DNA from: a virus
Length of the DNA stretch: 60,892 bases
Direction: 5' to 3' (one strand)
IMG/VR virus record: IMGVR_UViG_3300047160_014297
Span: 1-60,892 of that record
Numbering within the stretch: position 1 is the stretch's first letter; the number at the start of each line of letters is the position of its first letter. Under the pieces are notes generated by a model. It saw nothing but the letters and a program-made list of their open reading frames with translations. It was not told the origin of the DNA and searched no databases. This document shows, piece after piece, positions 1 to 60,892 of this stretch. The position numbers and the translations under genes were made by a program.

Positions 1-64
1 GTCATTTGCGGGCATGACATCATGCTGCACAGGCCCGAGGACGACTGGCCTTGCGATGTCTGTT
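1..64. repeat. 64-bp terminal direct repeat (identical to 60829-60892); marks circular closure or terminal redundancy of the contig
   Basis: Read directly: gtcatttgcgggcatgacatc...gcgatgtctgtt occurs at both window ends. Confidence 0.95.
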
Positions 65-123
65 CTTGCCCTGGATACAGTGATGGCGATGTCGAATTTA
101 CGGAGCGGACATGCTTTCAATAA
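1..123 (+). CDS. C-terminal part of a junction-spanning ORF (starts at 60688); small Cys/His-rich protein
   Basis: The frame is continuous through the 64-bp overlap. Translation is VICGHDIMLHRPEDDWPCDVCSCPGYSDGDVEFTERTCFQ, with stop TAA at 121-123. Confidence 0.45.
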   Translation, partial: VICGHDIMLHRPEDDWPCDVCSCPGYSDGDVEFTERTCFQ

Positions 124-150
124 CCCCACAGAATAGGGAGAAAGTTCCAG

Positions 151-318
151 ATGAGCCGAAGCCGGATTCCATCGGTTAGAACCAACACCGTCGAGGAGGT
201 GAGTAACGAAGACACTGAGTTCTCTATATCCACCGCCATGGATGAACAATTAACCGACCGGTATTGCCGGTGGTGGTGCCGAACGGGGCGGGAGCGTCGG
301 CGATGTTTTGTTCGGTGA
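151..318 (+). CDS. Hypothetical 55-aa protein (below the ORF-track cutoff)
   Basis: ATG at 151 with AGGGAG 10 nt upstream and TGA at 316-318. There is no recognisable domain. Confidence 0.25.
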   Translation: MSRSRIPSVRTNTVEEVSNEDTEFSISTAMDEQLTDRYCRWWCRTGRERRRCFVR

Positions 319-369
319 ACGGATTGCCGATGTTTTGCCGGGTACGGTCGAGATAAGGGACATAAGGCA

Positions 370-630
370 ATGAACTGTCCGGATTGCGGGTCATGCCGGG
401 TGAAGGTGACCGACACCAAACGCCCGTCGACGGTCGAAAAGAGTCGGACGTCCGACCTGGAGAGATTGCTCGGTAGTCACAACGGAGTGGCCCGGCGCCG
501 GCGTTGTGAAGGTTGCGGCAACATGTGGACCACACTGGAGCTGGCTGTGGAAGTGCCACCGGCAACCTACAGTAGCCAGTACAAGAAAGGGTATGACTCG
601 CGACGGAAGCAGTGGAGACCACATGTTTGA
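370..630 (+). CDS. NrdR-like zinc-ribbon protein (no ATP-cone)
   Basis: MNCPDCGS..V.DT...RRRRCEGCGNMWTTLE matches the NrdR N-terminal CxxC...RRRR.CxxC..(F/W)TT.E pattern. Its stop overlaps the ATG at 623 (ATGTTTGA). Confidence 0.6.
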   Translation: MNCPDCGSCRVKVTDTKRPSTVEKSRTSDLERLLGSHNGVARRRRCEGCGNMWTTLELAVEVPPATYSSQYKKGYDSRRKQWRPHV

Positions 631-2014
631 ACGGTTTGAGAGATGTCCGGGTTGTGAGTCGACGTACTGTGCGATACCGGTGGATGGGCCGGACCACGCC
701 ACGGTTCTCTGTTTGGGGGAGAGGCCGGGTCAGGACGAGGAGCGAGCAGCAAGATCGGGAGTAGGCCGGTGTTTCATTGGGCAGGCCGGAATGGAATTCA
801 ATGACAATTATCTACATCTTGCTGGGTTGGACAGGGATAGGGTTCGGGTTGGCAACGTTGTACGGTGTGGCAAGGATCAGAATCGAACACCGACTCAAGA
901 CGAGATTAGAAGGTGCTCCGAATGGTTCCTGCCTGGAGAATTGGATCGTGGCCCGAGTGTGGTTGTTCTTATGGGGGCAAGCGCATGTCGACTGGTGCCG
1001 GATATCGAGCTGGACCGGGACCATGGAAGGCCACGATGGGGAGAGATATTCGATTGGGAAGGTTGGGTCGTACCGATGTACCATCCCGCGCGAGGGTTAC
1101 ATGATACCGGGTGGATCGGCCCGATGATCGAGGATTGGGAAAATCTGGGTGAGTGGTTGCAGAAGGACGAGTGGGTGTGGCCGGAGGACGAGTATCCCAA
1201 CCCGGATTATCGATTGTGCGAAGCGCCGGAGGATTTGGATCGGTACTTCATCAACCATGGCGCGTCGATGAACGAGGCGTCGATGAACGAGGCTGTTGTT
1301 TCCAGGCCACTGCTGGGAGTGGACACCGAATCCGACAACGGTACTCCATACAGCATCCAGATCAGTTCGAAACCGGGGACCGCACGTATGGTGCTGGCCA
1401 GCAACCGGCAATTGCTGCAGCAACTAGGTTGGCATATCAGCCAGTACATGTGGGTCTACCACCAAGCTGGGGCGGACATGTGGATCGAGAAGCCACTGAT
1501 GATGCCGGGCCACGTCTTCCAGGATACGATGCGTGAGGCGTACAACCTACATTTACCGCAAGGGTTGAAAGAGCTGTCGTTTAGACAGTTCGGCACACGA
1601 ATGCAGTCGTGGGAAGATCTGGTGACAGGGCCGTCACGGCAAGCGTTAACGGGGTGGCTGGTCGAGCGGATTATGGAAGAACAAGACCGTCCGATCGTCC
1701 AGGAAGTTCAGTTAAAAACGAAAGTGAAACGTGTGTCTAAGCCGAACTCCTGGGAAAAGATGTACCAGCATGCGTTGAAGCACATGGAGTCGGACAGTTA
1801 TGACCCGTGGAAGTACCTGGACGAGAGACTGGATGCGCGTGTGACGATGCCACGGAAAAGTATTGTTCATGCACCAATCGAGGATCAGGTCCGGTACGCG
1901 TGTAGAGATGCGGATTTGACGTTACGGAATGCGTTGAAGTTTGAAGAGATCCGACGGTCAATAGTAGCTGGGGGTGGCCAGTGGTACGTCGACCCCAGTG
2001 ATTGGGATAGGTAG
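623..2014 (+). CDS. DNA polymerase A, N-terminal piece: family-4 UDG-like domain plus 3'-5' exonuclease domain
   Basis: UDG-like motifs GERPGQDEE and YHPARGL with an N-terminal CPGC. Exo motifs are GVDTESD (ExoI) and YACRDADL (ExoIII). Start is placed at ATG 623 (GGAG 5 nt upstream, coupled to the upstream stop) rather than the track start at 506. Ends at TAG 2012-2014. Confidence 0.85.
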   Translation: MFERFERCPGCESTYCAIPVDGPDHATVLCLGERPGQDEERAARSGVGRCFIGQAGMEFNDNYLHLAGLDRDRVRVGNVVRCGKDQNRTPTQDEIRRCSEWFLPGELDRGPSVVVLMGASACRLVPDIELDRDHGRPRWGEIFDWEGWVVPMYHPARGLHDTGWIGPMIEDWENLGEWLQKDEWVWPEDEYPNPDYRLCEAPEDLDRYFINHGASMNEASMNEAVVSRPLLGVDTESDNGTPYSIQISSKPGTARMVLASNRQLLQQLGWHISQYMWVYHQAGADMWIEKPLMMPGHVFQDTMREAYNLHLPQGLKELSFRQFGTRMQSWEDLVTGPSRQALTGWLVERIMEEQDRPIVQEVQLKTKVKRVSKPNSWEKMYQHALKHMESDSYDPWKYLDERLDARVTMPRKSIVHAPIEDQVRYACRDADLTLRNALKFEEIRRSIVAGGGQWYVDPSDWDR

Positions 2015-2016
2015 CG

Positions 2017-3501
2017 ATGGCGTTATTTGGCGGGGTGACAATGCCGGGGAGGCCTGACCCTGAGAACGTCAGGAAGTTGGATCTGTTACCTGTCCCGTTA
2101 ACGATGCGGATGGAACGGGTCGGGTTCGCCATCGACATACCGTACCTCCATGAATTGGAGCTGCAGTTGGACCGCGAGATGAAAACGTTACGCGAGGAAA
2201 TCTGTAGTTACATTCCCGAGGAGAAATTGGACGAGTTTATTGGGAGGTCGAAACTCGATGACGATGATTACCTGCCGATGAACGTCAATTCAAGGGATCA
2301 GTTGTCGGTGCTGTTGTTTGACGTGCTGGGGGTGGGGTCGGGCCGGAAGTTGAAGATGACCAAGTCCGGCACCAGGGTCAGTACAGGCAAGAAGCAACTG
2401 GAATCGTTGAAACGCGGTAGTAGGGTGGTTCAAGCAAGTTTGGACTACGCGGAGAGATTCAAATTAAAGAACACGTACGCGGTTAAAATGCCGCAGGCGG
2501 CGAAACTCCACCCACGAGGTAACGATTGTCCGGTTTGTGAGTTGAGTCACGTAGAGTCTACGTTACGTGTCCATACCACTCTGTTGGACACACGTACAGA
2601 CACAGGCAGGTACGCCAGTAAAAATCCCAACCTCCAGAATTTGCCAGTGCGTACGGCACTTGGCAGGGCTGTACGTGCAGGATTCGTGGCAAGTCCGGGC
2701 AAGCTTCTGGTATCTAGTGATTACAGTCAGGAAGAGATGCGTATTGGTGCTCATTATAGTCAGGACCCGGCCCTGATGGAGATCTTTCGGAAAGGTTTGG
2801 ACCCACACCTCGTGACAGCAATGAAGGTGTTCAAATTGACAGACGCCGACATACCGTCCAAAAAGGATGAATCAGCGTGCAACGAGTTCAAACTCAGTTA
2901 CAGGGACCCCAGTCGGCACTTGAACTTCGGCATATTTTACGGGTTGTCACCGATGGGGCTGGCGGATCAGGTGGCGGTAACCTACGCTACCGCGGGTAGA
3001 GAGTTGCCCGACGAGATTAACGAAGAGTGGGCCGAAAAAGTGATCGAGGATTGGTACGACGCGTATGAAGGTGTCAAAACTTACATCGAGCAACAACATT
3101 ATCGTGCAAGACGCTATGGGATTGTGTGGACCCTTTTCGGAAGAGTACGTCGGGTGCCTGAGACTCGTTCTGTACATTCGAGAGTACACGCAGCCGGACT
3201 ACGACAGTCTGGCAATACTCCGATCCAGGGGACTGGCGCCGACATTATGCGACTCACCATGGGGGCCATGGCCGCCCATCCAGAGATTGCTCAGTTACAG
3301 GATTCAGGGGTACACGTGGAACCAGTGCTCACGATCCACGATGATTTGATCTACGAGGTGGACGAGGATTACGCGTCGATGGTGGGGATGATTCTACAGG
3401 AGGTGGAGAGGGAATTGTTGAGGGACAAGGACACGGGAGAGTACTTGTTTAGGGTTCCGTTAGAGGCGGATGCGAAAATCATGACGAGGTGGCAAAAGTA
3501 A
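2017..3501 (+). CDS. DNA polymerase A, polymerase (palm/fingers/thumb) piece
   Basis: Motif A is SSDYSQEEMRI, motif B is RHLNFGIFYGLS, motif C is IHDDLIYEV, and RVHTT..DTGRYASKNPNLQNLP is also present. It starts 2 nt after the TAG of the exonuclease ORF, in a different frame. Confidence 0.92.
   Translation: MALFGGVTMPGRPDPENVRKLDLLPVPLTMRMERVGFAIDIPYLHELELQLDREMKTLREEICSYIPEEKLDEFIGRSKLDDDDYLPMNVNSRDQLSVLLFDVLGVGSGRKLKMTKSGTRVSTGKKQLESLKRGSRVVQASLDYAERFKLKNTYAVKMPQAAKLHPRGNDCPVCELSHVESTLRVHTTLLDTRTDTGRYASKNPNLQNLPVRTALGRAVRAGFVASPGKLLVSSDYSQEEMRIGAHYSQDPALMEIFRKGLDPHLVTAMKVFKLTDADIPSKKDESACNEFKLSYRDPSRHLNFGIFYGLSPMGLADQVAVTYATAGRELPDEINEEWAEKVIEDWYDAYEGVKTYIEQQHYRARRYGIVWTLFGRVRRVPETRSVHSRVHAAGLRQSGNTPIQGTGADIMRLTMGAMAAHPEIAQLQDSGVHVEPVLTIHDDLIYEVDEDYASMVGMILQEVERELLRDKDTGEYLFRVPLEADAKIMTRWQK
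2550..2562. repeat. Palindrome copy CGTAGAGTCTACG (inside the polymerase gene, read as VEST)
   Basis: Read directly. The extended form is cACGTAGAGTCTACGTtacgtg. Confidence 0.95.
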
Positions 3502-3986
3502 TGGACATCGAGATCTGGAGTGAGAAACATGGACCATGCCGAGTGTGGCTGGCACTACGTTTGAAGGCACTTAAAAGTAAGTGGCCACACTTGAAGTTTC
3601 AGTCCGCACCTTTCACTCAGGCGCCGACGTCGGGTAGTTACCCGGTTTACGTGTCCTATCTGGTGGCGCCGTTCGTGTACGAATCCGGGTCGGGCGAGTA
3701 CCTACGACGTGACATGAGTGACGCCAGGGTGCCAATCATGATGACCAAGGACGAAATGAGCGGCGGCCGGAAGCTGGCGATTTATGAACAACGGAAACTG
3801 GAAGCGGTACACGCACTGTTTGACATGATCGAAACGAACAAGATACCACGTGGTGGAGATAGGTGGTCAGAGGCAACGTACTGGGGAACATTGGCGGATC
3901 TGTTTCCCGACAACACAGAGCAATTTCCCAATAAAAAGATAGAAAGGCGGACAAATGGCGAAATCAGAACCGAAACCGAAAACTGA
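3501..3986 (+). CDS. Hypothetical protein
   Basis: ATG overlaps the polymerase stop (TAATG). A GTG at 3489 is an alternative start. Confidence 0.6.
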   Translation: MDIEIWSEKHGPCRVWLALRLKALKSKWPHLKFQSAPFTQAPTSGSYPVYVSYLVAPFVYESGSGEYLRRDMSDARVPIMMTKDEMSGGRKLAIYEQRKLEAVHALFDMIETNKIPRGGDRWSEATYWGTLADLFPDNTEQFPNKKIERRTNGEIRTETEN

Positions 3987-4386
3987 AAGAAAGAATCTAC
4001 CGGACGTGCTGGATTGTCTGGAAGATTCCAAGGATGACATGCAACGGGCGATCCGCTGTTTGGAACGTGCCCACCAGATCAAACTGATACTGGGTAGTGA
4101 ACGGGACAAACGAACAGGTAAACCCGAGTATGGCGACAAAAACTACGGGTTACTTGCGGAGCTGGAAGATCTGAAAGACGAGTTGAAAATGATTCAGGTC
4201 GCTAACGATTTGGAAGGGTTGAGGCACGGCCGGTTAGGGTCGGCCAGTATCGAGATGGACGGCAGACAGTATTTAGATCCGAAGTTGTTGATGGAAGCCG
4301 GAGTGACCGCCGCACAGATCGTCAAAGGGACCAAGCAAGGGGATAGCTATTATCAGACGACGCTATGGGAGATCAAGTCGGCCTAA
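3955..4386 (+). CDS. Hypothetical protein (charged, coiled-coil-like)
   Basis: 143-aa ORF and the last gene of the plus arm. Its stop overlaps the convergent stop of the tailspike gene. Confidence 0.6.
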   Translation: MAKSEPKPKTERKNLPDVLDCLEDSKDDMQRAIRCLERAHQIKLILGSERDKRTGKPEYGDKNYGLLAELEDLKDELKMIQVANDLEGLRHGRLGSASIEMDGRQYLDPKLLMEAGVTAAQIVKGTKQGDSYYQTTLWEIKSA

Positions 4387-6461
4387 CGAACCCGCCGTGC
4401 GCGGATCTGACCGTACGCTTTCAGGAAACTGATCGTGAAATTGCCCTGAGCCACCAAGTATGCCGTGAACGGTCCAGCCGTGTTGATACGCAAGATCGGA
4501 GTTGGTATAGCTGGATCGGTCAACCCACCAGGAACGACGGCCGGGGTCTCGATGATGGCGACTGAGTCCCGGCCGCCGATCACTGTCGATACTGTCGATA
4601 TCCCCACGATCAGAATGGTGTAGCTGGTTGATGGGTCAAAGTTGAAACTGGCAACACCGGACACGTCCCAATCGCCTGCCGTTAGAGAGATGCTGACCAC
4701 GTTGGCAGGGGTGCCGTTGGAAAGCGAGATGGCACTACCTAACGCGATCTGGGCCGAAACGTATTCGCCGACATCACCGGCTGCGGCGTTGCTGGCGTCA
4801 GTAATACCGGGGATTGAAGCGGTAAACCCGGTGGCTCCGAACGAGTTCATGAACTTGCGGATGTAGGGGCCGCTCGACGTGTTGCTGTAATCAGCCCCAG
4901 CGTTACCGTAACTGTGATTGTGGGCAACAAGGATCGTGCCGGTAGTGCCGGAAGTGCCAGTCAGGGCCAGACCGACCCAGTTGTTGTAGGTGATGTTGCC
5001 GGTGACAGTGCCGTGACTGGTAGTACCGGCCATCTCGATACCACTGGGGCCGGAACCCACAAGGGCTCCGACAACGGTGTTATTAGCAACAGTGAACCGT
5101 GTGGTGTTGGTGAGCAGAATCCCGTCACCGAGAGCCCCGGAGCCACGAGGCGTATCGACGAAGTTGTTCGTAATACGAATATCCGTGGACTGGCCGTCGG
5201 TAATACCCCGTGTTCCTGGACTATAGACCTGATTCGAGTCGATGGTGATTCCCGTAGAAAATCCACAAGCAATGCCTTGATTATTACCGTGATCCGATAT
5301 ATTGCCAATCACACTGACATTCGAAGACCCCGGCAGTATCTCGATAGATGCCACGCCCGGCGTGACCGAGTCGGCCGAATCATTGAAGCTGCGATTGTTG
5401 GATATTACAGATCTGGAAGCAAAGGATTCGATGCCGTCGATCGCGTTATGTTCGGTGTAATTGCCGTGAACCAGGATGTCCGTGGTGCCGGTGCCACAGA
5501 AGATACCGGACCAGCTCGCATGGGTGACCTTACAGTTGAGAATACTGATGTTGGCAGAGTCGTGGCCGGGGGAGATGCCGAACGTAGTGCTGCCTGCTCC
5601 AGTACCGGAATACGGCCCTTTCACGTACAGGTCACGGACAGTAACGCCGGTTGATGAGGGTGAAATAAAGACAACAGCGGAGGCCGAGCCGCCCCAATCT
5701 GGAGGGAATGGTAGATCAGATGGGGCGTGAATGGTGGAGTCCCAACCCGACCCGACCAGGGAAACACCCGATGGAACACGTAGGAAATTGGAGACTTTGT
5801 AGGTACCCGGTGGCATGTAGACGCGTGCACCTGTTACTGAGGCGTCGTTCAGGGCCGATTGGATCGCAAAGGTGTCGTCGGATGATCCGTCACCGTGGGC
5901 AAGGTACGGTACTGATCGGACATCCAGTTGGATCTGGGCTTCGTCGAATCCAGAAACAGCGGGTAGGGTGAAGGGTGATGTAATGCCAGTACCTGAGAAT
6001 TGAATATTGTACGCACCGTTGGGGGCGTAGAAGCCCCAGTTACCGAGGTTGTCCGCTGTAAAGGGGTTGGAGAGGGGAGTACCTTGATTGTCGGAATAGA
6101 TCTGGGCCAACGGTATACTGGAGGCCACGCCACCGGATGACGAGCCATTCGCGCCAGCCTGTGCCCAAACCAGTGAAGTGCCGGAGTAACTTCCTATAAC
6201 GAACGCACCGTTGAAGGAGGAGTCGGGGACGGCGGTAACGTTGACGGTCTGGCCGGTTGCGAACCCCAAACCGGACGGTACGGTTGCCGTTACGATACTG
6301 GATGATCGGGTAATTGCGGATATCGCTGCGGATATCGTGGTGGACGAGAACACAGTGACGGTGGCACCCGGAAAGGAACCTTGGACCAGAGTGGTAGATT
6401 GAAGTCCGGAGGTGTGGACTTTGGTGTTACCTTGCTGGGCGAAACCATAAATTCTCTGCAT
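4383..6461 (-). CDS. Tailspike or depolymerase with a pectate-lyase-3-type right-handed beta-helix
   Basis: The motif YLAHGDGSSDDTFAIQSALNDA...VYMPPGTYKV is a Pectate_lyase_3-type N-terminal signature. It is followed by many NxxxG-type beta-helix rungs. The gene sits at the terminal position of the late operon. Confidence 0.8.
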   Translation of the reverse strand: MQRIYGFAQQGNTKVHTSGLQSTTLVQGSFPGATVTVFSSTTISAAISAITRSSSIVTATVPSGLGFATGQTVNVTAVPDSSFNGAFVIGSYSGTSLVWAQAGANGSSSGGVASSIPLAQIYSDNQGTPLSNPFTADNLGNWGFYAPNGAYNIQFSGTGITSPFTLPAVSGFDEAQIQLDVRSVPYLAHGDGSSDDTFAIQSALNDASVTGARVYMPPGTYKVSNFLRVPSGVSLVGSGWDSTIHAPSDLPFPPDWGGSASAVVFISPSSTGVTVRDLYVKGPYSGTGAGSTTFGISPGHDSANISILNCKVTHASWSGIFCGTGTTDILVHGNYTEHNAIDGIESFASRSVISNNRSFNDSADSVTPGVASIEILPGSSNVSVIGNISDHGNNQGIACGFSTGITIDSNQVYSPGTRGITDGQSTDIRITNNFVDTPRGSGALGDGILLTNTTRFTVANNTVVGALVGSGPSGIEMAGTTSHGTVTGNITYNNWVGLALTGTSGTTGTILVAHNHSYGNAGADYSNTSSGPYIRKFMNSFGATGFTASIPGITDASNAAAGDVGEYVSAQIALGSAISLSNGTPANVVSISLTAGDWDVSGVASFNFDPSTSYTILIVGISTVSTVIGGRDSVAIIETPAVVPGGLTDPAIPTPILRINTAGPFTAYLVAQGNFTISFLKAYGQIRARRVR

Positions 6462-8056
6462 TACTTTGCCATCACAGTCCAGTTCGTACCGTCACAGTAA
6501 GCCAGGACATGATTGGTGCCCGAGCCGGTGATGACAGCGCCCCACGTATTGGTCATCGAATCGTTGACGGCACGCATGGACCCTTCGGTGCCGCCACCGC
6601 AACCGGGCAGGACTGAGAATGCTACCGCGGTCGACTGGACCATACCGTTAATGGAAAGGGTAGGGTTGGGACCTTGGTTGGCTCCGGTAAACATCGTGAT
6701 GCCGTCATTGGAACCATTGGCGGTAGGGGACAACTGCATGAATGCTTTGTCACCGGCAGCGACCGTGTTGCGGAGGACGCCGACTGTGGATTCCCAGTCG
6801 AGCCGGATTTTATTGGTGCCACTGGCAACGAGGTTCAACGTTGGTGTATTGACAAGAGTCGAGAACAGACCGTTGGTACCGTTGACCGTCGAGGTCGTCA
6901 AGTTGGCCGCGCCAGTTATCGATCCGAGATAGACGTCCGTAACTGAGACGTTGCCGATCACACAGGTATTTGAGGTGTGGGCCAGTGCCGATGTCCCTAA
7001 GATACAAGTGTTGGAAAGTTGGGTGGTTGAGTCCGCACCGGTACCAAACCCGACCCATGTATTGAATTGACCGGTCAGGTTGGCGTTAGCGGGTGTTGCC
7101 GTGATGCCAGAGTTCATGCCAACCAATGTGTTGAACGATGCCGTGGTGTTGAAGTAACCGGCACCAAACCCCAGGAATGTGTTGTCGTTGCCGGTGGTGT
7201 TGTTGTTACCGGCAGTTTGGCCGTCCGCTGTGTTTTGAGAGCCGGTGGAGTTCGTGACGAGACATTGGTCGCCGGTACAGGTGTTGTTATTGCCGGTCGT
7301 GGTCGAGACCAGAGCGGAGTGGCCGACACCGGTGTTGTTGGAACCGGACGTTAAGGTTCCGAGGGCAGCAGCACCGACCGCGGAGTTGTTGGAGGTGGAG
7401 TTGGCGTTCACGAGAGTGTGCCAGCCGATCGCGATGTTGTCGGTACCGTTGCCACCAGCTGAACCGAGGGTTTGAAGGGCCAGGGAGCCTAGTGCCGTGT
7501 TGCCGCCATTGTTGCCGATACCGTTACATGAGAAGTACCCGATACAGGTGTTCTCGGCCGAATTCACATTGTGCTGGAGGGCGTTGAAACCCATGGCGAC
7601 GTTGGCTAGGGACTGGTTCTGGGTCTGGGTGGACATGGCGCCGATACCAACAGCAGTGTCGGTGTTGTCGGATCGGATCAAGGCGGGGGCGACCCGGTCG
7701 GCCAGCGTGAAGGCGGATGGGATACCGGCTTGATCGAGCTGGACGTTGTAATGGGAGCCACCGGTGCCGTAGAAGAACCACTGGCCGGACGTGTTGGCGA
7801 AGAATGGGTTAGAGAGAGCAGTGCCTTGGTTGTCGGAGAAAACGGTCGCGACCGTGCCAGTACCGTAGTTGAAGACAGTGATGCGGCACGATGGGTAGGA
7901 AAGCTGGACACGGTTGGACGAACGGATGCCGGAGGTTATGGCTTGCTGGTTGCCGTTCTCACAGAACCCCGAGATTAGAGTGTAGATGGGAGTCTGGGAG
8001 TGAACCGTGGAAGTAAGAAGTAAAAGTGAGAATAAGGTTAAGAGTAATCGTTTCAT
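6461..8056 (-). CDS. Tail-fibre-like protein with a Sec-signal-like N-terminus and NT/NS-rich repeats
   Basis: N-terminus is MKRLLLTLFSLLLLTSTVHSQ. It shares the SDNQGT.LSNPF.A..G.W.FY module with the tailspike. The central region has repeats of the NTA.G..AL type. ATGA overlap with the downstream gene. Confidence 0.7.
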   Translation of the reverse strand: MKRLLLTLFSLLLLTSTVHSQTPIYTLISGFCENGNQQAITSGIRSSNRVQLSYPSCRITVFNYGTGTVATVFSDNQGTALSNPFFANTSGQWFFYGTGGSHYNVQLDQAGIPSAFTLADRVAPALIRSDNTDTAVGIGAMSTQTQNQSLANVAMGFNALQHNVNSAENTCIGYFSCNGIGNNGGNTALGSLALQTLGSAGGNGTDNIAIGWHTLVNANSTSNNSAVGAAALGTLTSGSNNTGVGHSALVSTTTGNNNTCTGDQCLVTNSTGSQNTADGQTAGNNNTTGNDNTFLGFGAGYFNTTASFNTLVGMNSGITATPANANLTGQFNTWVGFGTGADSTTQLSNTCILGTSALAHTSNTCVIGNVSVTDVYLGSITGAANLTTSTVNGTNGLFSTLVNTPTLNLVASGTNKIRLDWESTVGVLRNTVAAGDKAFMQLSPTANGSNDGITMFTGANQGPNPTLSINGMVQSTAVAFSVLPGCGGGTEGSMRAVNDSMTNTWGAVITGSGTNHVLAYCDGTNWTVMAK

Positions 8057-9945
8057 TCGGCACCTGTAAGTTGGCGACGGATTTCGTTCTGGATAGCGAC
8101 GGCACGTTGCATCATGGTTTGGCGGTTGGGATGCATCGGGTTTTTGCGGAGTTGGGTCGTAATATCGTTTAGAAGACGGCGGAGATCCGCAACAGTGTAG
8201 TTCTGGGTACGGAGATCTTGAGCGGTAGTGATGTCACGGGTCTGGTTCAAGCCGAACAACTGGCCTTGACCTTTGTTGGGCTGGCCTGGGAAGAATGTGC
8301 CGGACTTGCCGGGCTGGCCGGTCGATTCGGGTGTCGAGAACTGACCGAACTGGAGCTGACCCTTGGGTTGAGGTTGGAGTGGTTCGGTCGGTCGGACGGT
8401 ACGGGCACGGGTCAGGTTGCCGGTCGTTAGGTCGGTACGCCCCGCTTTGGGACGCGACAGTACGCCTTCACCGGACGGGATCAGTTCCTGGGCCTTACCT
8501 TTGACGGTTGTAACGGGTGGTTCGATTTTGGTAGAGACGGGGTCGGGGGTTTTGTCCCACCGGCGTAGTGCTGTAACCAGATCTTGATCGACGGTACGGT
8601 TCTCTCCCTTGGCGAACCCTTCAAGGGTCTTGCCGGGCCGCATCGCTTGACCGACACGGTAGGCGACTCTTGCGGGTAGTGGTTCGCGAGTCGCTACCGA
8701 CTTGTTGGCATTGGCGCGTAGCGCGTCTTCGAAATGGATGAGGGCTCCGTTACGCGAGTTGAGGGTGCGGGCCGCGTCACCGCCACCGTAACCGTACTTG
8801 TCGAGCGATTCATAGAACAGTTCGCGGGAAGCGCGCCCGCGGGCGATATCGACGGCACGTTGGCCTGCTTCCATCGTTAATTGGCCGGACAGGTCCTTAC
8901 CGTAGAAGGGAGATTGGGTTGCGGCGGTCTCGGACCGGATTTGGTTCAACCAGCCAATCTTGGGGCGCAACGGTGTACGTTCAATGATGTCGTTGACCAA
9001 CCGGTCACGGGCTGCAGGTTTAATGTCTTTGGGGATGGCGGCGAGCTGGGCACCGCGGAGACGTCGGCCCACCGTTAATGGAGTAACGATGTTACGTTGT
9101 GGGGCAACAATTTCGTCGATTCCCGCCGAATTGACGCCGAACTGTCGCTTGGTTGCGCGAAGGAATTGAGGGACATTCTTGGCCGGGCCGAGGACTTTTT
9201 CGGCTTCTTTGAGTTCGGACAAGGCGATCGGTAAATGTTGCTGGAAGGTTTTGTCGGACGGACCCAGACCGCGGGTTGCTAAGGTTTCCGATGAACGGAA
9301 GAGACGGGAATTGAGACGATCGAACAGTGCCTTGGTGGAAGGGTCCAGACCTTCAAAAGCGGCTGTAAGGCCACGACCGACAACTTGGCCACCCAGGTCG
9401 GCGACACCCATTTCGAGGCCACCCCGACCGGCACTCAGGAGAGCTTCGGCGGTATTGGCCGGGCCGGGTTGGTTGCTGTAGCCGCGGGAGCGGGCAATGT
9501 CACGGACAGCGGTACCGGCTGCTCCGCCAAGGATGGTGGCGGGTATACCTCCGCCCAGTGGGTCGGCCAGTTCACCGGCAGCAGCGCCGAGACCGGCACC
9601 GACAGCGGGTAAGTTTTCAACGAGTCCGGTGCGGGCTTCTCGACCGAAGGATCGGAGTTTTTCGCCCATGGTGAGTGGTGGGCGAAGTCCCATGTCAGTC
9701 GGGATGCCGAAGGCACCGGTTGCTGGGCCGGACGGTGTTGTGGGTTTGCCGGTGGCCCGAACCATCGACGGTGGTGCCTTCAATCGTGGTGAATTGACGA
9801 ATTTCAACTTGTCCGCGGGACTGAGACCGGTCCAGTCGGTGTCGCCGGTCATGTCGAGAGCTTTGATGCGCTTTTCGGAGGGCAGAGATTGGAATCGAGA
9901 GTCGTCGACGACGTCCTTGACCGTGAGTTGGGCCGACTGGGGCAT
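8053..9945 (-). CDS. Large virion protein, candidate internal or ejection protein (Gly-rich hydrophobic segment)
   Basis: 630-aa ORF with the segment LPAVGAGLGAAAGELADPLGGGIPATILGGAAGTAV. It lies between the tail and fibre genes, as the internal core proteins do in T7-like gene orders. Confidence 0.55.
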   Translation of the reverse strand: MPQSAQLTVKDVVDDSRFQSLPSEKRIKALDMTGDTDWTGLSPADKLKFVNSPRLKAPPSMVRATGKPTTPSGPATGAFGIPTDMGLRPPLTMGEKLRSFGREARTGLVENLPAVGAGLGAAAGELADPLGGGIPATILGGAAGTAVRDIARSRGYSNQPGPANTAEALLSAGRGGLEMGVADLGGQVVGRGLTAAFEGLDPSTKALFDRLNSRLFRSSETLATRGLGPSDKTFQQHLPIALSELKEAEKVLGPAKNVPQFLRATKRQFGVNSAGIDEIVAPQRNIVTPLTVGRRLRGAQLAAIPKDIKPAARDRLVNDIIERTPLRPKIGWLNQIRSETAATQSPFYGKDLSGQLTMEAGQRAVDIARGRASRELFYESLDKYGYGGGDAARTLNSRNGALIHFEDALRANANKSVATREPLPARVAYRVGQAMRPGKTLEGFAKGENRTVDQDLVTALRRWDKTPDPVSTKIEPPVTTVKGKAQELIPSGEGVLSRPKAGRTDLTTGNLTRARTVRPTEPLQPQPKGQLQFGQFSTPESTGQPGKSGTFFPGQPNKGQGQLFGLNQTRDITTAQDLRTQNYTVADLRRLLNDITTQLRKNPMHPNRQTMMQRAVAIQNEIRRQLTGAE

Positions 9946-9947
9946 GG

Positions 9948-11666
9948 TCAGCGACCTACCTTTTCGAACAGGCCGTCGAGAGCGGACTTCTTACCGGTGT
10001 CGGGTGTCGGAGTTGCCGACGTACCTTCGGATGGTAAGTAGGGTGAATCGCCCGAGACGCCAGCGACACCAGCATTCATGATCGAGGACCGCCGGATACC
10101 GATGGTACGTTTCAACCGGTTGATGGCGTCACTGAAAGTTTGTTCGTTCCAGTCGCCCGACAAGTTGGTGGCGGCAAGTTTTAATGACTCGTCGGTGGAG
10201 GAGTTACCACCCTTGTAGACGGTACCAAGTTCGGAGGTCAAGTCGGCGATCTGGGCGTCCAGTTGGGTGGCGGCAGAACCAGCCTCACCAGGAAGTTGTT
10301 TCATGGAAGCGAGTGCCGCACGGTTCAGGATTTTGTAGCCAGAGATACCGGCCTGTTTCTTCCATTCCGCGTACAAGTCTTCGATCTGCGGTAAGGACTC
10401 TTCGACCAAGGATACCGCTTGACGGAGACGCAACTGTTGCTGTCCGTTCAAGGTGGTCATGTAGCGTTGAATGGCTTGCCAATCACGGGTTGCGGTGGTC
10501 AGGTCAAAACCACCACGTCTCAATGCCGCCTCGACCTGGATACGGTTACGGTAGAAGCCACGAAGGTCCGGAGGGAGTGACCCGTCCATGATACCTTGGG
10601 CGACTTGGTCGATATCGTCTTTGTTGGAACCACCGGATACAGCAGCACGGACTCGGGCCACAGCGTCGGCGATACGTTTCTTTTGTTCTTCGACGGCGGG
10701 AGAGAAGGGGATATCGCGACCAGGGACTGGTTTGGTGGCTTTTTCGGAAGACGGGGTCGGGGCTTCTAATAATTCTCCAGTGTCAGTGTCTTTCAGTAGT
10801 TGGCCGGTGTTCTGATTGACGTAAAAGTACTTGTTACCTTTCTTGACAACGCCGGGCTTGACTGTTTCGGGTTTGTAACCAGTAATTCGTTCTTCCGCAT
10901 ACACTTGCGACGGGTCTTCACCGGCTTGAATACGCATCCGGGCACGGTTGGACCGGATGATATCGTCGGCGCGGGTCTGGGCGTCCATGGCTTGCTGGGC
11001 TTTTACTTTGTTGCGGAGAGCGCGGTCGTCGGAGGCATCCAGAACGGCTTGGTGGGCTAGACTCGATTCAAATGTGTCCTGGGCTTGGGCCAGCGCAGTC
11101 TGGTCATCGATGGAACGTTGTCTCAACTGTTCGTCCGACAAGAAAAAAGAGCGGGGGCGACCGGCCTGGGATGGACCGGCGTTGGGTTGGGTTGTGGGTT
11201 GACCGCCCCCGCTGGTAGACATCTGACGGTTCTCGGCATCAATGATGTCTTTGTTGGCTTCGTATGCGGACTGGAAAGCGGAGTTGGGGCCGCCGGGATG
11301 TGGGTACTGAGGCGTCAGCGGCTGTTCCTGGTTGCCGGATTCCGGGTTGTACTGAGGATTGAAACTGGGTGCCGGACCGGGGGTACCCTCCGCTCCGGAA
11401 GTACCGCCCGGTTTTGACGCGTCCTGCGAACCGGCACCACTCGGATTACGGTGAAACCCCAGGAGATGAGAGAAAATGTTCGTAACCAACCCGTGGGATT
11501 GTTTCGGGACGTTACCTTCACCCAACATTTGCTGGAGTGCCCACTCTTTGGCTTGGCCGGTCGCGGTAGGGTCGTTCAGGACCGATTTGTAGGCGGTCAC
11601 CTTGTTGGCTTGCTCCTGGTTCTTTTTGTTACGCCGGTCTTCGATCAGGTCGGTTAAAAGGCCCAC
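9948..11666 (-). CDS. Large virion protein, candidate internal or ejection protein (coiled-coil, Pro/Gln-rich linker)
   Basis: 572-aa ORF in the late operon. No catalytic motif was recognised. Confidence 0.5.
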   Translation of the reverse strand: MGLLTDLIEDRRNKKNQEQANKVTAYKSVLNDPTATGQAKEWALQQMLGEGNVPKQSHGLVTNIFSHLLGFHRNPSGAGSQDASKPGGTSGAEGTPGPAPSFNPQYNPESGNQEQPLTPQYPHPGGPNSAFQSAYEANKDIIDAENRQMSTSGGGQPTTQPNAGPSQAGRPRSFFLSDEQLRQRSIDDQTALAQAQDTFESSLAHQAVLDASDDRALRNKVKAQQAMDAQTRADDIIRSNRARMRIQAGEDPSQVYAEERITGYKPETVKPGVVKKGNKYFYVNQNTGQLLKDTDTGELLEAPTPSSEKATKPVPGRDIPFSPAVEEQKKRIADAVARVRAAVSGGSNKDDIDQVAQGIMDGSLPPDLRGFYRNRIQVEAALRRGGFDLTTATRDWQAIQRYMTTLNGQQQLRLRQAVSLVEESLPQIEDLYAEWKKQAGISGYKILNRAALASMKQLPGEAGSAATQLDAQIADLTSELGTVYKGGNSSTDESLKLAATNLSGDWNEQTFSDAINRLKRTIGIRRSSIMNAGVAGVSGDSPYLPSEGTSATPTPDTGKKSALDGLFEKVGR

Positions 11667-11678
11667 GGTAATCCTCCG

Positions 11679-12221
11679 TCAGATGAGCGCACCGGCCAAG
11701 TCACTACCGAGTGACGAGCCGAAGTTGGACAGGAAGTTCGACTGGAACGAATGGCCCAAGTCCTGGTTGCGACCCGCAAGGGCAAGGTTGGCCGCGTTGG
11801 TGGCGGCGCTCAACCCTTGGCCGGTGAGTTGGTTGCCGATGTTGGCAGTGGTAGAGGCGACTTGACCGGCGTTTTGGGCGGCAGTGGAGCGTGCACCACC
11901 GATTAAACCGGCCAACGCTTTGATTTGTTCGATAGGGAGTTCGGCGAGGGTGGAGGTCTTGCCGCCACCGCGGGCCTGATCGCCGATCATCGAGCGGACT
12001 TGATTGAATTGTTGGGAGATCACGTCGGCCTGGGGTTGGATCACGTCCATCAGGGATTTGGTGTCACCCGAAAGCAGGGATTTGAAGTAATCGTAGACCG
12101 GTTGGAGTTCACCGACTCCTTTGGTGGTGGTGTCGCGACCTTGGGTGTACTGTTCGGTACCTGCCTGTTTTAATAGATTGGCGTTGTAGTTTAAGATCGG
12201 GTCGTGTCGATAATCCGGCAT
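11679..12221 (-). CDS. Hypothetical virion protein
   Basis: 180-aa ORF with GGAG upstream. It is preceded by the palindrome and half-site array at 12235-12270. Confidence 0.7.
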   Translation of the reverse strand: MPDYRHDPILNYNANLLKQAGTEQYTQGRDTTTKGVGELQPVYDYFKSLLSGDTKSLMDVIQPQADVISQQFNQVRSMIGDQARGGGKTSTLAELPIEQIKALAGLIGGARSTAAQNAGQVASTTANIGNQLTGQGLSAATNAANLALAGRNQDLGHSFQSNFLSNFGSSLGSDLAGALI

Positions 12222-12235
12222 CAGTCAAATCTCCA

Positions 12236-12248
12236 CGTAGAGTCTACG
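12236..12248. repeat. Palindrome copy CGTAGAGTCTACG (intergenic, 14 nt upstream of the ATG of 11679..12221)
   Basis: Read directly. The 15-bp palindrome ACGTAGAGTCTACGT spans 12235-12249. Confidence 0.95.
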
Positions 12249-12270
12249 TCAGTCTACGTCAGTCTACGTC
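12241..12270. repeat. Tandem repeat, 3 x 10 bp (AGTCTACGTC), extending the right half-site of the palindrome
   Basis: agtctacgtc agtctacgtc agtctacgtc fills the intergenic spacer between 12269..13021 and 11679..12221. Confidence 0.95.
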
Positions 12271-13021
12271 ATCGTCTGAAGTACCGCAAAACTTCTAAAT
12301 ACTGGACAGGGTTGTCCGGTAGTGAGACAAACCCTGTCGATAAACCATGGACGTGCGTGTGGGCCGCAACGATGGTGCCGGTACCGGCCATAACTTCAAC
12401 GGAGGCGGAGTCCACGTTCGAGTTGCCGCCAACGTTCGGTTGGGTGGCCGGTATCACCACACCCGAATAAGAGTTGGTGGAGCGGTGAAACGTCGTGCGG
12501 GCCGCTCCGACCGAGGTTTCGTCGGCCGTCGTGAACGCAGTGACGGCAAGATTGGAGGTCACATCGTTCAGGTAATCCGTAGCAGACCCGTCACAGAGTT
12601 GGTAACCCACCCCTAGCGCGTGGACCGAATCGACGATGTAGCCGCCCTGACCGTCCGCTATATGGAAGAACTTGCCGTCCCAATACACGAGATGGTAGTA
12701 GTCGGCGACAAGAAAGAATGCTCCGATGTCAGCTGAACCGAGGTTGCGGGCCACGATATCGACACGGTTCTGGACGATGATCGTGCCGGGCGACTGGAGA
12801 CCTAAGATTGTAGGTAGAGACGACGGTGTTGCCGTCAGCGCACCCGATTGCTGGAGCTGCTGGACGATGCTTTCGGTAACCGTCTGGGGGACGGAGGTGA
12901 TCTTTTGCGAAGTGGTGTCCAGGGCCGATCGTAAACTGACAATCTCGCGGTACATTTCGTTGATGTAGTCGCGGGCGACCGGGTCGATCTTGCCGTCGAT
13001 CGAGTTGGGCGGTCTTAACAT
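12269..13021 (-). CDS. Tail-collar-domain fibre protein
   Basis: GYQLCDGSA...AHTHVHG resembles the phage tail collar (microcystin-dependent protein-like) domain. Confidence 0.6.
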   Translation of the reverse strand: MLRPPNSIDGKIDPVARDYINEMYREIVSLRSALDTTSQKITSVPQTVTESIVQQLQQSGALTATPSSLPTILGLQSPGTIIVQNRVDIVARNLGSADIGAFFLVADYYHLVYWDGKFFHIADGQGGYIVDSVHALGVGYQLCDGSATDYLNDVTSNLAVTAFTTADETSVGAARTTFHRSTNSYSGVVIPATQPNVGGNSNVDSASVEVMAGTGTIVAAHTHVHGLSTGFVSLPDNPVQYLEVLRYFRR

Positions 13022-13031
13022 TGGACTGGTC

Positions 13032-13409
13032 TTAACATTGAATGACTTCGATCATCAGTTTAGGGGAACCGGCCGACGCAATAGCGTAGATATTGGACAG
13101 CTCGATGGTATTCATCGTGAATGGCCCATAGACCAGAGCGCGATCGGCCGCGGCGGACGTCAGCTGGTTGCCATAACGGGAAGTGGACACTTTCTCGTCG
13201 CCGATCAGGCAGTTGTTGGTCGAGTTGCCGCTGTCCGCTTTTAGGTTCAGTTGGGCACAGGTCATGTTGGGAGGAACCTGTTCGTTGTTACCTGCTGTAT
13301 ACACAGATTGGATCAAGGCCAGGATGGATTGCGCTGTGCCCGTCAAAGTGACGATACCGGCATAGTAGGGCCGGAGGGCCAGTGGGTTGTTGTTTGCAGG
13401 TGTTGCCAT
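13032..13409 (-). CDS. Hypothetical virion protein
   Basis: 125-aa ORF packed tightly between tail genes. Confidence 0.65.
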   Translation of the reverse strand: MATPANNNPLALRPYYAGIVTLTGTAQSILALIQSVYTAGNNEQVPPNMTCAQLNLKADSGNSTNNCLIGDEKVSTSRYGNQLTSAAADRALVYGPFTMNTIELSNIYAIASAGSPKLMIEVIQC

Positions 13410-13424
13410 TCAAATATCCTCCGA

Positions 13425-16400
13425 TTAGGCCGATTGACCGGCAAACGGTTTAAACGGCAAGTAAGGTCCGGTCGAGCCCCACTCCTTGGCATGGATTATA
13501 GTCTCGTCGTCAAACATCGAGAAGGCCGATGTCGAGGTCGCGCTGTAGTAGAACAACAGTCCTTTAAGGGCTGCGGTCGGCGCGTACACTTTGGTGATCT
13601 TGCCGCCGGAAGAGGGCAGCACAATCGTGTACGTCAGGCCCAGATCGGTCAGTATCGTGACGTTGACCGGAGAGGTCGAGATATAGACGAAGTAGCCGTC
13701 CCGGACGTGCCCGTAAGTGGTGAAGCCGTGACTGACGTAGTTGGGAGAGGATTTGTTGACGGCAAGATAGGGTTGCAGGACCGCGTTCGGTTCGAATTCG
13801 TAGAAGACCGGCGTCACCGTAGAGGCAACCTGTACCTGTAAGGCGATGTCAAGATACAAGGCAAGGTTGGTCTGGATCACGTCCAGCGGATATTGCTGGC
13901 GGCCGGAACCGGAAATCACAGAGGAGCCCAGGGCGGTCTGGAGTTTATTGACGTAGGGTGTCAGAGTGGCCGACGTCCCTTGAAGATCGGCGTCGACCAT
14001 GTAATCCAGAAAGAGCTTCTGGAGACGTGGATCGCCCAGGTCGAAGGAGGAGGTGGTGAAGTCCGCAAAAATCAGGCCACCGTTATCCGAGGAGCCCTGA
14101 CCGAGCAATTGAACGGTGCCGTCCAGTCCACCGGCAAGGACCGAGGTCAGATTTTGTCCTTCCTCTTCGTAGATAAACGAAGCGGCCGGAGCGTAGTGAA
14201 GAGGGAACCAGCCCGGAGCCAGTAGTGAACGATCGTACATCATGCATTGGTAGGCGGCATGTGTGTCTTGATAGATGAAGTAGAGACGCGATTTGGTCGG
14301 GCAGACCCGCAAGGAGTTGGGCTGGGTAAAGTCCACCGGGTTGTATCCGTTGACGGCAGAACCGACTTGACCGGCATGCGGGAACAGCGGGTAGAGCGAG
14401 TCGTCCGTTAAAGAGTCTAGAGCGCCGCCACCGAGTTGCTGAATCCCCGACTTGGTGACGGCCCAGATCGAGTCCTGACTGGCATACCCGTAAGTGGGGA
14501 AGAGTCCCTTGCCGTTGGGGACTTCTTGGGCCGCGTAGGTCAGGACGGTGTTGCCTTTGGCGTCTGGACTGGTGGTGGGGTAGCAGGAGAACAGCCGTTC
14601 AGTGGACCACACGTAGCAGCGGCCGTCAAACATACAACCGTTTTGGAGGGGTTCGGAAGGGGAGGTTATTTCGAGTTCGTTGGCGTCACTGGCGGAGTCC
14701 GGGTCCGAAGGGTTGGACCACCGTAGGATACCGTCCAAACCCGAACGTATCGCAAACAGAACGTTCGTGAGAGGGTCGGGTCCCCACATCGCCGGTAAGG
14801 GGGTGCCACCGATCGTTGCTTCTGGGATAAGGAAGGTTGCTGCGGTTTGGGTGCCGCCATTTTCACGGAGTTCCAGACGTGTGGTGGAGGCCGGAGGACC
14901 GTACAGCGTGTAGGGTGTACCGTTGATGAAGACTTGGGCACCTTGTTGCCAGTTGACGTTAAAGGTATCGCCCGATACCCAAGAGACTGAAGTACCGGCT
15001 ACGTTCAGAGTGCCAGTCCGTGGTATATCGGTAACCGGAAACGGTTGGAACAGATCGAAACGGAGGATTTCGTTGACTTTGATCGCGGCGTCGGTGACAT
15101 CGAGGTTGAACGGGGTTGCCGTGTTAGGGACGGTTGCGGATAAATGCGCGTCATCGGTGAGAGTGCCACCGATCGTGAAGTAATTGATCTTGTCGACCTG
15201 GGGGTCGGTGGAGACTGTGGGGGTAACAACGAGTCGTTCACGTTGAAGGTCGATGGGTGAACGTAGAGCCGGTGACGGGTTGGAGCGGGCGCCGGTTGAT
15301 GAGGACCGGTACCGATAATAGAGGGAATAGGGTTGCTCCCCTTGAGAGTCCATGCCGTAGGTGCCGCCGATCCACCAACTCGAAACAAGGAAGACAGTGG
15401 AAGCGGTAACTTGTACCTGGACGATCAGGCCCGTCACTTTCGCCAGGGTCACGACCTGGGAGGAGCCAATCGGAGAGAGTTCTGATACGTGGAAGTTCAG
15501 TTCGGTCCAGGCAGACGTTCCGGTTGAAGTGTAGTCCTGCACGGGAGTGGACGAGGGGTCGGTAATCAAGCCGCCTGTAGGGTCACCCGCAGTGATGTCG
15601 GCCGGTAATGTCTGGCTGCGGTTGGCCGGAACGTTCGATGTCTGGGCGGTCTGGTTGATGACGCCTTGCTGGATGGCGGTCTGTTGGGCCGCGAATGCGG
15701 TGGCCGACGAATTGACGACGGATTGGAATACGGTCGGCCCGACATCCTTGTAGTAGCCATTGAGGATTTTCGAGAAGTCCGCCGGGAATGCCGGGTCGGT
15801 TAGAAGGTAGATGCGGATGTTGACGACGTTGGCCGGGTTATCCACTTGAAGGGAAATGTGGATGTAGTCCTCCGGTTGGATGGGACGCGATGTGCCGGAA
15901 CCTGTACCGTTCGGGTAGGCCAACGCTTCGTTTAAGGGGGCGCCCGATTTGTCCAAGGACAAGTAACCGATGCCGGTCGTCACTGTCGATTGGAACGAGT
16001 TGCCGGTCAAGGTGTTGGTAGCCGTGAACGCGCCGACCGTGTAGACACGGAATGAGGCAATGCCCGTAACCGCGTTACCGGCCGCGCGGGTACCTGTAGT
16101 GGAGCAACGGATAGAAACGGTACCGTCCGGTGCGGTTGCAACAGACAAGACACGAATGTATTCCGCTGCAGCGATCTGGAGCATCGCGTCCGGCTGGATA
16201 CCGGTGGTCTGGTCGGCCAGAACGATCGAGCAGAGACCGGTTGAGCCGGTATCGTACAGGATCGAGCCGATGGTGGTGGAGGTGATCGGTTCGAAGACTT
16301 GGCGGATTTTACAGACTTCGGTGCCATTAAAGATGATGAGGGCGCCGGGCTGGTAATTGAAGTCCGCCGCAGTCGGAGCAACCGATGCCCAGCCGGTCGA

Positions 16401-17003
16401 GCCCGAGTCGTACAGGATCGCAAGAATGGTGGTGTTGAAACGGGCCGGGTTCGTGATCGCACCAGCGGTATTGGGGACAGTACCGGCCGTATGAGACCAG
16501 GAGCCAGTTGAAGTGAACTGTTCGATGATGTTGAACTGAGGCACACCGCGGGCCAAGACAGGCGGGGCGGTCGGTGGAGCGATGCCGATCGGGTAATTGG
16601 TCCGGTCGGTACGGACTTTACGGGAGCGCTGGCCGTCGGAAATGTACATCCAGGGACGTGGCGTTTGATTGGGGCGGAATGGGACCATCGAGAGGGGAGT
16701 GCCGGAGTAACCGGTGTCGATCGGGGTCACCAAGGTGGTGTCGTACAGGGAGGTACCGGCACCGATCAAGCGAGAGAAGGTAGCGTTGGTCGGGTCGTTC
16801 AGTCGGCGGATGGAATGGATCGGTAAGCCCGAGCCGGTATCGAATAACTGAGTGAGACCGGAGCGGGGCTGCAATCCACCGAGCTGGCGGGCCGTAAAGT
16901 TGTTTAGCTTTGAGTAATACCCTTCCGGCAGGAGGTCCGGCGGGTAACGGAGACTCAAGCCACGGCATACCAGTTTGTAGGGGACACGTTTGTAGTTGGG
17001 CAT
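13425..17003 (-). CDS. Very large tail structural protein (nozzle or tail-tubular-B-like by position only)
   Basis: 1192-aa uninterrupted ORF in the tail module. No motif was recognised, so the function is inferred from size and position. Confidence 0.7.
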   Translation of the reverse strand: MPNYKRVPYKLVCRGLSLRYPPDLLPEGYYSKLNNFTARQLGGLQPRSGLTQLFDTGSGLPIHSIRRLNDPTNATFSRLIGAGTSLYDTTLVTPIDTGYSGTPLSMVPFRPNQTPRPWMYISDGQRSRKVRTDRTNYPIGIAPPTAPPVLARGVPQFNIIEQFTSTGSWSHTAGTVPNTAGAITNPARFNTTILAILYDSGSTGWASVAPTAADFNYQPGALIIFNGTEVCKIRQVFEPITSTTIGSILYDTGSTGLCSIVLADQTTGIQPDAMLQIAAAEYIRVLSVATAPDGTVSIRCSTTGTRAAGNAVTGIASFRVYTVGAFTATNTLTGNSFQSTVTTGIGYLSLDKSGAPLNEALAYPNGTGSGTSRPIQPEDYIHISLQVDNPANVVNIRIYLLTDPAFPADFSKILNGYYKDVGPTVFQSVVNSSATAFAAQQTAIQQGVINQTAQTSNVPANRSQTLPADITAGDPTGGLITDPSSTPVQDYTSTGTSAWTELNFHVSELSPIGSSQVVTLAKVTGLIVQVQVTASTVFLVSSWWIGGTYGMDSQGEQPYSLYYRYRSSSTGARSNPSPALRSPIDLQRERLVVTPTVSTDPQVDKINYFTIGGTLTDDAHLSATVPNTATPFNLDVTDAAIKVNEILRFDLFQPFPVTDIPRTGTLNVAGTSVSWVSGDTFNVNWQQGAQVFINGTPYTLYGPPASTTRLELRENGGTQTAATFLIPEATIGGTPLPAMWGPDPLTNVLFAIRSGLDGILRWSNPSDPDSASDANELEITSPSEPLQNGCMFDGRCYVWSTERLFSCYPTTSPDAKGNTVLTYAAQEVPNGKGLFPTYGYASQDSIWAVTKSGIQQLGGGALDSLTDDSLYPLFPHAGQVGSAVNGYNPVDFTQPNSLRVCPTKSRLYFIYQDTHAAYQCMMYDRSLLAPGWFPLHYAPAASFIYEEEGQNLTSVLAGGLDGTVQLLGQGSSDNGGLIFADFTTSSFDLGDPRLQKLFLDYMVDADLQGTSATLTPYVNKLQTALGSSVISGSGRQQYPLDVIQTNLALYLDIALQVQVASTVTPVFYEFEPNAVLQPYLAVNKSSPNYVSHGFTTYGHVRDGYFVYISTSPVNVTILTDLGLTYTIVLPSSGGKITKVYAPTAALKGLLFYYSATSTSAFSMFDDETIIHAKEWGSTGPYLPFKPFAGQSA

Positions 17004-17015
17004 AGGGCGGCGCCG

Positions 17016-20000
17016 TCACTTGTGAAGGATGAAGATGGTGCCGCGGTGGGACGGCTGTGCCGGGGCCGGAGTGATGTCAAACAGGTTCGAGACCGCGTTA
17101 CTGGCACCCGAGGCCGACGCCGTGAAGTTGCAACCGCTACCGGAGGCCGATGTGCCGACCGTGGAGAACACCTTGACACCGGCCGTGGCCGAGCCGGACG
17201 TGTTGGTGAACCCCGCGCCGCAGCCGTTGGCGGTCAAGGTGACGGTGCCACTGAATGTGTTGTCGGAATCGGTGACCGTAAAGGATGCCATGGTCATGCC
17301 GCTGACGGTCGTGGCCGGTTGAACCGTGAACGAGAGGGCGGCACCAACATTGAATGTGTTGGAAGTAGTGTTGTCGGCACCCGAGGCGGACGCGACGAAG
17401 GTACAGTTGGAACCCGAGCCGGTCATGTTCATGATCGAGAAGGTCGCCACACCAGCCGTATTGGGTTGAGTGTTGTTGGTGGCACTGACGCCGGGACAGC
17501 TCGTGACGGTGAGCGTGGTATTGCCGGTGAAGGTAGCGTCGGGATAGGTGACCTTGACGGTCGCCATTGTTGAGCCCGAGCCGGTATTGGACGGTTGGAT
17601 CGTGAAGACCAAGGGACCGCATCCGCCAGCCAGACGCACCATTCCCTTCGGCACACATTGATCGGCCACGTGAATATGGGTTTCCCAACCTGCTGGCAAG
17701 TCGGATAATGGATACACTTCGCATGTGTTGGTGGGCGCGTCGGTGACTCCACCTCCATTACGGCAGGGAACCGAATTGGCTGTCGCCCATGTAAAGAACG
17801 GGTTGGCGATACCGGCAACCGAGTAGGCTTCATCGCCTTCACGCTCGACGATTTCAAAGCATGGCGTGCCACAGGTGTCGGAAAAATAAATGCCGTAATG
17901 AGCCAGTGCGGTGATAAACGGTTTTTTCCATGATGGAATCGATAGTGCTGCGATTTGGGCGTCCGTATAGTCCAGGAAGAAAAGTTGCCCCTGGAACGGC
18001 CGATTCGTATTCGACACCATAACCGATGTGCATCCCAGAATACTGACCCGAGGTGATGGGAATACGTAGGAATTTGAGCCTAACGAATCGTTCACACAAT
18101 AACTATTTGTGATCAGAGCGTGCTGAATACTCCCAGCAACCACTTCGTGATGGCGTAGATCGGTTGACGCGAGTCGACTGTCAATACTGTAACCGTTGGG
18201 CTGGCCGTAATCGGGGGTGGAGAAAGCGCCAGGACTGCGGATGGTGGCAATCGCTGTGTCCAGAAATTGCAGGTCCAACGTGCAGCAGTTGGACATGTTG
18301 AAGTAACGTTTGTTGTAAAACGTGATGCCCTGCTCGTTGTTACCATGGAGACGGATATATTCGTTGTTGGTCTGGTCCCACAAATCAAAGAACGAGTCGC
18401 CGCCACAGCCGGGGTTCGTACAGGAAGTCAGGTAACTGAAGTGGGCACCGACCGGGATATGTGCGGTGAACCCGTTATGCATATCGCTGCCACAAGTGGT
18501 CCCAACCGCTTGGCAGTTGGTGAACGTCCACACCGGATCGGACGACTGACCGTAGAAGGTCGGGTTGGAGTTGTTGGCAGAGTTCGAATTGGGGTTATTG
18601 ACGTTCGGATTCGCCGTCGATGCCGACCCGACACTCTCCTTGAACACCTGAGACTGCCCGACCTCGCCCGTCAGTAAGGTCACCATTGCCGCCGAGTTCG
18701 CGATCAAGTGCCCCGTTGGACCGCCAGAACCGGCACCAGGAAGTTGAGTCGTGTAGAGGCCCCCGGGATAGGGCATGCAGGTGGATGGCTCCTGAGACGA
18801 GATCGTGAACGGGCCTGCACATGGATTTTGGACGGTCAGCGGATGCGGATAGGTGTAGGGGGTGTAACTCAGCGTCCAGGTGTTTGTGGAGGTGCACAGG
18901 TACAGATTGCCATTGCCGAATCCATTACCGCTCGTATTCCAGCTTCCTTCATCGGTGGCAAAATAACCAACGCCTGTAGTACATGCCGCAGGACGTCGGG
19001 CCTTTGTTCCGAAGCCATTTCCAGATGTTCCGTCGAATGGAGAACTCGAAGTCGTCTGCGCTGACTGTCCTAGCGTATCTACATAAAAATCTCTGTTCGC
19101 AATGATCCGCTTAGAACTTGCCTGTAGATAATAATAGATAGGACTGCCGCCGATGACAGCATTGTTCCAAGCGTAACTCGGTGAAGCAGCCTGAGCGGAT
19201 GAAGAGAGTGGGGTGGCGCTGTTACCGCCATTCGCCCCGGTATAGAGAAAGCCAGCACCACGGCCCATGCCTTGATCGACACATGCGCTTGCCCGTAATA
19301 TCTGGATCGAGTCTCCGTTGACTGGTGTCCAATCTCCCGGCCCTCCGCTTCCCACGTTTATGACAAGCGTATTCGCGGTGTTCGATATAATTTCCGTCCC
19401 GTCATTCAACGTCACATCATGCATGGAGTATGGCGCACCAGCCGGTATCCATTGGTTTGTTGTCCAGCCTGGACTTCCGGTAACCGTTACAGTCACCGCT
19501 GGATAGACTCCGGTGACTGTGCTGATTGTCCCGGAGTAATAAGTCACACCATCATTGGTGTCATATACGCTAGCACCGTCACACGCACCCCATCCGCCGA
19601 TGCTGGCATTGGTTCGTGGCGTGGTCACGCTAAAGAGTCCGTCTATGTTTGCGCCTGACGCGGATATATCGGCAGTGTTCCCAAACATCAGACCAGTACC
19701 ACTTCTACCACCGAGCAATCCTCCAGCAGACTCGGTGCTAGCCGCTACGGTAAACGTGTTGCCGTACTGCTCAAAAGCTCTCGCCCCGCGGGGGCGGCCA
19801 TTGGATTCTGTCCCGTGCCAGGCAAGGGCAGAATTCAAATGATCCATATTCGTGAACTTATTAAACCTCTGAACGATCCTGCCGCCGCCTTCTTCGGTTT
19901 GCTGACCGCTGACGCTGCCTTCATTGTCACAACAACCGGCTGCATTGAATGTATTGTTTTCAAAGAAGATGAAGTTAGCTGAGCCGTAATTTTCAGACTG

Positions 20001-20648
20001 TGCCCAGCTATTATCACCCCACTGTCCCACACCCAAATAACTGGAATGAGAAAACTCAATCAGCGCCAGATACGTGCATCCTGTGCCCGCGATGTTGTTG
20101 TGATCGAAAACCCCGAACATGTTGTCGATCACGCCGATCCCATAAGAAATATATGAAGTGGTGTGGCCGCACCAATTAGAGAATGTAATGTTGTCCATCC
20201 TCATGTTGGGGCATCCGCTAGATGTGCAAGTCCCCCAAAAGGAAAATCCTACCGAGGCACCGCTTCCGTAGGTGAGTGTCAAGCACGATAGGCGCGAGGT
20301 CGAATTACCATATTGAGGCCGCATATCAAAGGCGAGAATGCCAGTAATTGTCAGCGTCGTACCACCGCTACTACAAGAGGATGCTGGCAGGAAAGTACTC
20401 GTGCTGCTACTTGCCGTACCAGCGCCTTGAATTGTAATTCCAATATTTGAAGGGACGGTAATACCTGATGAATTCCATGTGCATGAACCTGCGGGAATTA
20501 TGATAACGTCCCCGTCCACTGCTGTGTGCGTCGGGCCGTTAATCACAGCATTGACGTCACTTTGATTACATGAAGCCGCTGTATAGGTTCCGGCAAAGAG
20601 GGACGTCGGCGCGAGGACGAGAATAGTGAAAATCAATCGGCGGATCAA
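17016..20648 (-). CDS. Secreted-type beta-helix polysaccharide-degrading-like protein with two C-terminal Ig-like repeats
   Basis: TTG start overlaps the upstream TGA. The N-terminus MIRRLIFTILVLAPTSLFAG is signal-peptide-like. The motif AASCNQSDVNAVINGP...DGDVIIIPAGSCTW is typical of secreted parallel beta-helix enzymes. There is a tandem repeat of about 90 aa at the C-terminus. Confidence 0.75.
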   Translation of the reverse strand: MIRRLIFTILVLAPTSLFAGTYTAASCNQSDVNAVINGPTHTAVDGDVIIIPAGSCTWNSSGITVPSNIGITIQGAGTASSSTSTFLPASSCSSGGTTLTITGILAFDMRPQYGNSTSRLSCLTLTYGSGASVGFSFWGTCTSSGCPNMRMDNITFSNWCGHTTSYISYGIGVIDNMFGVFDHNNIAGTGCTYLALIEFSHSSYLGVGQWGDNSWAQSENYGSANFIFFENNTFNAAGCCDNEGSVSGQQTEEGGGRIVQRFNKFTNMDHLNSALAWHGTESNGRPRGARAFEQYGNTFTVAASTESAGGLLGGRSGTGLMFGNTADISASGANIDGLFSVTTPRTNASIGGWGACDGASVYDTNDGVTYYSGTISTVTGVYPAVTVTVTGSPGWTTNQWIPAGAPYSMHDVTLNDGTEIISNTANTLVINVGSGGPGDWTPVNGDSIQILRASACVDQGMGRGAGFLYTGANGGNSATPLSSSAQAASPSYAWNNAVIGGSPIYYYLQASSKRIIANRDFYVDTLGQSAQTTSSSPFDGTSGNGFGTKARRPAACTTGVGYFATDEGSWNTSGNGFGNGNLYLCTSTNTWTLSYTPYTYPHPLTVQNPCAGPFTISSQEPSTCMPYPGGLYTTQLPGAGSGGPTGHLIANSAAMVTLLTGEVGQSQVFKESVGSASTANPNVNNPNSNSANNSNPTFYGQSSDPVWTFTNCQAVGTTCGSDMHNGFTAHIPVGAHFSYLTSCTNPGCGGDSFFDLWDQTNNEYIRLHGNNEQGITFYNKRYFNMSNCCTLDLQFLDTAIATIRSPGAFSTPDYGQPNGYSIDSRLASTDLRHHEVVAGSIQHALITNSYCVNDSLGSNSYVFPSPRVSILGCTSVMVSNTNRPFQGQLFFLDYTDAQIAALSIPSWKKPFITALAHYGIYFSDTCGTPCFEIVEREGDEAYSVAGIANPFFTWATANSVPCRNGGGVTDAPTNTCEVYPLSDLPAGWETHIHVADQCVPKGMVRLAGGCGPLVFTIQPSNTGSGSTMATVKVTYPDATFTGNTTLTVTSCPGVSATNNTQPNTAGVATFSIMNMTGSGSNCTFVASASGADNTTSNTFNVGAALSFTVQPATTVSGMTMASFTVTDSDNTFSGTVTLTANGCGAGFTNTSGSATAGVKVFSTVGTSASGSGCNFTASASGASNAVSNLFDITPAPAQPSHRGTIFILHK

Positions 20649-21346
20649 AACACACCCCCGCCTATCACAACGGCCTTATTGCTACTAGTTGCTGCCGCGA
20701 GAATGTGAAATCCATCTAGGATTGTAAAAGTGTTGCTTCCTGTCCATGAATGCGTGTTACTTGATCCTCCCAATGCATAACTTGCTGCCGCCAATCCACT
20801 CAGGTTATATAACTCCGTTTGACTCGTGGTCACCAAGCCAGCACCAGGGTTCATAATAAAAGCAACAGTCGCGTCTCCCACTGCCGAAGTCACCGCAAGG
20901 CTATATGGACTCGTTGATGGACCCGCCGAGCTATCATCGGCGGCCTTGCGGCACGTCACTTGATCCGTACCCGTAAAACTCACCAGACCCATAATTGGGG
21001 AATCTGCGTTCGTCCATGATGCCGAAATGGTTAGTGACGTACCCGCCGTTGGGGCGACGAGCAAAAATGTATCGATTCTTGTAGTGGCTCCGCCAAAACT
21101 AAATATCGATGTCATGGCCTGATTGGTTCCGGTGCTGTCCCAATGTATCGACGGAGAAGTCAGAGTGTTAAAGCCATGTAAGGTAACCAGCAGGCAACGA
21201 TTCGATCCTGAAATTGTCATTGTGGTCGTACAACTAGTGACCGAAGAACCACAATTGACACTGGTGGTGTGATCCAATGCCACAGCCGCCCACACCCCAA
21301 CTGGCCAGAGTCCGCACAGGAGAAGAACGAAAAGTGCGCGTCGCAT
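20645..21346 (-). CDS. Hypothetical protein with an N-terminal signal peptide
   Basis: Start is taken at ATG 21346, which overlaps the upstream stop as TAATG. N-terminus is MRRALFVLLLCGLWPVGVWAAVA. The protein is Ser/Thr-rich. Confidence 0.65.
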   Translation of the reverse strand: MRRALFVLLLCGLWPVGVWAAVALDHTTSVNCGSSVTSCTTTMTISGSNRCLLVTLHGFNTLTSPSIHWDSTGTNQAMTSIFSFGGATTRIDTFLLVAPTAGTSLTISASWTNADSPIMGLVSFTGTDQVTCRKAADDSSAGPSTSPYSLAVTSAVGDATVAFIMNPGAGLVTTSQTELYNLSGLAAASYALGGSSNTHSWTGSNTFTILDGFHILAAATSSNKAVVIGGGVF

Positions 21347-21858
21347 TAGAATTGATCCGCCCCACCGACAATCCGTAACTGGACTCCGGCTGACGTCTGG
21401 ACACAGAGATTGTCGGCATTGGTTGCTGTTTGAAACCATGATCCATTCCCGTAAGTTGGCCCGAGCACGTACCCGTGGATTGCCGTCGCGGAGGTACCAT
21501 CCAGAAGGTACGCCGGGGATATTGCCGTAAATGTCGTGACACAGTTGGTGCCGGTCCCGGTCCCGAACGTAACGGTGACACTCGATGCGCTGTCGTTGGA
21601 GAACTCGATGAACCGGACGTAGATTTTGGTAGCAGAGACACCCGCGATCAAGGTGGTCTTGCCGTTGGTGTTGGTGTCGTAGAGGATGTGGAGAGTGCCG
21701 CCGCGATCGGTGGCGGACATGACAGTGTCGGCATTGGCCGCGGTTTTGTTGGAGTTGGGCGGGACGTTGTTCTTGCCGATCGTGACAACAGCGGACTGAC
21801 CGAAGAGTAACGGTGCCAGTAGAAGTTCGAAGAGAACGAGTGTAAATGCTCGCTTCAT
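21346..21858 (-). CDS. Hypothetical protein with an N-terminal signal peptide
   Basis: Start is taken at ATG 21858 (GGTGAGGAA upstream). N-terminus is MKRAFTLVLFELLLAPLLFGQSA. Confidence 0.65.
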   Translation of the reverse strand: MKRAFTLVLFELLLAPLLFGQSAVVTIGKNNVPPNSNKTAANADTVMSATDRGGTLHILYDTNTNGKTTLIAGVSATKIYVRFIEFSNDSASSVTVTFGTGTGTNCVTTFTAISPAYLLDGTSATAIHGYVLGPTYGNGSWFQTATNADNLCVQTSAGVQLRIVGGADQF

Positions 21859-21868
21859 TGAGTGTTCC

Positions 21869-22459
21869 TCACCGGAGATAGACCGTGCCGTAGACCCATA
21901 AGACGTCACCGTTGGCAATCGTGCCGATGGTGATCAAGAGTTTGTCGGAGGCACCACCGTCGATGATACCGGAAGATAGTTCTCGGTAAAAGGTTCGAGA
22001 CATACCGAACGATGGTGAAGAGAAAGCTAGTTGAGAGCCCGAGGTGGGTGTGGTCGTGGGGTTGGCACCAACAAATACTGAGGGATTGTCAGGTGTTAAC
22101 GAGCTGGTGATCTGAGACTCGATACCAAGAGCGGTTAAGCGCCACGCCGCGCCGGGCGTGATCAGCACACCGTTACTTGTGGTTGCGACGTATTGTTGGC
22201 CGAACCCGATAGGGGCCGCCCCGCCAACGACGCTTACCGGTAACGGGTTGGTGGATTGAATGAGGTTGCCGGACGCATCGTAGAGTTGGAATGGGGCACA
22301 AATTAACGGTGAGCCGTACCCGACCAGTTTCTCGGCAGACGAGGTGCCGACGTCCCACTTAATGGCCTGTCGGGCCTTGCCGTCCCCGATATCGACACAC
22401 CGGACGCTCTTACCGAGGGGTGCTATTGGAGTATTGAGTATGACATCATCATCAGCCAT
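21869..22459 (-). CDS. Hypothetical virion protein
   Basis: 196-aa ORF that overlaps the upstream gene by 8 nt. Confidence 0.7.
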   Translation of the reverse strand: MADDDVILNTPIAPLGKSVRCVDIGDGKARQAIKWDVGTSSAEKLVGYGSPLICAPFQLYDASGNLIQSTNPLPVSVVGGAAPIGFGQQYVATTSNGVLITPGAAWRLTALGIESQITSSLTPDNPSVFVGANPTTTPTSGSQLAFSSPSFGMSRTFYRELSSGIIDGGASDKLLITIGTIANGDVLWVYGTVYLR

Positions 22460-23921
22460 TGATATTCACCGGTGCGCCCGTTGGAGTACCTGACGATGGA
22501 TCGACCCTGGGCACTTGGAAGTTCTGGCGCGTTGCCGGTTCTTCCAGTAAAAGTTTGTAGACGATGTTGGCGGAGAGCTTGCCGTTGATCAGGGCCGCCA
22601 TACGCAGGAAGTTGTCGCGCAACTGATAGGTGGACTGGAATTCGGTGCCTGCCATTTTAATGGAGACGATGTGTTGGGCCAAGTCGAGGACCGGTTCAAG
22701 AAGGTCGGGGGTGATCGGGAGGACAGAACCGGTCGAGATCGGTACGGGAATCGAGCGTACCAGATCGAAAGTCACAACGTAGGTGTTGTCGGGAGTTGGA
22801 GAGACCGCGATCAGGTTCGGCGAGACCTGGATGATGTCGCGAGGGACAGCCGGGGTACGGTTCTGCCAACTGGTTTTGTAGCGATCCGCGTCGTTGATCG
22901 AGTGAATAGGGGTTTCGATGTCGCCGATCCGCCCCAGCATGATGGAGACAGAGGTGCGGGCCAGCGAGACAGCGAAGTTGTAGAGTTGGCGGCAATATTG
23001 AGCACGGGCCGGATCGGAGGCCGGGCCGTCTTCGCTCAAGAGGTCCGCCAGGGCTTGGTACTTGACGCCCCAGGCGAAATCGTCCGGGACACCGATCGGG
23101 ACCGGGGATGATGGGTTACAGGGTAGGTCCGGTCCGGTGTTGACCGAACAGAGGTCCAGGGCACCCATGTTCGAGGGAGGTGGAATGAGCTGGACCGACG
23201 TGATGGGAGACACGGCCACAGAGTAAGAAAAGGGGAATCCGGGAGTTTGGGGCCAGGATTGCCGGTACAGCGCGGCGCGTTCATCGGTGCGGACCAACCC
23301 GTAGGACAGACAGGACCCCGCGTCCATCCAGCCAAGACGGCGGACATCAAGGAGTGACGGAAAGAGATGGACCCGGCCGTTGGCAGGCATGCCCAGGAAC
23401 GGGATGGAGTGAACAACGTAGATACCGGAATCGGATAGAAACTGGTCGCGAGCCCGCTGGATGGACCGGGCGATCGACTGGACGGAAAACTGGAGCGTGC
23501 CGGTCCACGGGTTCGTCGGGGGTTCCAGTAAGTGGTTCTGGATTTCGTAGAGAAGTTGGGTGTCGGTTACCGAGAACGCGTAGGGGTAACCGGTGGTTGG
23601 CGTGTCGAGATCAGTACGGAGATCGTAGAAGGCGACACCGTCCAGGACGTGGAGCGAGGCGCGTTCCCGGTAGAACCCGGTCGTGGCTTGCAACATTCGC
23701 AACGACTGGTTGATGCCGTTGAAGAGTTCGGTCTGGGAGTAGTAGACATTGGTCGGGTCACTGAGGGATTCGGCCAGTTGAGCGATGGCCGATGCCATGG
23801 TCGTGGTTTCTCCGAACGGGATGTTGAGGGCAGGTAGACAAGATACGGACGGAGGTGGTGTTGGTCCTGTCGGACCCAGCAACATGTCGAGTTGGAGAGC
23901 AAGTAACATCGGCCAGTTCAA
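22452..23921 (-). CDS. Virion structural protein (adaptor or tail-tubular candidate by position)
   Basis: 489-aa ORF downstream of the capsid genes. Confidence 0.7.
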   Translation of the reverse strand: MNWPMLLALQLDMLLGPTGPTPPPSVSCLPALNIPFGETTTMASAIAQLAESLSDPTNVYYSQTELFNGINQSLRMLQATTGFYRERASLHVLDGVAFYDLRTDLDTPTTGYPYAFSVTDTQLLYEIQNHLLEPPTNPWTGTLQFSVQSIARSIQRARDQFLSDSGIYVVHSIPFLGMPANGRVHLFPSLLDVRRLGWMDAGSCLSYGLVRTDERAALYRQSWPQTPGFPFSYSVAVSPITSVQLIPPPSNMGALDLCSVNTGPDLPCNPSSPVPIGVPDDFAWGVKYQALADLLSEDGPASDPARAQYCRQLYNFAVSLARTSVSIMLGRIGDIETPIHSINDADRYKTSWQNRTPAVPRDIIQVSPNLIAVSPTPDNTYVVTFDLVRSIPVPISTGSVLPITPDLLEPVLDLAQHIVSIKMAGTEFQSTYQLRDNFLRMAALINGKLSANIVYKLLLEEPATRQNFQVPRVDPSSGTPTGAPVNING

Positions 23922-23934
23922 TCAACCTCAGTTC

Positions 23935-24147
23935 TTACATCTTGGGTCGGCCGGTCGGGTTCGGTGACGAAAGCTTCGCGGCATGCTTGGGGGCCGTGCC
24001 TTTCATCGTTTCGGTCATCCCGATCGACGGCATACGGAATGTGCGCTGTTGTTCGTAACCGTTCATCGGAGAACGGATGCCCTGTTCGACCGGTGAAACC
24101 GCACCTTTGATGGAACGGGCTGTGGGACGTTTGCCGTCACCTCTCAT
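23935..24147 (-). CDS. Small basic protein (70 aa)
   Basis: AGGAGG lies 6 nt upstream of the ATG. The protein starts MRGDGKRPT and contains SPMNGY, resembling the small basic ORFs at 25312..25479 and 29794..29919. A palindrome copy lies 37 nt upstream. Confidence 0.7.
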   Translation of the reverse strand: MRGDGKRPTARSIKGAVSPVEQGIRSPMNGYEQQRTFRMPSIGMTETMKGTAPKHAAKLSSPNPTGRPKM

Positions 24148-24184
24148 TTGAAACCTCCTGATAACTGGAAAATTGAAATTCCTA

Positions 24185-24197
24185 CGTAGAGTCTACG
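24185..24197. repeat. Palindrome copy CGTAGAGTCTACG (intergenic, 37 nt upstream of the ATG of 23935..24147)
   Basis: Read directly. Confidence 0.95.
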
Positions 24198-24211
24198 CGT
24201 TACTGGCGACA

Positions 24212-25255
24212 CTAGTCTAACCCTCCAACCAGCGAGGAGACATCATGATTTTGAAGGAACTGACCACCAAGCGGAAAGTCGAAGGTACCGCCTTGCTGGA
24301 AAGCGACAAGAGGGGAGATTTCGTCGTCCGCTTTGATGGCTTGGATCAACCGTTCTTTGAATTCTTGGCGGGCGTCGTTGATGGCGGAGACCCAGTTGGT
24401 TTGGGCCAATTCCGGGTAGACCGACACCATGCGGAGTGCCCACTGACATCCTAACTGGTAGGAGAGTAGCATGAGGAGGTCCGGTGAAAAGGTTGCCGGT
24501 ACGTCCAAGGTGTCGGAAAGGTCCAAGCCACGTTTCTGATACAAACACGAGTAGACCCGGTTGTTGACAGGGTGGGGGTACCATTCGTGGACCGGGACAC
24601 CCGAGACGACGTTGGGGGACAGCGGGTCGTTCTGGTAATTGGCGATGATGTAGGCGTCACCGGTCGCGCCACGGTAGGGGTCGATACCGTTTAACTGGGC
24701 CTGGGTGTAATAGAGTTTACGGCGGCGGATCGTGTAACCGGACGCTTGGTTGGTTACCGTAAAGTAACGCAGGAAATCGACAGGCCCGTTGGGGGTACCG
24801 TCGACGGCTGGGGGCTGATAGTACGCCTTGTACACCATGTAGGGTTGGCCCGAGCCGCCGGTTTCGGCGAAGACACGGTCCAGGGTGGCGGTATTGACAC
24901 CGTCCCACGCAATGATGGAGTAGAGAGCGCCGGGTGTGCCGGAGATTTGCGAGCCGATACGGAATTGGCGTCCTATACCGATGTCCGGGTTAGCGAGTGG
25001 GGGGTTCGATAGGGTTACAGCGTTCAGTGCGGTGGAGGCGTTACTATCGAATATCGCGACGTTGGAACCGAGTGCCGTGTTGACGGTACCTACCGAGATG
25101 TTGGCTGGGGCGGTGATGTAACCCGTCGAGACGAGCCACGACCAGAGTCGAAAGTCGCAGATGCGGTGCCACGCTCGGTTGACCAGTGTTTGGGCGTGTG
25201 CAGGTGGGAGACGAGGCACGGACTCTTGAAGGTCGTTCCAGTAGTCTCTAAACAT
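24212..25255 (-). CDS. Virion structural protein (head-tail joining candidate by position)
   Basis: 347-aa ORF. Confidence 0.7.
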   Translation of the reverse strand: MFRDYWNDLQESVPRLPPAHAQTLVNRAWHRICDFRLWSWLVSTGYITAPANISVGTVNTALGSNVAIFDSNASTALNAVTLSNPPLANPDIGIGRQFRIGSQISGTPGALYSIIAWDGVNTATLDRVFAETGGSGQPYMVYKAYYQPPAVDGTPNGPVDFLRYFTVTNQASGYTIRRRKLYYTQAQLNGIDPYRGATGDAYIIANYQNDPLSPNVVSGVPVHEWYPHPVNNRVYSCLYQKRGLDLSDTLDVPATFSPDLLMLLSYQLGCQWALRMVSVYPELAQTNWVSAINDARQEFKERLIQAIKADDEISPLVAFQQGGTFDFPLGGQFLQNHDVSSLVGGLD

Positions 25256-25311
25256 TGCTTCTGCACCAATAACTTACGTGCTCACGCCCGTGACCGCCGT
25301 ACCAAAAAATA

Positions 25312-25479
25312 CTAACGGCCCCGACCTTTGCGGCCATGAAACCGGGACCGATGGCGCGTACCCTTGCCGCCACGTCGAGGGACTTGCATGTAATTGGAAG
25401 GGTTTCGACCCTTCTTGCCACCTCGCATTGTGCCTCCTTTGAAGTAACGTAACTTCTGTGATGTCGTCAGTCGGGCCAT
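25312..25479 (-). CDS. Very basic 55-aa protein (Arg/Gly/Lys-rich), below the ORF-track cutoff
   Basis: Translation is MARLTTSQKLRYFKGGTMRGGKKGRNPSNYMQVPRRGGKGTRHRSRFHGRKGRGR. TAAGGAGG lies 5 nt upstream of ATG 25479. A second in-frame ATG at 25428 has AAAGGAGG upstream. Confidence 0.5.
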   Translation of the reverse strand: MARLTTSQKLRYFKGGTMRGGKKGRNPSNYMQVPRRGGKGTRHRSRFHGRKGRGR

Positions 25480-25484
25480 TGCCC

Positions 25485-25519
25485 CCTCCTTAGAAAGTCG
25501 TCAAGAAATTCTAAGGAGG
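25485..25519 (-). promoter_or_regulatory. SD-sequestering hairpin (11-bp stem) between 25532..25891 and the 55-aa basic ORF
   Basis: On the mRNA, CCTCCTTAGAA - 13 nt - TTCTAAGGAGG. The 3' arm is the Shine-Dalgarno of ATG 25479. The structure starts 12 nt after the upstream stop. Confidence 0.6.
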
Positions 25520-25531
25520 AGGATAAACCCG

Positions 25532-25891
25532 TTAATTGCCGATCGCAACGATAATGAACGTCAAGGCCGCTAGTGATCCAGACGCACCGGCCAGTTGAGC
25601 GCCAGTCGCCGTCGTGATCGCTTCGAACAGCACCGTCTTTTGCGGGGCCAGTTGGGACGCCGACGGGAACGGGATCAGATGGAACTGACCGTTGTTTGAC
25701 GTCGGTACAGACAGTATGGCCTCGATTTCGACTAACCCCAGGTCGGAGGCTTTGACGGAAATGCCGCCGGTTGGGGGAGTACCCGTTGAAATCTGAGTGT
25801 ACGATGCCGGTCCGGTGATCTGGATCATCGTGATGCGCTTGTCGCCCGGAGGTGCCGGGTAACTGGCGTAAGAACCCACTAAAGGTGCCAT
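25532..25891 (-). CDS. Hypothetical head-module protein
   Basis: 119-aa ORF immediately downstream of 25896..26567. Confidence 0.7.
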   Translation of the reverse strand: MAPLVGSYASYPAPPGDKRITMIQITGPASYTQISTGTPPTGGISVKASDLGLVEIEAILSVPTSNNGQFHLIPFPSASQLAPQKTVLFEAITTATGAQLAGASGSLAALTFIIVAIGN

Positions 25892-25895
25892 TGGG

Positions 25896-26567
25896 TTAGA
25901 AACCTCCCAGTCCGCCCATCACTTGGCGGAGATTCCACAGGTCAACGAGCGAGATGGCGTTACCGGTGGGTGATGCAATGGCTACGCCCAACTGGAGTTT
26001 CGCGGTGGCCCAAGTGACGCCAGTTGCATTGGCCAGGACATCAGCACGGTTCGAGTTGGTGGCGTCCTGGACGACCATGTCGCCAGCGTTGGCACCAGAC
26101 ACCGATTTGGTGACAGCCGGGGTTTTGAAGAGGACGTTCGCTTTACCGGCGATCTGGATGAAACAGTAGTTACCTTTGGTTGGGGCGGAAAGCAGAACAC
26201 CAGCAAAGAGACCCGAGTTGTCGCCGGTCGCGATGAACGCGGAGTAGCCGACGTCGGTGGTGACGATGTAGTTTTCGTAATCGTCCCAGTAGACACAGCC
26301 ACCGCGAGCCGGGGCTTGACTGGCCGTTGAGCGGACCTGGACGTACTGGTAGATGCCTTCGAATAAGGTGCCAACAGTGGTGTCGGACAGTTTCGAGGCC
26401 ATCGCGGCTGTCAGAACGAGCCGTTTGCCGACCAGACCAAAGTACGGCTGAATGATCGAACCGGATGCGGACGAGGACGCCAGCGGTACCCCAGGTGAGG
26501 GGTCGTTGACGTCGTTCAGTAGACGAGAGACGATTCTGGAATCGCCGGGATCGAGAATGCCTGCCAT
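25896..26567 (-). CDS. Head-module protein (decoration or auxiliary capsid candidate)
   Basis: 223-aa ORF directly downstream of the putative major capsid gene. Confidence 0.6.
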   Translation of the reverse strand: MAGILDPGDSRIVSRLLNDVNDPSPGVPLASSSASGSIIQPYFGLVGKRLVLTAAMASKLSDTTVGTLFEGIYQYVQVRSTASQAPARGGCVYWDDYENYIVTTDVGYSAFIATGDNSGLFAGVLLSAPTKGNYCFIQIAGKANVLFKTPAVTKSVSGANAGDMVVQDATNSNRADVLANATGVTWATAKLQLGVAIASPTGNAISLVDLWNLRQVMGGLGGF

Positions 26568-26642
26568 AGTTTTATCTCCTTGTCAGTCTATGGGGCGGGC
26601 CACGGTGCGGCGTCCGTGCGCTAGGCCCGACCTACTACAGAA

Positions 26643-27779
26643 TTACGAGTTCCAACCGTAACCTTGGACACAGGACCAGGGGGCGGTAATTTCAAGGTTT
26701 ACCGCAGCCTTCAATTGGGACGCCACTCGGGTGTTATCCGGAGTGCGGATGAAGTCGGTCGGGTTGAAACCGAATTCACGCGAATTTGAGACTCGGAAAC
26801 GAATACGCGACGTGTTGAACATGGCCAGGACTTCACCGGGCGTCAGGGTTGAAGCGGACGATGAGTTCGGGAAGTTGTTGGCCGGGGTTCCTGAGAGTGT
26901 GTTGGTGAACGCGGCGGTCAGGTTCGAGCCGAGTCCGAAGTTCAATGAGTCGGAGTACGGTGCGCCGAGAGCTGACGGGAAGTAATCGTCAATCATGACG
27001 ATCGCGTTCTTGAACCGGAAACCGGTTGCACCGTAATACGGGTCACGTACCGAGGGTGCGTCCTGACCGAACCGTTGCATCGGCTGGATGCGGTTTTCGA
27101 CGAACGAGACGATGGGTTTGTTGCCGACGATCAAGTCGACTTCGTCGCGGCCACGTTTCGCGAGGTTGTACATCGCGTTGAGTTGAGGGTAGGAGATGGC
27201 GCCGTTGGTGCCGTCCGACTTGCCGCCCCAGTAGACGTTACCGTTCAGACCCTTTTTGACGGCGCCGTTACGGGTCGCGGTGCCGTAGGTCGTGTAGATG
27301 TTGCCGTCGTAGGAGGGTAGCAATCCGTCATTGATGCCTTCGACCCAGCCGTTGATGTTGATACCGGCGCGGGTTGTTAATTGACCGTTGAGTTGGAGGT
27401 CCAACGCCATTAACGCAGAGATGGTCTGGTAGGCGTTGGCGACGTCGGTTTCGATCAAAGAGAATACCGACAAGTCGCCTGTGTTGAGAACGTCGATATC
27501 TTCCAGGTACTCGATGATCATCACGCAGTAGTAGCGTGGATCGAAGACCGTACCGCTGAGGGTTTGGGGTTTAGTGAGGTTAAACCCGCCGATACCTTTC
27601 GGGTACGCGCCGCCGTTTAATGGCGCGTAGAGTTGGAGGTTGCGAATGAACGCGCCTCCGGTGAAGGGGACAAGGCATTTAGCTCGAAGATGTGCCTGCA
27701 ATACGCTTCCAAGGAAAAAAACATCTTCGATCGCCGAGTCGTTAACCTCCGGCAAAGTCGTAAGATTTATCTCGTCCAA
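26643..27779 (-). CDS. Major capsid protein (by position and size)
   Basis: 378-aa ORF immediately after the scaffold gene (with a homing endonuclease gene in between). The track gives a TTG start at 27779. The AGGAGG is 23 nt upstream, so the exact start is uncertain. Confidence 0.65.
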   Translation of the reverse strand: MDEINLTTLPEVNDSAIEDVFFLGSVLQAHLRAKCLVPFTGGAFIRNLQLYAPLNGGAYPKGIGGFNLTKPQTLSGTVFDPRYYCVMIIEYLEDIDVLNTGDLSVFSLIETDVANAYQTISALMALDLQLNGQLTTRAGININGWVEGINDGLLPSYDGNIYTTYGTATRNGAVKKGLNGNVYWGGKSDGTNGAISYPQLNAMYNLAKRGRDEVDLIVGNKPIVSFVENRIQPMQRFGQDAPSVRDPYYGATGFRFKNAIVMIDDYFPSALGAPYSDSLNFGLGSNLTAAFTNTLSGTPANNFPNSSSASTLTPGEVLAMFNTSRIRFRVSNSREFGFNPTDFIRTPDNTRVASQLKAAVNLEITAPWSCVQGYGWNS

Positions 27780-27811
27780 AATGGGATCGGCGATATAGCT
27801 ATCCTCCTAAC

Positions 27812-28339
27812 CTAACCCGCTTGATTGCTCAGACGGGAGTCCGGAAATTCATCCGGGGATTTGTAAAGCGGAGACTTACGTTTAAGAAGGTGAAGCTTCT
27901 CGCGCAAATCCTCGCGATGTTGACGTGTTTCGTGAGAGACCCTCTTGCCGGGTCCGCCGAGTGTTCGCTGAAATGCTAGTGCGATATCTGCCTCTTCACG
28001 TTCGATGAGGAAGAACTGGTAGCAGCCCTTGAGAATCCACTCTGCGTGTTTGCAGGAGCAGTGCCATCGAAGGACTGGCCGATGATTCGGGTTCTCCTTG
28101 CGATGTTCAGCCGTAAGGACACCTCCGAATATGTCTTGGCACCACTGCGGAAGACGGAAATCTGTATTAACCAGGACGACACGCAGCCACATATTGAACT
28201 GCTTACCCGGACCAGATTTCTCCGAAAAACGATTCAATAGGATAGCGCCTTCGCCATCGATATAGGCGGCAAGACGAGCCCATTCCAACATTGTTGGTTC
28301 ATGCTCAGGTCTCGGCTTGGATGTTGCGTAGCGTCCCAT
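27812..28339 (-). CDS. Free-standing LAGLIDADG homing endonuclease (single-motif type)
   Basis: The motif LAAYIDGEGAILL is present. The gene is inserted between the scaffold and capsid genes. It looks AT-richer than its neighbours by eye. Confidence 0.75.
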   Translation of the reverse strand: MGRYATSKPRPEHEPTMLEWARLAAYIDGEGAILLNRFSEKSGPGKQFNMWLRVVLVNTDFRLPQWCQDIFGGVLTAEHRKENPNHRPVLRWHCSCKHAEWILKGCYQFFLIEREEADIALAFQRTLGGPGKRVSHETRQHREDLREKLHLLKRKSPLYKSPDEFPDSRLSNQAG

Positions 28340-28344
28340 AGGTC

Positions 28345-29388
28345 CTACTTCGAACCGACGGGTGCTTCTTTACCCATCGGGATGCCTTGGTTGCGTCGTT
28401 CAAGAAATCGGACAGCGGCACGTTCGGCGCCGGAGCGTTTGGTGCCATCGGGGTTGAAACGGTAGTCACCGGCCGGTGGTGTCGGTGGTGTCACTGGCGT
28501 CACTGGCGTCGATCGGGTTGGGTCCGTTGACGTGAACCGGTCGGCGGAATCGTGATGTTCGTCGTAACGGCGGTTCAATACCGGGGACTCCGCTTGGTAC
28601 GATGTGTCGGCGTTACGCGAGACACCCGACATGGCGTCTTTGGAGGCCTGGGCCTTACGTTCGTCTTCCCATTTGATGCGGTCCTGGCGGGACCACTCCT
28701 CGCGTTCGCGGGACTTTTCGATGTCGCCGATCTTGTACTTGTCGCGCCACGCGTTGATCAGGGTCGGGCCGTTCTCGCCGGACGAAGTTTTGATGATATC
28801 GTTTTGTTCGTCCAGGGACAAATGTTTGCCGGTCAGTTCGAAGTGACGGCGGGCGATATCGCCCATGACGGCGGCCACTTTGGGGAAAGACTGGAGTTCC
28901 GGTTTCAAATCGTTGATCAGGTCGGTGCGGAATTTGGTCAACAATTGGAGGACACGGTCTTCGGAGAGTCCAGCCGGTGGCTGATTGGCGTTGGCTGATG
29001 GTGTGACCGGATCGATCGGCGGAATATCCTGGTCAGACAGACCATACGTTAATTTAACCTTCTGGAGACGCGCCTCGGCGGTAGCTGCAGAAATGCGGGC
29101 CTTCTCGAAATCGTCCACGACTTGCCGTATGCGAGCGTCCGCGTCATTGAGTTGCTGTTGGTAGGCGGCAACCTTGTCGTTGGCCGTGCGCTCAAGGTTG
29201 GCCCTGTCCGTGGCCAACGCCTGAGTGCGCCGGGTGTAGTCATCATGGCGTTCACGTTGACTGATGAAACGGGTAGCCTGGGTTTCGTTGGCCGGGTTCG
29301 TCAGCGACTTGGTCAAGTAGGCTGCGTCTTCCGGCGAAAGTCCGAGTTCGTCGATCAAGGATGTTAAGCGGTTCGTGTCGATTGCCAT
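28345..29388 (-). CDS. Scaffolding protein
   Basis: 347 aa, highly charged and coiled-coil-like (ERTANDKVAAYQQQLNDADARIRQVVDDFEKARISAATAEARLQKVK). It lies between the portal and capsid genes. AAGGAGA is upstream. Confidence 0.7.
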   Translation of the reverse strand: MAIDTNRLTSLIDELGLSPEDAAYLTKSLTNPANETQATRFISQRERHDDYTRRTQALATDRANLERTANDKVAAYQQQLNDADARIRQVVDDFEKARISAATAEARLQKVKLTYGLSDQDIPPIDPVTPSANANQPPAGLSEDRVLQLLTKFRTDLINDLKPELQSFPKVAAVMGDIARRHFELTGKHLSLDEQNDIIKTSSGENGPTLINAWRDKYKIGDIEKSREREEWSRQDRIKWEDERKAQASKDAMSGVSRNADTSYQAESPVLNRRYDEHHDSADRFTSTDPTRSTPVTPVTPPTPPAGDYRFNPDGTKRSGAERAAVRFLERRNQGIPMGKEAPVGSK

Positions 29389-29426
29389 GATGAATATCTC
29401 CTTCAGTTCACAGTAAGGTTGTTCGG

Positions 29427-29439
29427 CGTAGAGTCTACG
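29427..29439. repeat. Palindrome copy CGTAGAGTCTACG (intergenic, 38 nt upstream of the scaffold ATG)
   Basis: Read directly. Confidence 0.95.
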
Positions 29440-29500
29440 CGCGAGCCTGTAGTGAGTTGTTGTAAGGGTTTAAAGGTTGAGGTTTCAGAGATCCGGTACA

Positions 29501-29794
29501 TTAGTAAGCTGTCCTTGGCCCAGATGGTTCCGGACCCCCGCCAGCATCGGCAGCGGCCTCGGCTGCAAGTTTTTGCAGGGACGCGCGAACGTCCCGGACA
29601 CACTTGGCGAGTTTGGGATTGTTCCCGGCAATAGCCATGACCTTCTCTTCAATCTCGCGGATCGCAGAGGTCATATTTTGTTGAGGGGCACCGCCCTGAC
29701 CGTAGGGACTACCTTGAGATTCGGGAGAAGGTTGATCCGATTCGGCCGGTCCCGCCATTCGGGACAAACCGAGTGACTGGGATTGATCCGGCAT
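29501..29794 (-). CDS. Hypothetical head-module protein
   Basis: 97-aa ORF. Its ATG overlaps the stop of the 41-aa basic ORF (TAATG). Confidence 0.6.
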   Translation of the reverse strand: MPDQSQSLGLSRMAGPAESDQPSPESQGSPYGQGGAPQQNMTSAIREIEEKVMAIAGNNPKLAKCVRDVRASLQKLAAEAAADAGGGPEPSGPRTAY

Positions 29795-29919
29795 TATCGT
29801 TTGTGCTTTCCGCCCCTGCCGCCTTTGATACGGTAGCCTGCCATTGGGGACATGATTTTCGTACCGCGGCCGGAACGTTTACCTCGGAGTCCACTGTTCA
29901 TTCTACGCTGTCGAGCCAT
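29794..29919 (-). CDS. Very basic 41-aa protein, below the ORF-track cutoff
   Basis: Translation is MARQRRMNSGLRGKRSGRGTKIMSPMAGYRIKGGRGGKHKR. It is translationally coupled (TAATG) to 29501..29794. There is no clear SD. Confidence 0.4.
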   Translation of the reverse strand: MARQRRMNSGLRGKRSGRGTKIMSPMAGYRIKGGRGGKHKR

Positions 29920-30130
29920 AGGTAGTGATTAGTGCTCAGTGAAGAGAATCGAGAGGGGGCTGACCGGAGGTTCGACTTCGATAAGCCCCGATCGTTGTTA
30001 CCGCTTTTTGCTGCGCTTACGGCCTCGGCGACGACCACGATCTGCAGTCTCGAAAGTTCCGATCATTGAGGTGTCCTTTCTCCGACATTTCTATCGGTAC
30101 TTGGATTGGGCTGCCGTTACCGTGGGCCGT

Positions 30131-30197
30131 AAACAGAAAAAGGGGGCCAAGGAAGAATCAGGTAGGCGGACTACCTAACTCTTACCTTGACCCCCTT
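30131..30197 (-). terminator. Rho-independent terminator downstream of 30297..30599
   Basis: Minus-strand RNA reads AAGGGGGUCAAGG...(inner GGUAG/CUACC hairpin)...CCUUGGCCCCCUU followed by UUUUUCUGUUU. Confidence 0.6.
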
Positions 30198-30296
30198 GGG
30201 TGCGAGCTGAACCAGGGAAAGATCAGCAAGCCTCTGGATTGGCGGAAGGCAACAGCAACTTACGAGGGCAAGTTTGGAACTAAAGAATAGGAAGTG

Positions 30297-30599
30297 TCAA
30301 GGGGTTTTAATTCTTTCTTTCCATTCCATCGTGCCGTTGGGAGAACCTTGACTGAAGTTGATCGTTAACGAGCCGGTCATTTTGGTGCCACGAATAACAG
30401 TAAGTAAAGTTTCGAGGGCAGACGAATCTTGAGTGAATATCCGGTAGGTCGGTGTCTGTACTAACGCGGTAAGGTCAACGTCGGCGTCGGCGAGACGTCG
30501 GTTTTCTCCTACGGCGTGCGCCAGACTGGTGATGTTTCTTGAGTACTCCGGAGGCTTGTGCGATGGCAGAGCTTTCACTGGCACCTCGTTCCAATGCAC
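30297..30599 (-). CDS. Hypothetical protein
   Basis: 100-aa ORF followed by a strong terminator hairpin. Its 5' end overlaps 30475..30687 by 125 nt, so the true start may lie further downstream. Confidence 0.5.
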   Translation of the reverse strand: MHWNEVPVKALPSHKPPEYSRNITSLAHAVGENRRLADADVDLTALVQTPTYRIFTQDSSALETLLTVIRGTKMTGSLTINFSQGSPNGTMEWKERIKTP

Positions 30600-30687
30600 T
30601 GTTTGCTATATGCGCCCATTGTCTACGCTGCTTCGCCGTTCGGGCTCTGTGGGTTTTTTTGTACGAAGACTTCTCCGTCCAAGGCAT
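30475..30687 (-). CDS. Small ChaB-like protein (N-terminal roughly 50 aa); the Arg-rich tail is doubtful
   Basis: TAKQRRQWAHIANSALERGASESSAIAQASGVLK resembles ChaB-type helices. The ORF overlaps both the homing endonuclease gene 3' end and the next ORF. Confidence 0.35.
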   Translation of the reverse strand: MPWTEKSSYKKTHRARTAKQRRQWAHIANSALERGASESSAIAQASGVLKKHHQSGARRRRKPTSRRRRR

Positions 30688-31177
30688 AGGATCTCCTACT
30701 CAGATCAGACAGTCGATCTCGGAGTTTATGTTGGTAGCTACGAACAACATCGGGCAATTCACGCAGTGGTACCCCCACCGGGTTAGTTCGGTCACGATGC
30801 TCGATCGTGATCCTGAATTCATGAAGTATTTCAGCGTGCGGACGTTTTACTGTCAAGTAGGGCATCAACATCTCAGCAACCTCGATTGCCTTTGTATTAG
30901 ATATAGTCCATACAAAGCCGGGGCGTTCTATTTCCTTTCTTACTTTTCTAGCCACTGGACGTACAGTACTACCAAACATTGATTGGATCTTGAGCAGAGG
31001 CTCAGGGATCGTGTTATAGGCATGTGCCCTGATAAGAAGGCGATTTCTCCTCGGGTCGCGTACTATGGCGAATGTTCCCTCCCCGTCCACAAAACCAGCG
31101 GCCCATGCTAAATCAAGTTGTCTTTGACGGCGACGTTTCGGGGAATTTGCCTTTCGGGTGAAGCGTTCGGCTGGCAT
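30623..31177 (-). CDS. Free-standing LAGLIDADG homing endonuclease (single-motif type)
   Basis: The motif LAWAAGFVDGEGTFAI is present. The gene overlaps both neighbouring ORFs by about 65 nt each. Confidence 0.8.
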   Translation of the reverse strand: MPAERFTRKANSPKRRRQRQLDLAWAAGFVDGEGTFAIVRDPRRNRLLIRAHAYNTIPEPLLKIQSMFGSTVRPVARKVRKEIERPGFVWTISNTKAIEVAEMLMPYLTVKRPHAEILHEFRITIEHRDRTNPVGVPLRELPDVVRSYQHKLRDRLSDLSRRSYALDGEVFVQKNPQSPNGEAA

Positions 31178-31385
31178 CTAAACTCCTTTTTTGGGAGACA
31201 CGCTGACGTTCAATGTGATCGAGACGGGCTCGGGCGGCAACCAAGACGTTACGGAGCGGAGTGAAGTCGTCGACGGTTTCGAGGGAGTAAAAGAGGGCGC
31301 CGATGTCCGTTAAGAGGTCGCCGATGTCCTGGTTGGATACCGAGCTGTCGACCGAATGTTTCGGTGACTTCTGATAGATGGGCAT
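31113..31385 (-). CDS. Hypothetical protein
   Basis: 90-aa ORF starting 5 nt after the portal stop. Its 3' end overlaps the homing endonuclease gene start. Confidence 0.5.
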   Translation of the reverse strand: MPIYQKSPKHSVDSSVSNQDIGDLLTDIGALFYSLETVDDFTPLRNVLVAARARLDHIERQRVSQKRSLDASRTLHPKGKFPETSPSKTT

Positions 31386-31389
31386 AGCG

Positions 31390-33465
31390 TCACTTCGAGG
31401 TGGTCACTGTAGACCTCGAACCTCCATCTTTAAGGGCTAATTTGGGACTGGAATTGTTGGAGTTGGGGCGGCCTTGACCACCCTTTTGTTGACCGGCACC
31501 CATGGCTTGGGCGAAACGGGCTTCGATTTCTTTCTGGGCCAGCCAGAGTTCAAATTCGGTTTCGTACTCGCGATTGAAGCGTGGGTCGGTGGGGTCCTGG
31601 ACACGGGGTTTGGGGCCGAAGTCCCGCAGTCCCCACATCCGGGCTTTGGTCCACCAGGAGACAGGGAGTCCGCCCTTTTCGGCCTGCATCAGGGCCAAGC
31701 GGCGGGTGATGGAATTCATTTCGTGCAGCGAGTACGGTTCGATCGAGTAGTGGAAATTGGACGAGTGCTGACGGGCCGCTTCGAAATACGAACCGTAGAA
31801 GTCCTGGTCGTCTTTCGGGACCATCGAGCCGGGGTTCCAGTCGATGTCGGCGTTGACCAGACCGTCGTCACCGAAGATCTGGAAGCGTTTGCGGGCCGAC
31901 CACCATTGGAAGCAGAGAGGAATCCACATGTCACCGAGGTCCGTACAGGAGTATTCCATGTTTCGGGACTGGTCCTTGACGATCGGGCCTAACGCGTCGA
32001 GGATACGTTCGGTGGTATCACCAGCGGGGATCTGGCGGGCACGCGCTAGTGCGGCAGCGTCGGCGACTCCCATTTGATGGGTGATTTTTTGTTGGTTGGA
32101 GTCGATCAATTCCATGGCGTTGTTGGGGACGTTATAGAACTCCACCGGCAACAGTGGGCGGAATTGTTCACCACCCAAAGTGTAGTCTAACCCGACACGT
32201 TGATTGGGGATTCGTAAGTTCATCGTTTCGGCCAGCGACCGGGCCATGGTGTTGCGGTCGTAACCCGTTGGTGGTGACAACCGGACGTTCATGGCGTCGA
32301 CGATGGCGCGGAGGATTTCGATGTTGGCTTTTTCGAGAAGCATCCCAGACTTGGGTAGTGGGAACCCGAGAAACAACCAGGGCCAGTCGTCCGCTCGAAA
32401 TTGGACGATCGGGACCTTGCCGTGCCAACCCTTATTCACTTGGCGCACCGGATCTGGAGTAAGTATCGCGTCGTCCGTGACGATCATCAGACGGCGGTAG
32501 GGGTAGAAGAGACAATCGTCGGGCTCGGCTTGACGGTAATGTTTCTTGCCGTGGGCGTCACGGCCGATCAGGATCATGTCGCCAACGGAGGGGACAAGGT
32601 AAGACCAGGAGGTGCCAGGGTCACCCATCAAGACGGATTTGCCGGAGTAATTGACGGTGCGGTCGTCGATGAAAATATAGTACAAGTCGACGTCGGCCCA
32701 CGCGACGGGCTCGTGTTCTTGCATGGAGCCGGGGCCAAAACGTTTCAAGACGGCCGAGGCGAACTTGACGGATTGGGCCATCACGGTACCATGAGATTTG
32801 AGTGCGTCACGGGTGGGATGGATGTAGTCGGCCATGTCCGGAAACATCCGGATGACTTTGTGGTAAGGCGTCGGGACTCGGAGGGTAATGGCGTACGCTT
32901 GCTGGATGTTGTGGTCGTGGGGCAGACCCAGCGGTAGAACATCGTTGGGGCCATGGGCGGACAGGCAGATTTCGCCACGGCGAATACCGTAGTAATCGGA
33001 ATCGTAGCCGATGGAGACGTAGCCGGTACCGCAGGACGTCGCGTATTGCCAGCCTTTACGAATGACCCGGTCGGCAAACGTCTTGCCGTACCAGTAGGTG
33101 TAACTGTTGTTGAGGACGGGGGTTTGTTCGCGAAAGTACTGGGACTCGGTTTTGATGGCGGGGACAATGTTGAGATTAGTCTGAGCAGCGTTCAGTTCGC
33201 GCAAGTTGCGGGTAACAAGGTCGGTCTTGGCGTTGGATAACGAAGCGTTGGTCGACTTGGCGAAGTCCCCGTTAATCAGGTCCAACCCGTCTTGAATGTA
33301 GGGAAAGGCCGGTTGCAATTTCAAGTATGCCTTGGCGGCTTGAATGGCCTCGCGGGACCACGCGAATTGAGAGTCGCCATCGATAGGGGCGCCGGTTTTG
33401 GGGTCAAACGGGCGAGGGGCAAGATAGTAGTTCTGGGTGTTGGAGCGTTGGCCGTCTGTACGCAT
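31390..33465 (-). CDS. Portal protein
   Basis: 691-aa ORF between the terminase and scaffold genes. The call rests on size and position. Confidence 0.75.
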   Translation of the reverse strand: MRTDGQRSNTQNYYLAPRPFDPKTGAPIDGDSQFAWSREAIQAAKAYLKLQPAFPYIQDGLDLINGDFAKSTNASLSNAKTDLVTRNLRELNAAQTNLNIVPAIKTESQYFREQTPVLNNSYTYWYGKTFADRVIRKGWQYATSCGTGYVSIGYDSDYYGIRRGEICLSAHGPNDVLPLGLPHDHNIQQAYAITLRVPTPYHKVIRMFPDMADYIHPTRDALKSHGTVMAQSVKFASAVLKRFGPGSMQEHEPVAWADVDLYYIFIDDRTVNYSGKSVLMGDPGTSWSYLVPSVGDMILIGRDAHGKKHYRQAEPDDCLFYPYRRLMIVTDDAILTPDPVRQVNKGWHGKVPIVQFRADDWPWLFLGFPLPKSGMLLEKANIEILRAIVDAMNVRLSPPTGYDRNTMARSLAETMNLRIPNQRVGLDYTLGGEQFRPLLPVEFYNVPNNAMELIDSNQQKITHQMGVADAAALARARQIPAGDTTERILDALGPIVKDQSRNMEYSCTDLGDMWIPLCFQWWSARKRFQIFGDDGLVNADIDWNPGSMVPKDDQDFYGSYFEAARQHSSNFHYSIEPYSLHEMNSITRRLALMQAEKGGLPVSWWTKARMWGLRDFGPKPRVQDPTDPRFNREYETEFELWLAQKEIEARFAQAMGAGQQKGGQGRPNSNNSSPKLALKDGGSRSTVTTSK

Positions 33466-33498
33466 AGCTATAGTTATAGTTAGAGACAGTACGCCCGG

Positions 33499-33729
33499 CT
33501 ACTTACGCAAAGCAACTATCAAGTTCACAATGACCAGCACGACCGCCATACCGCCGGTGGTGCGCCAGATCCATTTTTCGAGACTCGACACTTTACGTTT
33601 AAGAGAGTCCAGACACTCGTCCAGATGTTGTTGGTTGGTTTCCAATTTGGTCAGCCTTTCGATGTTTTCTTCGTGTTTCTGCTGAAGGAATTCTTTGAGT
33701 TCATCGAACTTATCGACAAGAGTCGCCAT
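33499..33729 (-). CDS. Small coiled-coil protein with a C-terminal transmembrane anchor
   Basis: A heptad-rich N-terminus is followed by WIWRTTGGMAVVLVIVNLIVALRK. Confidence 0.6.
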   Translation of the reverse strand: MATLVDKFDELKEFLQQKHEENIERLTKLETNQQHLDECLDSLKRKVSSLEKWIWRTTGGMAVVLVIVNLIVALRK

Positions 33730-33760
33730 TAAGTGTCGTCCTGATCCGTTCCTGGGTGAA

Positions 33761-34474
33761 TCAACGCTTCCTTTCGTTGATCTGTCGGATGCGCTCGGCC
33801 AGCGATTCGAGGTCCGGCATCTGTGGCCGTTTCGCTGTACCGGAAACTACCGATTGTTCGGACTCTCGGTGTTCGAGGATACGAGAATGAAAATTGGGTC
33901 CAGAGTTCTGACGTACAGATCGTAGAGAAGCGCGTTTGGCATCGGCACGTTTACAGGCGATATCGAACAACTGACGGGCACGGGGAGTAATCGGCGCCCA
34001 GCGGGTTCGGGTGATGCCTTTTTCGTCGGTCGACTGGACGTAGTGGCCACCCTTTTCAATCGCGGATTCCATCGCTTGCCGAGTTTGTTCACGGGTCTCC
34101 CTACTACGAGTGTCGAAATATTCGTTCTCGATAGACTGTTTTAATTGAGATTCTTCACGTAACGTAGACTCTACGCTGGAGCGGACCCTTTCGTATTGAC
34201 TGAAAGAAGTAATGGAGACTCGCTTGTATCCTTTGCCGGGGAGTTCATCATCCCGATCACCGGGAATGGAGTATTCGCCGGTCCTGGTATTGAGATGCAC
34301 CACGATTTCCGGGAATCCAGCACTAACACCTGTCCCGGTTCTAACCATGTAATCTCGGCCGGCTCGTCGGCCGCAAGTTCCGCATTTGCAGGTCTCAGGA
34401 AAAGGATACTGTTTAACATCACGGTACCTCGATGTGGTGTGGCCGGACGAACACCGGTAATCAAGAATTGGCAT
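33761..34474 (-). CDS. Zinc-ribbon (FmdB-like CxxxH...CxCGxCG) protein
   Basis: Start is taken at ATG 34474 (MPILDYRCSSGH...CKCGTCG), overlapping the KTSC gene stop by 14 nt. The gene contains a palindrome copy. Confidence 0.6.
   Translation of the reverse strand: MPILDYRCSSGHTTSRYRDVKQYPFPETCKCGTCGRRAGRDYMVRTGTGVSAGFPEIVVHLNTRTGEYSIPGDRDDELPGKGYKRVSITSFSQYERVRSSVESTLREESQLKQSIENEYFDTRSRETREQTRQAMESAIEKGGHYVQSTDEKGITRTRWAPITPRARQLFDIACKRADAKRASLRSVRQNSGPNFHSRILEHRESEQSVVSGTAKRPQMPDLESLAERIRQINERKR
34163..34175. repeat. Palindrome copy CGTAGACTCTACG (inside 33761..34474, read as VEST on the minus strand)
   Basis: Read directly. Confidence 0.95.
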
Positions 34475-34700
34475 CGGTAATCTCACGAAACGAGAATGCA
34501 GGTTTAATATACGCGTCGAAGTACTGTTTGGGCTGTACGGCAGAGTACAGAGTCGACCAGACACGAGAGGGGACGGGTTCACGGGAAACGTAGCGGCGGC
34601 CGTTGACGAACTCCAACGTTAGCGTGCCGGACAGTGGGTCGTAGCGGCCGGACTGGAGGTTGGAGGACTGGAATACCTTGAAGTTGGGATCGCTACTCAT
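34461..34700 (-). CDS. KTSC-domain protein
   Basis: L.SGRYDPLSGTLTLEFVNGRRYVSREPVPSRVWSTLYSAVQPKQYFDAYIK fits the KTSC pattern. Confidence 0.55.
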   Translation of the reverse strand: MSSDPNFKVFQSSNLQSGRYDPLSGTLTLEFVNGRRYVSREPVPSRVWSTLYSAVQPKQYFDAYIKPAFSFREITDANS

Positions 34701-36897
34701 CGATTGTGCCCATGCGCTCCTGTTGGGATGGAGTATACTTTAAATAGGTCCGCGGTACAGCTTGTTTCTTACCCTCCCGTTTCAATTGAGCTTGGTACTG
34801 GTCGGTAGGTTTCATAGCGGCTTGAGGGCGGTTGGGTTCCCACTGGTACAACGAGATGATAATGAACCCGAGAGCCATGATCCGGTCGTCGTGACCTCCG
34901 TACGCGGTTTTGAAGGATTGAGACACAGAGTCACTTTCAAGGGATTGCATTTCGGAAACGAGAAACGGCGAGCAGAGTTCAATCTCCAAGTCACGTAACA
35001 TTTTGGTCAAGTACTCTTGAATGGACTGGCGAAACCATTCGTTGGTGAAGACACCGATTTTATTGTATTGGCTTATATCTAATTTTTTGTTGTCGGGACG
35101 TATCCAGGGGTGGAAGTTGGTCCAGCCGTCCATACGCATACCTAACTGAGTGAGGTCGCCTTTGCCTTTACATTCGATGGCGGTACGGCATTGTTTGCGG
35201 AAGGCGTCGGTGGATCTTCCAAACGGATCTCCAGTATTGACAGAATACAGGGCAGACAACGCCATGGCGTAGGGTATGAGGTCCAACGCATTAAGTCTGT
35301 CGGACGCAAATTCAGCACATTGTCCTGCGACTTGCCAAGGAGAACCTTTCCTAAGTACCTCAAGCACGCTACGATCTTTGCCAATTCCATCACTGGTATC
35401 GCCTCCGACTCCGTAGATCTGGCCGGGTTCGGGCCACTCGTAGATGTAGATTTTGTCGAGTCCATCGTCGGTACTGTATCCGTTCCATTTTAGAGGGACG
35501 AGTTGGTAGGTTCGGGGGTTCTGGCCCCATTCGTAATCGACGGTGACGATGTCTTTGGTGGTGTCGATTTGACTGGGTCCAAAGAGAATAGTACGGCTGG
35601 GCATATCTTCGCAGACCAGACCATACACTCCTTTAGGGACACGGGATTTGGCGTGATCACGGTGGACAACGATCGTCTCCGTCTTAAATATGCTGATATT
35701 CGTGGATTGGAACGCTTCGTCGTCCGAACTGGGCATTTCCTGGAAGAATTTGTTCAACCGGTTTTCGTTTTGGGCTTGCTGGCGTTCGACTTCGTAGAAC
35801 CAGATTTGTTCGATCGGCATCGTCCAGTTCGAACCCATGTACTTACGGAGCAGGTCGTTGGATTGGACGTACGCTTCGGCGGCGCGGGCGTGCTGTTCGG
35901 CCCAAGGGACTGGGGTGTAGTCGGAGGGGACAGGGGAGCGATCGAGAAAGCCTTTTTCGGGGTAGACGTAGCCAAGTTTGGCCGACCCGACGAACCAGGG
36001 AAGGAAAACGGGGCGTAGACGGGAACGACGGTTGGGCCAACCCGACTTACTGGTTAACCACTTTTTGTGCCACCAGTTGTTCATTCCAAGGGCGGTAGAT
36101 TCAAGCACCATAAAGACTCGGGCGTCCGGATGGACCGCTCGAAACAGGGATGAGTCAATAAGCTCCTCAGGACCAAGTCCTGAGTACTCGAATTCGCACA
36201 GTTCGGATAAATGAATAACAGTTGGTGTGGTACCTCGGGCAATTCCTGAGACCTGTGATCCAGCCTGCAACGTGACAGAAGATCCAGTATCGAACTCGAA
36301 CCACTCTCCTCCGGACTTCTTGGCGGCGTCACGCGGACCTCCTGTGAAATTAGGCATCAGCCAGTGGGGCTGGAACGAGATTGTGAATTCCATCATGTCG
36401 GCCAACTTACCCGTTTTATCCGGAGTAGACGAACCCATGATGGCGTTGATATGACCGTGGAAGAGTAGCCGGTGGAGTTGACGGAGGGAGATTTCGCGAC
36501 TGACACCAAGTTGGCGTGCCTTGAGCGATTGGAGTTCGATACCGATCCCTTCTAATTCGTTCTCCGCACAGATGTCACCAATGATGACTTGAGAGACCCA
36601 TGGTACGTAACGAACAGGGCGGTCCGTGCGGTCTTTGATCCAGGCGTAACGGGTGGCCCAGTAGGTGTAGTCGTACCGGCAAACGAACCGTTCGTTGTCG
36701 ATGAATTCGATTTCGGCGGGGGACAACTGGCGGGTCCAGTTACCGGTTTCATCGTCGTAGAGTTCTTTGAAATGGGTGACCATGCGTTCAGACTCGGGGC
36801 GGGTATGGTAGACCGGGAGTTTGATGGGACGGGGGGATTTCCGCGATCGTTCGACGACGCGTTCGATGTTGCGGGTAACTACGGCCGAAGCGTACAT
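34693..36897 (-). CDS. terL: Terminase large subunit
   Basis: 734 aa. LKARQLGVSREISL is a Walker-A-like terminase motif. An ATPase half is followed by a nuclease half. The gene lies upstream of the portal gene. Confidence 0.85.
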   Translation of the reverse strand: MYASAVVTRNIERVVERSRKSPRPIKLPVYHTRPESERMVTHFKELYDDETGNWTRQLSPAEIEFIDNERFVCRYDYTYWATRYAWIKDRTDRPVRYVPWVSQVIIGDICAENELEGIGIELQSLKARQLGVSREISLRQLHRLLFHGHINAIMGSSTPDKTGKLADMMEFTISFQPHWLMPNFTGGPRDAAKKSGGEWFEFDTGSSVTLQAGSQVSGIARGTTPTVIHLSELCEFEYSGLGPEELIDSSLFRAVHPDARVFMVLESTALGMNNWWHKKWLTSKSGWPNRRSRLRPVFLPWFVGSAKLGYVYPEKGFLDRSPVPSDYTPVPWAEQHARAAEAYVQSNDLLRKYMGSNWTMPIEQIWFYEVERQQAQNENRLNKFFQEMPSSDDEAFQSTNISIFKTETIVVHRDHAKSRVPKGVYGLVCEDMPSRTILFGPSQIDTTKDIVTVDYEWGQNPRTYQLVPLKWNGYSTDDGLDKIYIYEWPEPGQIYGVGGDTSDGIGKDRSVLEVLRKGSPWQVAGQCAEFASDRLNALDLIPYAMALSALYSVNTGDPFGRSTDAFRKQCRTAIECKGKGDLTQLGMRMDGWTNFHPWIRPDNKKLDISQYNKIGVFTNEWFRQSIQEYLTKMLRDLEIELCSPFLVSEMQSLESDSVSQSFKTAYGGHDDRIMALGFIIISLYQWEPNRPQAAMKPTDQYQAQLKREGKKQAVPRTYLKYTPSQQERMGTIDE

Positions 36898-36911
36898 ACA
36901 AGGTTACAAGG

Positions 36912-37514
36912 TTACGTAGACTCTACGTCTAGGATATCGTCATTGTCGGCCTGTTCCATCTCAAGGACACGCTGACCGGCACCCAGTAATTTAGGAGCGG
37001 GGCCGGACCGGCCAACCAGCGAGTTGGTACCTCCAGGCTGTCCGAAGTTGTTTTGAACGTACTTCGACGGCATCGGCATGTCACCCGTTATTTTAAAGAA
37101 GGAGTCGCGGTCGTGGCCGTGTTGCGGGCCTGCTTTGGTGGCTTCTCGCGCAAGACGCTGGAGTGCCCGTGGCCGACTCGCTGCTTTCAACAATTGGAAC
37201 GACACGTTGGTGGTTTCCGAACACCACCACATTACGGACGCAAACAAATCGTTGATGGAGATCTGGGCACGTTCACAGATCTGTTCGGGAGTTACCGAGT
37301 TCTGTTCGCGCGGGGTCAGGCCACAGTAAACCTTCAAGTAGGCGGTCATTTCGTCGTTGCCGTCGTCCGCGGCCATCTTGACGTACCGGATGTAGTCTCT
37401 CCAGGTAGGTTCCAGACAAGCGAACACTTCTTGAGAAAGAGTACGGTGGAGACCCGTGCGAGAACGGCGGATCGAGTCGATTGCAGGTTTGGCCGATTTG
37501 ATTTTTCTTTTCAC
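36912..37514 (-). CDS. Terminase small subunit candidate
   Basis: 200-aa ORF immediately upstream of terL. The call is positional only. The last four codons are the VEST palindrome. Confidence 0.45.
   Translation of the reverse strand: MKRKIKSAKPAIDSIRRSRTGLHRTLSQEVFACLEPTWRDYIRYVKMAADDGNDEMTAYLKVYCGLTPREQNSVTPEQICERAQISINDLFASVMWWCSETTNVSFQLLKAASRPRALQRLAREATKAGPQHGHDRDSFFKITGDMPMPSKYVQNNFGQPGGTNSLVGRSGPAPKLLGAGQRVLEMEQADNDDILDVEST
36915..36927. repeat. Palindrome copy CGTAGACTCTACG (last codons of 36912..37514; 17 nt upstream of the terL ATG)
   Basis: Read directly. The 15-bp palindrome spans 36914-36928 and is preceded by a 2 x 8 bp repeat, acaaggtt. Confidence 0.95.
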
Positions 37515-37517
37515 TGC

Positions 37518-38099
37518 CTACCGTCGCCTCCGGTCATCGATCGGTTCGCCACGCGGTACCTTATTCCAGGGTAGCTCGTCTACCGCTTCGCGACCGAACT
37601 CTTTCTCTACGGCACGTTCGTAATCGAATACCGCTCGCATGTGGGCTTCCGACCACGGCACCTTCATGTTGTCGATGGCGAATTGTACCGACGCCGCCTG
37701 GGTCCGTTCAACATCTCCGGGTGAGGTTACCGCTAAATCCCGTAAATCAGACGAGCGGCCACGGCCATTAGAACTCCCGTTAGAAGGGCGAGAAGCGCGG
37801 CGCGGAGGAATTGTTTCTGGCGCCGGTTCTTCCTCGTCATGGTCAGGACGGTGTCGATCGCGTTTCGGTGGCACATACTTCTCCTTACTGTCTTCTGTGA
37901 AGTTTTCGGTAATCTGTTGTTCGTAGAAAATCCACTCGCCTTGGGCAAACGACAGGTCGGATCGATCATGTTGCGGGTTGGAACCTTTCAGCCAGATATG
38001 CAGTTCGTGGTTGCGGGTACAGTAGTCAATCACGTTGTCGATAAAGTAGACGTTGCCACCGGACGGGACGGGGTTACGATAAACAATCTTGAGGGTCAT
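37518..38099 (-). CDS. Hypothetical protein
   Basis: 193-aa ORF with a basic, disordered middle region. Confidence 0.65.
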   Translation of the reverse strand: MTLKIVYRNPVPSGGNVYFIDNVIDYCTRNHELHIWLKGSNPQHDRSDLSFAQGEWIFYEQQITENFTEDSKEKYVPPKRDRHRPDHDEEEPAPETIPPRRASRPSNGSSNGRGRSSDLRDLAVTSPGDVERTQAASVQFAIDNMKVPWSEAHMRAVFDYERAVEKEFGREAVDELPWNKVPRGEPIDDRRRR

Positions 38100-38992
38100 T
38101 ACTTGCGACCTTTGGGTTTCGGGGTGTTACTTGGGGGTGGCGTCCACTTGGGGCGCGTAGCCTTAACGTGCTCGATCGCCGGTTCGGGTTCGGTCGTCGG
38201 TGAGCCTTCCATCATCATGGAGACGTCCGGTGCGTTACGGTTTTCCGCAAGGACACGGTCGACGTCGGAGCCACGCTGGACGTTACGTTGGAAGATTTCT
38301 CGGGCTTGGGATTCTTCCATGTGGTGGGCCGAGCCGACACGGAAGTCGGATTGAACGGGCGCGACCGAACCACCTCCCGACGAACCGGATTCGGCTATTT
38401 TTTGTGCGCCAACGATGGGGCCTTCACTACCGTCCCGTTCCTTAGCTTGTAACGATCCGTAATCCTGATCGACAAACGCGGCGTAGCGGCGCCTACCTAC
38501 TTGACGCGACGTAATGGACGGTTGGTTGGCCGGTATGGATTCGGCCGGAATAGGGCGCGGAGGTCTGGCGAACCGTTTACCTTCGTCGTCAGGGTCAATA
38601 TCTTGAGGGACAGTTTCAAGGACACCGGCTTGGCCGCGGATAGCCCGAGGTACTGGTAGAGAGTGTTCGTCACGGACTTGATCGGGAGGGTTGTTGCGGG
38701 AATCTACAGTAATGTCGGATTCGTGGTGCCGGACACCGATTTCGGAGTAACCATCTGGTAGAGGGGCGTCGGCGTTCACCGTCAACTGGTGTTGGTAGAC
38801 CTTGCGGTCGGGCATACCACCGTAGATGTCCAACGAAATTTCGAACCGCAGAACGAGCCGGGTCAGGGCGAAACGCTTTTGAAATTCCGGTACCGTTTGC
38901 AGGAAATCGTAGAAACGAGTGTGGAGGATTTCCGACGCTTCCTCACCGTTCAAATCGTCGTATTGAAGAGTTTTAGAGAGGTTGGGGTTCAT
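38099..38992 (-). CDS. Hypothetical protein
   Basis: Start is taken at ATG 38992 (MNPNLSK...), which overlaps the upstream stop by 20 nt. The track start at 39121 would overlap by 149 nt. Confidence 0.6.
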   Translation of the reverse strand: MNPNLSKTLQYDDLNGEEASEILHTRFYDFLQTVPEFQKRFALTRLVLRFEISLDIYGGMPDRKVYQHQLTVNADAPLPDGYSEIGVRHHESDITVDSRNNPPDQVRDEHSLPVPRAIRGQAGVLETVPQDIDPDDEGKRFARPPRPIPAESIPANQPSITSRQVGRRRYAAFVDQDYGSLQAKERDGSEGPIVGAQKIAESGSSGGGSVAPVQSDFRVGSAHHMEESQAREIFQRNVQRGSDVDRVLAENRNAPDVSMMMEGSPTTEPEPAIEHVKATRPKWTPPPSNTPKPKGRK

Positions 38993-39422
38993 TCGATTGC
39001 AGGTAATCCTCCATTTTAATCTGGTGGAAATCACAGCGGACCAGACCGCAGTCGGATCGGGTCTTGCAGTCACAGTTGCGGAACGTTTCGAGCCAACGCA
39101 AGTACTGTTGTAAGCGGCCACCGAACTCTGCGGGCTGATCGGTGTGCTTGATTTTGATACGGATGTGGATCACTTCGTTGTCCGAGCGAACAGCAACCAA
39201 GTGGCCGTGCCATGTACGGAATAGGGACGCTTCGGAATCGTCGGGCTGGAACCCAGTAAACGCGATGTTCAACCAGCCACGCTCCAGGACCGGTGACGGC
39301 ACGGTAACGTCAGTGGTGGTAACGTGCGTACCGTCTACCAATTCAGTGGTGGTAACGTCAGTGTGCCCAAGTTCTCCTTCCGTTATCGGGACCTGTGGTG
39401 GTTTATGATTGTGTTGGCCCAT
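38973..39422 (-). CDS. Hypothetical protein
   Basis: Start is taken at ATG 39422, one nt after the TAG of the upstream ORF. Confidence 0.6.
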   Translation of the reverse strand: MGQHNHKPPQVPITEGELGHTDVTTTELVDGTHVTTTDVTVPSPVLERGWLNIAFTGFQPDDSEASLFRTWHGHLVAVRSDNEVIHIRIKIKHTDQPAEFGGRLQQYLRWLETFRNCDCKTRSDCGLVRCDFHQIKMEDYLQSNEPQPL

Positions 39423-39423
39423 T

Positions 39424-39636
39424 CTAATTCCTTTCAATAGACGTACAGTAGGTTGTCTCGCACATCAAACACTTCACGTGCAGGTGTTGCGAGTGATCCT
39501 TTTTCTGTGTCATCACGAAGACGGAGAACGATGTGACTTGACCACAGTCGGGACAGGCGATCAGATCGCAGTCCTTCTTGTCGTAATCGACAGTTGAAAC
39601 TTTCTTGAGTTTGATCGGACTTTCTGTTGATGGCAT
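39424..39636 (-). CDS. Zinc-ribbon protein
   Basis: Two cysteine pairs are present: CPDCG...CLMC. Confidence 0.6.
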   Translation of the reverse strand: MPSTESPIKLKKVSTVDYDKKDCDLIACPDCGQVTSFSVFVMTQKKDHSQHLHVKCLMCETTYCTSIERN

Positions 39637-39639
39637 AAA

Positions 39640-40707
39640 CTACTCCTCTGGTTCTACCGGTTCATACACTGCCTTGTGGGGGTCGGGTACCTCGACGACC
39701 CTGTTACGTATCCAATCCGGTAACATGTCTTCGGTTACGAAAATGATCGACTTGTCGGCAAGGTACCGCTGGTGCTCTTTTAATTCGCGAGTAAGTCCGG
39801 CCGCCTCTAACTCTTCCATTAGTTTGTAACGGACTTGCTCGAAGTGTTCGGGCAGGAGTTCGAAGGCCCGTTTCAAGCAACCAACCGCCTCGGCGTGGCG
39901 GTTCAAGGCGGATAGAGATTGTCCCTTACAGAGCCACGACAGACCGTCATCCGGTAAAATACCGACCGCACGGTTCGACGAACGGACCGAATGCTGGAAC
40001 TCACCCAGGCAGAATTGGACGGTGGCGAGGTTGCGCCAACCGTCACATTCGGCGGGCCAACGTCTCGTTACTTCAAGTAGGATATCCCTCGCTTCGGCCA
40101 GTTTATCGGGGTCGGCGACCTGACCCGAACCGACCTTGGCCGCCGCTAAGTTAATAAGCAGGGTGCGACAATCACTGAAACCCGTTTTAAGAGTAGAGTA
40201 GATACGCTCCACTTCCAAGTGTTGGCCCATCTGGTTCAGTTGGTAGAAGTAGTTCGACATCACCCCAGGGTCGGGTGAGTCTGTAGTAGCCTTACGCCAG
40301 AAACGTTCCGAATTCGTGAAGAGTCCATTTCTGTAGAGAGTGCGGCAGGCAAAGAAAATCACCGTAGGTAGTAATACGTAGAGCGAGTGGGTCTGGCCCA
40401 AGTACGTGATCAGTAAGGCCATGCCAGCCGTCGCGAGGTAAGCACGATACTCTAGAACGATCTGCGGTACCGGACACCACGAATAAACGACGACCGGCGT
40501 TACTGTTAAGATTAATGCGAACCGGACAAGTGGGGATAACCAGGGCACTACCAGGAAACCGGCCAGTAAAGCAAGGAAAATCCACGTGATGAAAAGTTCC
40601 GGTTCCGTAGACTCTACGTCTGGAACGATCAAGTGCTGATGGATTCCCAGTAATGGACCACATACGTAATACCCTATCAACTGCGCGAGCTTGTGTTTAA
40701 ACGTCAT
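39640..40707 (-). CDS. C-terminal half of a TMTC/PMT-like GT-C glycosyltransferase: transmembrane helices plus a TPR domain
   Basis: Start is taken at ATG 40707 (MTFKHKL...), which overlaps the TAA of 40707..41438 (TAATG). It has 5-6 hydrophobic helices followed by TPR-like repeats. The track extension up to 41076 has no membrane character. Confidence 0.6.
   Translation of the reverse strand: MTFKHKLAQLIGYYVCGPLLGIHQHLIVPDVESTEPELFITWIFLALLAGFLVVPWLSPLVRFALILTVTPVVVYSWCPVPQIVLEYRAYLATAGMALLITYLGQTHSLYVLLPTVIFFACRTLYRNGLFTNSERFWRKATTDSPDPGVMSNYFYQLNQMGQHLEVERIYSTLKTGFSDCRTLLINLAAAKVGSGQVADPDKLAEARDILLEVTRRWPAECDGWRNLATVQFCLGEFQHSVRSSNRAVGILPDDGLSWLCKGQSLSALNRHAEAVGCLKRAFELLPEHFEQVRYKLMEELEAAGLTRELKEHQRYLADKSIIFVTEDMLPDWIRNRVVEVPDPHKAVYEPVEPEE
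40606..40618. repeat. Palindrome copy CGTAGACTCTACG (inside 39640..40707, read as VEST)
   Basis: Read directly. Confidence 0.95.
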
Positions 40708-41438
40708 TACGGTTTGAGCCACAGCGCCCCCACGATTACCGGTAGTAGAACGATCGCTTCTTCTTTCGAGAGTGCGGCCAGTACCGTGAACAGTACCGCG
40801 GACACGTACCGATGGTCGAGTACGGTTGCCACCACGCACAGTACGTACATACCACACAAGAGCGATGACCGCCCTGAAATATACGACACAGCCATGGTTG
40901 AGAGTGGATGTAACCCGAAGATTAACGTTCCTAAGAACGCCGGTAACGGGTCGAACCAGTGCCGTAGAATATGGTAGAAAACCCATACCGATACAAGGTG
41001 GATTGTGATGGAAGTGCGGTGCCAGCCGACCGGCGATATCCCGTAAAGGGACGCATCCATATTGTAGGTCAACCACGTTAACGGCCGCATCTTCACGAAC
41101 TCCTTCAACGAGTGACTACGGAACCATTGACCAAACCGTTGGAAAGGACTGGGGTACCCCTGTTTCAGGTATTGGTGGGGTTCGGCGGCCCATACCGCCA
41201 GATCATCGAACAGGAACGGGCCGTGCTCGACTCGCCGGTAAATAAGGTAGACGATCGTCACAGCGAGTAGTTCGTAAACGATGTCAGTTTTCAGTAGAAA
41301 CAACAGTGCCTCCATAACTACCCATAACCCGACCGTACAAACCAGCAGCCATTCGAGATAGATAAGCAAACGGATAACGTACAGGTGCCGGAAACTGCGA
41401 CCAGAATCGATCGGACCTTGCTGCAAGTTCACACTCAT
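40707..41438 (-). CDS. N-terminal (catalytic-loop) half of a TMTC/PMT-like GT-C glycosyltransferase
   Basis: PFLFDD, RPLTWLTYNMD..LYG..P.GWH....IH and HPLSTMAVSYISGRSSLL match the TMTC-type pattern as I remember it (F.FDD; SYRPL; FH..N..H; HPIHTEAV..GR..LL). The protein is multi-pass membrane. Confidence 0.6.
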   Translation of the reverse strand: MSVNLQQGPIDSGRSFRHLYVIRLLIYLEWLLVCTVGLWVVMEALLFLLKTDIVYELLAVTIVYLIYRRVEHGPFLFDDLAVWAAEPHQYLKQGYPSPFQRFGQWFRSHSLKEFVKMRPLTWLTYNMDASLYGISPVGWHRTSITIHLVSVWVFYHILRHWFDPLPAFLGTLIFGLHPLSTMAVSYISGRSSLLCGMYVLCVVATVLDHRYVSAVLFTVLAALSKEEAIVLLPVIVGALWLKP

Positions 41439-42228
41439 AACTGCGCCTCGCGAAAGTGGGGTTCTGCCCGATCAACGGTATCGATGTTCTGACGTCTTTC
41501 AGTAGGTAGGCGACCTGCTCAAAATGTTTCGGTAAGTTGCGGCCCAGCGTCTGGCCGAGTCCCAGCGGGTTGTACCGGTACACCGCCAGTTCGAACGGAA
41601 TATACCCAATCATACAGTGCGCCGCCAAGTCCAGCCAAGTCCACCAATCGGAATACTCGCGCAACTTGGGGTCACAGTTGAATTTCATGTACCCGGCCCG
41701 TGTCATGACGGTGCCGCCCGGTATGAAATTCTCCCGCAACAGGTCGTAGACGAGCGAGCCAGACGCGGCATGGTTGTAATGTGACCGGTGCTGCCACCGT
41801 ATACCGGTCTGGTCGGTAATGTAGGAATCACTGTAACAGGCACCGAATATCCGGTTGGTTTCCAGGTACCGTAGTTGGCGTTCCAGTTTCTCCGGTAACC
41901 ACAAATCGTCGTCGCACAACCACGACCAGTAGTCGCCGGTCGAGCGGTGCAGGGCTCTATCCAGCGAGACTGCAGGGTTACCCGAGTGGTCCATGAAGTA
42001 GGTGCGGATTCGTTTGTCGGTGTAGGCGAAATGCAAGACCTCTTTCATGGTGTCGTCGGTCGAGCCGTCATCCAAAACAAGTAATTCCCAGTTCGGCCAT
42101 GTCTGGAGTTGGACCGACCGGATCGCGTCGATCACCAACTTCGGTCTGTTGTAGGTCGTCAAGAATACGGTTACTTTAAGATTCTTGTCCAACACGGGCG
42201 CGAGCCTCCCGACGGTGAGCTTGGTCAT
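41284..42228 (-). CDS. Family 2 glycosyltransferase (GT-A fold)
   Basis: VTVFLTTYNRPKLVIDAIRSVQLQTWPNWELLVLDDGSTDDT is followed by a CDDD (DxD) motif. Start could be ATG 42228 or GTG 42195. The 3' end overlaps the next gene by up to 155 nt. Confidence 0.8.
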   Translation of the reverse strand: MTKLTVGRLAPVLDKNLKVTVFLTTYNRPKLVIDAIRSVQLQTWPNWELLVLDDGSTDDTMKEVLHFAYTDKRIRTYFMDHSGNPAVSLDRALHRSTGDYWSWLCDDDLWLPEKLERQLRYLETNRIFGACYSDSYITDQTGIRWQHRSHYNHAASGSLVYDLLRENFIPGGTVMTRAGYMKFNCDPKLREYSDWWTWLDLAAHCMIGYIPFELAVYRYNPLGLGQTLGRNLPKHFEQVAYLLKDVRTSIPLIGQNPTFARRSYECELAARSDRFWSQFPAPVRYPFAYLSRMAAGLYGRVMGSYGGTVVSTEN

Positions 42229-42559
42229 TTCGTTTTTGGCGGTACGCTTCGTATTCCAGTCGCGCGTCACGCCGGTCCCGCCACCAGTCGGCAGACAACT
42301 CGGCATGCCGTATCTTCAAATGTAGCGGGCATCGCAACTTACCATCGGACGGTTTGCCACAATCCACACAAGAATGTCGGCGAGTCCCTGGTCGTTTGAA
42401 CTGGATGCCCGCCGACCGTAACGAGTACCGTACCGACGAGTAGGAACATTTCACTCGTCTTCCGCGGAGTAACCGGACAATTTTAGAGATGGAGAAACCA
42501 GCAAGGTAGAGTTCGATTGCTTGCTGGCGGGATTGTCCGGTTACGATAGGCGTGGCCAC
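42176..42559 (-). CDS. HTH DNA-binding protein; first gene of the minus-strand arm after the divergent promoter
   Basis: SRQQAIELYLAGFSISKIVRLL is an HTH. A Cys cluster CVDCG...CPLH is also present. GTG 42559 has AGGAGA 12 nt upstream. The track start at 42688 would run through the promoter region. Confidence 0.55.
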   Translation of the reverse strand: MATPIVTGQSRQQAIELYLAGFSISKIVRLLRGRRVKCSYSSVRYSLRSAGIQFKRPGTRRHSCVDCGKPSDGKLRCPLHLKIRHAELSADWWRDRRDARLEYEAYRQKRNDQAHRREARARVGQES

Positions 42560-42590
42560 GCGATTACAATTTCTCCTGGATTGAAATCGA

Positions 42591-42619
42591 TTGAAATCAT
42601 CCGAACAATACTTTAGAAT
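42591..42619 (+). promoter_or_regulatory. Sigma70-like promoter TTGAAA-17 nt-TAGAAT, 8 nt upstream of ATG 42628
   Basis: Read directly. The -35 box is the second copy of a ttgaaatcga tandem duplication. Confidence 0.5.
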
Positions 42620-42634
42620 AGTTTTCCATGTCAA
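42605..42634 (-). promoter_or_regulatory. Divergent sigma70-like promoter TTGACA-18 nt-TATTGT for the HTH/glycosyltransferase/late arm
   Basis: Reverse complement of 42629-42634 is TTGACA and of 42605-42610 is TATTGT. It overlaps the plus-strand promoter. Confidence 0.45.
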
Positions 42635-43239
42635 AACATTTCTGGTACATGGCTCTGATGTGGTTATCGCTGTCGGACCCGTCGGCACTGAAAATGGCCA
42701 AGACCTTATGGGGACAGGTTGCCATGATCGGCCAGCGGCGCGATATGACGCAATCGAACTGGACGAAACTGGTGGGGTACATCAGTCCAGGATGTGTGAA
42801 CGATTTCACCGTCGTTGGTAGTGGGTTCAATACCTGGGACGCTGCGTTCGCCGACGCCCAGTTACACCCGGTGATGGCGGACGGACCCTACCGCGGCCAC
42901 ATTACAGTGACGATCAACGTCGCCGACCCGGTCTCGATATCCACAGTCCAAACCACCATCGATACCAATCCACCATTGACGGTGGCTACGTTTCCGCCGA
43001 ACCCCCCGACGGTCCAAACCGCCATTAAATGGGACTTCGACACCTCATTATTGGTAGACGGTACGCATGTATTGTGCGCCCAGGTGGCGAACTCGGCGAA
43101 TCTCGTAGGGAGGACGTACTCGGGCTATCTATTTTCCACCAATCAGTCCACCGGTCGGGATGGCGGATCGATCGGACTACCGTCGATGGTGCCACCGGAT
43201 ATCGAACTCCCCCCTCAACCGATCGTCCAGAAGTGGTAG
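42628..43239 (+). CDS. Hypothetical protein (beta-rich or Ig-like C-terminal part)
   Basis: ATG lies 8 nt downstream of a TTGAAA-17-TAGAAT promoter, so the mRNA may be leaderless. The ORF ends at TAG 43237-43239, in frame with the next ORF. Confidence 0.55.
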   Translation: MSKHFWYMALMWLSLSDPSALKMAKTLWGQVAMIGQRRDMTQSNWTKLVGYISPGCVNDFTVVGSGFNTWDAAFADAQLHPVMADGPYRGHITVTINVADPVSISTVQTTIDTNPPLTVATFPPNPPTVQTAIKWDFDTSLLVDGTHVLCAQVANSANLVGRTYSGYLFSTNQSTGRDGGSIGLPSMVPPDIELPPQPIVQKW

Positions 43240-43359
43240 TTGATGCCTGTTCTAGTGTGGCTTATCCGTTATCTTGTATCGTTGCGCCAGCGAAAGAAAC
43301 CCCAAGCGACCCATATTGTGTTCTTGGATACGTCAACCCCGAAACCAGGAGATATTCTG

Positions 43360-43686
43360 ATGTCATTTACACTGCATGAAGGAAACACGATCCGCTTAAC
43401 CGCCCAAGGTCAGGACGATAACGGTATCAACCGTGACCTCGACATGTCGAAACAACTGGACTGGGCTGCCAGTAGTGAAGGTATTGTCGCGGTCTCGCCG
43501 GTAGCGGGTACATTGTTCGCCGACCTGTCGTACGTTGGTGCCGGGACAGTCACGATCACGGCAACCGGCGTCAATCTGGCAGGCACGACGGTGACCGGTA
43601 CGATCGGCGGTACAACGGTGGCGAAACCGGTACCTCCGGCCACTCACATTGTGGTTACGGCCGGTCCGGAAGTCCCGATACCTTAA
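43360..43686 (+). CDS. Bacterial Ig-like (Big_2-type) domain protein
   Basis: IRLTAQGQDDNG...LDWAASSEGIVAVSP.G....VGAGTVTITATG is Big_2-like. AGGAGA lies 7 nt upstream of ATG 43360. The open frame extends back to 43240, in frame with 42628..43239. Confidence 0.6.
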   Translation: MSFTLHEGNTIRLTAQGQDDNGINRDLDMSKQLDWAASSEGIVAVSPVAGTLFADLSYVGAGTVTITATGVNLAGTTVTGTIGGTTVAKPVPPATHIVVTAGPEVPIP

Positions 43687-43724
43687 AATTACCGTAAAAT
43701 CCCATAGAAAGGAGGAGCAACTGT

Positions 43725-43913
43725 ATGTTTGATCCGTCAAGTGTCGAGTTTCAACTGGTCTCGTCGATGCTGTTTTCAGGTATGGTCGCCGGAGCGGCAA
43801 GTGTGAAGAATCCGGCCAGTATCCGTAAGGCGCTGGCTACGCTGGAAACCATCAAAACCGATATTGCAGCAGCCGAGGCGGTACTCCAATCGAACCTCGG
43901 CCCGACACCCTGA
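43725..43913 (+). CDS. Small hydrophobic protein
   Basis: AAAGGAGG lies upstream. It is 62 aa with one hydrophobic segment, and converges on the lysis genes. Confidence 0.6.
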   Translation: MFDPSSVEFQLVSSMLFSGMVAGAASVKNPASIRKALATLETIKTDIAAAEAVLQSNLGPTP

Positions 43914-43928
43914 TCCGCCATCTACTGC

Positions 43929-44207
43929 CTACGGTTTGGTTTCGACGGTACCGGACGGGGTCTGAACCAACGGCTTGGTCTCCGGCTTGGTCTCCGTCCT
44001 GGTGTCGCTCACCACATCCTGTTTAATCAACGCCAGCAACGCGCCGAGCGTCATGGCGGCCTGCGTCTGTGCCCATATAATAAACGTCATGTCGTCGCCG
44101 CCCGCATCCGACTTATGGATCAAATGGACACATAAGAGGACGGTCGCGACGAACAGGCCGGAAAGTAAGAGTTTATCGAAGTGTTTCGACCCCATCAGGG
44201 ACTTCAT
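43929..44207 (-). CDS. Holin-like membrane protein (two transmembrane segments)
   Basis: LLLSGLFVATVLLCVHLI and AAMTLGALLALI are followed by a charged tail. The gene overlaps the endolysin 3' end. Confidence 0.5.
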   Translation of the reverse strand: MKSLMGSKHFDKLLLSGLFVATVLLCVHLIHKSDAGGDDMTFIIWAQTQAAMTLGALLALIKQDVVSDTRTETKPETKPLVQTPSGTVETKP

Positions 44208-44637
44208 TGTTGTGGCTCCCCCCGGTACGCATCATCACCGATAACCGTTCGGCCCTCGCTCCGACTTGAGAGGCCCAGGTCGAATCTAACATCTCCGTTG
44301 CAGCGAGGTCGTAATTTCCGGATTCCGCGGCTGCCAGCATATTGTGGAACCCCATCAACCGGGACACGCCCATATTGAAGCACATGTTCGCCAAAACCTG
44401 CTGCCTCACACCTGACATATCAGTCCACCAAGGTATCGAGCGGTCCAGGTCCGACTGTACTTGCTGAATATCGTTATCGAGTAAGTACATGGCCTCGTCG
44501 TTCGATAGACCTACGTCGGTAAGGTTGCGGCCGACACCTACTGTAACCTTGCCTACAGTGTCGATGTAGGGTTTCAACTTCAAACCCTCGTCGACTATCA
44601 ATTGAGACTTTAGGGATTCTGTATCTTGTGTGTTCAT
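44173..44637 (-). CDS. Endolysin, T4-type lysozyme (GH24)
   Basis: IVDEGLKLKPYIDTVGKVTVGVGRNL carries the Glu/Asp/Thr catalytic pattern of T4 lysozyme. ANMCFNMG is also present. Confidence 0.85.
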   Translation of the reverse strand: MNTQDTESLKSQLIVDEGLKLKPYIDTVGKVTVGVGRNLTDVGLSNDEAMYLLDNDIQQVQSDLDRSIPWWTDMSGVRQQVLANMCFNMGVSRLMGFHNMLAAAESGNYDLAATEMLDSTWASQVGARAERLSVMMRTGGSHNNEVPDGVETLR

Positions 44638-44645
44638 ACCGTGGA

Positions 44646-44674
44646 ATTGTCAGTTATTAAAGGCAAAATGTCAA
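44646..44674 (-). promoter_or_regulatory. Sigma70-like promoter TTGACA-17 nt-GACAAT, 8 nt upstream of the endolysin ATG
   Basis: Reverse complement of 44669-44674 is TTGACA and of 44646-44651 is GACAAT. It lies in an AT-rich stretch. Confidence 0.45.
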
Positions 44675-44767
44675 ATTTTCAATAAAAGTTGAAGATAAAT
44701 TAAAAATTATGAACGTACTTACAAGGTAAGGCCACGGTGTAAACGGACAAGCCCCTGGACAATGGTG

Positions 44768-44805
44768 ACTATAGCGGTAACTACTATAGTGGTAATCACT
44801 ATAGT
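44768..44805. repeat. About 2.5 tandem copies of a 15-bp unit, ACTATAG(C/T)GGTAA(C/T)N, giving three ACTATAG(T) boxes exactly 15 bp apart
   Basis: gACTATAGcggtaact ACTATAGTggtaatc ACTATAGTacg. ACTATAGT is itself a palindrome. Confidence 0.85.
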
Positions 44806-44843
44806 ACGCACACGAGGCACCGTCAAAAGGTAGGCTCGCTACT

Positions 44844-44855
44844 GTGAGTACTCAC
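44844..44855. repeat. Perfect 12-bp palindrome GTGAGTACTCAC
   Basis: Read directly in the intergenic control region. Confidence 0.8.
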
Positions 44856-44887
44856 TAACACATACTAACAAGGTAGTACGAACGGGA

Positions 44888-44900
44888 CGTAGACACTACG
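44888..44900. repeat. One-mismatch palindrome copy CGTAGACACTACG (intergenic control region)
   Basis: Read directly. It shares the flank ...CTACGTTACCGG with the copy at 55480. Confidence 0.7.
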
Positions 44901-45058
44901 TTACCGGACAAGTGACAGACAGGTGGCGGACAACCGACTACGGACAAGCGCAGTTCGTTGGGACAAGAATATATATGATTTTACGGTACTGTGGTTGCTA
45001 AGGTAAGTGTAAGTCCGTGATATGACGGACGGCACATCAACGGGTTACGAACAATGGT

Positions 45059-45108
45059 ATGGAAAGTTTCCATGGTCGTGCAGGTTGCAGCATGGAAAGA
45101 TTCCATGG
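45059..45108. promoter_or_regulatory. Two copies of a 17-bp dyad, ATGGAAAG(T/A)TTCCATGG, 33 bp apart (operator-like), upstream of the first early gene
   Basis: 45059-45075 is atggaaagtttccatgg and 45092-45108 is atggaaagattccatgg. Each has inverted arms ATGGAA(A)/(T)TTCCAT. Confidence 0.65.
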
Positions 45109-45187
45109 AAACGAAGGAGACAAAAGGCGGAGTTCACTGCATTGGGACTCAAAATCAAACGTTCTCTCTGACAAGAAAGGCGGACAG

Positions 45188-45586
45188 ATGACTTACACGA
45201 TAGACCACGAGCAAGTAGACAAGATTAGGCAATGGTTCGATACCGGCCGCGGAGTCAAGGTATGGACTAATCTGGAGATAGCATCGGGTGCGAGCAGAGA
45301 GGTCTTCACTCCGGCAGACCACGAAACGGCGCCGAGTTGGAGATATGGGGAGCCGAAAGTACTGCAGGTATCGGATATCGAAGTACGGACGTCGACGGTT
45401 CTGCAGTCGTTTCGCGGGAGATTCAAGGCGATGTATTGGGGACCGTGGGTACAAGACGCTACAGAGAAGAAAGCCCAGCGTCTCTGCAAGTATTGGAATG
45501 TGCCAGAGGATAGCTGGCGATGGGAACCAATCGGTGACGGATTGGTAATGGTTGAGATTCTAAAGAGTGAGGTCGCACCATTATGA
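45188..45586 (+). CDS. Hypothetical early protein
   Basis: Start is taken at ATG 45188 (GAAAGG upstream). The track start at 45059 lies inside the operator-like palindromes. Confidence 0.6.
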   Translation: MTYTIDHEQVDKIRQWFDTGRGVKVWTNLEIASGASREVFTPADHETAPSWRYGEPKVLQVSDIEVRTSTVLQSFRGRFKAMYWGPWVQDATEKKAQRLCKYWNVPEDSWRWEPIGDGLVMVEILKSEVAPL

Positions 45587-46542
45587 AGACAGTAAACATT
45601 TACCAGAAACAGTTAGAAGTACTTGCCGGTAGGTCAAGCAAAAAGGTAGCAAACAACACTTGGTTGCAGGTACGGCCAAACGAAGGAGAGAACGGGGTTA
45701 TCGCGCTGAAATACCACGATACGGACGTCGTGACGTACAACAGTAACGGATTGGTGGTAATGGATACTGGCGGTTGGAGGACCAGCACAACGAAATTACG
45801 GTTTAACGAGTCCTACGCGAAATTGCCTGTGTCGGTGTGGGCGAATAAGGGAGTTTGGTTTGTCTCGATGGCCAATGACTTCGTCGAGCCTAGGCAAAGA
45901 CGGTTTAGTTGCTACTCGTGTCCTCACCATTGGACAGCAGACGCGACACTCTCCGAGATTACGAATAACCTGTCAGGGGAGAAATCGGAGTTTTGCCCCA
46001 AGTGCGGCAAGAAATACGGCTACGCGTCAAGTTACTTGTGTCACGAGTACGCGTTTGAAGACGGGTTCTCGTTCGTCGAAAAGGACGGCAATTACTTGGT
46101 GGATATGTCGACGGTCGGCGAGGACCCGAAGAAGAGCCGCAAGCTACGCAAGAAAGTGCAGACCTATGCCGCGGGATTTATCAGCGCATTGTTTGCCGGT
46201 AAAGTTGGTCCGCCTAGTGCCGGAGACTGTTTCTACTGTCAAATGAGAACAGTAGACGGTAACGTCCCGCTGGGCGAGCAAGTCAAGGATAGGTCGCACA
46301 TCGAAGGGCATATCGCGGAAAAGTACTACGTACCGTCACTACTGGTAAGAGCCACCGAAGTAATGCCGTGCAGTCAGGCAATGAAATGGGCGATCGGTGA
46401 ACAGTGGCAAGCGCCAAAATCGGACGGGCAAAAGGTAATGGATAAGATTGATAGTGGATGGTCTCAGCATGACTTTATCAGGGTGGAGTTGGTGAAAATG
46501 GTCCAACGGTACGTGTTGAGACAGTTAGGGGAGGTGAGCTAA
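45583..46542 (+). CDS. Hypothetical early protein with Cys-rich motifs
   Basis: 319 aa with ATGA coupling. GGWRTSTTKLRFN, CYSCPHH...CPKCG and CFYCQ are present. The function was not recognised. Confidence 0.7.
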   Translation: MKTVNIYQKQLEVLAGRSSKKVANNTWLQVRPNEGENGVIALKYHDTDVVTYNSNGLVVMDTGGWRTSTTKLRFNESYAKLPVSVWANKGVWFVSMANDFVEPRQRRFSCYSCPHHWTADATLSEITNNLSGEKSEFCPKCGKKYGYASSYLCHEYAFEDGFSFVEKDGNYLVDMSTVGEDPKKSRKLRKKVQTYAAGFISALFAGKVGPPSAGDCFYCQMRTVDGNVPLGEQVKDRSHIEGHIAEKYYVPSLLVRATEVMPCSQAMKWAIGEQWQAPKSDGQKVMDKIDSGWSQHDFIRVELVKMVQRYVLRQLGEVS

Positions 46543-46615
46543 CCATGCGCCAAAAATGTACAGAGTGCAGAGAGTTTTCGATTCCTGGTCTGTATCGTTA
46601 CCTACAGGAGGCAGA

Positions 46616-47317
46616 ATGACACCGGAATACATCTTAAGATGTTCACTCGGCCGCATGGAACGGGAATGGACAATCGAAGCATGGAGGAATCCGGACAGAC
46701 GCTGGTCACAACCGGCTAACATGCGACGATCGGCCGATCTTGAAATTGCAAATCTAGGATGGTCTCACGAATACGCAGAACCAGGATACACTCAGCCGAC
46801 ATCGAAGGGCATTCTGTTTGCAAATTGGAATTACTTTCCACAAGCAGCACTAGACCTGCTCGAGCGCAAAGGGTTCTCAATCGAATGGTCTGACGAATGG
46901 ACGAACTGTTCAGATTGCAATCGCGCGCTTAGGACTTCGGCCGATTCGTTCTGCTGGGAACCAGCATACGAGGAAACAAACGGAGCGCTGTTGTGCTTCG
47001 ACTGTTCAGGCAAAACAGACCGCGATAAGACACGCGCCAAGCACGAAGAAATTGTTAGCTGTCCCGGAAAGTTCGAAGGCGAATCTGCGTTTGTGTCCTA
47101 CTTCTGGGAACAGAGTTTAGATGGCCTTTTTTCGCACATCGATTTTGCGGACGAGTCTCTCGACTATTGCGAGATCTCAGAAGACGATGCGCGAATCTTC
47201 CCCGACCTAAAAGACGACATCGGTAAATTCATCGTGCTCGGCGAATCTGAACAAGGTTTCGTTCGCGGACGCATCGTAGACGCGGACCAGATTGCCAGAT
47301 GGGAGCATGAAGCATAG
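46616..47317 (+). CDS. Hypothetical early protein
   Basis: AGGAGG lies 6 nt upstream of ATG 46616. The protein contains CSDCN...CFDCSG. Confidence 0.65.
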   Translation: MTPEYILRCSLGRMEREWTIEAWRNPDRRWSQPANMRRSADLEIANLGWSHEYAEPGYTQPTSKGILFANWNYFPQAALDLLERKGFSIEWSDEWTNCSDCNRALRTSADSFCWEPAYEETNGALLCFDCSGKTDRDKTRAKHEEIVSCPGKFEGESAFVSYFWEQSLDGLFSHIDFADESLDYCEISEDDARIFPDLKDDIGKFIVLGESEQGFVRGRIVDADQIARWEHEA

Positions 47318-47329
47318 GAGCGGTTTTAA

Positions 47330-47461
47330 ATGATCTGCAACTACTGTGAAGACTTCCATACGGCCGAATGCGTCACAGATGGAAAGTTCGTCTGCTTTGA
47401 CTGTGCGGCCGACTTGTTAGCCACGGATCCATTTTTAAACTTTCAAAGGATTGGAGAGTAA
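47330..47461 (+). CDS. 43-aa Cys-rich protein (below the ORF-track cutoff)
   Basis: Translation starts MICNYCEDFHTAECVTDGKFVCFDCAADL. TAGGAG is upstream. Confidence 0.4.
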   Translation: MICNYCEDFHTAECVTDGKFVCFDCAADLLATDPFLNFQRIGE

Positions 47462-47465
47462 ACAA

Positions 47466-47702
47466 ATGAGCACAATAACTTACGAATGTCCAAAGTGTAA
47501 AGAACAGGTTGCAGGACCAGTGAATTACTGCGGCATGCTCAAATGTGTGTGGTGTCATACGGCGTTTGAAGCACCAGAGCAACTATTTCAACCAGAACGG
47601 ACAGAAAGTAGAAGAGTTATGACAACAGCGAGTCTCAACCTACAACTGCCTGTGGTCTGCACTCGCGGGACCGATAACGTTACGGTACCCAACCGAAAAT
47701 AG
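47466..47702 (+). CDS. Zinc-ribbon protein
   Basis: CPKC...CVWC is present. GGAGAG is upstream. The gene is followed by a terminator. Confidence 0.55.
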   Translation: MSTITYECPKCKEQVAGPVNYCGMLKCVWCHTAFEAPEQLFQPERTESRRVMTTASLNLQLPVVCTRGTDNVTVPNRK

Positions 47703-47737
47703 GCCGAAATCGGCCCGTACAACCGATTAGTAGGCCA

Positions 47738-47792
47738 CGCCTACACTGAATAGGTTCCAATGGAATCGAACGCAGTGTAGGCGTTTTTGTTT
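47738..47792 (+). terminator. Rho-independent terminator after 47466..47702
   Basis: CGCCTACACTG - 24 nt (with the inner palindrome ttccaatggaa) - CAGTGTAGGCG is followed by TTTTTGTTTG. A small GGCCGA/TCGGCC hairpin sits at 47702-47715. Confidence 0.55.
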
Positions 47793-47826
47793 GCGGAAAG
47801 GTCAGGCGGAGAGGAGCAACCAAGGG

Positions 47827-47979
47827 ATGAGAGAAACCAAGTCGGAACACTTGAAGGAGCACAGTACTTGCGCCGTAAGTGGGTGCCGAAACGAGGCTAC
47901 AATAGTAATGGTTACAGAGCAAGTACAGACCGAAATGTGCCTCGATTGTGTCCTGAACGTAGAGTCTACGGGCGCATAA
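47827..47979 (+). CDS. Small Cys-rich protein
   Basis: GGAGAGGAG lies upstream of ATG 47827. The ORF contains a palindrome copy, read as VEST. Confidence 0.45.
   Translation: MRETKSEHLKEHSTCAVSGCRNEATIVMVTEQVQTEMCLDCVLNVESTGA
47958..47970. repeat. Palindrome copy CGTAGAGTCTACG (inside 47827..47979, read as VEST)
   Basis: Read directly. Confidence 0.95.
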
Positions 47980-48116
47980 AAAAGTAATAAGTCATTGGTA
48001 GGGGTACCGGGCAACTTTTTCTGACCCGGAGGTCGGATTTGGCCCAAAAACGAGGTGATTCGTAAAGATTTTATGGGTCAAATTTCCGGGTGCAAACTAT
48101 ATAAATTTCCGTCCAA

Positions 48117-48145
48117 TTAACCTTTTTCTCAAAAAGTAGTAGAAT
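48117..48145 (+). promoter_or_regulatory. Sigma70-like promoter TTAACC-17 nt-TAGAAT upstream of the 48.3-50.9 kb gene block
   Basis: Read directly in an AT-rich intergenic region (47.98-48.31 kb). Confidence 0.45.
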
Positions 48146-48309
48146 ATATATATACTCTGATACGGTTTGGAAAGTAGATTTGGTTGGAGGGAAATTTATA
48201 TAGTTTGGGCGACAAACGGCGGTTTGAATCGACCGGAAATCGGTGAGGTCGAGTCGGCGGTATCCGATTTCGAACAGAAACAGGCCGCCATAACGAAAGG
48301 AGAGACGGA

Positions 48310-48729
48310 ATGGGTAAAAAGACGGTCTACGATGTCGGCGCGTCCTGGGGCCATTTAAAGGTGGTTTTTTCCGGCCGTGCCGAACGGTATGTTCCGGGTC
48401 CAGGCGGGGGTGAGATGTCGAACGATGAGTTCATCCAGGTCGAGTGTGACTGTGAAGGGAAAATGAAGGGGCCAGGAACGATGAAGATTTGGCTGGACGA
48501 CTTTCCGGGAAAAAAGAAGGTGCTGGATTGCGGCTGCGGGATATCGAACATGGACGGCGCCACCATTTTAATCAGTGCGACGGTGCCGACAGAGACGAGG
48601 GTTGCTTTGAAAGAGTACAGCAGGAAGGAAGGGATTAGTTTTAGCAGGGCGATAGTGGAATTAGTGAGACTTGCGTTGAAAGGAGACAGAGCAAGTGATT
48701 CAAATAAGACCAAAAGTAATCGAAGGTAG
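48310..48729 (+). CDS. Ribbon-helix-helix (CopG/Arc-like) DNA-binding protein with a Cys-rich N-terminal domain
   Basis: The C-terminus TVPTETRVALKEYSRKEGISFSRAIVELVRLAL fits an RHH fold. AAAGGAGAG is upstream. Confidence 0.55.
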   Translation: MGKKTVYDVGASWGHLKVVFSGRAERYVPGPGGGEMSNDEFIQVECDCEGKMKGPGTMKIWLDDFPGKKKVLDCGCGISNMDGATILISATVPTETRVALKEYSRKEGISFSRAIVELVRLALKGDRASDSNKTKSNRR

Positions 48730-48925
48730 CCGGGAGGTGTTTCATGTCTGCGGGTACTACGTGCGGAACACCAAGAAACGAAGAGACGTTGTGCAGGCAG
48801 ATTACTATGTCATGCACCGGTCGACCGGAGAAGCGATCAAGGCTGTGTTGGAGAACAATCACATGGATTTGACGTTCAGGCACGAGATTGCACGGCAAAT
48901 TGTGAAACACGAAACAGAAGATTAG
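48695..48925 (+). CDS. Hypothetical protein
   Basis: GTG start with AAAGGAGA upstream. 76 aa. Confidence 0.55.
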   Translation: MIQIRPKVIEGSREVFHVCGYYVRNTKKRRDVVQADYYVMHRSTGEAIKAVLENNHMDLTFRHEIARQIVKHETED

Positions 48926-48939
48926 AACGGAGGATTGAA

Positions 48940-49236
48940 ATGGCGGACATTATTCGAGTGATCCGGATTGTAGAGATTGTCGGTGAACGGTCGAGAGTCG
49001 AGAAGCAAGTTGAAAGGAGTCTGCACGGAACGAGGCGGATCAGTGATCAGTTGGCGATACATGCGGAGACGCTAGGGGTGGTGCCGGAGTCGGCGATGTC
49101 GGACAGTAACGGAGAGTTGCTGGAAAAGATTGCCGAAGTACTGACTGACTATAAAGAGGGGTCTTACGTGACAGTGGTCGACGACATCAAAAGCCTGATG
49201 CGGAGTTGGAAGGGATGGGAGGGACATGATGCCTAA
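48940..49236 (+). CDS. Hypothetical protein
   Basis: 98-aa ORF with GGAGGA upstream. Confidence 0.6.
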   Translation: MADIIRVIRIVEIVGERSRVEKQVERSLHGTRRISDQLAIHAETLGVVPESAMSDSNGELLEKIAEVLTDYKEGSYVTVVDDIKSLMRSWKGWEGHDA

Positions 49237-50887
49237 ACTGGGGTTTGCAAATATTGGCGGAAACGATGAACCAGTACCAGAAGTCGGTGGGGCTGTCGGT
49301 ACCGACGAACAACAGACAATCTGGAAGGTCGGTTGCAATCCGGATGGGCCGCACATGATTGTCAATGCCGTGGCAGGGTCAGGTAAGACGTTTACCGGGG
49401 TGGAACTCTGTAAACGGTTACCGGCGACAAGTAAGGTCGGGTTCGTCGCGTTTAATAAGCATATCGCCACTGAATTGAAGTCGAAATTGCAGGGTCACTC
49501 GAACGTCCAGGCCATGACTTACCATTCGCTTGGGTTGCAAGCCATCAAAAGTAAGCTGGGGTTTGTCGACGTGGATCAGTACCGGCTGGATGGAATTTTA
49601 GACAAGTGGAGCTGGCCCAAAGATTGGGAAGATTCCAAAATACGGTACGTGGGCGCCCGGACGCGCCGGATGGTGTCGGTTGCCAAACAGTACGGTGCAT
49701 GGTCGCGTGAGGAGTTGGAACGGCTGGTCGACCATCACGATATTGATTTGAACGGGATTGAGGAGGATGTGCTGACGCTGGTACCGGCCGTATTGAAGAA
49801 GTGTCTGGAGTTTGGGAAAAGAAAGACGGTCGATTTTGACGACATGGTCTGGTTGCCGAAGGAATTGAAATTGAAGATGGCCGGGTTTGACGTGCTGTTG
49901 ATCGATGAGGCACAGGACACCAATTTGAGTCAACAGTGGTTGGCGTTGAACAGTGCCAAGCGGTTGGTCGTGATCGGTGACCCGCACCAAGCGATTTACG
50001 GGTTCCGCGGTTCTGATAGTAGGTCGATGGCACGGTTGAAAGAAGAGTTGGGCAAGTCCGATCGTGGCGTCATTGAACTGGGGTTGAGCTTCACTCGGCG
50101 GTGTCCCAAGTTACACGTCAAGATGGCACAGAAGATTGTGCCTCAGATTCAAGCGTTACCGGAAGCGCCGGAAGGTGTGGTGAGGGTAGAGTCTACCGAA
50201 CAGGCGCTAGAAGGGATGAGGGCGGGCGACTTGGTGATTTGTCGGGTCAATGCGCCGTTACTGGAGACGGCGTACTCGTTACTGAAGATGGGTAAAAGGG
50301 CAGTGGTCAGAGGCGGGGATATCGGCGAGGGGTTGAAACGGTTGATTGAACAGGCGTGTAAGAGGGTCGCAATGACAGATAGTAAGCAACAGTACTTGGC
50401 GGAGATGTTGACCGCGGCCGAAATGATTACCAGTGAACAGGTACAGAAGCTGGAGAAAAAGGGTAAGAGCGAAAACAAGATTGCGTCCGCACAAGACAGG
50501 TTGAGTTGTCTTGAAGTGCTGGCGCTCGATCACACGTCGGTGGATCAGTTGCTGATTACCATTAACAAGTTGTTCAGCGACTTTGATGACGATGGTAAGC
50601 CCGTACAAGCGATCGTACTGGGGACTGTTCATAGAACAAAGGGTTTGGAAGGGTACCGGGTGTACGTACTGGAACCGGCGAAAATTCCCCATCCCATGGC
50701 GAAGAAGGAATGGGAACGGGAGCAGGAATTGAATTTGGCTTACGTTGCCTGTACTAGATCGAAATGGGGCGAGGTTACCGAAACAGGGATTGGGTTCACT
50801 GGTAACAAGAAAACCTACAGCGGCGAGTTGATATTTGTCGGTGGCGAGTGTCCACGATGTTACGGGAAACTACACCATCACCGATAA
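49226..50887 (+). CDS. Superfamily 1 DNA helicase (UvrD/PcrA/Rep-like)
   Basis: Helicase motifs are AVAGSGKTF (I), VLLIDEAQDT (II), VIGDPHQAIYGFRG (III) and VHRTKGLEG (VI). Confidence 0.88.
   Translation: MMPKLGFANIGGNDEPVPEVGGAVGTDEQQTIWKVGCNPDGPHMIVNAVAGSGKTFTGVELCKRLPATSKVGFVAFNKHIATELKSKLQGHSNVQAMTYHSLGLQAIKSKLGFVDVDQYRLDGILDKWSWPKDWEDSKIRYVGARTRRMVSVAKQYGAWSREELERLVDHHDIDLNGIEEDVLTLVPAVLKKCLEFGKRKTVDFDDMVWLPKELKLKMAGFDVLLIDEAQDTNLSQQWLALNSAKRLVVIGDPHQAIYGFRGSDSRSMARLKEELGKSDRGVIELGLSFTRRCPKLHVKMAQKIVPQIQALPEAPEGVVRVESTEQALEGMRAGDLVICRVNAPLLETAYSLLKMGKRAVVRGGDIGEGLKRLIEQACKRVAMTDSKQQYLAEMLTAAEMITSEQVQKLEKKGKSENKIASAQDRLSCLEVLALDHTSVDQLLITINKLFSDFDDDGKPVQAIVLGTVHRTKGLEGYRVYVLEPAKIPHPMAKKEWEREQELNLAYVACTRSKWGEVTETGIGFTGNKKTYSGELIFVGGECPRCYGKLHHHR
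50185..50197. repeat. Palindrome copy GGTAGAGTCTACC (inside the SF1 helicase gene, read as VEST)
   Basis: Read directly. The outer base pair differs, but the sequence is still a perfect palindrome. Confidence 0.9.
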
Positions 50888-50965
50888 GTACCTCCGGGAG
50901 ACTAGACCTAAACGCGCATGGATTGGGGACGATACCCGACCGTGGAATATTTCGGAGATAACCAA

Positions 50966-51244
50966 ATGAAAACGATTTACAAATATCCGGTCCATATCCA
51001 ATCCGGTCAATTCATTTCCCTACCTCAAGGTGCGGAAATCCTCGATATCCAAAAACAACACCAATCGTGGCAACTGTGGGCAATGGTGGAAACCGATCAA
51101 ACCACGTTCTGCACCTATAAGGTTAGCGTGGTTCCAACCGGTATAGAATTGACCAACGAACATCGGGTCGAACATCGGGATTATGTTTGCACCCGGTTAG
51201 ATGGTCCCATGGTTTGGCACTGGTTCATTACGAGGGTCAAGTAA
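50966..51244 (+). CDS. Hypothetical protein
   Basis: Start is taken at ATG 50966 (MKTIYKYPV...), with GGAG upstream. The stop lies inside the first unit of a 13-bp tandem repeat. Confidence 0.6.
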   Translation: MKTIYKYPVHIQSGQFISLPQGAEILDIQKQHQSWQLWAMVETDQTTFCTYKVSVVPTGIELTNEHRVEHRDYVCTRLDGPMVWHWFITRVK

Positions 51245-51272
51245 ATGGGTCAAGTAAATGGGTCAAGTAAAT
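51234..51272. repeat. Tandem repeat, 3 x 13 bp (GGGTCAAGTAAAT), plus a partial 4th unit
   Basis: gggtcaagtaaat occurs three times, then gggttggg. The first unit contains the stop codon of 50966..51244. Confidence 0.95.
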
Positions 51273-51415
51273 GGGTTGGGCATACGAATCCACATCTACC
51301 GTTGTAGAGACTTGAGAACCATGATTTACATTGTGGATGGGCATGACGGGGGCGGTGATGTCGCTGGATGAAGTGGTGGACGGTATCGACCGGCGAGCAC
51401 CGCTACTCGAAGACT

Positions 51416-51469
51416 GACGAGGTAGGACGAGGTAGGACGAGGTAGGACGAGGTAGGACGAGGTAGGACG
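51416..51469. repeat. Tandem repeat, about 5 x 10 bp (GACGAGGTAG / GGTAGGACGA), iteron-like, with an inverted partial copy at about 51497-51505
   Basis: Reads gacgaggtag x5 then gacgg. Downstream, ccgtcctac is the reverse complement of gtaggacgg. Confidence 0.95.
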
Positions 51470-51477
51470 GAATTGTA

Positions 51478-51507
51478 TTGCCCTACAAAACAGTTCCGTC
51501 CTACAAT
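51478..51507 (+). promoter_or_regulatory. Promoter-like TTGCCC-18 nt-TACAAT, 8 nt upstream of ATG 51516
   Basis: Read directly. The -35 is weak and the -10 matches 5 of 6 positions. Confidence 0.35.
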
Positions 51508-51515
51508 CGCCCGGT

Positions 51516-51767
51516 ATGGTCAAACATGCCAAGAAGAGGGTGGGGTTTCACAATAAACGGGGTGGTCGGAGGAGTAGTAAATGGCCGGACGTTAACTTGA
51601 CGGTAGTGGCGGAGGAAGTCGGGATATCGCCCAGTCATTTGAGCAATATTATGTCGGGGGTTTGTAAGCCAAGCTGGGAGGTGGGGTTGAAACTGGCTGA
51701 GGTGTGGTCACGGGTGGTGAAGCGACAAGTGAAAGCGGAAGATCTGGAACAGGAATTCAAACAATAA
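51516..51767 (+). CDS. HTH (Cro/C1-type) DNA-binding protein
   Basis: LTVVAEEVGISPSHLSNIMSG is an HTH. The ATG lies 8 nt downstream of a TACAAT box. The gene is preceded by iteron arrays. Confidence 0.65.
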   Translation: MVKHAKKRVGFHNKRGGRRSSKWPDVNLTVVAEEVGISPSHLSNIMSGVCKPSWEVGLKLAEVWSRVVKRQVKAEDLEQEFKQ

Positions 51768-51779
51768 GGAGATAGGTTA

Positions 51780-52757
51780 ATGGGCAAAGCAACAGTAGCA
51801 ACAGAACACAGTCACTCGGGATGGGTGGAGTTGAGACCCAACCAGATTGTAGAGGACCCGGTAACGAACGTCCGGATGTGGTCGGCGTCGGATGACGATT
51901 CGGATTCTATTAAAGAGTTGGCCCAATCGATCGTAGCGGTCGGGCAGATCAACCCGATCGAAGTGCGCTGGAAGATCAACAGTGGTGCGACCGACCCCAG
52001 TGACGGGCAATACGCGATCGTGACGGGGAGGAGACGGTTGGAAGCGATCCGGTCACTCGGCGACGGGTTTATGGTGAAGGCGACGGTGTTGGAGGTTGAC
52101 GACAAGAAGGCCCGTCAGCACGCGTTACAAGAGAACGCCAAACGTAAAGATCCGTCGGCGATGGATAACGCGCAAAATATCGCGGAGGTACGGGAGCGTG
52201 AAGGGTGGAAGGGCGGCAAGAATACCAGTAAGGTGGCCGAGTACTTTGGAATGAGTGTGGCCTGGGTAACGACCCATGAAAAGTTGCTGGGGTTGGACAA
52301 GAGTCAACAGAGTCGGATTCAGAGTAACGGTTGGTCCGCGCAAGCGGCATTTGATCTGATCGGTGTGCAGTACAAAAAACGTGGGGAGGTTCAACAGCGG
52401 GCCGAGGAGATCGCGGACAAGGAAGCGAAAGACAAGGGCAAACCCAGAAGAAGGGTAAAGAGCAGGCACGTCCGGCAGGCGGCACAAGAGACCCAGGCGT
52501 CAAGTAAGCCGAAACAACGGAAGACCCGTGAGGTGGTGGAGTTCTTCGAACGGTTCGACGTGGACGAGTACGGACGGCCGGACGGTGTGGTTCGGCAGTT
52601 TATCGTGTACCTCAATAAGTGGCTGGCCGGTCAAGGTACCGACCGGACATTGACGGAGAAGTTCGACGACATCGCCACGTTTGTACCGAATGGGGTTATC
52701 CCGAAGGTTGCCAGAAAACCCGTTAAAAAGGTTGTGAAGCCCAAACCCAAGAAGTAG
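51780..52757 (+). CDS. ParB-like nuclease/partition-domain protein
   Basis: INPIEVR and IVTGRRRLEAIRSLG form the ParB GxRR box. The C-terminus is basic. Confidence 0.75.
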   Translation: MGKATVATEHSHSGWVELRPNQIVEDPVTNVRMWSASDDDSDSIKELAQSIVAVGQINPIEVRWKINSGATDPSDGQYAIVTGRRRLEAIRSLGDGFMVKATVLEVDDKKARQHALQENAKRKDPSAMDNAQNIAEVREREGWKGGKNTSKVAEYFGMSVAWVTTHEKLLGLDKSQQSRIQSNGWSAQAAFDLIGVQYKKRGEVQQRAEEIADKEAKDKGKPRRRVKSRHVRQAAQETQASSKPKQRKTREVVEFFERFDVDEYGRPDGVVRQFIVYLNKWLAGQGTDRTLTEKFDDIATFVPNGVIPKVARKPVKKVVKPKPKK

Positions 52758-52781
52758 AGTAGTCGGCACTTTCGTCTGGCA

Positions 52782-54137
52782 TTGGCAACAGGACGGTGGT
52801 ACAGCACGGAGGGCAGGGCATTGGCGGACAACGGCACAGCGCAGGGACAAGCACGCAAAAAACCCAAAAGTAACAAGGTGAGTTTGAGTCAATCGCCGCT
52901 GGCGAGGCCGGAGACGGCCATCCATCAATTGGCGTCAGAGATACAGAAGTATCTGTTTTTGCCGGACCCGACCGCACTGTACGCCACGATGGGGACGGTG
53001 GCGGCCAACATGATTTACGGCAATCCCGTGTGGACGATACTGGTCGGGCCGCCGAGTTGCGGGAAAACGGAAATTCTCGAGATGTTCGTGAATTTACCGA
53101 ACACGAAGGTGGTGTCGGTCATTGAGTCGATTGCGGCGTTACTGTCAGGGAGTAATAAGAGGGATATCGCCAAAGGGGCAACGGGCGGATTGTTGAGGGA
53201 AATAGGTTACGAGGGAATGTTGATCATGACCGATATGGCCGGGATGTTACGACTACCATCGGACCCGCTCGGTAAGGTGCTGGCGGCATTTCGGGACATT
53301 TATGGTGGACGGTGGGTCCGGCCAATCGGTGGTGAAGGAGGCAGGAATCTGGTGTGGGGACCGTTGCACGCACCTCCGCAAGGTGATGAACGGTACGGCA
53401 AGCTGACGTTCTTGGCCGCGGCCACACCGACGATTGACCGGCACCATACCATGAACGCGGAACTGGGCGAGCGGTGGGTCTACTACCGGTATCCGGACGG
53501 CGAAGGGGATGGCGAGACACGGTCAGCGTTAAGAAATAAGAACCCGCAAGAAGCAAGGGAGGAAATGAGGGTACTGATTGCGAACTTCTTCCGGGAGTTG
53601 CCCATGGATTTCGTCCGGATGGCCGAGAAACGAGACTATACGTTGTACGAAGAGATGCGGATTGCGGCCATGGCCAAATTATGTGTCAGGGTCAGGAGTT
53701 TGGTACCCCGTGAAGGGTGGAAACGGGAAGTCGCCGACATGGCGGACAGTGAAAGGCCACAACGATTGGCCACGGTGTTGGGGCAACTGTACCTTGGGTT
53801 GGAAGCGATCGGACTGCCGGAGGGTGAACGGTGGTACGTGGTGGGGAAGATGGCCGTGGATTCGTGTCCGCGGTTGAGGTCGGAGGTTATGAAAGTGTTG
53901 TGGGGTCAGAAGGGACTGGGGCCGGTTGATCTGGTCGATATTGCGTTGGCGTTACGATTGTATCGGTCACAGCCGGTGGTGACTCGCGCGATCGAGGATT
54001 TGGAAATACACGGTATCGTAACGGTTAAGAAGGAGCAGGGCGAGAAAAGTACCGTGGAAATGACCGATGACGCCAGGGATCTGTACGAGAAGGCAGGGTG
54101 GAACGGGATTTACGAAAAGGAAGAGGCGGACTCATGA
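52782..54137 (+). CDS. P-loop NTPase, candidate replicative helicase or loader, with a C-terminal winged-helix-like region
   Basis: Walker A is VGPPSCGKTE and the Walker B-like segment is GMLIMTDMAG. The precise family was not recognised with confidence. Confidence 0.55.
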   Translation: MATGRWYSTEGRALADNGTAQGQARKKPKSNKVSLSQSPLARPETAIHQLASEIQKYLFLPDPTALYATMGTVAANMIYGNPVWTILVGPPSCGKTEILEMFVNLPNTKVVSVIESIAALLSGSNKRDIAKGATGGLLREIGYEGMLIMTDMAGMLRLPSDPLGKVLAAFRDIYGGRWVRPIGGEGGRNLVWGPLHAPPQGDERYGKLTFLAAATPTIDRHHTMNAELGERWVYYRYPDGEGDGETRSALRNKNPQEAREEMRVLIANFFRELPMDFVRMAEKRDYTLYEEMRIAAMAKLCVRVRSLVPREGWKREVADMADSERPQRLATVLGQLYLGLEAIGLPEGERWYVVGKMAVDSCPRLRSEVMKVLWGQKGLGPVDLVDIALALRLYRSQPVVTRAIEDLEIHGIVTVKKEQGEKSTVEMTDDARDLYEKAGWNGIYEKEEADS

Positions 54138-55843
54138 CAGATATGTTGGAGGATGTAGAACCGAAAGATTTGGGTATCGGGTTTCCGACGTTCCGGCAGA
54201 TACAACGTGAAGCGGGTTACCAAGCGATCTACGGTGAGGAACGATTCCAGGGGTTGTGTGCGCCGACCGGGTGCGGCAAGAGCGGGATTGCGGCGTTGGT
54301 ACAGCGAATGACGGGGTGGCGAACTGCGGTATTAACGGCGACGAAAGGACTGCAGGAACAGTACCTCGCCACGCCGCGTGACTTCGATATCGCGGATATA
54401 AGAGGTAAGTCGAACTACGATTGTTACGAGATGAAACGGACCCGGCCCGAGTTGAGGTTGGCCTGTGACGACGGTCAACGGATGGGTTGCTCGTTAAAAG
54501 GGAGGGATGGAGGTTGCCACTATGAAGAAGAACGGAATTCTGCGCGTCGGTCCGATTTTGTGGTGACCAACTACGCGTACTGGTTTGCGGTGAACCGGTT
54601 CAGGCGGTTCGGGCCGGGGTTAGAACTGGTGGACAAAGAGACGGGGGAAGTGCGGAATCCATTTGAGTGCTTGGTGTTGGATGAAGCGCATGCTGCACCG
54701 GACCAACTCTCTAATTTTCTGAATTGTTCCATCAGCGAGAAAGAAATCAACGAGTTGATGGAGATGGCCCGGCCCGAGATCGGTGAGGATGTGGGTGGCT
54801 GGGAGATCGGTGAGGATGTGGGTGGCTGGGCGAAGTGGGCTCAAGGTAGGGTTGCGAAAGTCGAGTCGCTACTTGCGGAGCGACAAGCGGACTTGTTGGT
54901 GACGAGGGCCAAAGCCGTTAGTAGGGACATCGAGATCGTAAGGAAGTTGGAGAAGCTGGTCGAGAAGTTAGGAATGATGTCGACGATGGTCGACAAAGAG
55001 TGGGTCTGTGAGTACAAGGAAGGGACACGATGGGGAAGAGTATGGGAGTTCGATGCGGTATGGCCGGGACGGTACGCCGAGCAGTTCTTGTTTCGAGGCA
55101 TTCCGCGTGTGGTGCTGTTATCAGCTACGCTGCGCCCCAAAACTCTCGGATTGCTTGGCATTCGCAAGGAAGTGTCGAAGTTTACGGAGTGGCTGAAGAT
55201 ATTTCCAGGGCACCGGTGTCCGGTGTATTTTCTGCCACCGACGAAGGAAGGCGGAAAACAGATAAGGATAGATAGGAATACGACCGACGAGGATATGAGG
55301 TTGTGGGTCGAACACATCGATCGGATTATTGATATGAGGACAGACAGGAAAGGGTTGATATGTACGGTGAGTTATCAGAGACAGCAATACTTTCTGGCGA
55401 ATTCGAGGCATCGACGATCGATGCTTGGAAATACTTCAGAGAAGGACTCGGAGTCCAGTTTGGAGGTCTACCGCAGGCACGTAGAGTCTACGTTACCGAC
55501 CATACTGGTGAGCCCAAGTTTCTCTACAGGATGGGACTTTCCGGGAAAATCGTGCGAGTTCATCGTGATTTGCAAGATCGCGTTTCCGGACGGCAGGTCA
55601 AAGGTGATGAAAGCCAGGAAGGAGCGGGATGAAGATTACCCGAATTACATGGCCGCGCTGGACTTGGTTCAAGCGTGCGGAAGGGGTATGCGGTTTGAAG
55701 AGGATCAGTGCGAAGTGTTCGTGACGGATGGGCACTGGACATGGTTTGGACGGAAATGCAGCGGGTTTATGCCGATGGGTTTCTTCAATTCGGTAAGGAA
55801 TTGGAACGGGGCAGGAATGCCGAAACCGCTCGAAAAACTGTGA
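54134..55843 (+). CDS. XPD/DinG/Rad3-like DEAH-box helicase with a 4-Cys (Fe-S) insertion
   Basis: CAPTGCGKS (I) and VLDEAH (II) are present. The four cysteines lie in NYDCYEM...LACDDGQRMGC...GGCHYEEE between motifs I and II. Start is at ATG 54134 with ATGA coupling. Confidence 0.8.
   Translation: MTDMLEDVEPKDLGIGFPTFRQIQREAGYQAIYGEERFQGLCAPTGCGKSGIAALVQRMTGWRTAVLTATKGLQEQYLATPRDFDIADIRGKSNYDCYEMKRTRPELRLACDDGQRMGCSLKGRDGGCHYEEERNSARRSDFVVTNYAYWFAVNRFRRFGPGLELVDKETGEVRNPFECLVLDEAHAAPDQLSNFLNCSISEKEINELMEMARPEIGEDVGGWEIGEDVGGWAKWAQGRVAKVESLLAERQADLLVTRAKAVSRDIEIVRKLEKLVEKLGMMSTMVDKEWVCEYKEGTRWGRVWEFDAVWPGRYAEQFLFRGIPRVVLLSATLRPKTLGLLGIRKEVSKFTEWLKIFPGHRCPVYFLPPTKEGGKQIRIDRNTTDEDMRLWVEHIDRIIDMRTDRKGLICTVSYQRQQYFLANSRHRRSMLGNTSEKDSESSLEVYRRHVESTLPTILVSPSFSTGWDFPGKSCEFIVICKIAFPDGRSKVMKARKERDEDYPNYMAALDLVQACGRGMRFEEDQCEVFVTDGHWTWFGRKCSGFMPMGFFNSVRNWNGAGMPKPLEKL
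55480..55492. repeat. Palindrome copy CGTAGAGTCTACG (inside the XPD/DinG-like gene, read as VEST)
   Basis: Read directly. Confidence 0.95.
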
Positions 55844-55955
55844 CCGAATTATTTTGTTTGACGAAACAATTCCACCTGTGCCATGATTTCGGACGGGTCA
55901 TGGGCAGGGTTGGTCGAACCGTCCAAAATCAATAATTTCGAAAGGAAGGCAAGCA

Positions 55956-56924
55956 ATGCCAAAAGTAGGTTACGCAGCGAAAGATTTAGCGCCGGATACC
56001 GGGTTCGGGTTTGAACGAGGCAAGGGCGAGGTGGTCGAAGCGAAGACTAAGATTCATCAGTACCCCAAAAGTACAAAAGAGCCCAGCAAGGAACAGTCGG
56101 CGCCGTTTATCTGTGTCCAGTTGGGGATCATGCACCTGAACGATGCGTTGGAACGGATTGACGATGAAGTCAAGTACGTGGAATTGGGACTGGGCCGGAA
56201 AGGGTTGACGCACTTTTCGGTGGGGGTTGCGAAGAACGCCAAGGACGACAACCCGCAGGATCTGGGCCAAGCGTTGGATACGGAAGGCAACTGTATCTTC
56301 CCGCTGGACGGCGAACAGATCCATCCCAAGACTCCGTGGGGAAGATTTGTCAGTGAAGCGGAGTTGAAAGACGCCACGGGCATTTACAAGGGTTTGCAGA
56401 AGGCCGGGTTCAAACCCGAGGTGCTGGGCGACGGGTTCATTCCGGATTTGATTGGGATGAAAGCGGAGTTCGGCCACGTCAAGTTAGAGAAGTGGGACGG
56501 GTTTACCGGTGAGGGTGACCCGTCGGCGTTCATGGTCAAGCAGATTTTCGTTTACCCCTACGAAAACAAGAGTAAGAAGGCGGCACCGGCAAAAAACGCC
56601 AAGGACGAGAAAGCTGTGACGTCCCATGGTGCACCGGCTGGGACTGCCCAAGCCGGTACTCCAACGAACGGTCAAGCCGGTGATTTGATGGCGTTCGCCG
56701 TCAAGGCCGCTACTGCTGTGGTGGGTGACGTCAAGGGATCGGATATGGATTTGAAAGCATTCCGCGGCAAGGTCCAGCAGAAACTGTTGAAGTTGGAAAT
56801 CAAACCGGCGACGATGCACCCGAAGGTACTGGAACTGTTGAAGAGTGCCGACACGACAGCCGAGATCGGCGCCCAGTGCGGTTTCATGGTCGATGAGGAC
56901 GGAAAGCTGGTTTGGGCGGAATAG
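55956..56924 (+). CDS. Hypothetical protein (possible SSB-type protein by position in the recombination module)
   Basis: 322-aa ORF with GGAAGG upstream. No motif was recognised. Confidence 0.65.
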   Translation: MPKVGYAAKDLAPDTGFGFERGKGEVVEAKTKIHQYPKSTKEPSKEQSAPFICVQLGIMHLNDALERIDDEVKYVELGLGRKGLTHFSVGVAKNAKDDNPQDLGQALDTEGNCIFPLDGEQIHPKTPWGRFVSEAELKDATGIYKGLQKAGFKPEVLGDGFIPDLIGMKAEFGHVKLEKWDGFTGEGDPSAFMVKQIFVYPYENKSKKAAPAKNAKDEKAVTSHGAPAGTAQAGTPTNGQAGDLMAFAVKAATAVVGDVKGSDMDLKAFRGKVQQKLLKLEIKPATMHPKVLELLKSADTTAEIGAQCGFMVDEDGKLVWAE

Positions 56925-56933
56925 ACGGTTCGA

Positions 56934-56953
56934 GGGGGGGTTCGACTCCCCCC
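56934..56953 (+). other. GC hairpin with a tRNA T-arm-like loop (GGGGGG-TTCGACT-CCCCCC) after 55956..56924
   Basis: Read directly. It is nested within GGAAT (56918-56922)/ATTCC (56954-56958). There is no U-tract and no full cloverleaf. Confidence 0.5.
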
Positions 56954-56992
56954 ATTCCAGTGAATTCGATACAAGAAAGGCGGACTTTCGAA

Positions 56993-57169
56993 ATGTCAGT
57001 CTACGAAACCATCGGGATCGCGTGGGTTATTCTTGCCACGGTTAGCTTCACCATCGCGTTCTTTTATCTTGCCATCCAAGGTATCCGGTCGATAACGATT
57101 CAAGTGCCACACCGGTTGGTCGACCATATCGTGGAAGAGATTGTTAGAGCGGACAGGACCGTACGGTAA
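56993..57169 (+). CDS. Small membrane protein
   Basis: Translation starts MSVYETIGIAWVILATVSFTIAFFYLAI, with one transmembrane segment. Confidence 0.5.
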   Translation: MSVYETIGIAWVILATVSFTIAFFYLAIQGIRSITIQVPHRLVDHIVEEIVRADRTVR

Positions 57170-57174
57170 AAACA

Positions 57175-57903
57175 ATGCAAGTGCTTGAACGGCAGGAAAT
57201 CCGGCTGGTGGAATCCGATTTAATAGCAGTGGAGTCGGAACTCTACCGCAAAGGGTTGCCGGAACCGAAAGTGCGGTCGGCCGGGGTTCATGTCTCGACG
57301 ATACTGAAGTATATTGCGTTGGCTACAGGTGAGTTACGGTTCACTTGTCCCTACTGTCAAGTCGTGGCGAAGCTGAAGTGCAGTAAATGCGGCCTGCCGT
57401 ACCAGTGGGGTGCAACTGGAGTCCAGGAGGATTTTGAAGAAGAGTTTCCGTTGCGGATGGCCGTAGGTATGGCATGGGAACTGTGGGCACAGGGGATCTG
57501 GCCGGATCTACTGTGGCAGCCGGGGGAAATCGAGAGAGATGGGATTGTCGGGTCACCGGACGGGTTGACATCGGAGTTTTATGTACCGCTGGGTAACGGT
57601 GCCGTTCATGATTTCGGTGTGGGTCTACTGGAAGAGTTCAAGTTTACGTGGAAGTCGAGCCGGAACCGGCATGACGCGATACAGGGAGAGTGGCTGTGGA
57701 TGCGACAGCTCATGTCGTATTGCGCGATGTGGGGACTCAAGTACGCACGGTTACATGTGTTGTGGGCGAACGGCAGTTATGACTGGAAGGGTGGTAATAG
57801 CGGGCCTGTCTACAACACCTATTTGATTGGGTTCAGTGGGCAGGAGTTGGAACGGCACTGGTCGATGATGATTTCAAACAAGGAGAAAGCAAATGGCGGA
57901 TAA
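57175..57903 (+). CDS. PD-(D/E)XK family nuclease (Cas4/RecB/YqaJ-like exonuclease)
   Basis: GSPDG...LLEEFKFTWK gives the D...ExK motif. The Cys cluster CPYC...CSKCG is also present. Confidence 0.7.
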   Translation: MQVLERQEIRLVESDLIAVESELYRKGLPEPKVRSAGVHVSTILKYIALATGELRFTCPYCQVVAKLKCSKCGLPYQWGATGVQEDFEEEFPLRMAVGMAWELWAQGIWPDLLWQPGEIERDGIVGSPDGLTSEFYVPLGNGAVHDFGVGLLEEFKFTWKSSRNRHDAIQGEWLWMRQLMSYCAMWGLKYARLHVLWANGSYDWKGGNSGPVYNTYLIGFSGQELERHWSMMISNKEKANGG

Positions 57904-58081
57904 GCAACAAATGGATGACGCGGAATTGGACTTACGGTTGGTTTTGATGGAACAGGACGAGGACGAATCGTTTCGAGCACAAGCGGGTTATGATTTCGAA
58001 CGTGTCACAACCGTTTGGGTCATCCAGGAAAGGATCGTCGCAATCACTCTTGTTGACCATGCCCAAGATCATCAAGATTGA
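57893..58081 (+). CDS. Small acidic protein
   Basis: AAGGAGAAAG lies upstream. The ORF overlaps both neighbouring genes. Confidence 0.45.
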   Translation: MADKQQMDDAELDLRLVLMEQDEDESFRAQAGYDFERVTTVWVIQERIVAITLVDHAQDHQD

Positions 58082-58883
58082 CGGGTTCACGAACGTCGCC
58101 GATCAACGGAAGGATACCCACCTCGTCATTGCGTGTCATGGGATGGAAGGGTCCGGTAAGACCCGGTTCTTGACGACCATGCCCGGCCCGATGGGCATTA
58201 TTCCTTGTGATCGCAAGACCCGAGCGACCGTCAAGAAGGAAATTGAGTTATTAGGGAGAAGAGATATTTTCATGCCGCCCGAGGATTTCATCAGGCATGA
58301 GAACCCCATGGCGTTGGCGGTGATGGACGAAAAGCGTGCCAAACAGTACTACTCCGATCACGTCGGCAGGATTCAGGACGCCACGTTTAAATTGGTTGCA
58401 CACCAGGATGTTCGTAGTGTCGCGGTGGATGGCGGCAGCCAGTTGTGGGAAGACATACTGTTCAAACATTACGGGCGCAACCAGCGGATTATGCCCAGAG
58501 ACCGAGGTCCGGCCAATCAAGACATGATCGATTTTTTGGCAGCAGTGACCGGGAAGCACTTCGCCATCACGTTAAAGAGTGATTACAAGTGGGAAAACGA
58601 CAAACAAACGAATGTGTTGGAACCCAAGGGGATGAGAAACATGGGTTACCACGTCACGGTGGTGTTACGGATGGCGAACAATAAACGGTATAACCCGCAG
58701 GTCGAGCACAGGGATTTCAATTGGCAGTTCTCGGCGACCATTGAGCATTGCCAGTTGGAACCACGGTTACAGATACCTGACGATGACAACGTATTGAAAG
58801 ACGAGTTCGTTCTATTTCAGTCGTTGGCGGCGATGGTTTTCCCGGACGAGGACCAGGGACAGTTTCAGATGGAGGCCGATTGA
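58059..58883 (+). CDS. RecA-fold ATPase (Sak4/AAA_24-like recombination protein)
   Basis: Walker A is CHGMEGSGKTRF. Start is taken at ATG 58059. Confidence 0.65.
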   Translation: MPKIIKIDGFTNVADQRKDTHLVIACHGMEGSGKTRFLTTMPGPMGIIPCDRKTRATVKKEIELLGRRDIFMPPEDFIRHENPMALAVMDEKRAKQYYSDHVGRIQDATFKLVAHQDVRSVAVDGGSQLWEDILFKHYGRNQRIMPRDRGPANQDMIDFLAAVTGKHFAITLKSDYKWENDKQTNVLEPKGMRNMGYHVTVVLRMANNKRYNPQVEHRDFNWQFSATIEHCQLEPRLQIPDDDNVLKDEFVLFQSLAAMVFPDEDQGQFQMEAD

Positions 58884-59122
58884 ACGACTCGATCTACTGC
58901 ATCGAAACATGGAACGGCGTCACCTACGCGATACCTTGCCGAAGGGACGATGCCGACTCGTCGGTGCCATCAGCTAGACCGTTGCTGATCGCGTCCGACC
59001 CCGAAAGCGCCATGTGCTTTATCGATTACGTATTCAAGCGGAATGCGGAGCTGACATACCGAGAGTGGAACCGGGAGTTCCGGGAGGCTGGGTTTGATGT
59101 CCCAGAGACGATATTCGGATGA
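58880..59122 (+). CDS. Hypothetical protein
   Basis: TTG start overlaps the upstream TGA, with GGAGG 5 nt upstream. Confidence 0.5.
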   Translation: MNDSIYCIETWNGVTYAIPCRRDDADSSVPSARPLLIASDPESAMCFIDYVFKRNAELTYREWNREFREAGFDVPETIFG

Positions 59123-59901
59123 TCCTCGTCGATGACCGTATCGGGTCCGTTGAAGTGGTGCCCTACTTGAGGCCTTACGGGTTGAACGTCGAAGTGACCC
59201 GGTTACCGATCGGTGACTTTCAGTTTGTCGGTAACGGTCCGGACGGTGACGTCGATGTCGGGATTGAACGGAAGCGGTTGACCGATCTGGTGCAGTGTAT
59301 CCGCGACAAGCGACTTGCCGGGTTTCAACTGATCGGTGATGACGACAAACCAGGGTTACTGGAAACGTTCGATTACCTGTATTTGGTGGTGGAGGGGGTG
59401 TACCGGCCCGGACTCCGCGGAACAACAGAGTACCTACGGGCCGGAGAATGGACCACGTTATGTGCGGGCTCAAGTCCGATCTTGTATTTGGAAGTCGATT
59501 CTTTTTTGACGAGTTTGGCGCTGAGAGGTATTACACGGATCGGCGAGCCTGTCCGTGTCGACCGGACAGCGTCCATTCAAGAGACGGGCGCCCACATCGC
59601 GACACTGGTGTCGAACTGGACCGGCAAGTTGTGGAAGGAGCACCGGTCACACAGGGACATCTACACCAGGGTTCCGAGGGTCGTGAAAGGTAAGGTGGGG
59701 TTCGTCAAGCCGAGAAATGATTTGACGGTCAAAATGATCGCCCAGATCGACGGGTTGCACGAAAAGGCGTGGGAGTGCCGGAAGTATTTCGAATTACCGG
59801 AAGATTTCGTAGGAGCGAGTGTTCGTAAGTGGCAACAGGTTGATGGAATAGGCAAGAAAATGGCCGAACGGATCGTAGGGCAGTTGCGGAGGGTCAAGTG
59901 A
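59119..59901 (+). CDS. ERCC4 (XPF/Mus81/Hef-type) nuclease with a C-terminal helix-hairpin-helix
   Basis: GDFQF....VGIERKRLTDL gives the GDxn-ERKx3D motif. The C-terminal VDGIGKKMAERIV is an HhH. Confidence 0.75.
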   Translation: MILVDDRIGSVEVVPYLRPYGLNVEVTRLPIGDFQFVGNGPDGDVDVGIERKRLTDLVQCIRDKRLAGFQLIGDDDKPGLLETFDYLYLVVEGVYRPGLRGTTEYLRAGEWTTLCAGSSPILYLEVDSFLTSLALRGITRIGEPVRVDRTASIQETGAHIATLVSNWTGKLWKEHRSHRDIYTRVPRVVKGKVGFVKPRNDLTVKMIAQIDGLHEKAWECRKYFELPEDFVGASVRKWQQVDGIGKKMAERIVGQLRRVK

Positions 59902-60206
59902 AGAAAGTGATGTTGCTGGTTGCCGGTTTACTGTTGCTGATAGCAACATCCGCCGATGGTTATCGGTCGCCCAGGTCCTGCGACGGAAACCCAGCGAACG
60001 ACGACACTCACTGCAGGTGTGTGTTGTGGCACGACTTCAAAGAGAGCTTTTGCCGGGACACGTCGAAAATGATGCCAGCGTGTTGTATCGCGACGGAGAA
60101 GAAGTCGAAGTTTAGGTTGTGCCGGTGTTGTGGGTATTTGATTGATATTGTCAAGCGGGGCTGGGTTATCTACTCGCATGAGAACGTGGTGGAGTACCAG
60201 CAATGA
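59898..60206 (+). CDS. Secreted Cys-rich small protein
   Basis: GTG start. Signal peptide is MKKVMLLVAGLLLLIATSADG. The mature part has 10 Cys. Confidence 0.55.
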   Translation: MKKVMLLVAGLLLLIATSADGYRSPRSCDGNPANDDTHCRCVLWHDFKESFCRDTSKMMPACCIATEKKSKFRLCRCCGYLIDIVKRGWVIYSHENVVEYQQ

Positions 60207-60691
60207 TTGAACGGATTGTGAGTGGTGGTCAGACCGGGGTCGATACCGGTGCCCTGCTGGCCGGTTATGCGCTGGATTTACGGACGGGTGGCTGGGCGCC
60301 GAAAGACTGGATGACCGAATACGGTGAACAGCCGGAATTCATGCAACTGTTGGGATTGAAAGAATCACCTGCCGGTTACGCTTCAGCCGTGGAGAGGAAC
60401 GTCAGGGATAGCGACGGGACACTGCTGATCGTGCCGGATGGCCAGGGGTTTACCGGTGGGACCCACACCGCGTTTTGTGTCGCGGAAAGTTTAGAGAAGC
60501 CACTGTATGTCTGGAGGTGGATTGGCGGCAGGGCAAGTCTCGATATTTGTTTGGGGTTGTGGGGTTATTTGCACCAGGTGAGGACGTTGAACGTGGTGGG
60601 GCCGAGCGAGAGTGGATGGAGGGACGGGACACGGGTTGCGGCAGAGTATCTGTTGCGGGAGTTGGCCGATCAGACGAGGTGGGATGTATGA
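60203..60691 (+). CDS. SLOG-superfamily protein of the 'molybdenum-cofactor-carrier'/YpsA-like type
   Basis: IVSGGQTGVDTGALLAGYALDLRTGGWAPKDWMTEYG...NVRDSDGTLLI matches the SGGQTG.D...GGW.P.G...E...NV.DSDGTL pattern. Confidence 0.6.
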   Translation: MIERIVSGGQTGVDTGALLAGYALDLRTGGWAPKDWMTEYGEQPEFMQLLGLKESPAGYASAVERNVRDSDGTLLIVPDGQGFTGGTHTAFCVAESLEKPLYVWRWIGGRASLDICLGLWGYLHQVRTLNVVGPSESGWRDGTRVAAEYLLRELADQTRWDV

Positions 60692-60892
60692 CGTTACGGT
60701 GGACGTTACGGTGGATCGTGCACGTGGTACTGATGGCGGCGACGATGACGGGCGCAGACGCAGGCGTTCAATTAAGGAGGGAAAGTAACGTGGGAATGCC
60801 GATTAACAATGAGACATTGATAGCGTGTGTCATTTGCGGGCATGACATCATGCTGCACAGGCCCGAGGACGACTGGCCTTGCGATGTCTGTT
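60688..60892 (+). CDS. N-terminal part of the junction-spanning ORF (continues at 1..123; about 87 aa in total)
   Basis: ATGA coupling to the upstream stop. MTLRWTLRW is encoded by a 12-bp tandem duplication (60691-60714). A hydrophobic segment follows. Confidence 0.45.
   Translation, partial: MTLRWTLRWIVHVVLMAATMTGADAGVQLRRESNVGMPINNETLIACVICGHDIMLHRPEDDWPCDVC
60829..60892. repeat. Second copy of the 64-bp terminal direct repeat
   Basis: Identical to bases 1-64. Confidence 0.95.

Follow-up and report, generated by a model that had tools for sequence, protein, structure and literature searches.

Bacterial proteins of about 600 aa that join a PMT_2/TMTC-like membrane domain to TPRs, such as P0003 of Candidatus Methylomirabilis, are the closest described relatives of the phage locus reported here. 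They are uncharacterised single chains with 11 TM helices, K/R-rich cytoplasmic loops and invariant DD, RP, HP..GR, KE and E..Y motifs; to our knowledge, bacterial members of this PMT_2+TPR family have yet to be assigned an activity, a donor or an acceptor. TPRs also come after a GT-C membrane domain in TMTC1-4 (GT105; TMTC_DUF1736; PMC7801869), eukaryotic single-chain protein O-mannosyltransferases that are oriented towards the ER lumen. The sole experimentally studied bacterial GT-C with 11 TM helices, a DDx motif and a C-terminal TPR is TfpW of Pseudomonas aeruginosa, a pilin D-arabinofuranosyl transferase modelled on ArnT and acting on a protein acceptor (bioRxiv 10.1101/2020.04.19.049825). 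More broadly, GT-C_A enzymes consist of a conserved 7-TM module, then a variable acceptor-binding module (PMC13503287), and the solved structures, i.e., ArnT (5ezm, 5f15), STT3/PglB/AglB and Pmt1/2/4, carry a catalytic acidic residue in the first loop of the conserved N-terminal module. Among phage-borne systems, Gtr modules combine a GtrA flippase, a GtrB GT2 and a GtrC GT-C.

The window analysed here (IMG/VR record IMGVR_UViG_3300047160_014297, 60,892 nt in full) is a 60.8-kb podovirus-like phage, judged complete from the 64-nt terminal repeat at its ends, and belongs to a group of soil phages that carry a GT-C enzyme encoded by two genes. Its phage nature is confirmed by a TerL that, across 92% of its length, shares 29% identity with the TerL of Tunturiibacter phage Tunturi_1, and by an SU10-type adaptor, a lysozyme and a DNA Pol A. 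Compared with the bacterial PMT_2/TMTC-like proteins, which share both its membrane and its TPR domains, the phage form has two genes and 10 TM helices, TM7 and its loop being deleted; its charge bias is reversed, GRSS replaces GRxD, and a C-terminal FVT.DMLP motif is added. TfpW is its nearest characterised analogue, likened by architecture and not by sequence comparison, but is chromosomal, consists of a single chain with periplasmic TPRs, and is encoded by a gene adjoining pilA. None of the solved GT-C_A enzymes is split or lacks TM7. The explanation that we consider best, with a probability of about 0.5, is a two-subunit GT-C enzyme that would, from its charge pattern, face the cytoplasm.

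Homology and fold of the two halves

Assignment to the GT-C enzymes relies on profile-profile homology and fold, the Pfam GT-C models having given no match to the window proteins. A profile of 21 N-halves aligned with the full-length family over columns 19-218 of 581 (hhalign, P=99.9, E=5.6e-36), and one of C-halves, built from the five sequences on which all C-half analyses are based, over columns 252-567 (P=99.4, E=1.8e-21). A fused query of both halves retrieved the PMT_2+TPR proteins, named protein O-mannosyl-transferase in the databases, and the N-half motifs FLFDD, MRPLTW, HPLSTMAVSYISGRSS and SKEE align with invariant columns of these proteins. The loop residues concerned lie in FLFDD (D37, D38), RP (R77), HP (P137), GRSS (R149) and SKEE (K184, E186), and D37, D38, R77, P137, G148, R149, K184 and E186 are invariant in the 21 N-halves, which are 30-43% identical. 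The C-half has in its N-terminal part an interfacial helix, the counterpart of JM3 in the DUF1736 loop, and then an invariant Asp (D31), followed by TM8-TM11 with an EYRxY loop, a basic cluster, the TPR domain and a conserved C-terminal motif, IFVTEDMLP..IR.R; both D31 and E87-Y88-R89-x-Y91 are invariant in the five C-halves. Relatives of the C-half are P0002/L001, L009, L010, L011, L014, L015 and L017. The invariant residues of the two halves correspond to TMTC motifs M1, M2 (RP), M3 (R), M4 and M7 (PMC7801869). M1 (DD), M4 (KE), M7 (E-R-x-x-Y-like) and the interfacial helix of the TM7-TM8 loop are shared with TMTC1-4, whereas M2 is partial, M3 (RxD) is altered to GRSS and M5 (DW) has no clear counterpart in the phage protein.

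The AF2 model of the membrane domain (pLDDT 73.9, pTM 0.77, with pLDDT <50 in the junction region) points to the same fold. Searched against the PDB with Foldseek, it gave GT-C enzymes for all nine of its best matches, including STT3 (7oci_F, E=0.022), ArnT (5ezm and 5f15, TM 0.49) and Pmt4 (9e61), at weak E-values (0.02-0.4) and at TM-scores below 0.5, those to the solved GT-C_A structures being 0.35-0.49 with no sequence-level match; a profile search of PDB sequences returned nothing. The TPR domain claimed by the sequence-only reading is borne out by Pfam TPR_2 (27.3 bits against a cut-off of 27), by many TPR matches among PDB sequences and by TPR helices in the AF2 model. That reading had also proposed a TMTC/PMT-like GT-C in two pieces, which homology, motif alignment and fold uphold: the PDB neighbours of the model are GT-C enzymes and the Asp motif is invariant. 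The Pfam models that it had named gave a divided result, with matches for Glycos_transf_2 and TPR and no significant match of PMT_2 or TMTC/DUF1736 to the window proteins; PMT_2 matched only 2 of 12 full-length relatives.

The lack of a Pfam GT-C match, the change of M3 from GRxD to GRSS and the family's own C-terminal FVT.DMLP motif, whose role is unassigned, would also suit a protein that has lost its glycosyltransferase activity and persists as a membrane-anchored TPR scaffold, e.g., for assembly or lysis control. This is very improbable, since the strictly invariant positions in the 21 diverged N-halves are exactly DD, RP, HP, GR and KE, which bind donor and metal in homologues, and the EYRxY loop does not vary among the C-halves either. 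As a glycosyltransferase, the phage protein would use a host donor, a sugar linked to polyprenyl phosphate, and pass the sugar to an acceptor, most likely a protein, held by the TPR domain.

A conserved split without TM7

All four ORFs of the sequence-only reading are present on the minus strand (Table 1), although its N-terminal piece, placed at 40707..41438 (243 aa), probably begins at a later ATG, at 41315, giving 202 aa (MEALL...). The family start is conserved at this ATG, the longer form would run 155 nt into the GT2 gene, and the JGI call is the identical 202-aa protein (P0029). The conservation of the split, the loss of TM7, the backbone status of the genes and their charge bias had all gone unremarked in that reading.

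Table 1. Features of the GT-C locus, with positions in the window.
Feature	Position	Strand	Basis
p271 family protein	38099..38962	-	phmmer, synteny
p112 family protein	38973..39437	-	phmmer, synteny
C-half of split GT-C, 355 aa	39640..40710	-	ATG overlaps N-half stop, TPR_2, hhalign
N-half of split GT-C, 202 aa, TM1-TM6 with catalytic-type loops	40707..41315	-	JGI call, hhalign, invariant residues
GT2 (GT-A fold), soluble, TuaG/WcaA/SpsA-like	41284..42228	-	PF00535, NCBIfam, PDB match
Small basic protein, probable HTH then CxxC...CxxH zinc-ribbon-like motif	42176..42559	-	sub-threshold HTH matches
Overlapping divergent sigma-70-like promoter matches (putative)	42591..42634	both	consensus scan

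Together, the two halves cover the full-length profile except for columns 219-251, where P0003 has its cytoplasmic TM6-TM7 loop and TM7. Stand-alone N-halves of about 200 aa form at least 27 protein clusters, and the best 24 matches among 1.84 billion representatives are proteins of 184-240 aa that all end at the same place. The order N-half then C-half was seen in eight loci, and the break falls at the identical residue in L001, L002, L009, L010, L013, L014, L015 and L017. In the window, the halves occupy different frames and meet at TAATG, where stop and start codons share one base, and no stop codon interrupts the C-half frame in the 122 codons before its ATG. This arrangement could suggest a gene broken by sequencing error or decay to a pseudogene, or a single protein made by programmed ribosomal frameshifting. 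Such a reading is scarcely credible and is refuted by the comparative data: the break recurs in at least eight independent loci at 34-46% identity, non-coding spacers of 185 nt (L011) and 309 nt (L010) with stops in all frames separate the halves, catalytic-type motifs are invariant on both sides, and a fused chain without TM7 could not hold both halves in register. By sequence comparison, the split is a conserved, TM7-less two-gene architecture.

With the TM6-TM7 loop and TM7 lost, the halves would have to enter the host inner membrane one by one and join there to form one GT-C-fold glycosyltransferase, kin of the bacterial PMT_2/TMTC-like + TPR enzymes. The N-half represents the conserved GT-C module minus its last helix: its TM1-TM6 come with the DD loop and with RP, HP..GR and KE motifs, whose equivalents in homologues are used to bind sugar, metal and lipid phosphate. 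The C-half starts precisely where the interfacial helix of the TM7-TM8 loop does and contributes an acidic loop, TM8-TM11, the phosphate-binding EYRxY loop and the TPR domain; by analogy to other GT-C enzymes, it should be the part that selects the acceptor.

Membrane orientation

The loops of the N-half that are canonically cytoplasmic are nearly free of K/R in all 27 N-halves, five having none at all, with a mean K+R on that side of 1.37 (n=27) vs 10.56 in full-length relatives (n=81; p=8e-15). Conversely, EL1 holds 8.7 K+R in N-halves vs 5.0 in full-length relatives (p=4e-10), and the C-halves have 1.2 K+R in canonically cytoplasmic loops vs 10.0 on the other side. The N-tails of the N-halves, up to 27 residues long, contain acidic residues and no K/R, and the C-halves bear an RxRRR-type cluster directly after TM11. 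From the K/R-poor loops, the positive-inside rule, the one basis for this orientation, predicts an inverted, cytoplasm-facing enzyme, which argues against the periplasmic orientation assumed in the sequence-only reading; the rule is less strict for long loops, where much of the positive charge lies (EL1, ~75-100 aa).

The same two-subunit enzyme in the canonical orientation, with active site and TPR domain in the periplasm, is a possible but less probable arrangement. It would use a flipped polyprenyl-P-sugar as donor and modify the secreted proteins of the phage or host envelope proteins and glycans, the latter serving receptor masking and superinfection exclusion. All characterised GT-C enzymes, TPR-bearing TfpW and TMTCs included, are extracytoplasmic, and we know of none with a cytoplasmic active site. 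In line with the signal peptides noted by the sequence-only reading, four phage proteins carry classical Sec signal peptides, some of these proteins being Ser/Thr-rich, and the pectate-lyase-type tailspike of the phage implies a glycan receptor. Moreover, full-length relatives export their TPRs despite 2-4 K/R after TM11. Against the canonical orientation stand the near absence of K/R from the loops that it would place in the cytoplasm and the K/R-free N-tails with their acidic residues, and the C-half, with neither TM7 nor an export signal in its N-tail, would have to translocate a 42-60-aa tail with 2-5 K/R.

If the enzyme is instead inverted, its active-site loops and TPR domain would be cytoplasmic, with short uncharged loops outside, and it would draw its donor from the inner leaflet, the site of donor synthesis. 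It would then act on cytoplasmic targets, such as host proteins or the structural or packaging proteins of the phage that are encoded just downstream; neither envelope proteins nor secreted phage products would be among its substrates, and the topology would be the opposite of that of every known GT-C.

The GT2 gene and the conserved gene block

A GT-A-fold GT2 had been recognised correctly: it carries the motifs DDGSTDDT and CDDD and matches Pfam Glycos_transf_2 (PF00535, E=2.7e-23) at 83 bits, the cut-off being 23.3. The JGI call uses an alternative start, at 42306, for a product of 340 aa. Its position directly upstream of the GT-C genes recalls the phage Gtr systems, which likewise pair a GT2 with an integral-membrane glycosyltransferase, and in a Methylomirabilis genome the gene of a full-length GT-C homologue shares 4 nt with that of a GT2 resembling ArnC (7e-40), PgfS and Dol-P-hexose transferases, so the pairing of an ArnC-like GT2 with a GT-C does exist in cells. 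In a Gtr-like seroconversion module, the GT2 would load undecaprenyl phosphate, the sugar would be flipped, and the GT-C would attach it to a polymer or protein at the surface. For the window this is quite improbable. The GT2 resembles TuaG (NCBIfam, E=2.6e-30), EpsE, PglI, WcaA and, as best PDB match, SpsA (E=2.8e-13); family and PDB searches gave no ArnC/GtrB-type match, PgfS reaching 24 bits only, and similarity to the ArnC-like GT2 of L007 is marginal and restricted to the GT-A nucleotide-binding region (BLASTP E=0.001). It contains no TM helix or hydrophobic segment that could anchor it, its nearest cellular relatives lie in dTDP-sugar clusters without GT-C, and none of the 11 related loci scanned has a homologue. 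Neither a GtrA-like gene or flippase among the window ORFs nor an integrase domain in any window ORF of at least 300 aa was found, the latter in agreement with the earlier description of the genome, and the GT-C belongs to another, TPR-bearing family. The Gtr-style lipid-carrier logic proposed from sequence is thus unsupported. Alongside the two-subunit enzyme preferred here, the GT2 is a window-specific accessory that would extend the same glycan in the cytoplasm, or else alter a lipid-linked surface glycan independently.

The GT-C pair itself is a conserved backbone gene block within the phage group. As the sequence-only reading had stated, it sits upstream of the terminase, and relatives keep this synteny in the order N-half, C-half, p112, p271, ..., terminase; L009, whose TerL is 74% identical to that of the window, has the same gene order. 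The gene said to encode an HTH regulator exists and probably encodes an HTH, at sub-threshold matches only (Terminase_5 HTH, E=0.005; IS6 HTH, E=0.002), and its start codon is uncertain, the ORF being open from 42688. In L015 (E=4e-10) and L017 (E=8e-11), its homologues are encoded on the strand opposite the GT-C genes, so it is not obligatory in the module. The putative divergent promoter pair is no more than suggestive: TTGACA-18-TATTGT (minus strand, 42634..42605) and TTGAAA-17-TAGAAT (plus strand, 42591..42619) each match 10 of 12 sigma-70 consensus positions, in a 4-kb region with seven sigma-70-like sites against 3.2±1.8 expected.

Two families without Pfam matches complete the block, both found by phmmer in L009, L010, L014, L015 and L017. 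The first, p112 (E=1e-19 to 1e-23), always follows the C-half and has a conserved core at about 39021..39284 (ERGWL...RSD...RNCxC...CxxH); p271 (E=1e-21 to 3e-74) always comes next and combines the motifs DLNGEE..EILHTRF...QDYGSLQ...HAPVQ.DF with a basic, proline-rich tail.

A probable GT-C glycosyltransferase divided between two genes

From 39.6 to 42.7 kb of the window, the minus strand holds four open reading frames in a row, and the sequence-only reading, which saw in them a helix-turn-helix (HTH) regulator, a family 2 glycosyltransferase (GT2) and two pieces of a GT-C membrane protein, the second with tetratricopeptide repeats (TPR), described this stretch correctly (see the table). Its family calls hold as well, by Pfam for the GT2, by profile-profile comparison and fold for the GT-C protein, and by Pfam, the PDB and an AF2 model for the TPR. 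For the proposed regulator, the HTH matches are sub-threshold only (Terminase_5, 17.1 bits vs. a cut-off of 20.3; IS6 HTH, E = 0.002); HTH_3 or HTH_5 genes fill the same slot in related loci. The promoter pair consists of two matches to the consensus, 10/12 each. The N-terminal piece (N-half) and the C-terminal piece (C-half) meet at a TAATG junction. A 202-aa N-half is the better gene model because its start is the JGI call and its first residues, ME.LL, are conserved in the closest relative; a 243-aa version with an extra N-terminal transmembrane (TM) helix was dropped in its favour.

Coordinates of features in the window and in loci carrying relatives (L numbers)
Feature	Sequence	Coordinates	Strand	Remarks
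HTH gene	window	42176..42559	-	
GT2	window	41284..42228	-	Pfam Glycos_transf_2; JGI start at 42306
N-half	window	40707..41315	-	start at 41315; carries FLFDD, MRPLTW, HPLSTMAVSYISGRSS, SKEE
C-half	window	39640..40710	-	hydrophobic helices and TPR domain
C-half frame, extended	window	39640..41076	-	open 122 codons upstream of the ATG
70-aa protein	window	39424..39636	-	two CxxC pairs
p112 and p271	window	38099..39437	-	
p112 and p271	L009	8513..9641		
p112 and p271	L010	4517..5615		
p112 and p271	L014	3720..4941		
p112 and p271	L015	11447..12582		
Acb2/Tad1-hairpin protein	L009	5535..5882		
Acb2/Tad1-hairpin protein	L010	1656..1871		
Acb2/Tad1-hairpin protein	L012	189..404		
Inter-half spacer	L010	3115..3422		
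Inter-half spacer	L011	825..1008		
PMT_2+TPR gene and GT2	L007	6001..8879		Candidatus Methylomirabilis, JAOSKH010000009.1
Signal-peptide protein	window	6461..8056	-	
Signal-peptide protein	window	17016..20648	-	
Signal-peptide protein	window	20645..21439	-	internal start MRRALFVLLL...
Signal-peptide protein	window	21346..21918	-	internal start MKRAFTLVLF...
692-aa protein	window	4383..6461	-	
YpsA SLOG-family protein	window	60203..60691	+	circularly permuted
ERCC4-type nuclease	window	59119..59901	+	
UDG-superfamily/3'-5' exonuclease fusion	window	506..2014	+	
64-nt direct repeat	window	1-64 and 60829-60892		exact

Assignment of the pair to GT-C is based on profile-profile and fold evidence, since Pfam gave no GT-C match and the PDB profile search was empty. 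Among the profile searches proposed with the sequence-only reading, Glycos_transf_2 and TPR were positive, and neither PMT_2 nor TMTC_DUF1736 matched the N-half, the membrane part of the C-half or the fused membrane domain; a membrane-domain profile found nothing among PDB sequences, where the fused protein gave TPR matches only. As a query, the fused N- and C-halves retrieve bacterial PMT_2+TPR proteins of about 600 aa, named protein O-mannosyl-transferase by their sources, and in the alignment the window pair retains every near-invariant residue of this family, whose members are single chains. The link to the Pfam models is transitive only, PMT_2 and TMTC_DUF1736 matching 2/12 and 1/12 of the full-length homologues, respectively. 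In hhalign comparisons with the full-length family, 21 N-halves aligned to 14 full-length proteins over profile columns 19-218 (P = 99.9, E = 5.6e-36) and five C-halves over columns 252-567 (P = 99.4, E = 1.8e-21). As long as the TPRs were part of the model, Foldseek matched TPR proteins only, and a membrane-only AF2 model was therefore built (pLDDT 73.9, pTM 0.77); its nine best PDB neighbours are exclusively GT-C enzymes (STT3, ArnT, and Pmt4), with probabilities of 0.63-1.0, weak E-values of 0.02-0.4 and TM-scores of 0.27-0.49. After the last TM helix of the C-half comes the TPR domain, indicated by a Pfam TPR_2 match at threshold, by PDB TPR proteins with E-values down to 2e-13 and by helical repeats in the AF2 model.

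The division into two genes recurs well beyond the window. A 1.5-kb Logan contig (L001) carries an N-half ending in GGLWWLKLIP and a stop codon, followed by a C-half of 42% identity, and a second locus (L002) has a 202-aa N-half ending in WWLRP. Of the matches that a profile of two N-halves had among 1.84 billion representative proteins, the top 24 (E = 1e-49 to 1e-21) were proteins of 184-240 aa that cover the whole profile and share the same end point, and full-length proteins ranked below them. All loci of sufficient length (the window, L001, L009, L010, L011, L014, L015/L016, and L017) show an N-half followed by a C-half. Programmed frameshifting or a sequencing error is excluded by the spacers of 185 nt in L011 and 309 nt in L010, which hold stops in all frames. 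These two contigs are otherwise near-identical, their spacers differing by an indel of about 124 nt. The upstream opening of the window C-half frame, which extends over the 3' end of the N-half gene, is not needed, as relatives have long spacers, and is probably due to chance.

Only columns 219-251 are missing from both hhalign ranges; they correspond to the cytoplasmic TM6-TM7 loop and TM7, approximately residues 234-286 of P0003, a full-length single-chain homologue from Candidatus Methylomirabilis, so that the C-half opens with the interfacial helix that lies in the loop known in Pfam as DUF1736. Enzymes of the GT-C_A class are described as having two modules, a conserved one with 7 TM helices and, after it, a variable one responsible for most of the contacts to the acceptor (PMC13503287). 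Measured against this single-chain 7-TM architecture, the pair consists of two chains with 6 + 4 TM helices and lacks TM7, the cut, as placed by the alignments, sitting one helix before the boundary between the two modules. The split is genuine and family-defining; GT-C enzymes with TPR are themselves already known, and what is new is their conserved two-gene, TM7-less form. Such a natural and widely conserved cut near the boundary between donor-binding and acceptor-binding modules would make the modularity of GT-C enzymes directly testable by mixing halves.

Conservation of residues in both halves argues for an active enzyme. The acidic motif looked for is present as FLFDD in the loop that immediately follows TM1, and its residues D37 and D38 are invariant in the 21 N-halves and in 14 full-length relatives; R77, P137, G148, R149, K184, and E186 are likewise invariant in the N-halves, as are D31, E-Y-R-x-Y and the family-specific C-terminal FVT.DMLP in the five C-halves. 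Compared with the TMTC motif set M1-M7 (DD; SHKSYRP; RxD; KE(T/Q)xxT; DW; PxxP; ERxxY) of Eisenhaber et al. (PMC7801869), the window pair has M1 (DD), M4 (KE) and M7 (as EYRxY), keeps RP alone of M2, the Arg of M3 with Ser in place of Asp, and one invariant Pro of M6. All that corresponds to M5 is D31, an invariant Asp after the interfacial helix, which may represent this motif. From the equivalence of K184/E186 and E-Y-R-x-Y to the phosphate/metal-binding M4 and M7, we infer that the donor would be a polyprenyl-phosphate-linked sugar.

A backbone element of soil podoviruses

The window begins and ends with the same 64 nt in direct orientation, as is typical of complete genomes that are circular or terminally redundant; it is a complete phage genome, of 60,828 bp. 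The phage context given by the sequence-only reading is borne out by TerL, an SU10-type adaptor, lysozyme, helicases, ParB, and a DNA polymerase A with UDG and exonuclease domains, and no integrase domain was found in any ORF of at least 300 aa. The polymerase is preceded by the UDG-superfamily/3'-5' exonuclease fusion of the replication arm, which also encodes the YpsA SLOG-family protein and the ERCC4-type nuclease. TerL is a distant relative (29% identity over 92% of its length) of the one in Tunturi 1/2, podoviruses infecting Tunturiibacter, an Acidobacteriota genus (PMC11924767). Tunturi 1/2 do not carry the GT-C module. The carriers are an uncultured group of soil podoviruses. INPHARED phage records held no relative of the membrane domain, an exact-sequence look-up of the window C-half returned no record, and PHROGs had almost no matches for the structural genes of the window. 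Single-protein queries found no relatives in IMG/VR, where a 21-sequence alignment found one locus; the metagenome scan was run with six close sequences as query.

In L009, whose TerL is 74% identical to that of the window, the order N-half, C-half, p112, p271, ..., TerL, portal is the same as in the window, and the four-gene order from N-half to p271 is repeated in L010, L014, L015 (an IMG/VR viral genome), and L017. The GT-C pair has diverged to 34-43% identity, matching its neighbours. From gene order and divergence, the pair is a backbone element of the phage group rather than a sporadic moron, which suggests that glycosylation forms an integral part of the infection cycle of these podoviruses.

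The genes p112 (core ERGWL...RNCxC...CxxH) and p271 (DLNGEE..EILHTRF with a basic, proline-rich tail) always follow the C-half in the same order; they may encode enzyme partners or substrates, or simply be conserved genes of the packaging region. The idea that a Thr-rich stretch of the window p112 is a conserved acceptor site was dropped, since relatives do not conserve it. Directly after the window C-half lies the gene for the 70-aa protein, which is zinc-ribbon-like with weak Pfam matches and whose interval gave no match in tblastn with L009 proteins. What precedes the N-half varies between loci: small ORFs occupy this slot, and HTH and Acb2/Tad1-hairpin genes are nearby. In three loci, small proteins with this hairpin, the anti-CBASS/anti-Thoeris sponge fold, head the same operon just before the HTH gene; the corresponding slot of the window gave no Acb2/Tad1 match.

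The GT2 and Gtr-type seroconversion

A pairing of GT2 and GT-C as in the Gtr seroconversion systems, the logic assumed by the sequence-only reading, is not supported for the window. In Gtr systems, a membrane-anchored GT2 of the GtrB/ArnC type acts on undecaprenyl phosphate and is inherited together with the GT-C. The window GT2 is a well-supported family member (Pfam Glycos_transf_2, E = 2.7e-23, 83.2 bits vs. a cut-off of 23.3) with the motifs LDDGSTDD and CDDD, the latter containing DxD, but it has no hydrophobic segment and no ArnC-type match in NCBIfam, where TuaG, EpsE, PglI, and WcaA are found instead. Its best solved-structure match is SpsA, with chondroitin synthase and heparosan synthase also matching in the PDB. 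It thus far resembles enzymes whose acceptors are lipid-linked or polymers rather than polyprenyl-phosphate transferases of the ArnC/GtrB type; its nearest cellular relatives sit within dTDP-sugar biosynthesis clusters. It is absent from all 11 other loci scanned, including L001, L002, L009, L010, L013, L014, L015, and L017. Moreover, no small multi-TM ORF of the kind expected for a GtrA-like flippase was found between 38 and 43 kb, where the neighbours are p112, p271, the 70-aa zinc ribbon and the HTH protein.

In favour of Gtr-style logic, the full-length cellular homologue in L007 does pair with an ArnC/PgfS-like GT2, the two genes overlapping by 4 nt. This GT2 scores 137 bits on the ArnC model, which serves as a positive control, and its similarity to the window GT2 is marginal (BLASTP E = 0.001) and confined to the GT-A nucleotide-binding region. 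Such logic thus exists in cells but is not encoded by the window, whose GT2 is of another type and is not conserved. An exosortase fragment and BNR-repeat genes lie near the L007 gene, a cellular locus in which the donor-making enzyme of the uncharacterised PMT_2+TPR family could be studied. This bacterial family is abundant, and its study can start from the compact phage system.

Predicted orientation in the membrane

Loop charges place in doubt the periplasmic orientation assumed by the sequence-only reading. Lys and Arg were counted via motif-anchored segments; the final statistics are limited to such segments of the N-half because automatic TM7 detection in full-length proteins was imperfect. 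The canonically cytoplasmic segments (the N-flank, the TM2-3 and TM4-5 loops, and 20 residues after TM6) hold a mean of 1.37 K+R in 27 split N-halves, five of which have none, vs. 10.56 (range 4-18) in 81 full-length relatives (Mann-Whitney p = 8e-15). The opposite holds for EL1, an extracytoplasmic loop in canonical topology, with 8.7 in the split family vs. 5.0 in full-length relatives (p = 4e-10). The N-tails of the N-halves, of up to 27 residues, are acidic and contain no K/R. Across the five C-halves analysed, K+R amount to 1.2 in the two short loops that are canonically cytoplasmic, compared with 10.0 in the N-tail, EL5 and a stretch of 25 residues behind TM11, which has a basic cluster such as RRRAR. 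By the positive-inside rule, this distribution, in which long loops account for much of the charge, predicts the reverse of the canonical topology, which would put the DD loop, the JM3 interfacial helix, the EYRxY loop and the TPR domain in the cytoplasm. An inverted orientation also fits a split without TM7: the N-half would end outside with a tail of 3-9 residues, and the C-half, with its start on the inside, could dispense with an export signal. Canonical orientation would make the C-half translocate a charged N-tail of 42-60 residues unaided. Cysteine counts in the TPR domain (2-5, mostly odd, in the split family; 0-4 in full-length relatives) are only weakly informative.

With a probability of roughly 0.45, slightly short of an even chance, the pair would be the first GT-C with inverted topology, an enzyme of two subunits that lacks TM7, has its active site and TPR domain on the cytoplasmic side and passes unflipped inner-leaflet polyprenyl-phosphate-linked sugars to cytoplasmic targets. 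In the inner membrane of the host, the two subunits would together form a single GT-C active site, take a polyprenyl-phosphate sugar of the host as donor and choose the acceptor through the C-half and its TPR domain. On the one hand, a cytoplasm-facing enzyme would modify cytoplasmic phage or host proteins, e.g., phage virion or packaging proteins, and the soluble GT2 could extend the glycan. To our knowledge, GT-C enzymes (OST, PMT, TMTC, ArnT, Alg, and Emb) are regarded as invariably single-chain and acting on the far side of the membrane, and we know of no inverted GT-C; if true, inversion would overturn the rule that lipid-linked donors are used solely after flipping and provide a new route to the glycosylation of cytoplasmic proteins. 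On the other hand, a periplasm-facing enzyme could act on components of the envelope or on the four phage proteins with signal peptides, as had been proposed from the sequence alone. The closest characterised bacterial analogue, TfpW, glycosylates pilin; it is a GT-C of 11 TM helices whose TPRs lie in the periplasm.

The four signal-peptide proteins, from the structural-gene arm, carry textbook Sec signals (for instance MKRLLLTLFSLLLLTSTVHS followed by Q) and gave no match in a Pfam search. One of them is 1210 aa long, with a Ser/Thr-rich N-terminal region; secreted proteins that large are unusual in the structural module of a tailed phage. The 692-aa protein combines pectate-lyase/right-handed beta-helix and endosialidase N-terminal domains; it is a tailspike of the depolymerase type, implying that the receptor is a polysaccharide.

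Follow-up and report, generated by a model that had tools for sequence, protein, structure and literature searches.

Several described systems bear comparison with the locus reported here. Gtr seroconversion combines a GtrA flippase, a GtrB family 2 glycosyltransferase (GT2) and a GtrC-type GT-C enzyme, and our locus is alike in that a phage-encoded GT-C enzyme would work outside the cytoplasm and a GT2 gene adjoins it. The eukaryotic O-mannosyltransferases TMTC1-4 possess a membrane domain of 11 helices and, following it, TPRs in the lumen, and their conserved motifs have been described as DD (M1), SHKSYRP (M2), RxD (M3), KE(T/Q)xxT (M4), DW (M5) and ERxxY (M7) (PMC7801869). The PMT/GT39 family (yeast Pmt1/2/4 and actinobacterial Pmt) shares with the phage proteins the GT-C core (Z 11.1-11.2) and two neighbouring acidic residues of loop 1, whereas the phage pair has no MIR domain and no PF02366 match and carries TPRs as its extra-membrane domain. 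Finally, fused bacterial TM+TPR proteins of ~600 aa, named 'protein O-mannosyl-transferase' or 'TPR repeat protein', are direct homologues of the phage pair; we found no account in the literature of the function of these bacterial relatives of animal TMTC. We describe here a phage genome in which a TMTC-like GT-C enzyme is encoded as two adjacent genes.

The window, the whole stretch of 60,892 nucleotides that was analyzed, is a complete 60.9-kb soil phage genome with terminal repeats and two divergent arms. A reading of the sequence alone had placed four genes on the minus strand, namely an HTH protein, a GT2 and two membrane proteins, and all of them are present at about the coordinates it gave (Table 1). 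It had also put them at the head of an operon, which is borne out: they are promoter-proximal in the structural arm, and the operon continues into the terminase gene; the GT-C pair heads a terminase-containing operon in the window and in L002, L015 and L093, and in a fifth long contig it is placed at a divergent junction. The divergent promoters expected upstream are represented by face-to-face promoter-like sites, TTGACA-18 nt-TATTGT on the minus strand and TTGAAA-17 nt-TAGAAT on the plus strand, both of which are pattern matches only. Neither a tyrosine nor a serine recombinase turned up across the complete genome, in agreement with the proposed absence of an integrase, and the genome looks lytic. 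The large terminase had no relative among 185,579 species genomes and thus gave no lead to a prophage or a host.

Table 1. Features of the glycosyltransferase locus (positions of the window)
Feature	Coordinates	Strand	Basis
GT-C subunit B, 355 aa	39640..40707	-	Colinear with fused homologue P0001; TPR_2
TAATG junction	40705..40709	-	Stop of subunit A overlaps start of subunit B by one base
GT-C subunit A, 202 aa	40707..41315	-	AF2 pLDDT 90.2, GT-C fold matches
Soluble GT-A fold family 2 glycosyltransferase, 314 aa	41284..42228	-	PF00535 2.7e-23
Small HTH + zinc-ribbon protein, 127 aa from GTG 42559	42176..42559	-	Weak HTH matches, CxxC...CxxH
Overlapping divergent promoter-like pair	42591..42634	.	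Consensus scan, 10/12 matches each

The assignment of the upstream membrane protein, subunit A, to the GT-C fold is carried by its structure model. The ORF spans 40707-41438 and its likely start is M42 at 41315, in agreement with the database call P0012. When the model was compared with 48161 chains, the 20 best were all GT-C-fold proteins (Z 12.3-7.1), and unrelated helical designs ranked below the GT-C proteins at Z < 6.7. The matches include ALG6, ALG3, PIG-U, Pmt4, STT3, Pmt1/2, AglB, PIG-M, PglB and DPY19, and further ArnT, AftD, AftA, ALG12, AftB, ALG9, PimE and EmbA/B. Nearly all of these 20 VIA matches are glycosyltransferases, with 157-195 residues aligned. Foldseek against the PDB returned no match at E <= 0.001, and neither phmmer nor a 35-sequence profile recovered a membrane enzyme among PDB sequences. 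As for the profile searches proposed as checks, Glycos_transf_2 and TPR match within the locus, while PMT_2, PF13231, stays below threshold (19 bits for subunit A against a cut-off of 26.1) and the DUF1736 profile, PF08409, has no match at E <= 1 in either piece or in a six-frame search of the genome. Neither GT-C piece reaches the threshold of a curated Pfam GT-C family, Pfam and PHROGs give nothing for either apart from the TPR, and NCBIfam gives a weak AZOBR_p60025 match only.

Helices read from the model place TM1-6 in subunit A, with an F-L-F-D-D motif directly after TM1 and D37 and D38 in the first periplasmic loop. The sequence-only reading had singled out FLFDD as a loop motif, and in 35 sequences D37 is invariant and D38 is conserved in at least 90%. 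Other conserved motifs of subunit A are R77-P, H136-P, G148-R149 and K184-E-E, and motifs of the phosphate-binding type, K184-E and R88, are conserved in the GT-C pair. Subunit B has five predicted helices, TM7-11, and then a TPR domain; it aligns colinearly to residues 340-600 of the fused homologue P0001. The TPRs that had been noticed by eye were recovered as a TPR_2 match at residues 258-289 (E 3e-6), and the domain is predicted, from helix counting and the TMTC analogy, to face the periplasm. D30, E37 and E86-Y-R-x-Y90 are invariant in a 6-sequence alignment of subunit B. Its Atlas model resembles fused bacterial TM+TPR proteins (TM 0.80), and an Atlas feature search placed it near the TMTC2 and CG4050 clusters with a score of 0.95. 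Set against the TMTC motif descriptions, DD, RP, GR, KEE and E-Y-R-x-Y are present and conserved in the phage pair, and SHKSY and DW were not recognised; the M1-M4-like motifs are in subunit A and the M7-like motif is in subunit B. The likeness to TMTC would cover the order of the parts, 11 helices and then TPRs, as well as the DD of loop 1, the RP, the R of loop 2, the KE of loop 3 and the E-R-Y motif that precedes TM10. In contrast to TMTC1-4, the phage-borne enzyme comes as two polypeptides, one with 6 helices and one with 5, and the cut falls in the TM6-TM7 loop, which is predicted to be cytoplasmic; the loop that is DUF1736 in TMTC (TM7-TM8) has here only about 15 residues, and only 2-4 TPRs are recognisable.

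The reading of both membrane ORFs as parts of a single enzyme is supported; both are colinear with the fused relatives of ~600 aa. The question is whether they are truly separate genes. The split recurs in at least nine further loci, and the loci examined comprise 10 split forms and about 40 fused cellular forms, the latter being single ~600-aa proteins with C-terminal TPRs. In a quick IQ-TREE search, 32 of 35 short forms fell on one side of a branch with an SH-aLRT of 100; the other three (P0072, P0100 and P0133) group with the fused proteins and may be fragmentary. The fused bacterial proteins, which lie on the opposite side of the tree, also differ from the split forms in a longer middle region and in their location on large cellular contigs. 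Subunit A ends in a TAA that overlaps the ATG of subunit B by 1 nt, a TAATG arrangement that reads as translational coupling. A 478-aa ORF that extends to 41076 was discounted as an artefact, out of frame and upstream of the true start. One could imagine instead that the two ORFs are expressed as one gene by programmed -1 frameshifting, or that they result from a broken gene or an assembly error, given that the cellular relatives are single proteins and that ORF2 is in the -1 frame at 10 of 11 junctions. Yet no X XXY YYZ heptamer occurs within the last 150 nt of ORF1 at any of the 11 loci, ORF2 starts from an ATG or GTG of its own, which mostly follows GGAGG by 6-9 nt, and one locus has ORF2 in the +1 frame and another is in three pieces. 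The split point also persists across proteins with identities of only 30-45%, which fall on one side of a single well-supported branch. We therefore regard frameshifting or breakage as very improbable.

Prediction of the complex between the two GT-C pieces, which had been suggested as a test, gave 0.83 against 0.00 for the best control, a mark that 58 of 80 solved complexes attained, compared with 2 of 110 mismatched pairs. The model runs agreed in at least 97% of contacts, with a partner pLDDT of at least 77. Halves of one fold may pass such a test through their likeness to solved GT-C enzymes; with this in mind, the model suggests that the subunits assemble in vivo. Given its recurrence, the supported branch, the start codon of ORF2, the lack of a slippery site and the passing complex model, the split is real, and the split forms are a whole undescribed clade on phage and phage-like contigs. 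One of the short contigs assembled from four soil runs (X3) matches 40459-40731 without differences and covers the junction, extending 24 nt beyond it, which is short of what we count as bridging.

Relatives of subunit A are abundant, with 19102 cluster representatives at E <= 0.001, the nearest of which, about 30 clusters, are equally short. Fused bacterial relatives have 28-37% identity, reach E values down to 3e-18 and keep the order of the motifs. Those from a pattern-limited search belong to Acidobacteriota and Planctomycetota, which does not assign the host. Neither the region nor subunit A had a match in 50,697 deposited phage records (blastn, tblastn), and searching IMG/VR with a single protein gave no relative; a search with a 9-row alignment found the L002 contig only. 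The GT-C pair is accessory, since the relative G001 has it and the complete relatives G002 and G003 do not. The contig L093 also carries a fused paralogue.

What the GT2 does in this locus is a separate question. Its identity had been read from motifs and stands: PF00535 scores 83.2 bits against a cut-off of 23.3, DDGSTDD and CDDD are seen, and D107 and D108 do not vary across 31 sequences. An alternative start is GTG 42195, behind GGGAGG. Among NCBIfam profiles the best match is TuaG (2.6e-30), followed by EpsE, PglI and WcaA. The AF2 model (pLDDT 81.8) is closest to SpsA, chondroitin polymerase (K4CP), TarP and RmlT, with SpsA being the best solved relative by both sequence and fold (fold E 1.7e-18) and TarP and RmlT matching at about 1e-14. 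Although TarP, RmlT and SpsA are the best folds for the phage GT2, its identity to these soluble enzymes is only 16-23%. Alignments of the nearest database homologues cover ~65% of the GT2 and leave out a ~100-aa helical C-terminal region, and blastn and tblastn against the 50,697 deposited phage records found distant GT2 genes only. TarP, a wall teichoic acid GT2 from a Staphylococcus aureus prophage, offers an earlier case of a phage GT2 acting in the cytoplasm on a polymer of the host surface.

The sequence-only reading had coupled the two activities by the logic of Gtr, in which the GT2 would load undecaprenyl phosphate, the lipid would be flipped and the GT-C enzyme would transfer the sugar in the periplasm. 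Such a pathway would fit the fact that the GT2 and GT-C genes adjoin, overlap and belong to one operon, as well as the cellular locus in which a GT2 lies directly upstream of the fused relative; a weak PHROG match to a GtrB-like protein (E 0.0018) also points this way, although it covers the N-terminal half only. The type of the GT2 argues otherwise. It matches TuaG, EpsE, PglI and WcaA rather than PpgS, AglJ, ArnC or dolichyl-phosphate hexose transferase, and its only match to a polyprenyl-phosphate sugar synthase model, PgfS, is weak (2e-5) and confined to the N-terminal half. In contrast, the cellular neighbour GT2 (L087), which served as a positive control, matches the PpgS, AglJ and ArnC models and has no similarity to the phage GT2. 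GtrB, DPMS and ArnC are absent from the top 50 fold matches, and the protein has no transmembrane segment and no membrane or interface helices. In addition, the GtrA profile (PF04138) gave no match at E <= 1 in the complete genome, against matches in 13 of 14 control genomes, and no GT2 was found beside the other split GT-C loci examined or anywhere in G001. The locus thus departs from Gtr and the related three-component systems (PMC11127046) in that it has no GtrA, its GT2 is not GtrB-like, the GT-C is split and TPR-bearing, the genome has no integrase and related loci have no GT2. On these grounds the Gtr-like coupling is not supported, and we consider it unlikely. The GT2 is instead a soluble, SpsA/TuaG/TarP-type, lineage-specific addition, which probably acts on a cytoplasmic acceptor of its own rather than feeding the GT-C enzyme.

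We therefore favor, with reasonable though far from full confidence, a split two-subunit TMTC-like periplasmic GT-C enzyme that uses a host lipid-linked sugar and has a target in the envelope, with the GT2 acting separately. Subunit A, with TM1-6, would supply the catalytic Asp-Asp and most of the donor-binding motifs, while subunit B would contribute TM7-11, which hold the arginine motif, as well as the TPR domain directed toward the periplasm. In the inner membrane of the host the two would join to form a single TMTC-like enzyme; the inner membrane and periplasm are an assumption here. The sugar would presumably be taken from a host polyprenyl-phosphate sugar, a donor suggested by a context in which a PpgS-like GT2 adjoins a cellular fused relative, and would be transferred in the periplasm to an acceptor picked by the TPR domain. 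A protein of the host envelope is the most likely acceptor, so that the cell surface might be altered during infection, for example by receptor masking. Masking would spare superinfecting phage or released progeny from loss on infected cells and debris. Receptor-masking roles are less common in lytic than in temperate phages.

The phage also encodes exported proteins of its own that could serve as acceptors in place of host proteins. Those at 6461-8056, 17016-20648, 20645-21439 and 21346-21918 have N-termini resembling signal peptides and contain 23-27% Ser+Thr, and the N-terminal domain of the first recurs in the GT-C-bearing relative G001 with 42-48% identity. The same domain is, however, weakly matched in G003, which has no GT-C, while for the remaining proteins of this kind no homologue turned up in the relatives searched, and the signal peptides were assigned by eye alone. 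Co-occurrence of the GT-C pair with such proteins is thus not clean, and glycosylation of the phage's own Ser/Thr-rich proteins rather than host proteins seems quite unlikely. Only tentatively would we extend the favored two-subunit enzyme to the wider claim, on balance doubtful, that phage and phage-like contigs in public metagenomes carry a dedicated two-subunit protein O-glycosyltransferase for lytic periplasmic glycosylation of either the host envelope or their own secreted Ser/Thr-rich proteins.

If true, no earlier system would be known by which a phage directs protein glycosylation in the periplasm, and this would also be the first case of a GT-C active site formed by two polypeptides. 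The pair is a candidate for a new class of accessory phage genes that remodel the host surface, here in a genome without an integrase. Relatives of animal TMTC are numerous in bacteria, and the two-gene phage version offers a tractable entry to their donor and acceptor. Tolerance of a cut in the predicted cytoplasmic TM6-TM7 loop by the GT-C core would also be useful for structural work and engineering.

The remaining gene of the set is present as proposed, and its HTH assignment draws weak matches, to the HTH of Terminase_5 (E 0.0054) and to the IS6/Cbp1 HTH (E 0.002-0.014). Its ORF is open to 42688 (42176-42688), and the GTG start chosen in the first reading lies downstream of the promoter-like site. 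In the translation, the HTH is followed by a zinc-ribbon motif, and the product is a putative DNA-binding regulator. Its homologue in the related phage L002 is encoded on the opposite strand.

The two membrane ORFs, subunit A (202 aa) and subunit B (355 aa), are well supported as a single two-subunit, TMTC-like, TPR-bearing GT-C. All four minus-strand ORFs that a sequence-only reading had described are present, and the divergent promoter pair it reported corresponds to face-to-face promoter-like sites. The GT2 identity of the second gene is clear (PF00535, 2.7e-23), while HTH matches to the first gene are weak and a zinc-ribbon motif is additionally present. The third and fourth ORFs (subunits A and B) share one base at the junction TAATG; Pfam gave a TPR match to the fourth and none to the third. 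A word-indexed protein search limited to sequences longer than the query returned relatives of about 600 aa with C-terminal TPRs, whose annotation reads either TPR protein or protein O-mannosyltransferase; in one such fused relative, residues 14-164 align with subunit A and 340-600 with subunit B. Exhaustive HMMER searching found 19102 relatives (E <= 0.001), among which the top ~30 clusters are all 184-240 aa long with the same end point as the query, and fused forms of 500-750 aa rank next. Subunit A, which in the database's own call starts at M42 and has 202 aa, aligns with D37, P137 and R149 invariant and D38, R77, H99, G148 and K184 nearly so.

The AlphaFold2 model of subunit A built with this alignment has a pLDDT of 90.2. 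Foldseek alone gave it no significant match; in a structural search against representatives its top 20 matches were all GT-C-fold proteins (Z scores, among others: ALG6 12.3, Pmt4 11.2, STT3 11.2, Pmt1/2 11.1, PglB 9.7, ArnT 9.3), followed by unrelated helical designs with Z below 6.7. Together with the TPRs of the fourth gene, this bears out the GT-C fold with TPR domain proposed earlier. The TMTC motifs M1-M4 (Eisenhaber et al., PMC7801869) appear to correspond to conserved residues of subunit A, and the phosphate-binding M7 motif of TMTC (PMC7801869) has its apparent counterpart in E86-Y-R-x-Y90, invariant in subunit B. By our reading of the helices, TM1-6 would lie in subunit A and TM7-11 with periplasmic TPRs in subunit B, the cut falling in the predicted cytoplasmic TM6-TM7 loop.

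The split is a genuine feature of long standing, seen again in a related phage (L002) whose terminase is 72% identical and whose pieces are 44% and 32% identical, in a 66-kb contig (L084) and in several short contigs. Two phage contigs, L015 (42.7 kb) and L093 (68.7 kb), have it too; terminase-sized genes follow downstream in both, and L015 gives a faint portal-family match. None of 11 junctions contains a slippery heptamer, and the second gene starts from an ATG or GTG of its own, usually preceded by GGAGG; the frame is +1 at one locus, and another is divided into three pieces. A quick maximum-likelihood tree that included 47 fused forms placed 32 of the 35 short forms on one side of a branch with SH-aLRT 100. 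When the two pieces were modelled as a complex, the score was 0.83 and that of the best control 0.00; 58 of 80 solved complexes reached this mark, as did 2 of 110 mismatched pairs. The pieces are halves of a known fold, so resemblance to solved GT-C enzymes may account for this result. Contact agreement between runs was at least 97% and partner pLDDT at least 77, with the H-P loop region of subunit A meeting the E-Y-R-x-Y region of subunit B. In a distant member (L085) the enzyme is apparently encoded by three genes (184, 51 and 246 aa) with successive overlaps of 4-7 nt. On its other arm, L093 encodes in addition an undivided TM+TPR protein (540 aa) that shares 40% identity with subunit A across 135 residues; thus split and fused forms occur in one phage.

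The Gtr-like coupling of the sequence-only reading, in which the GT2 makes a lipid-linked donor for the GT-C, is not supported: the GT2 is not a conserved partner, is of another kind, and GtrA is lacking from the window genome. Neither the other split loci examined nor any part of G001, a related phage genome with the pair, contains the GT2. Its best profiles are TuaG (2.6e-30), EpsE, PglI and WcaA, the solved structures nearest to it in sequence and in fold are SpsA, chondroitin polymerase, CgT, TarP and RmlT, and it contains no hydrophobic segment. The control, a Bryobacteraceae GT2 whose gene adjoins that of a fused relative, behaves differently: it matches PpgS (2.5e-23), AglJ, a dolichyl-phosphate hexose transferase and ArnC, and is not related to the phage enzyme. 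A lipid-sugar synthase can therefore be a neighbour of cellular family members, in keeping with a lipid-linked donor.

The donor would be a host polyprenyl-phosphate sugar. In TMTC and TMEM260, folded domains are selected by TPRs; by this analogy the acceptor is probably a protein. Remodelling of the surface during infection may be the purpose. Alternatively, as the sequence-only reading also suggested, the GT-C could modify the phage's own exported proteins: four have N-termini resembling signal peptides (M-K-R-L-L-L-T-L-F-S-L-L-L-L-T-S-T-V-H-S, for instance) and a high Ser/Thr content, although their distribution does not cleanly track the GT-C. Such N-termini with this Ser+Thr content are unusual among virion proteins. 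The 531-aa member of this group has an N-terminal stretch of 100 residues that occurs twice in G001.

No match to the GT-C was found in deposited phage genomes, and literature searches turned up nothing on phage TPR GT-C enzymes or bacterial TMTC-like proteins. Since phage-encoded GT-Cs (Gtr) are known, as are cellular GT-C proteins with a TM+TPR architecture, the phage pair is not a new kind of system.

The window, 60,892 bp long and flanked by direct terminal repeats, is a complete virus record whose two arms diverge from ~42.6 kb; many soil metagenomes contain near-identical sequence, and neither a tyrosine nor a serine recombinase is present. Replication genes lie in the plus-strand arm (UvrD-like helicase, ParB_N protein, DEAD helicase, ERCC4). 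Across the terminal repeat they include DNA polymerase A in two adjoining genes (506-3501), one for a UDG-exonuclease and the other for the polymerase domain. The minus-strand arm runs from the GT-C and GT2 genes through the large terminase to a tailspike-like protein, whose pectate-lyase/beta-helix domain and endosialidase-type N-terminal extension suggest a surface polysaccharide as receptor.

Coordinates of features in the window and in related loci
Feature	Positions	Strand	Remark
UDG-family domain fused to 3'-5' exonuclease	506-2014	+	
Polymerase domain of DNA polymerase A	2017-3501	+	
Tailspike-like protein	4383-6461	-	
Proteins with Sec-signal-peptide-like N-termini	6461-8056, 17016-20648, 20645-21439, 21346-21918	-	structural arm; 23-27% Ser+Thr
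Large terminase	34693-36897	-	
70-aa ORF, two CxxC pairs	39424-39636	-	zinc-ribbon-like
Subunit B	39640-40707	-	
Subunit A	40707-41315	-	
GT2	41284-42228	-	
HTH/zinc-ribbon gene	42176-42559	-	
Face-to-face promoter-like sites	42591-42634		
Islet	43929-44637	-	within plus-strand arm
Promoter-like sites of islet	44646-44826		
L002, HTH/zinc-ribbon homologue and nearby methyltransferase-like gene	2928-3659 and 4039-4470	minus strand of locus	methyltransferase SAM-dependent, by eye
L085, three-gene enzyme	251-1691		
L093, 540-aa protein	2146-3768	minus strand of locus	

The GT-C pair is accessory, yet its position is kept. It is promoter-proximal in a terminase-bound operon in the window, L002, L015 and L093, and lies at a divergent junction in L084, where the stretch covered showed no terminase. 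It is missing from the complete relatives G002 and G003, and an XRE-type HTH gene takes its place at another locus (L007). Small HTH genes are frequent beside the pair. L002, the closest relative, has its HTH/zinc-ribbon homologue on the strand opposite the pair, so this regulator is not a fixed part of the module; the methyltransferase-like gene is near it. For the 70-aa ORF directly downstream of subunit B, no homologue was found in related loci. The islet holds two overlapping genes, one lysozyme-like by eye and the other for a small protein that has two hydrophobic helices.
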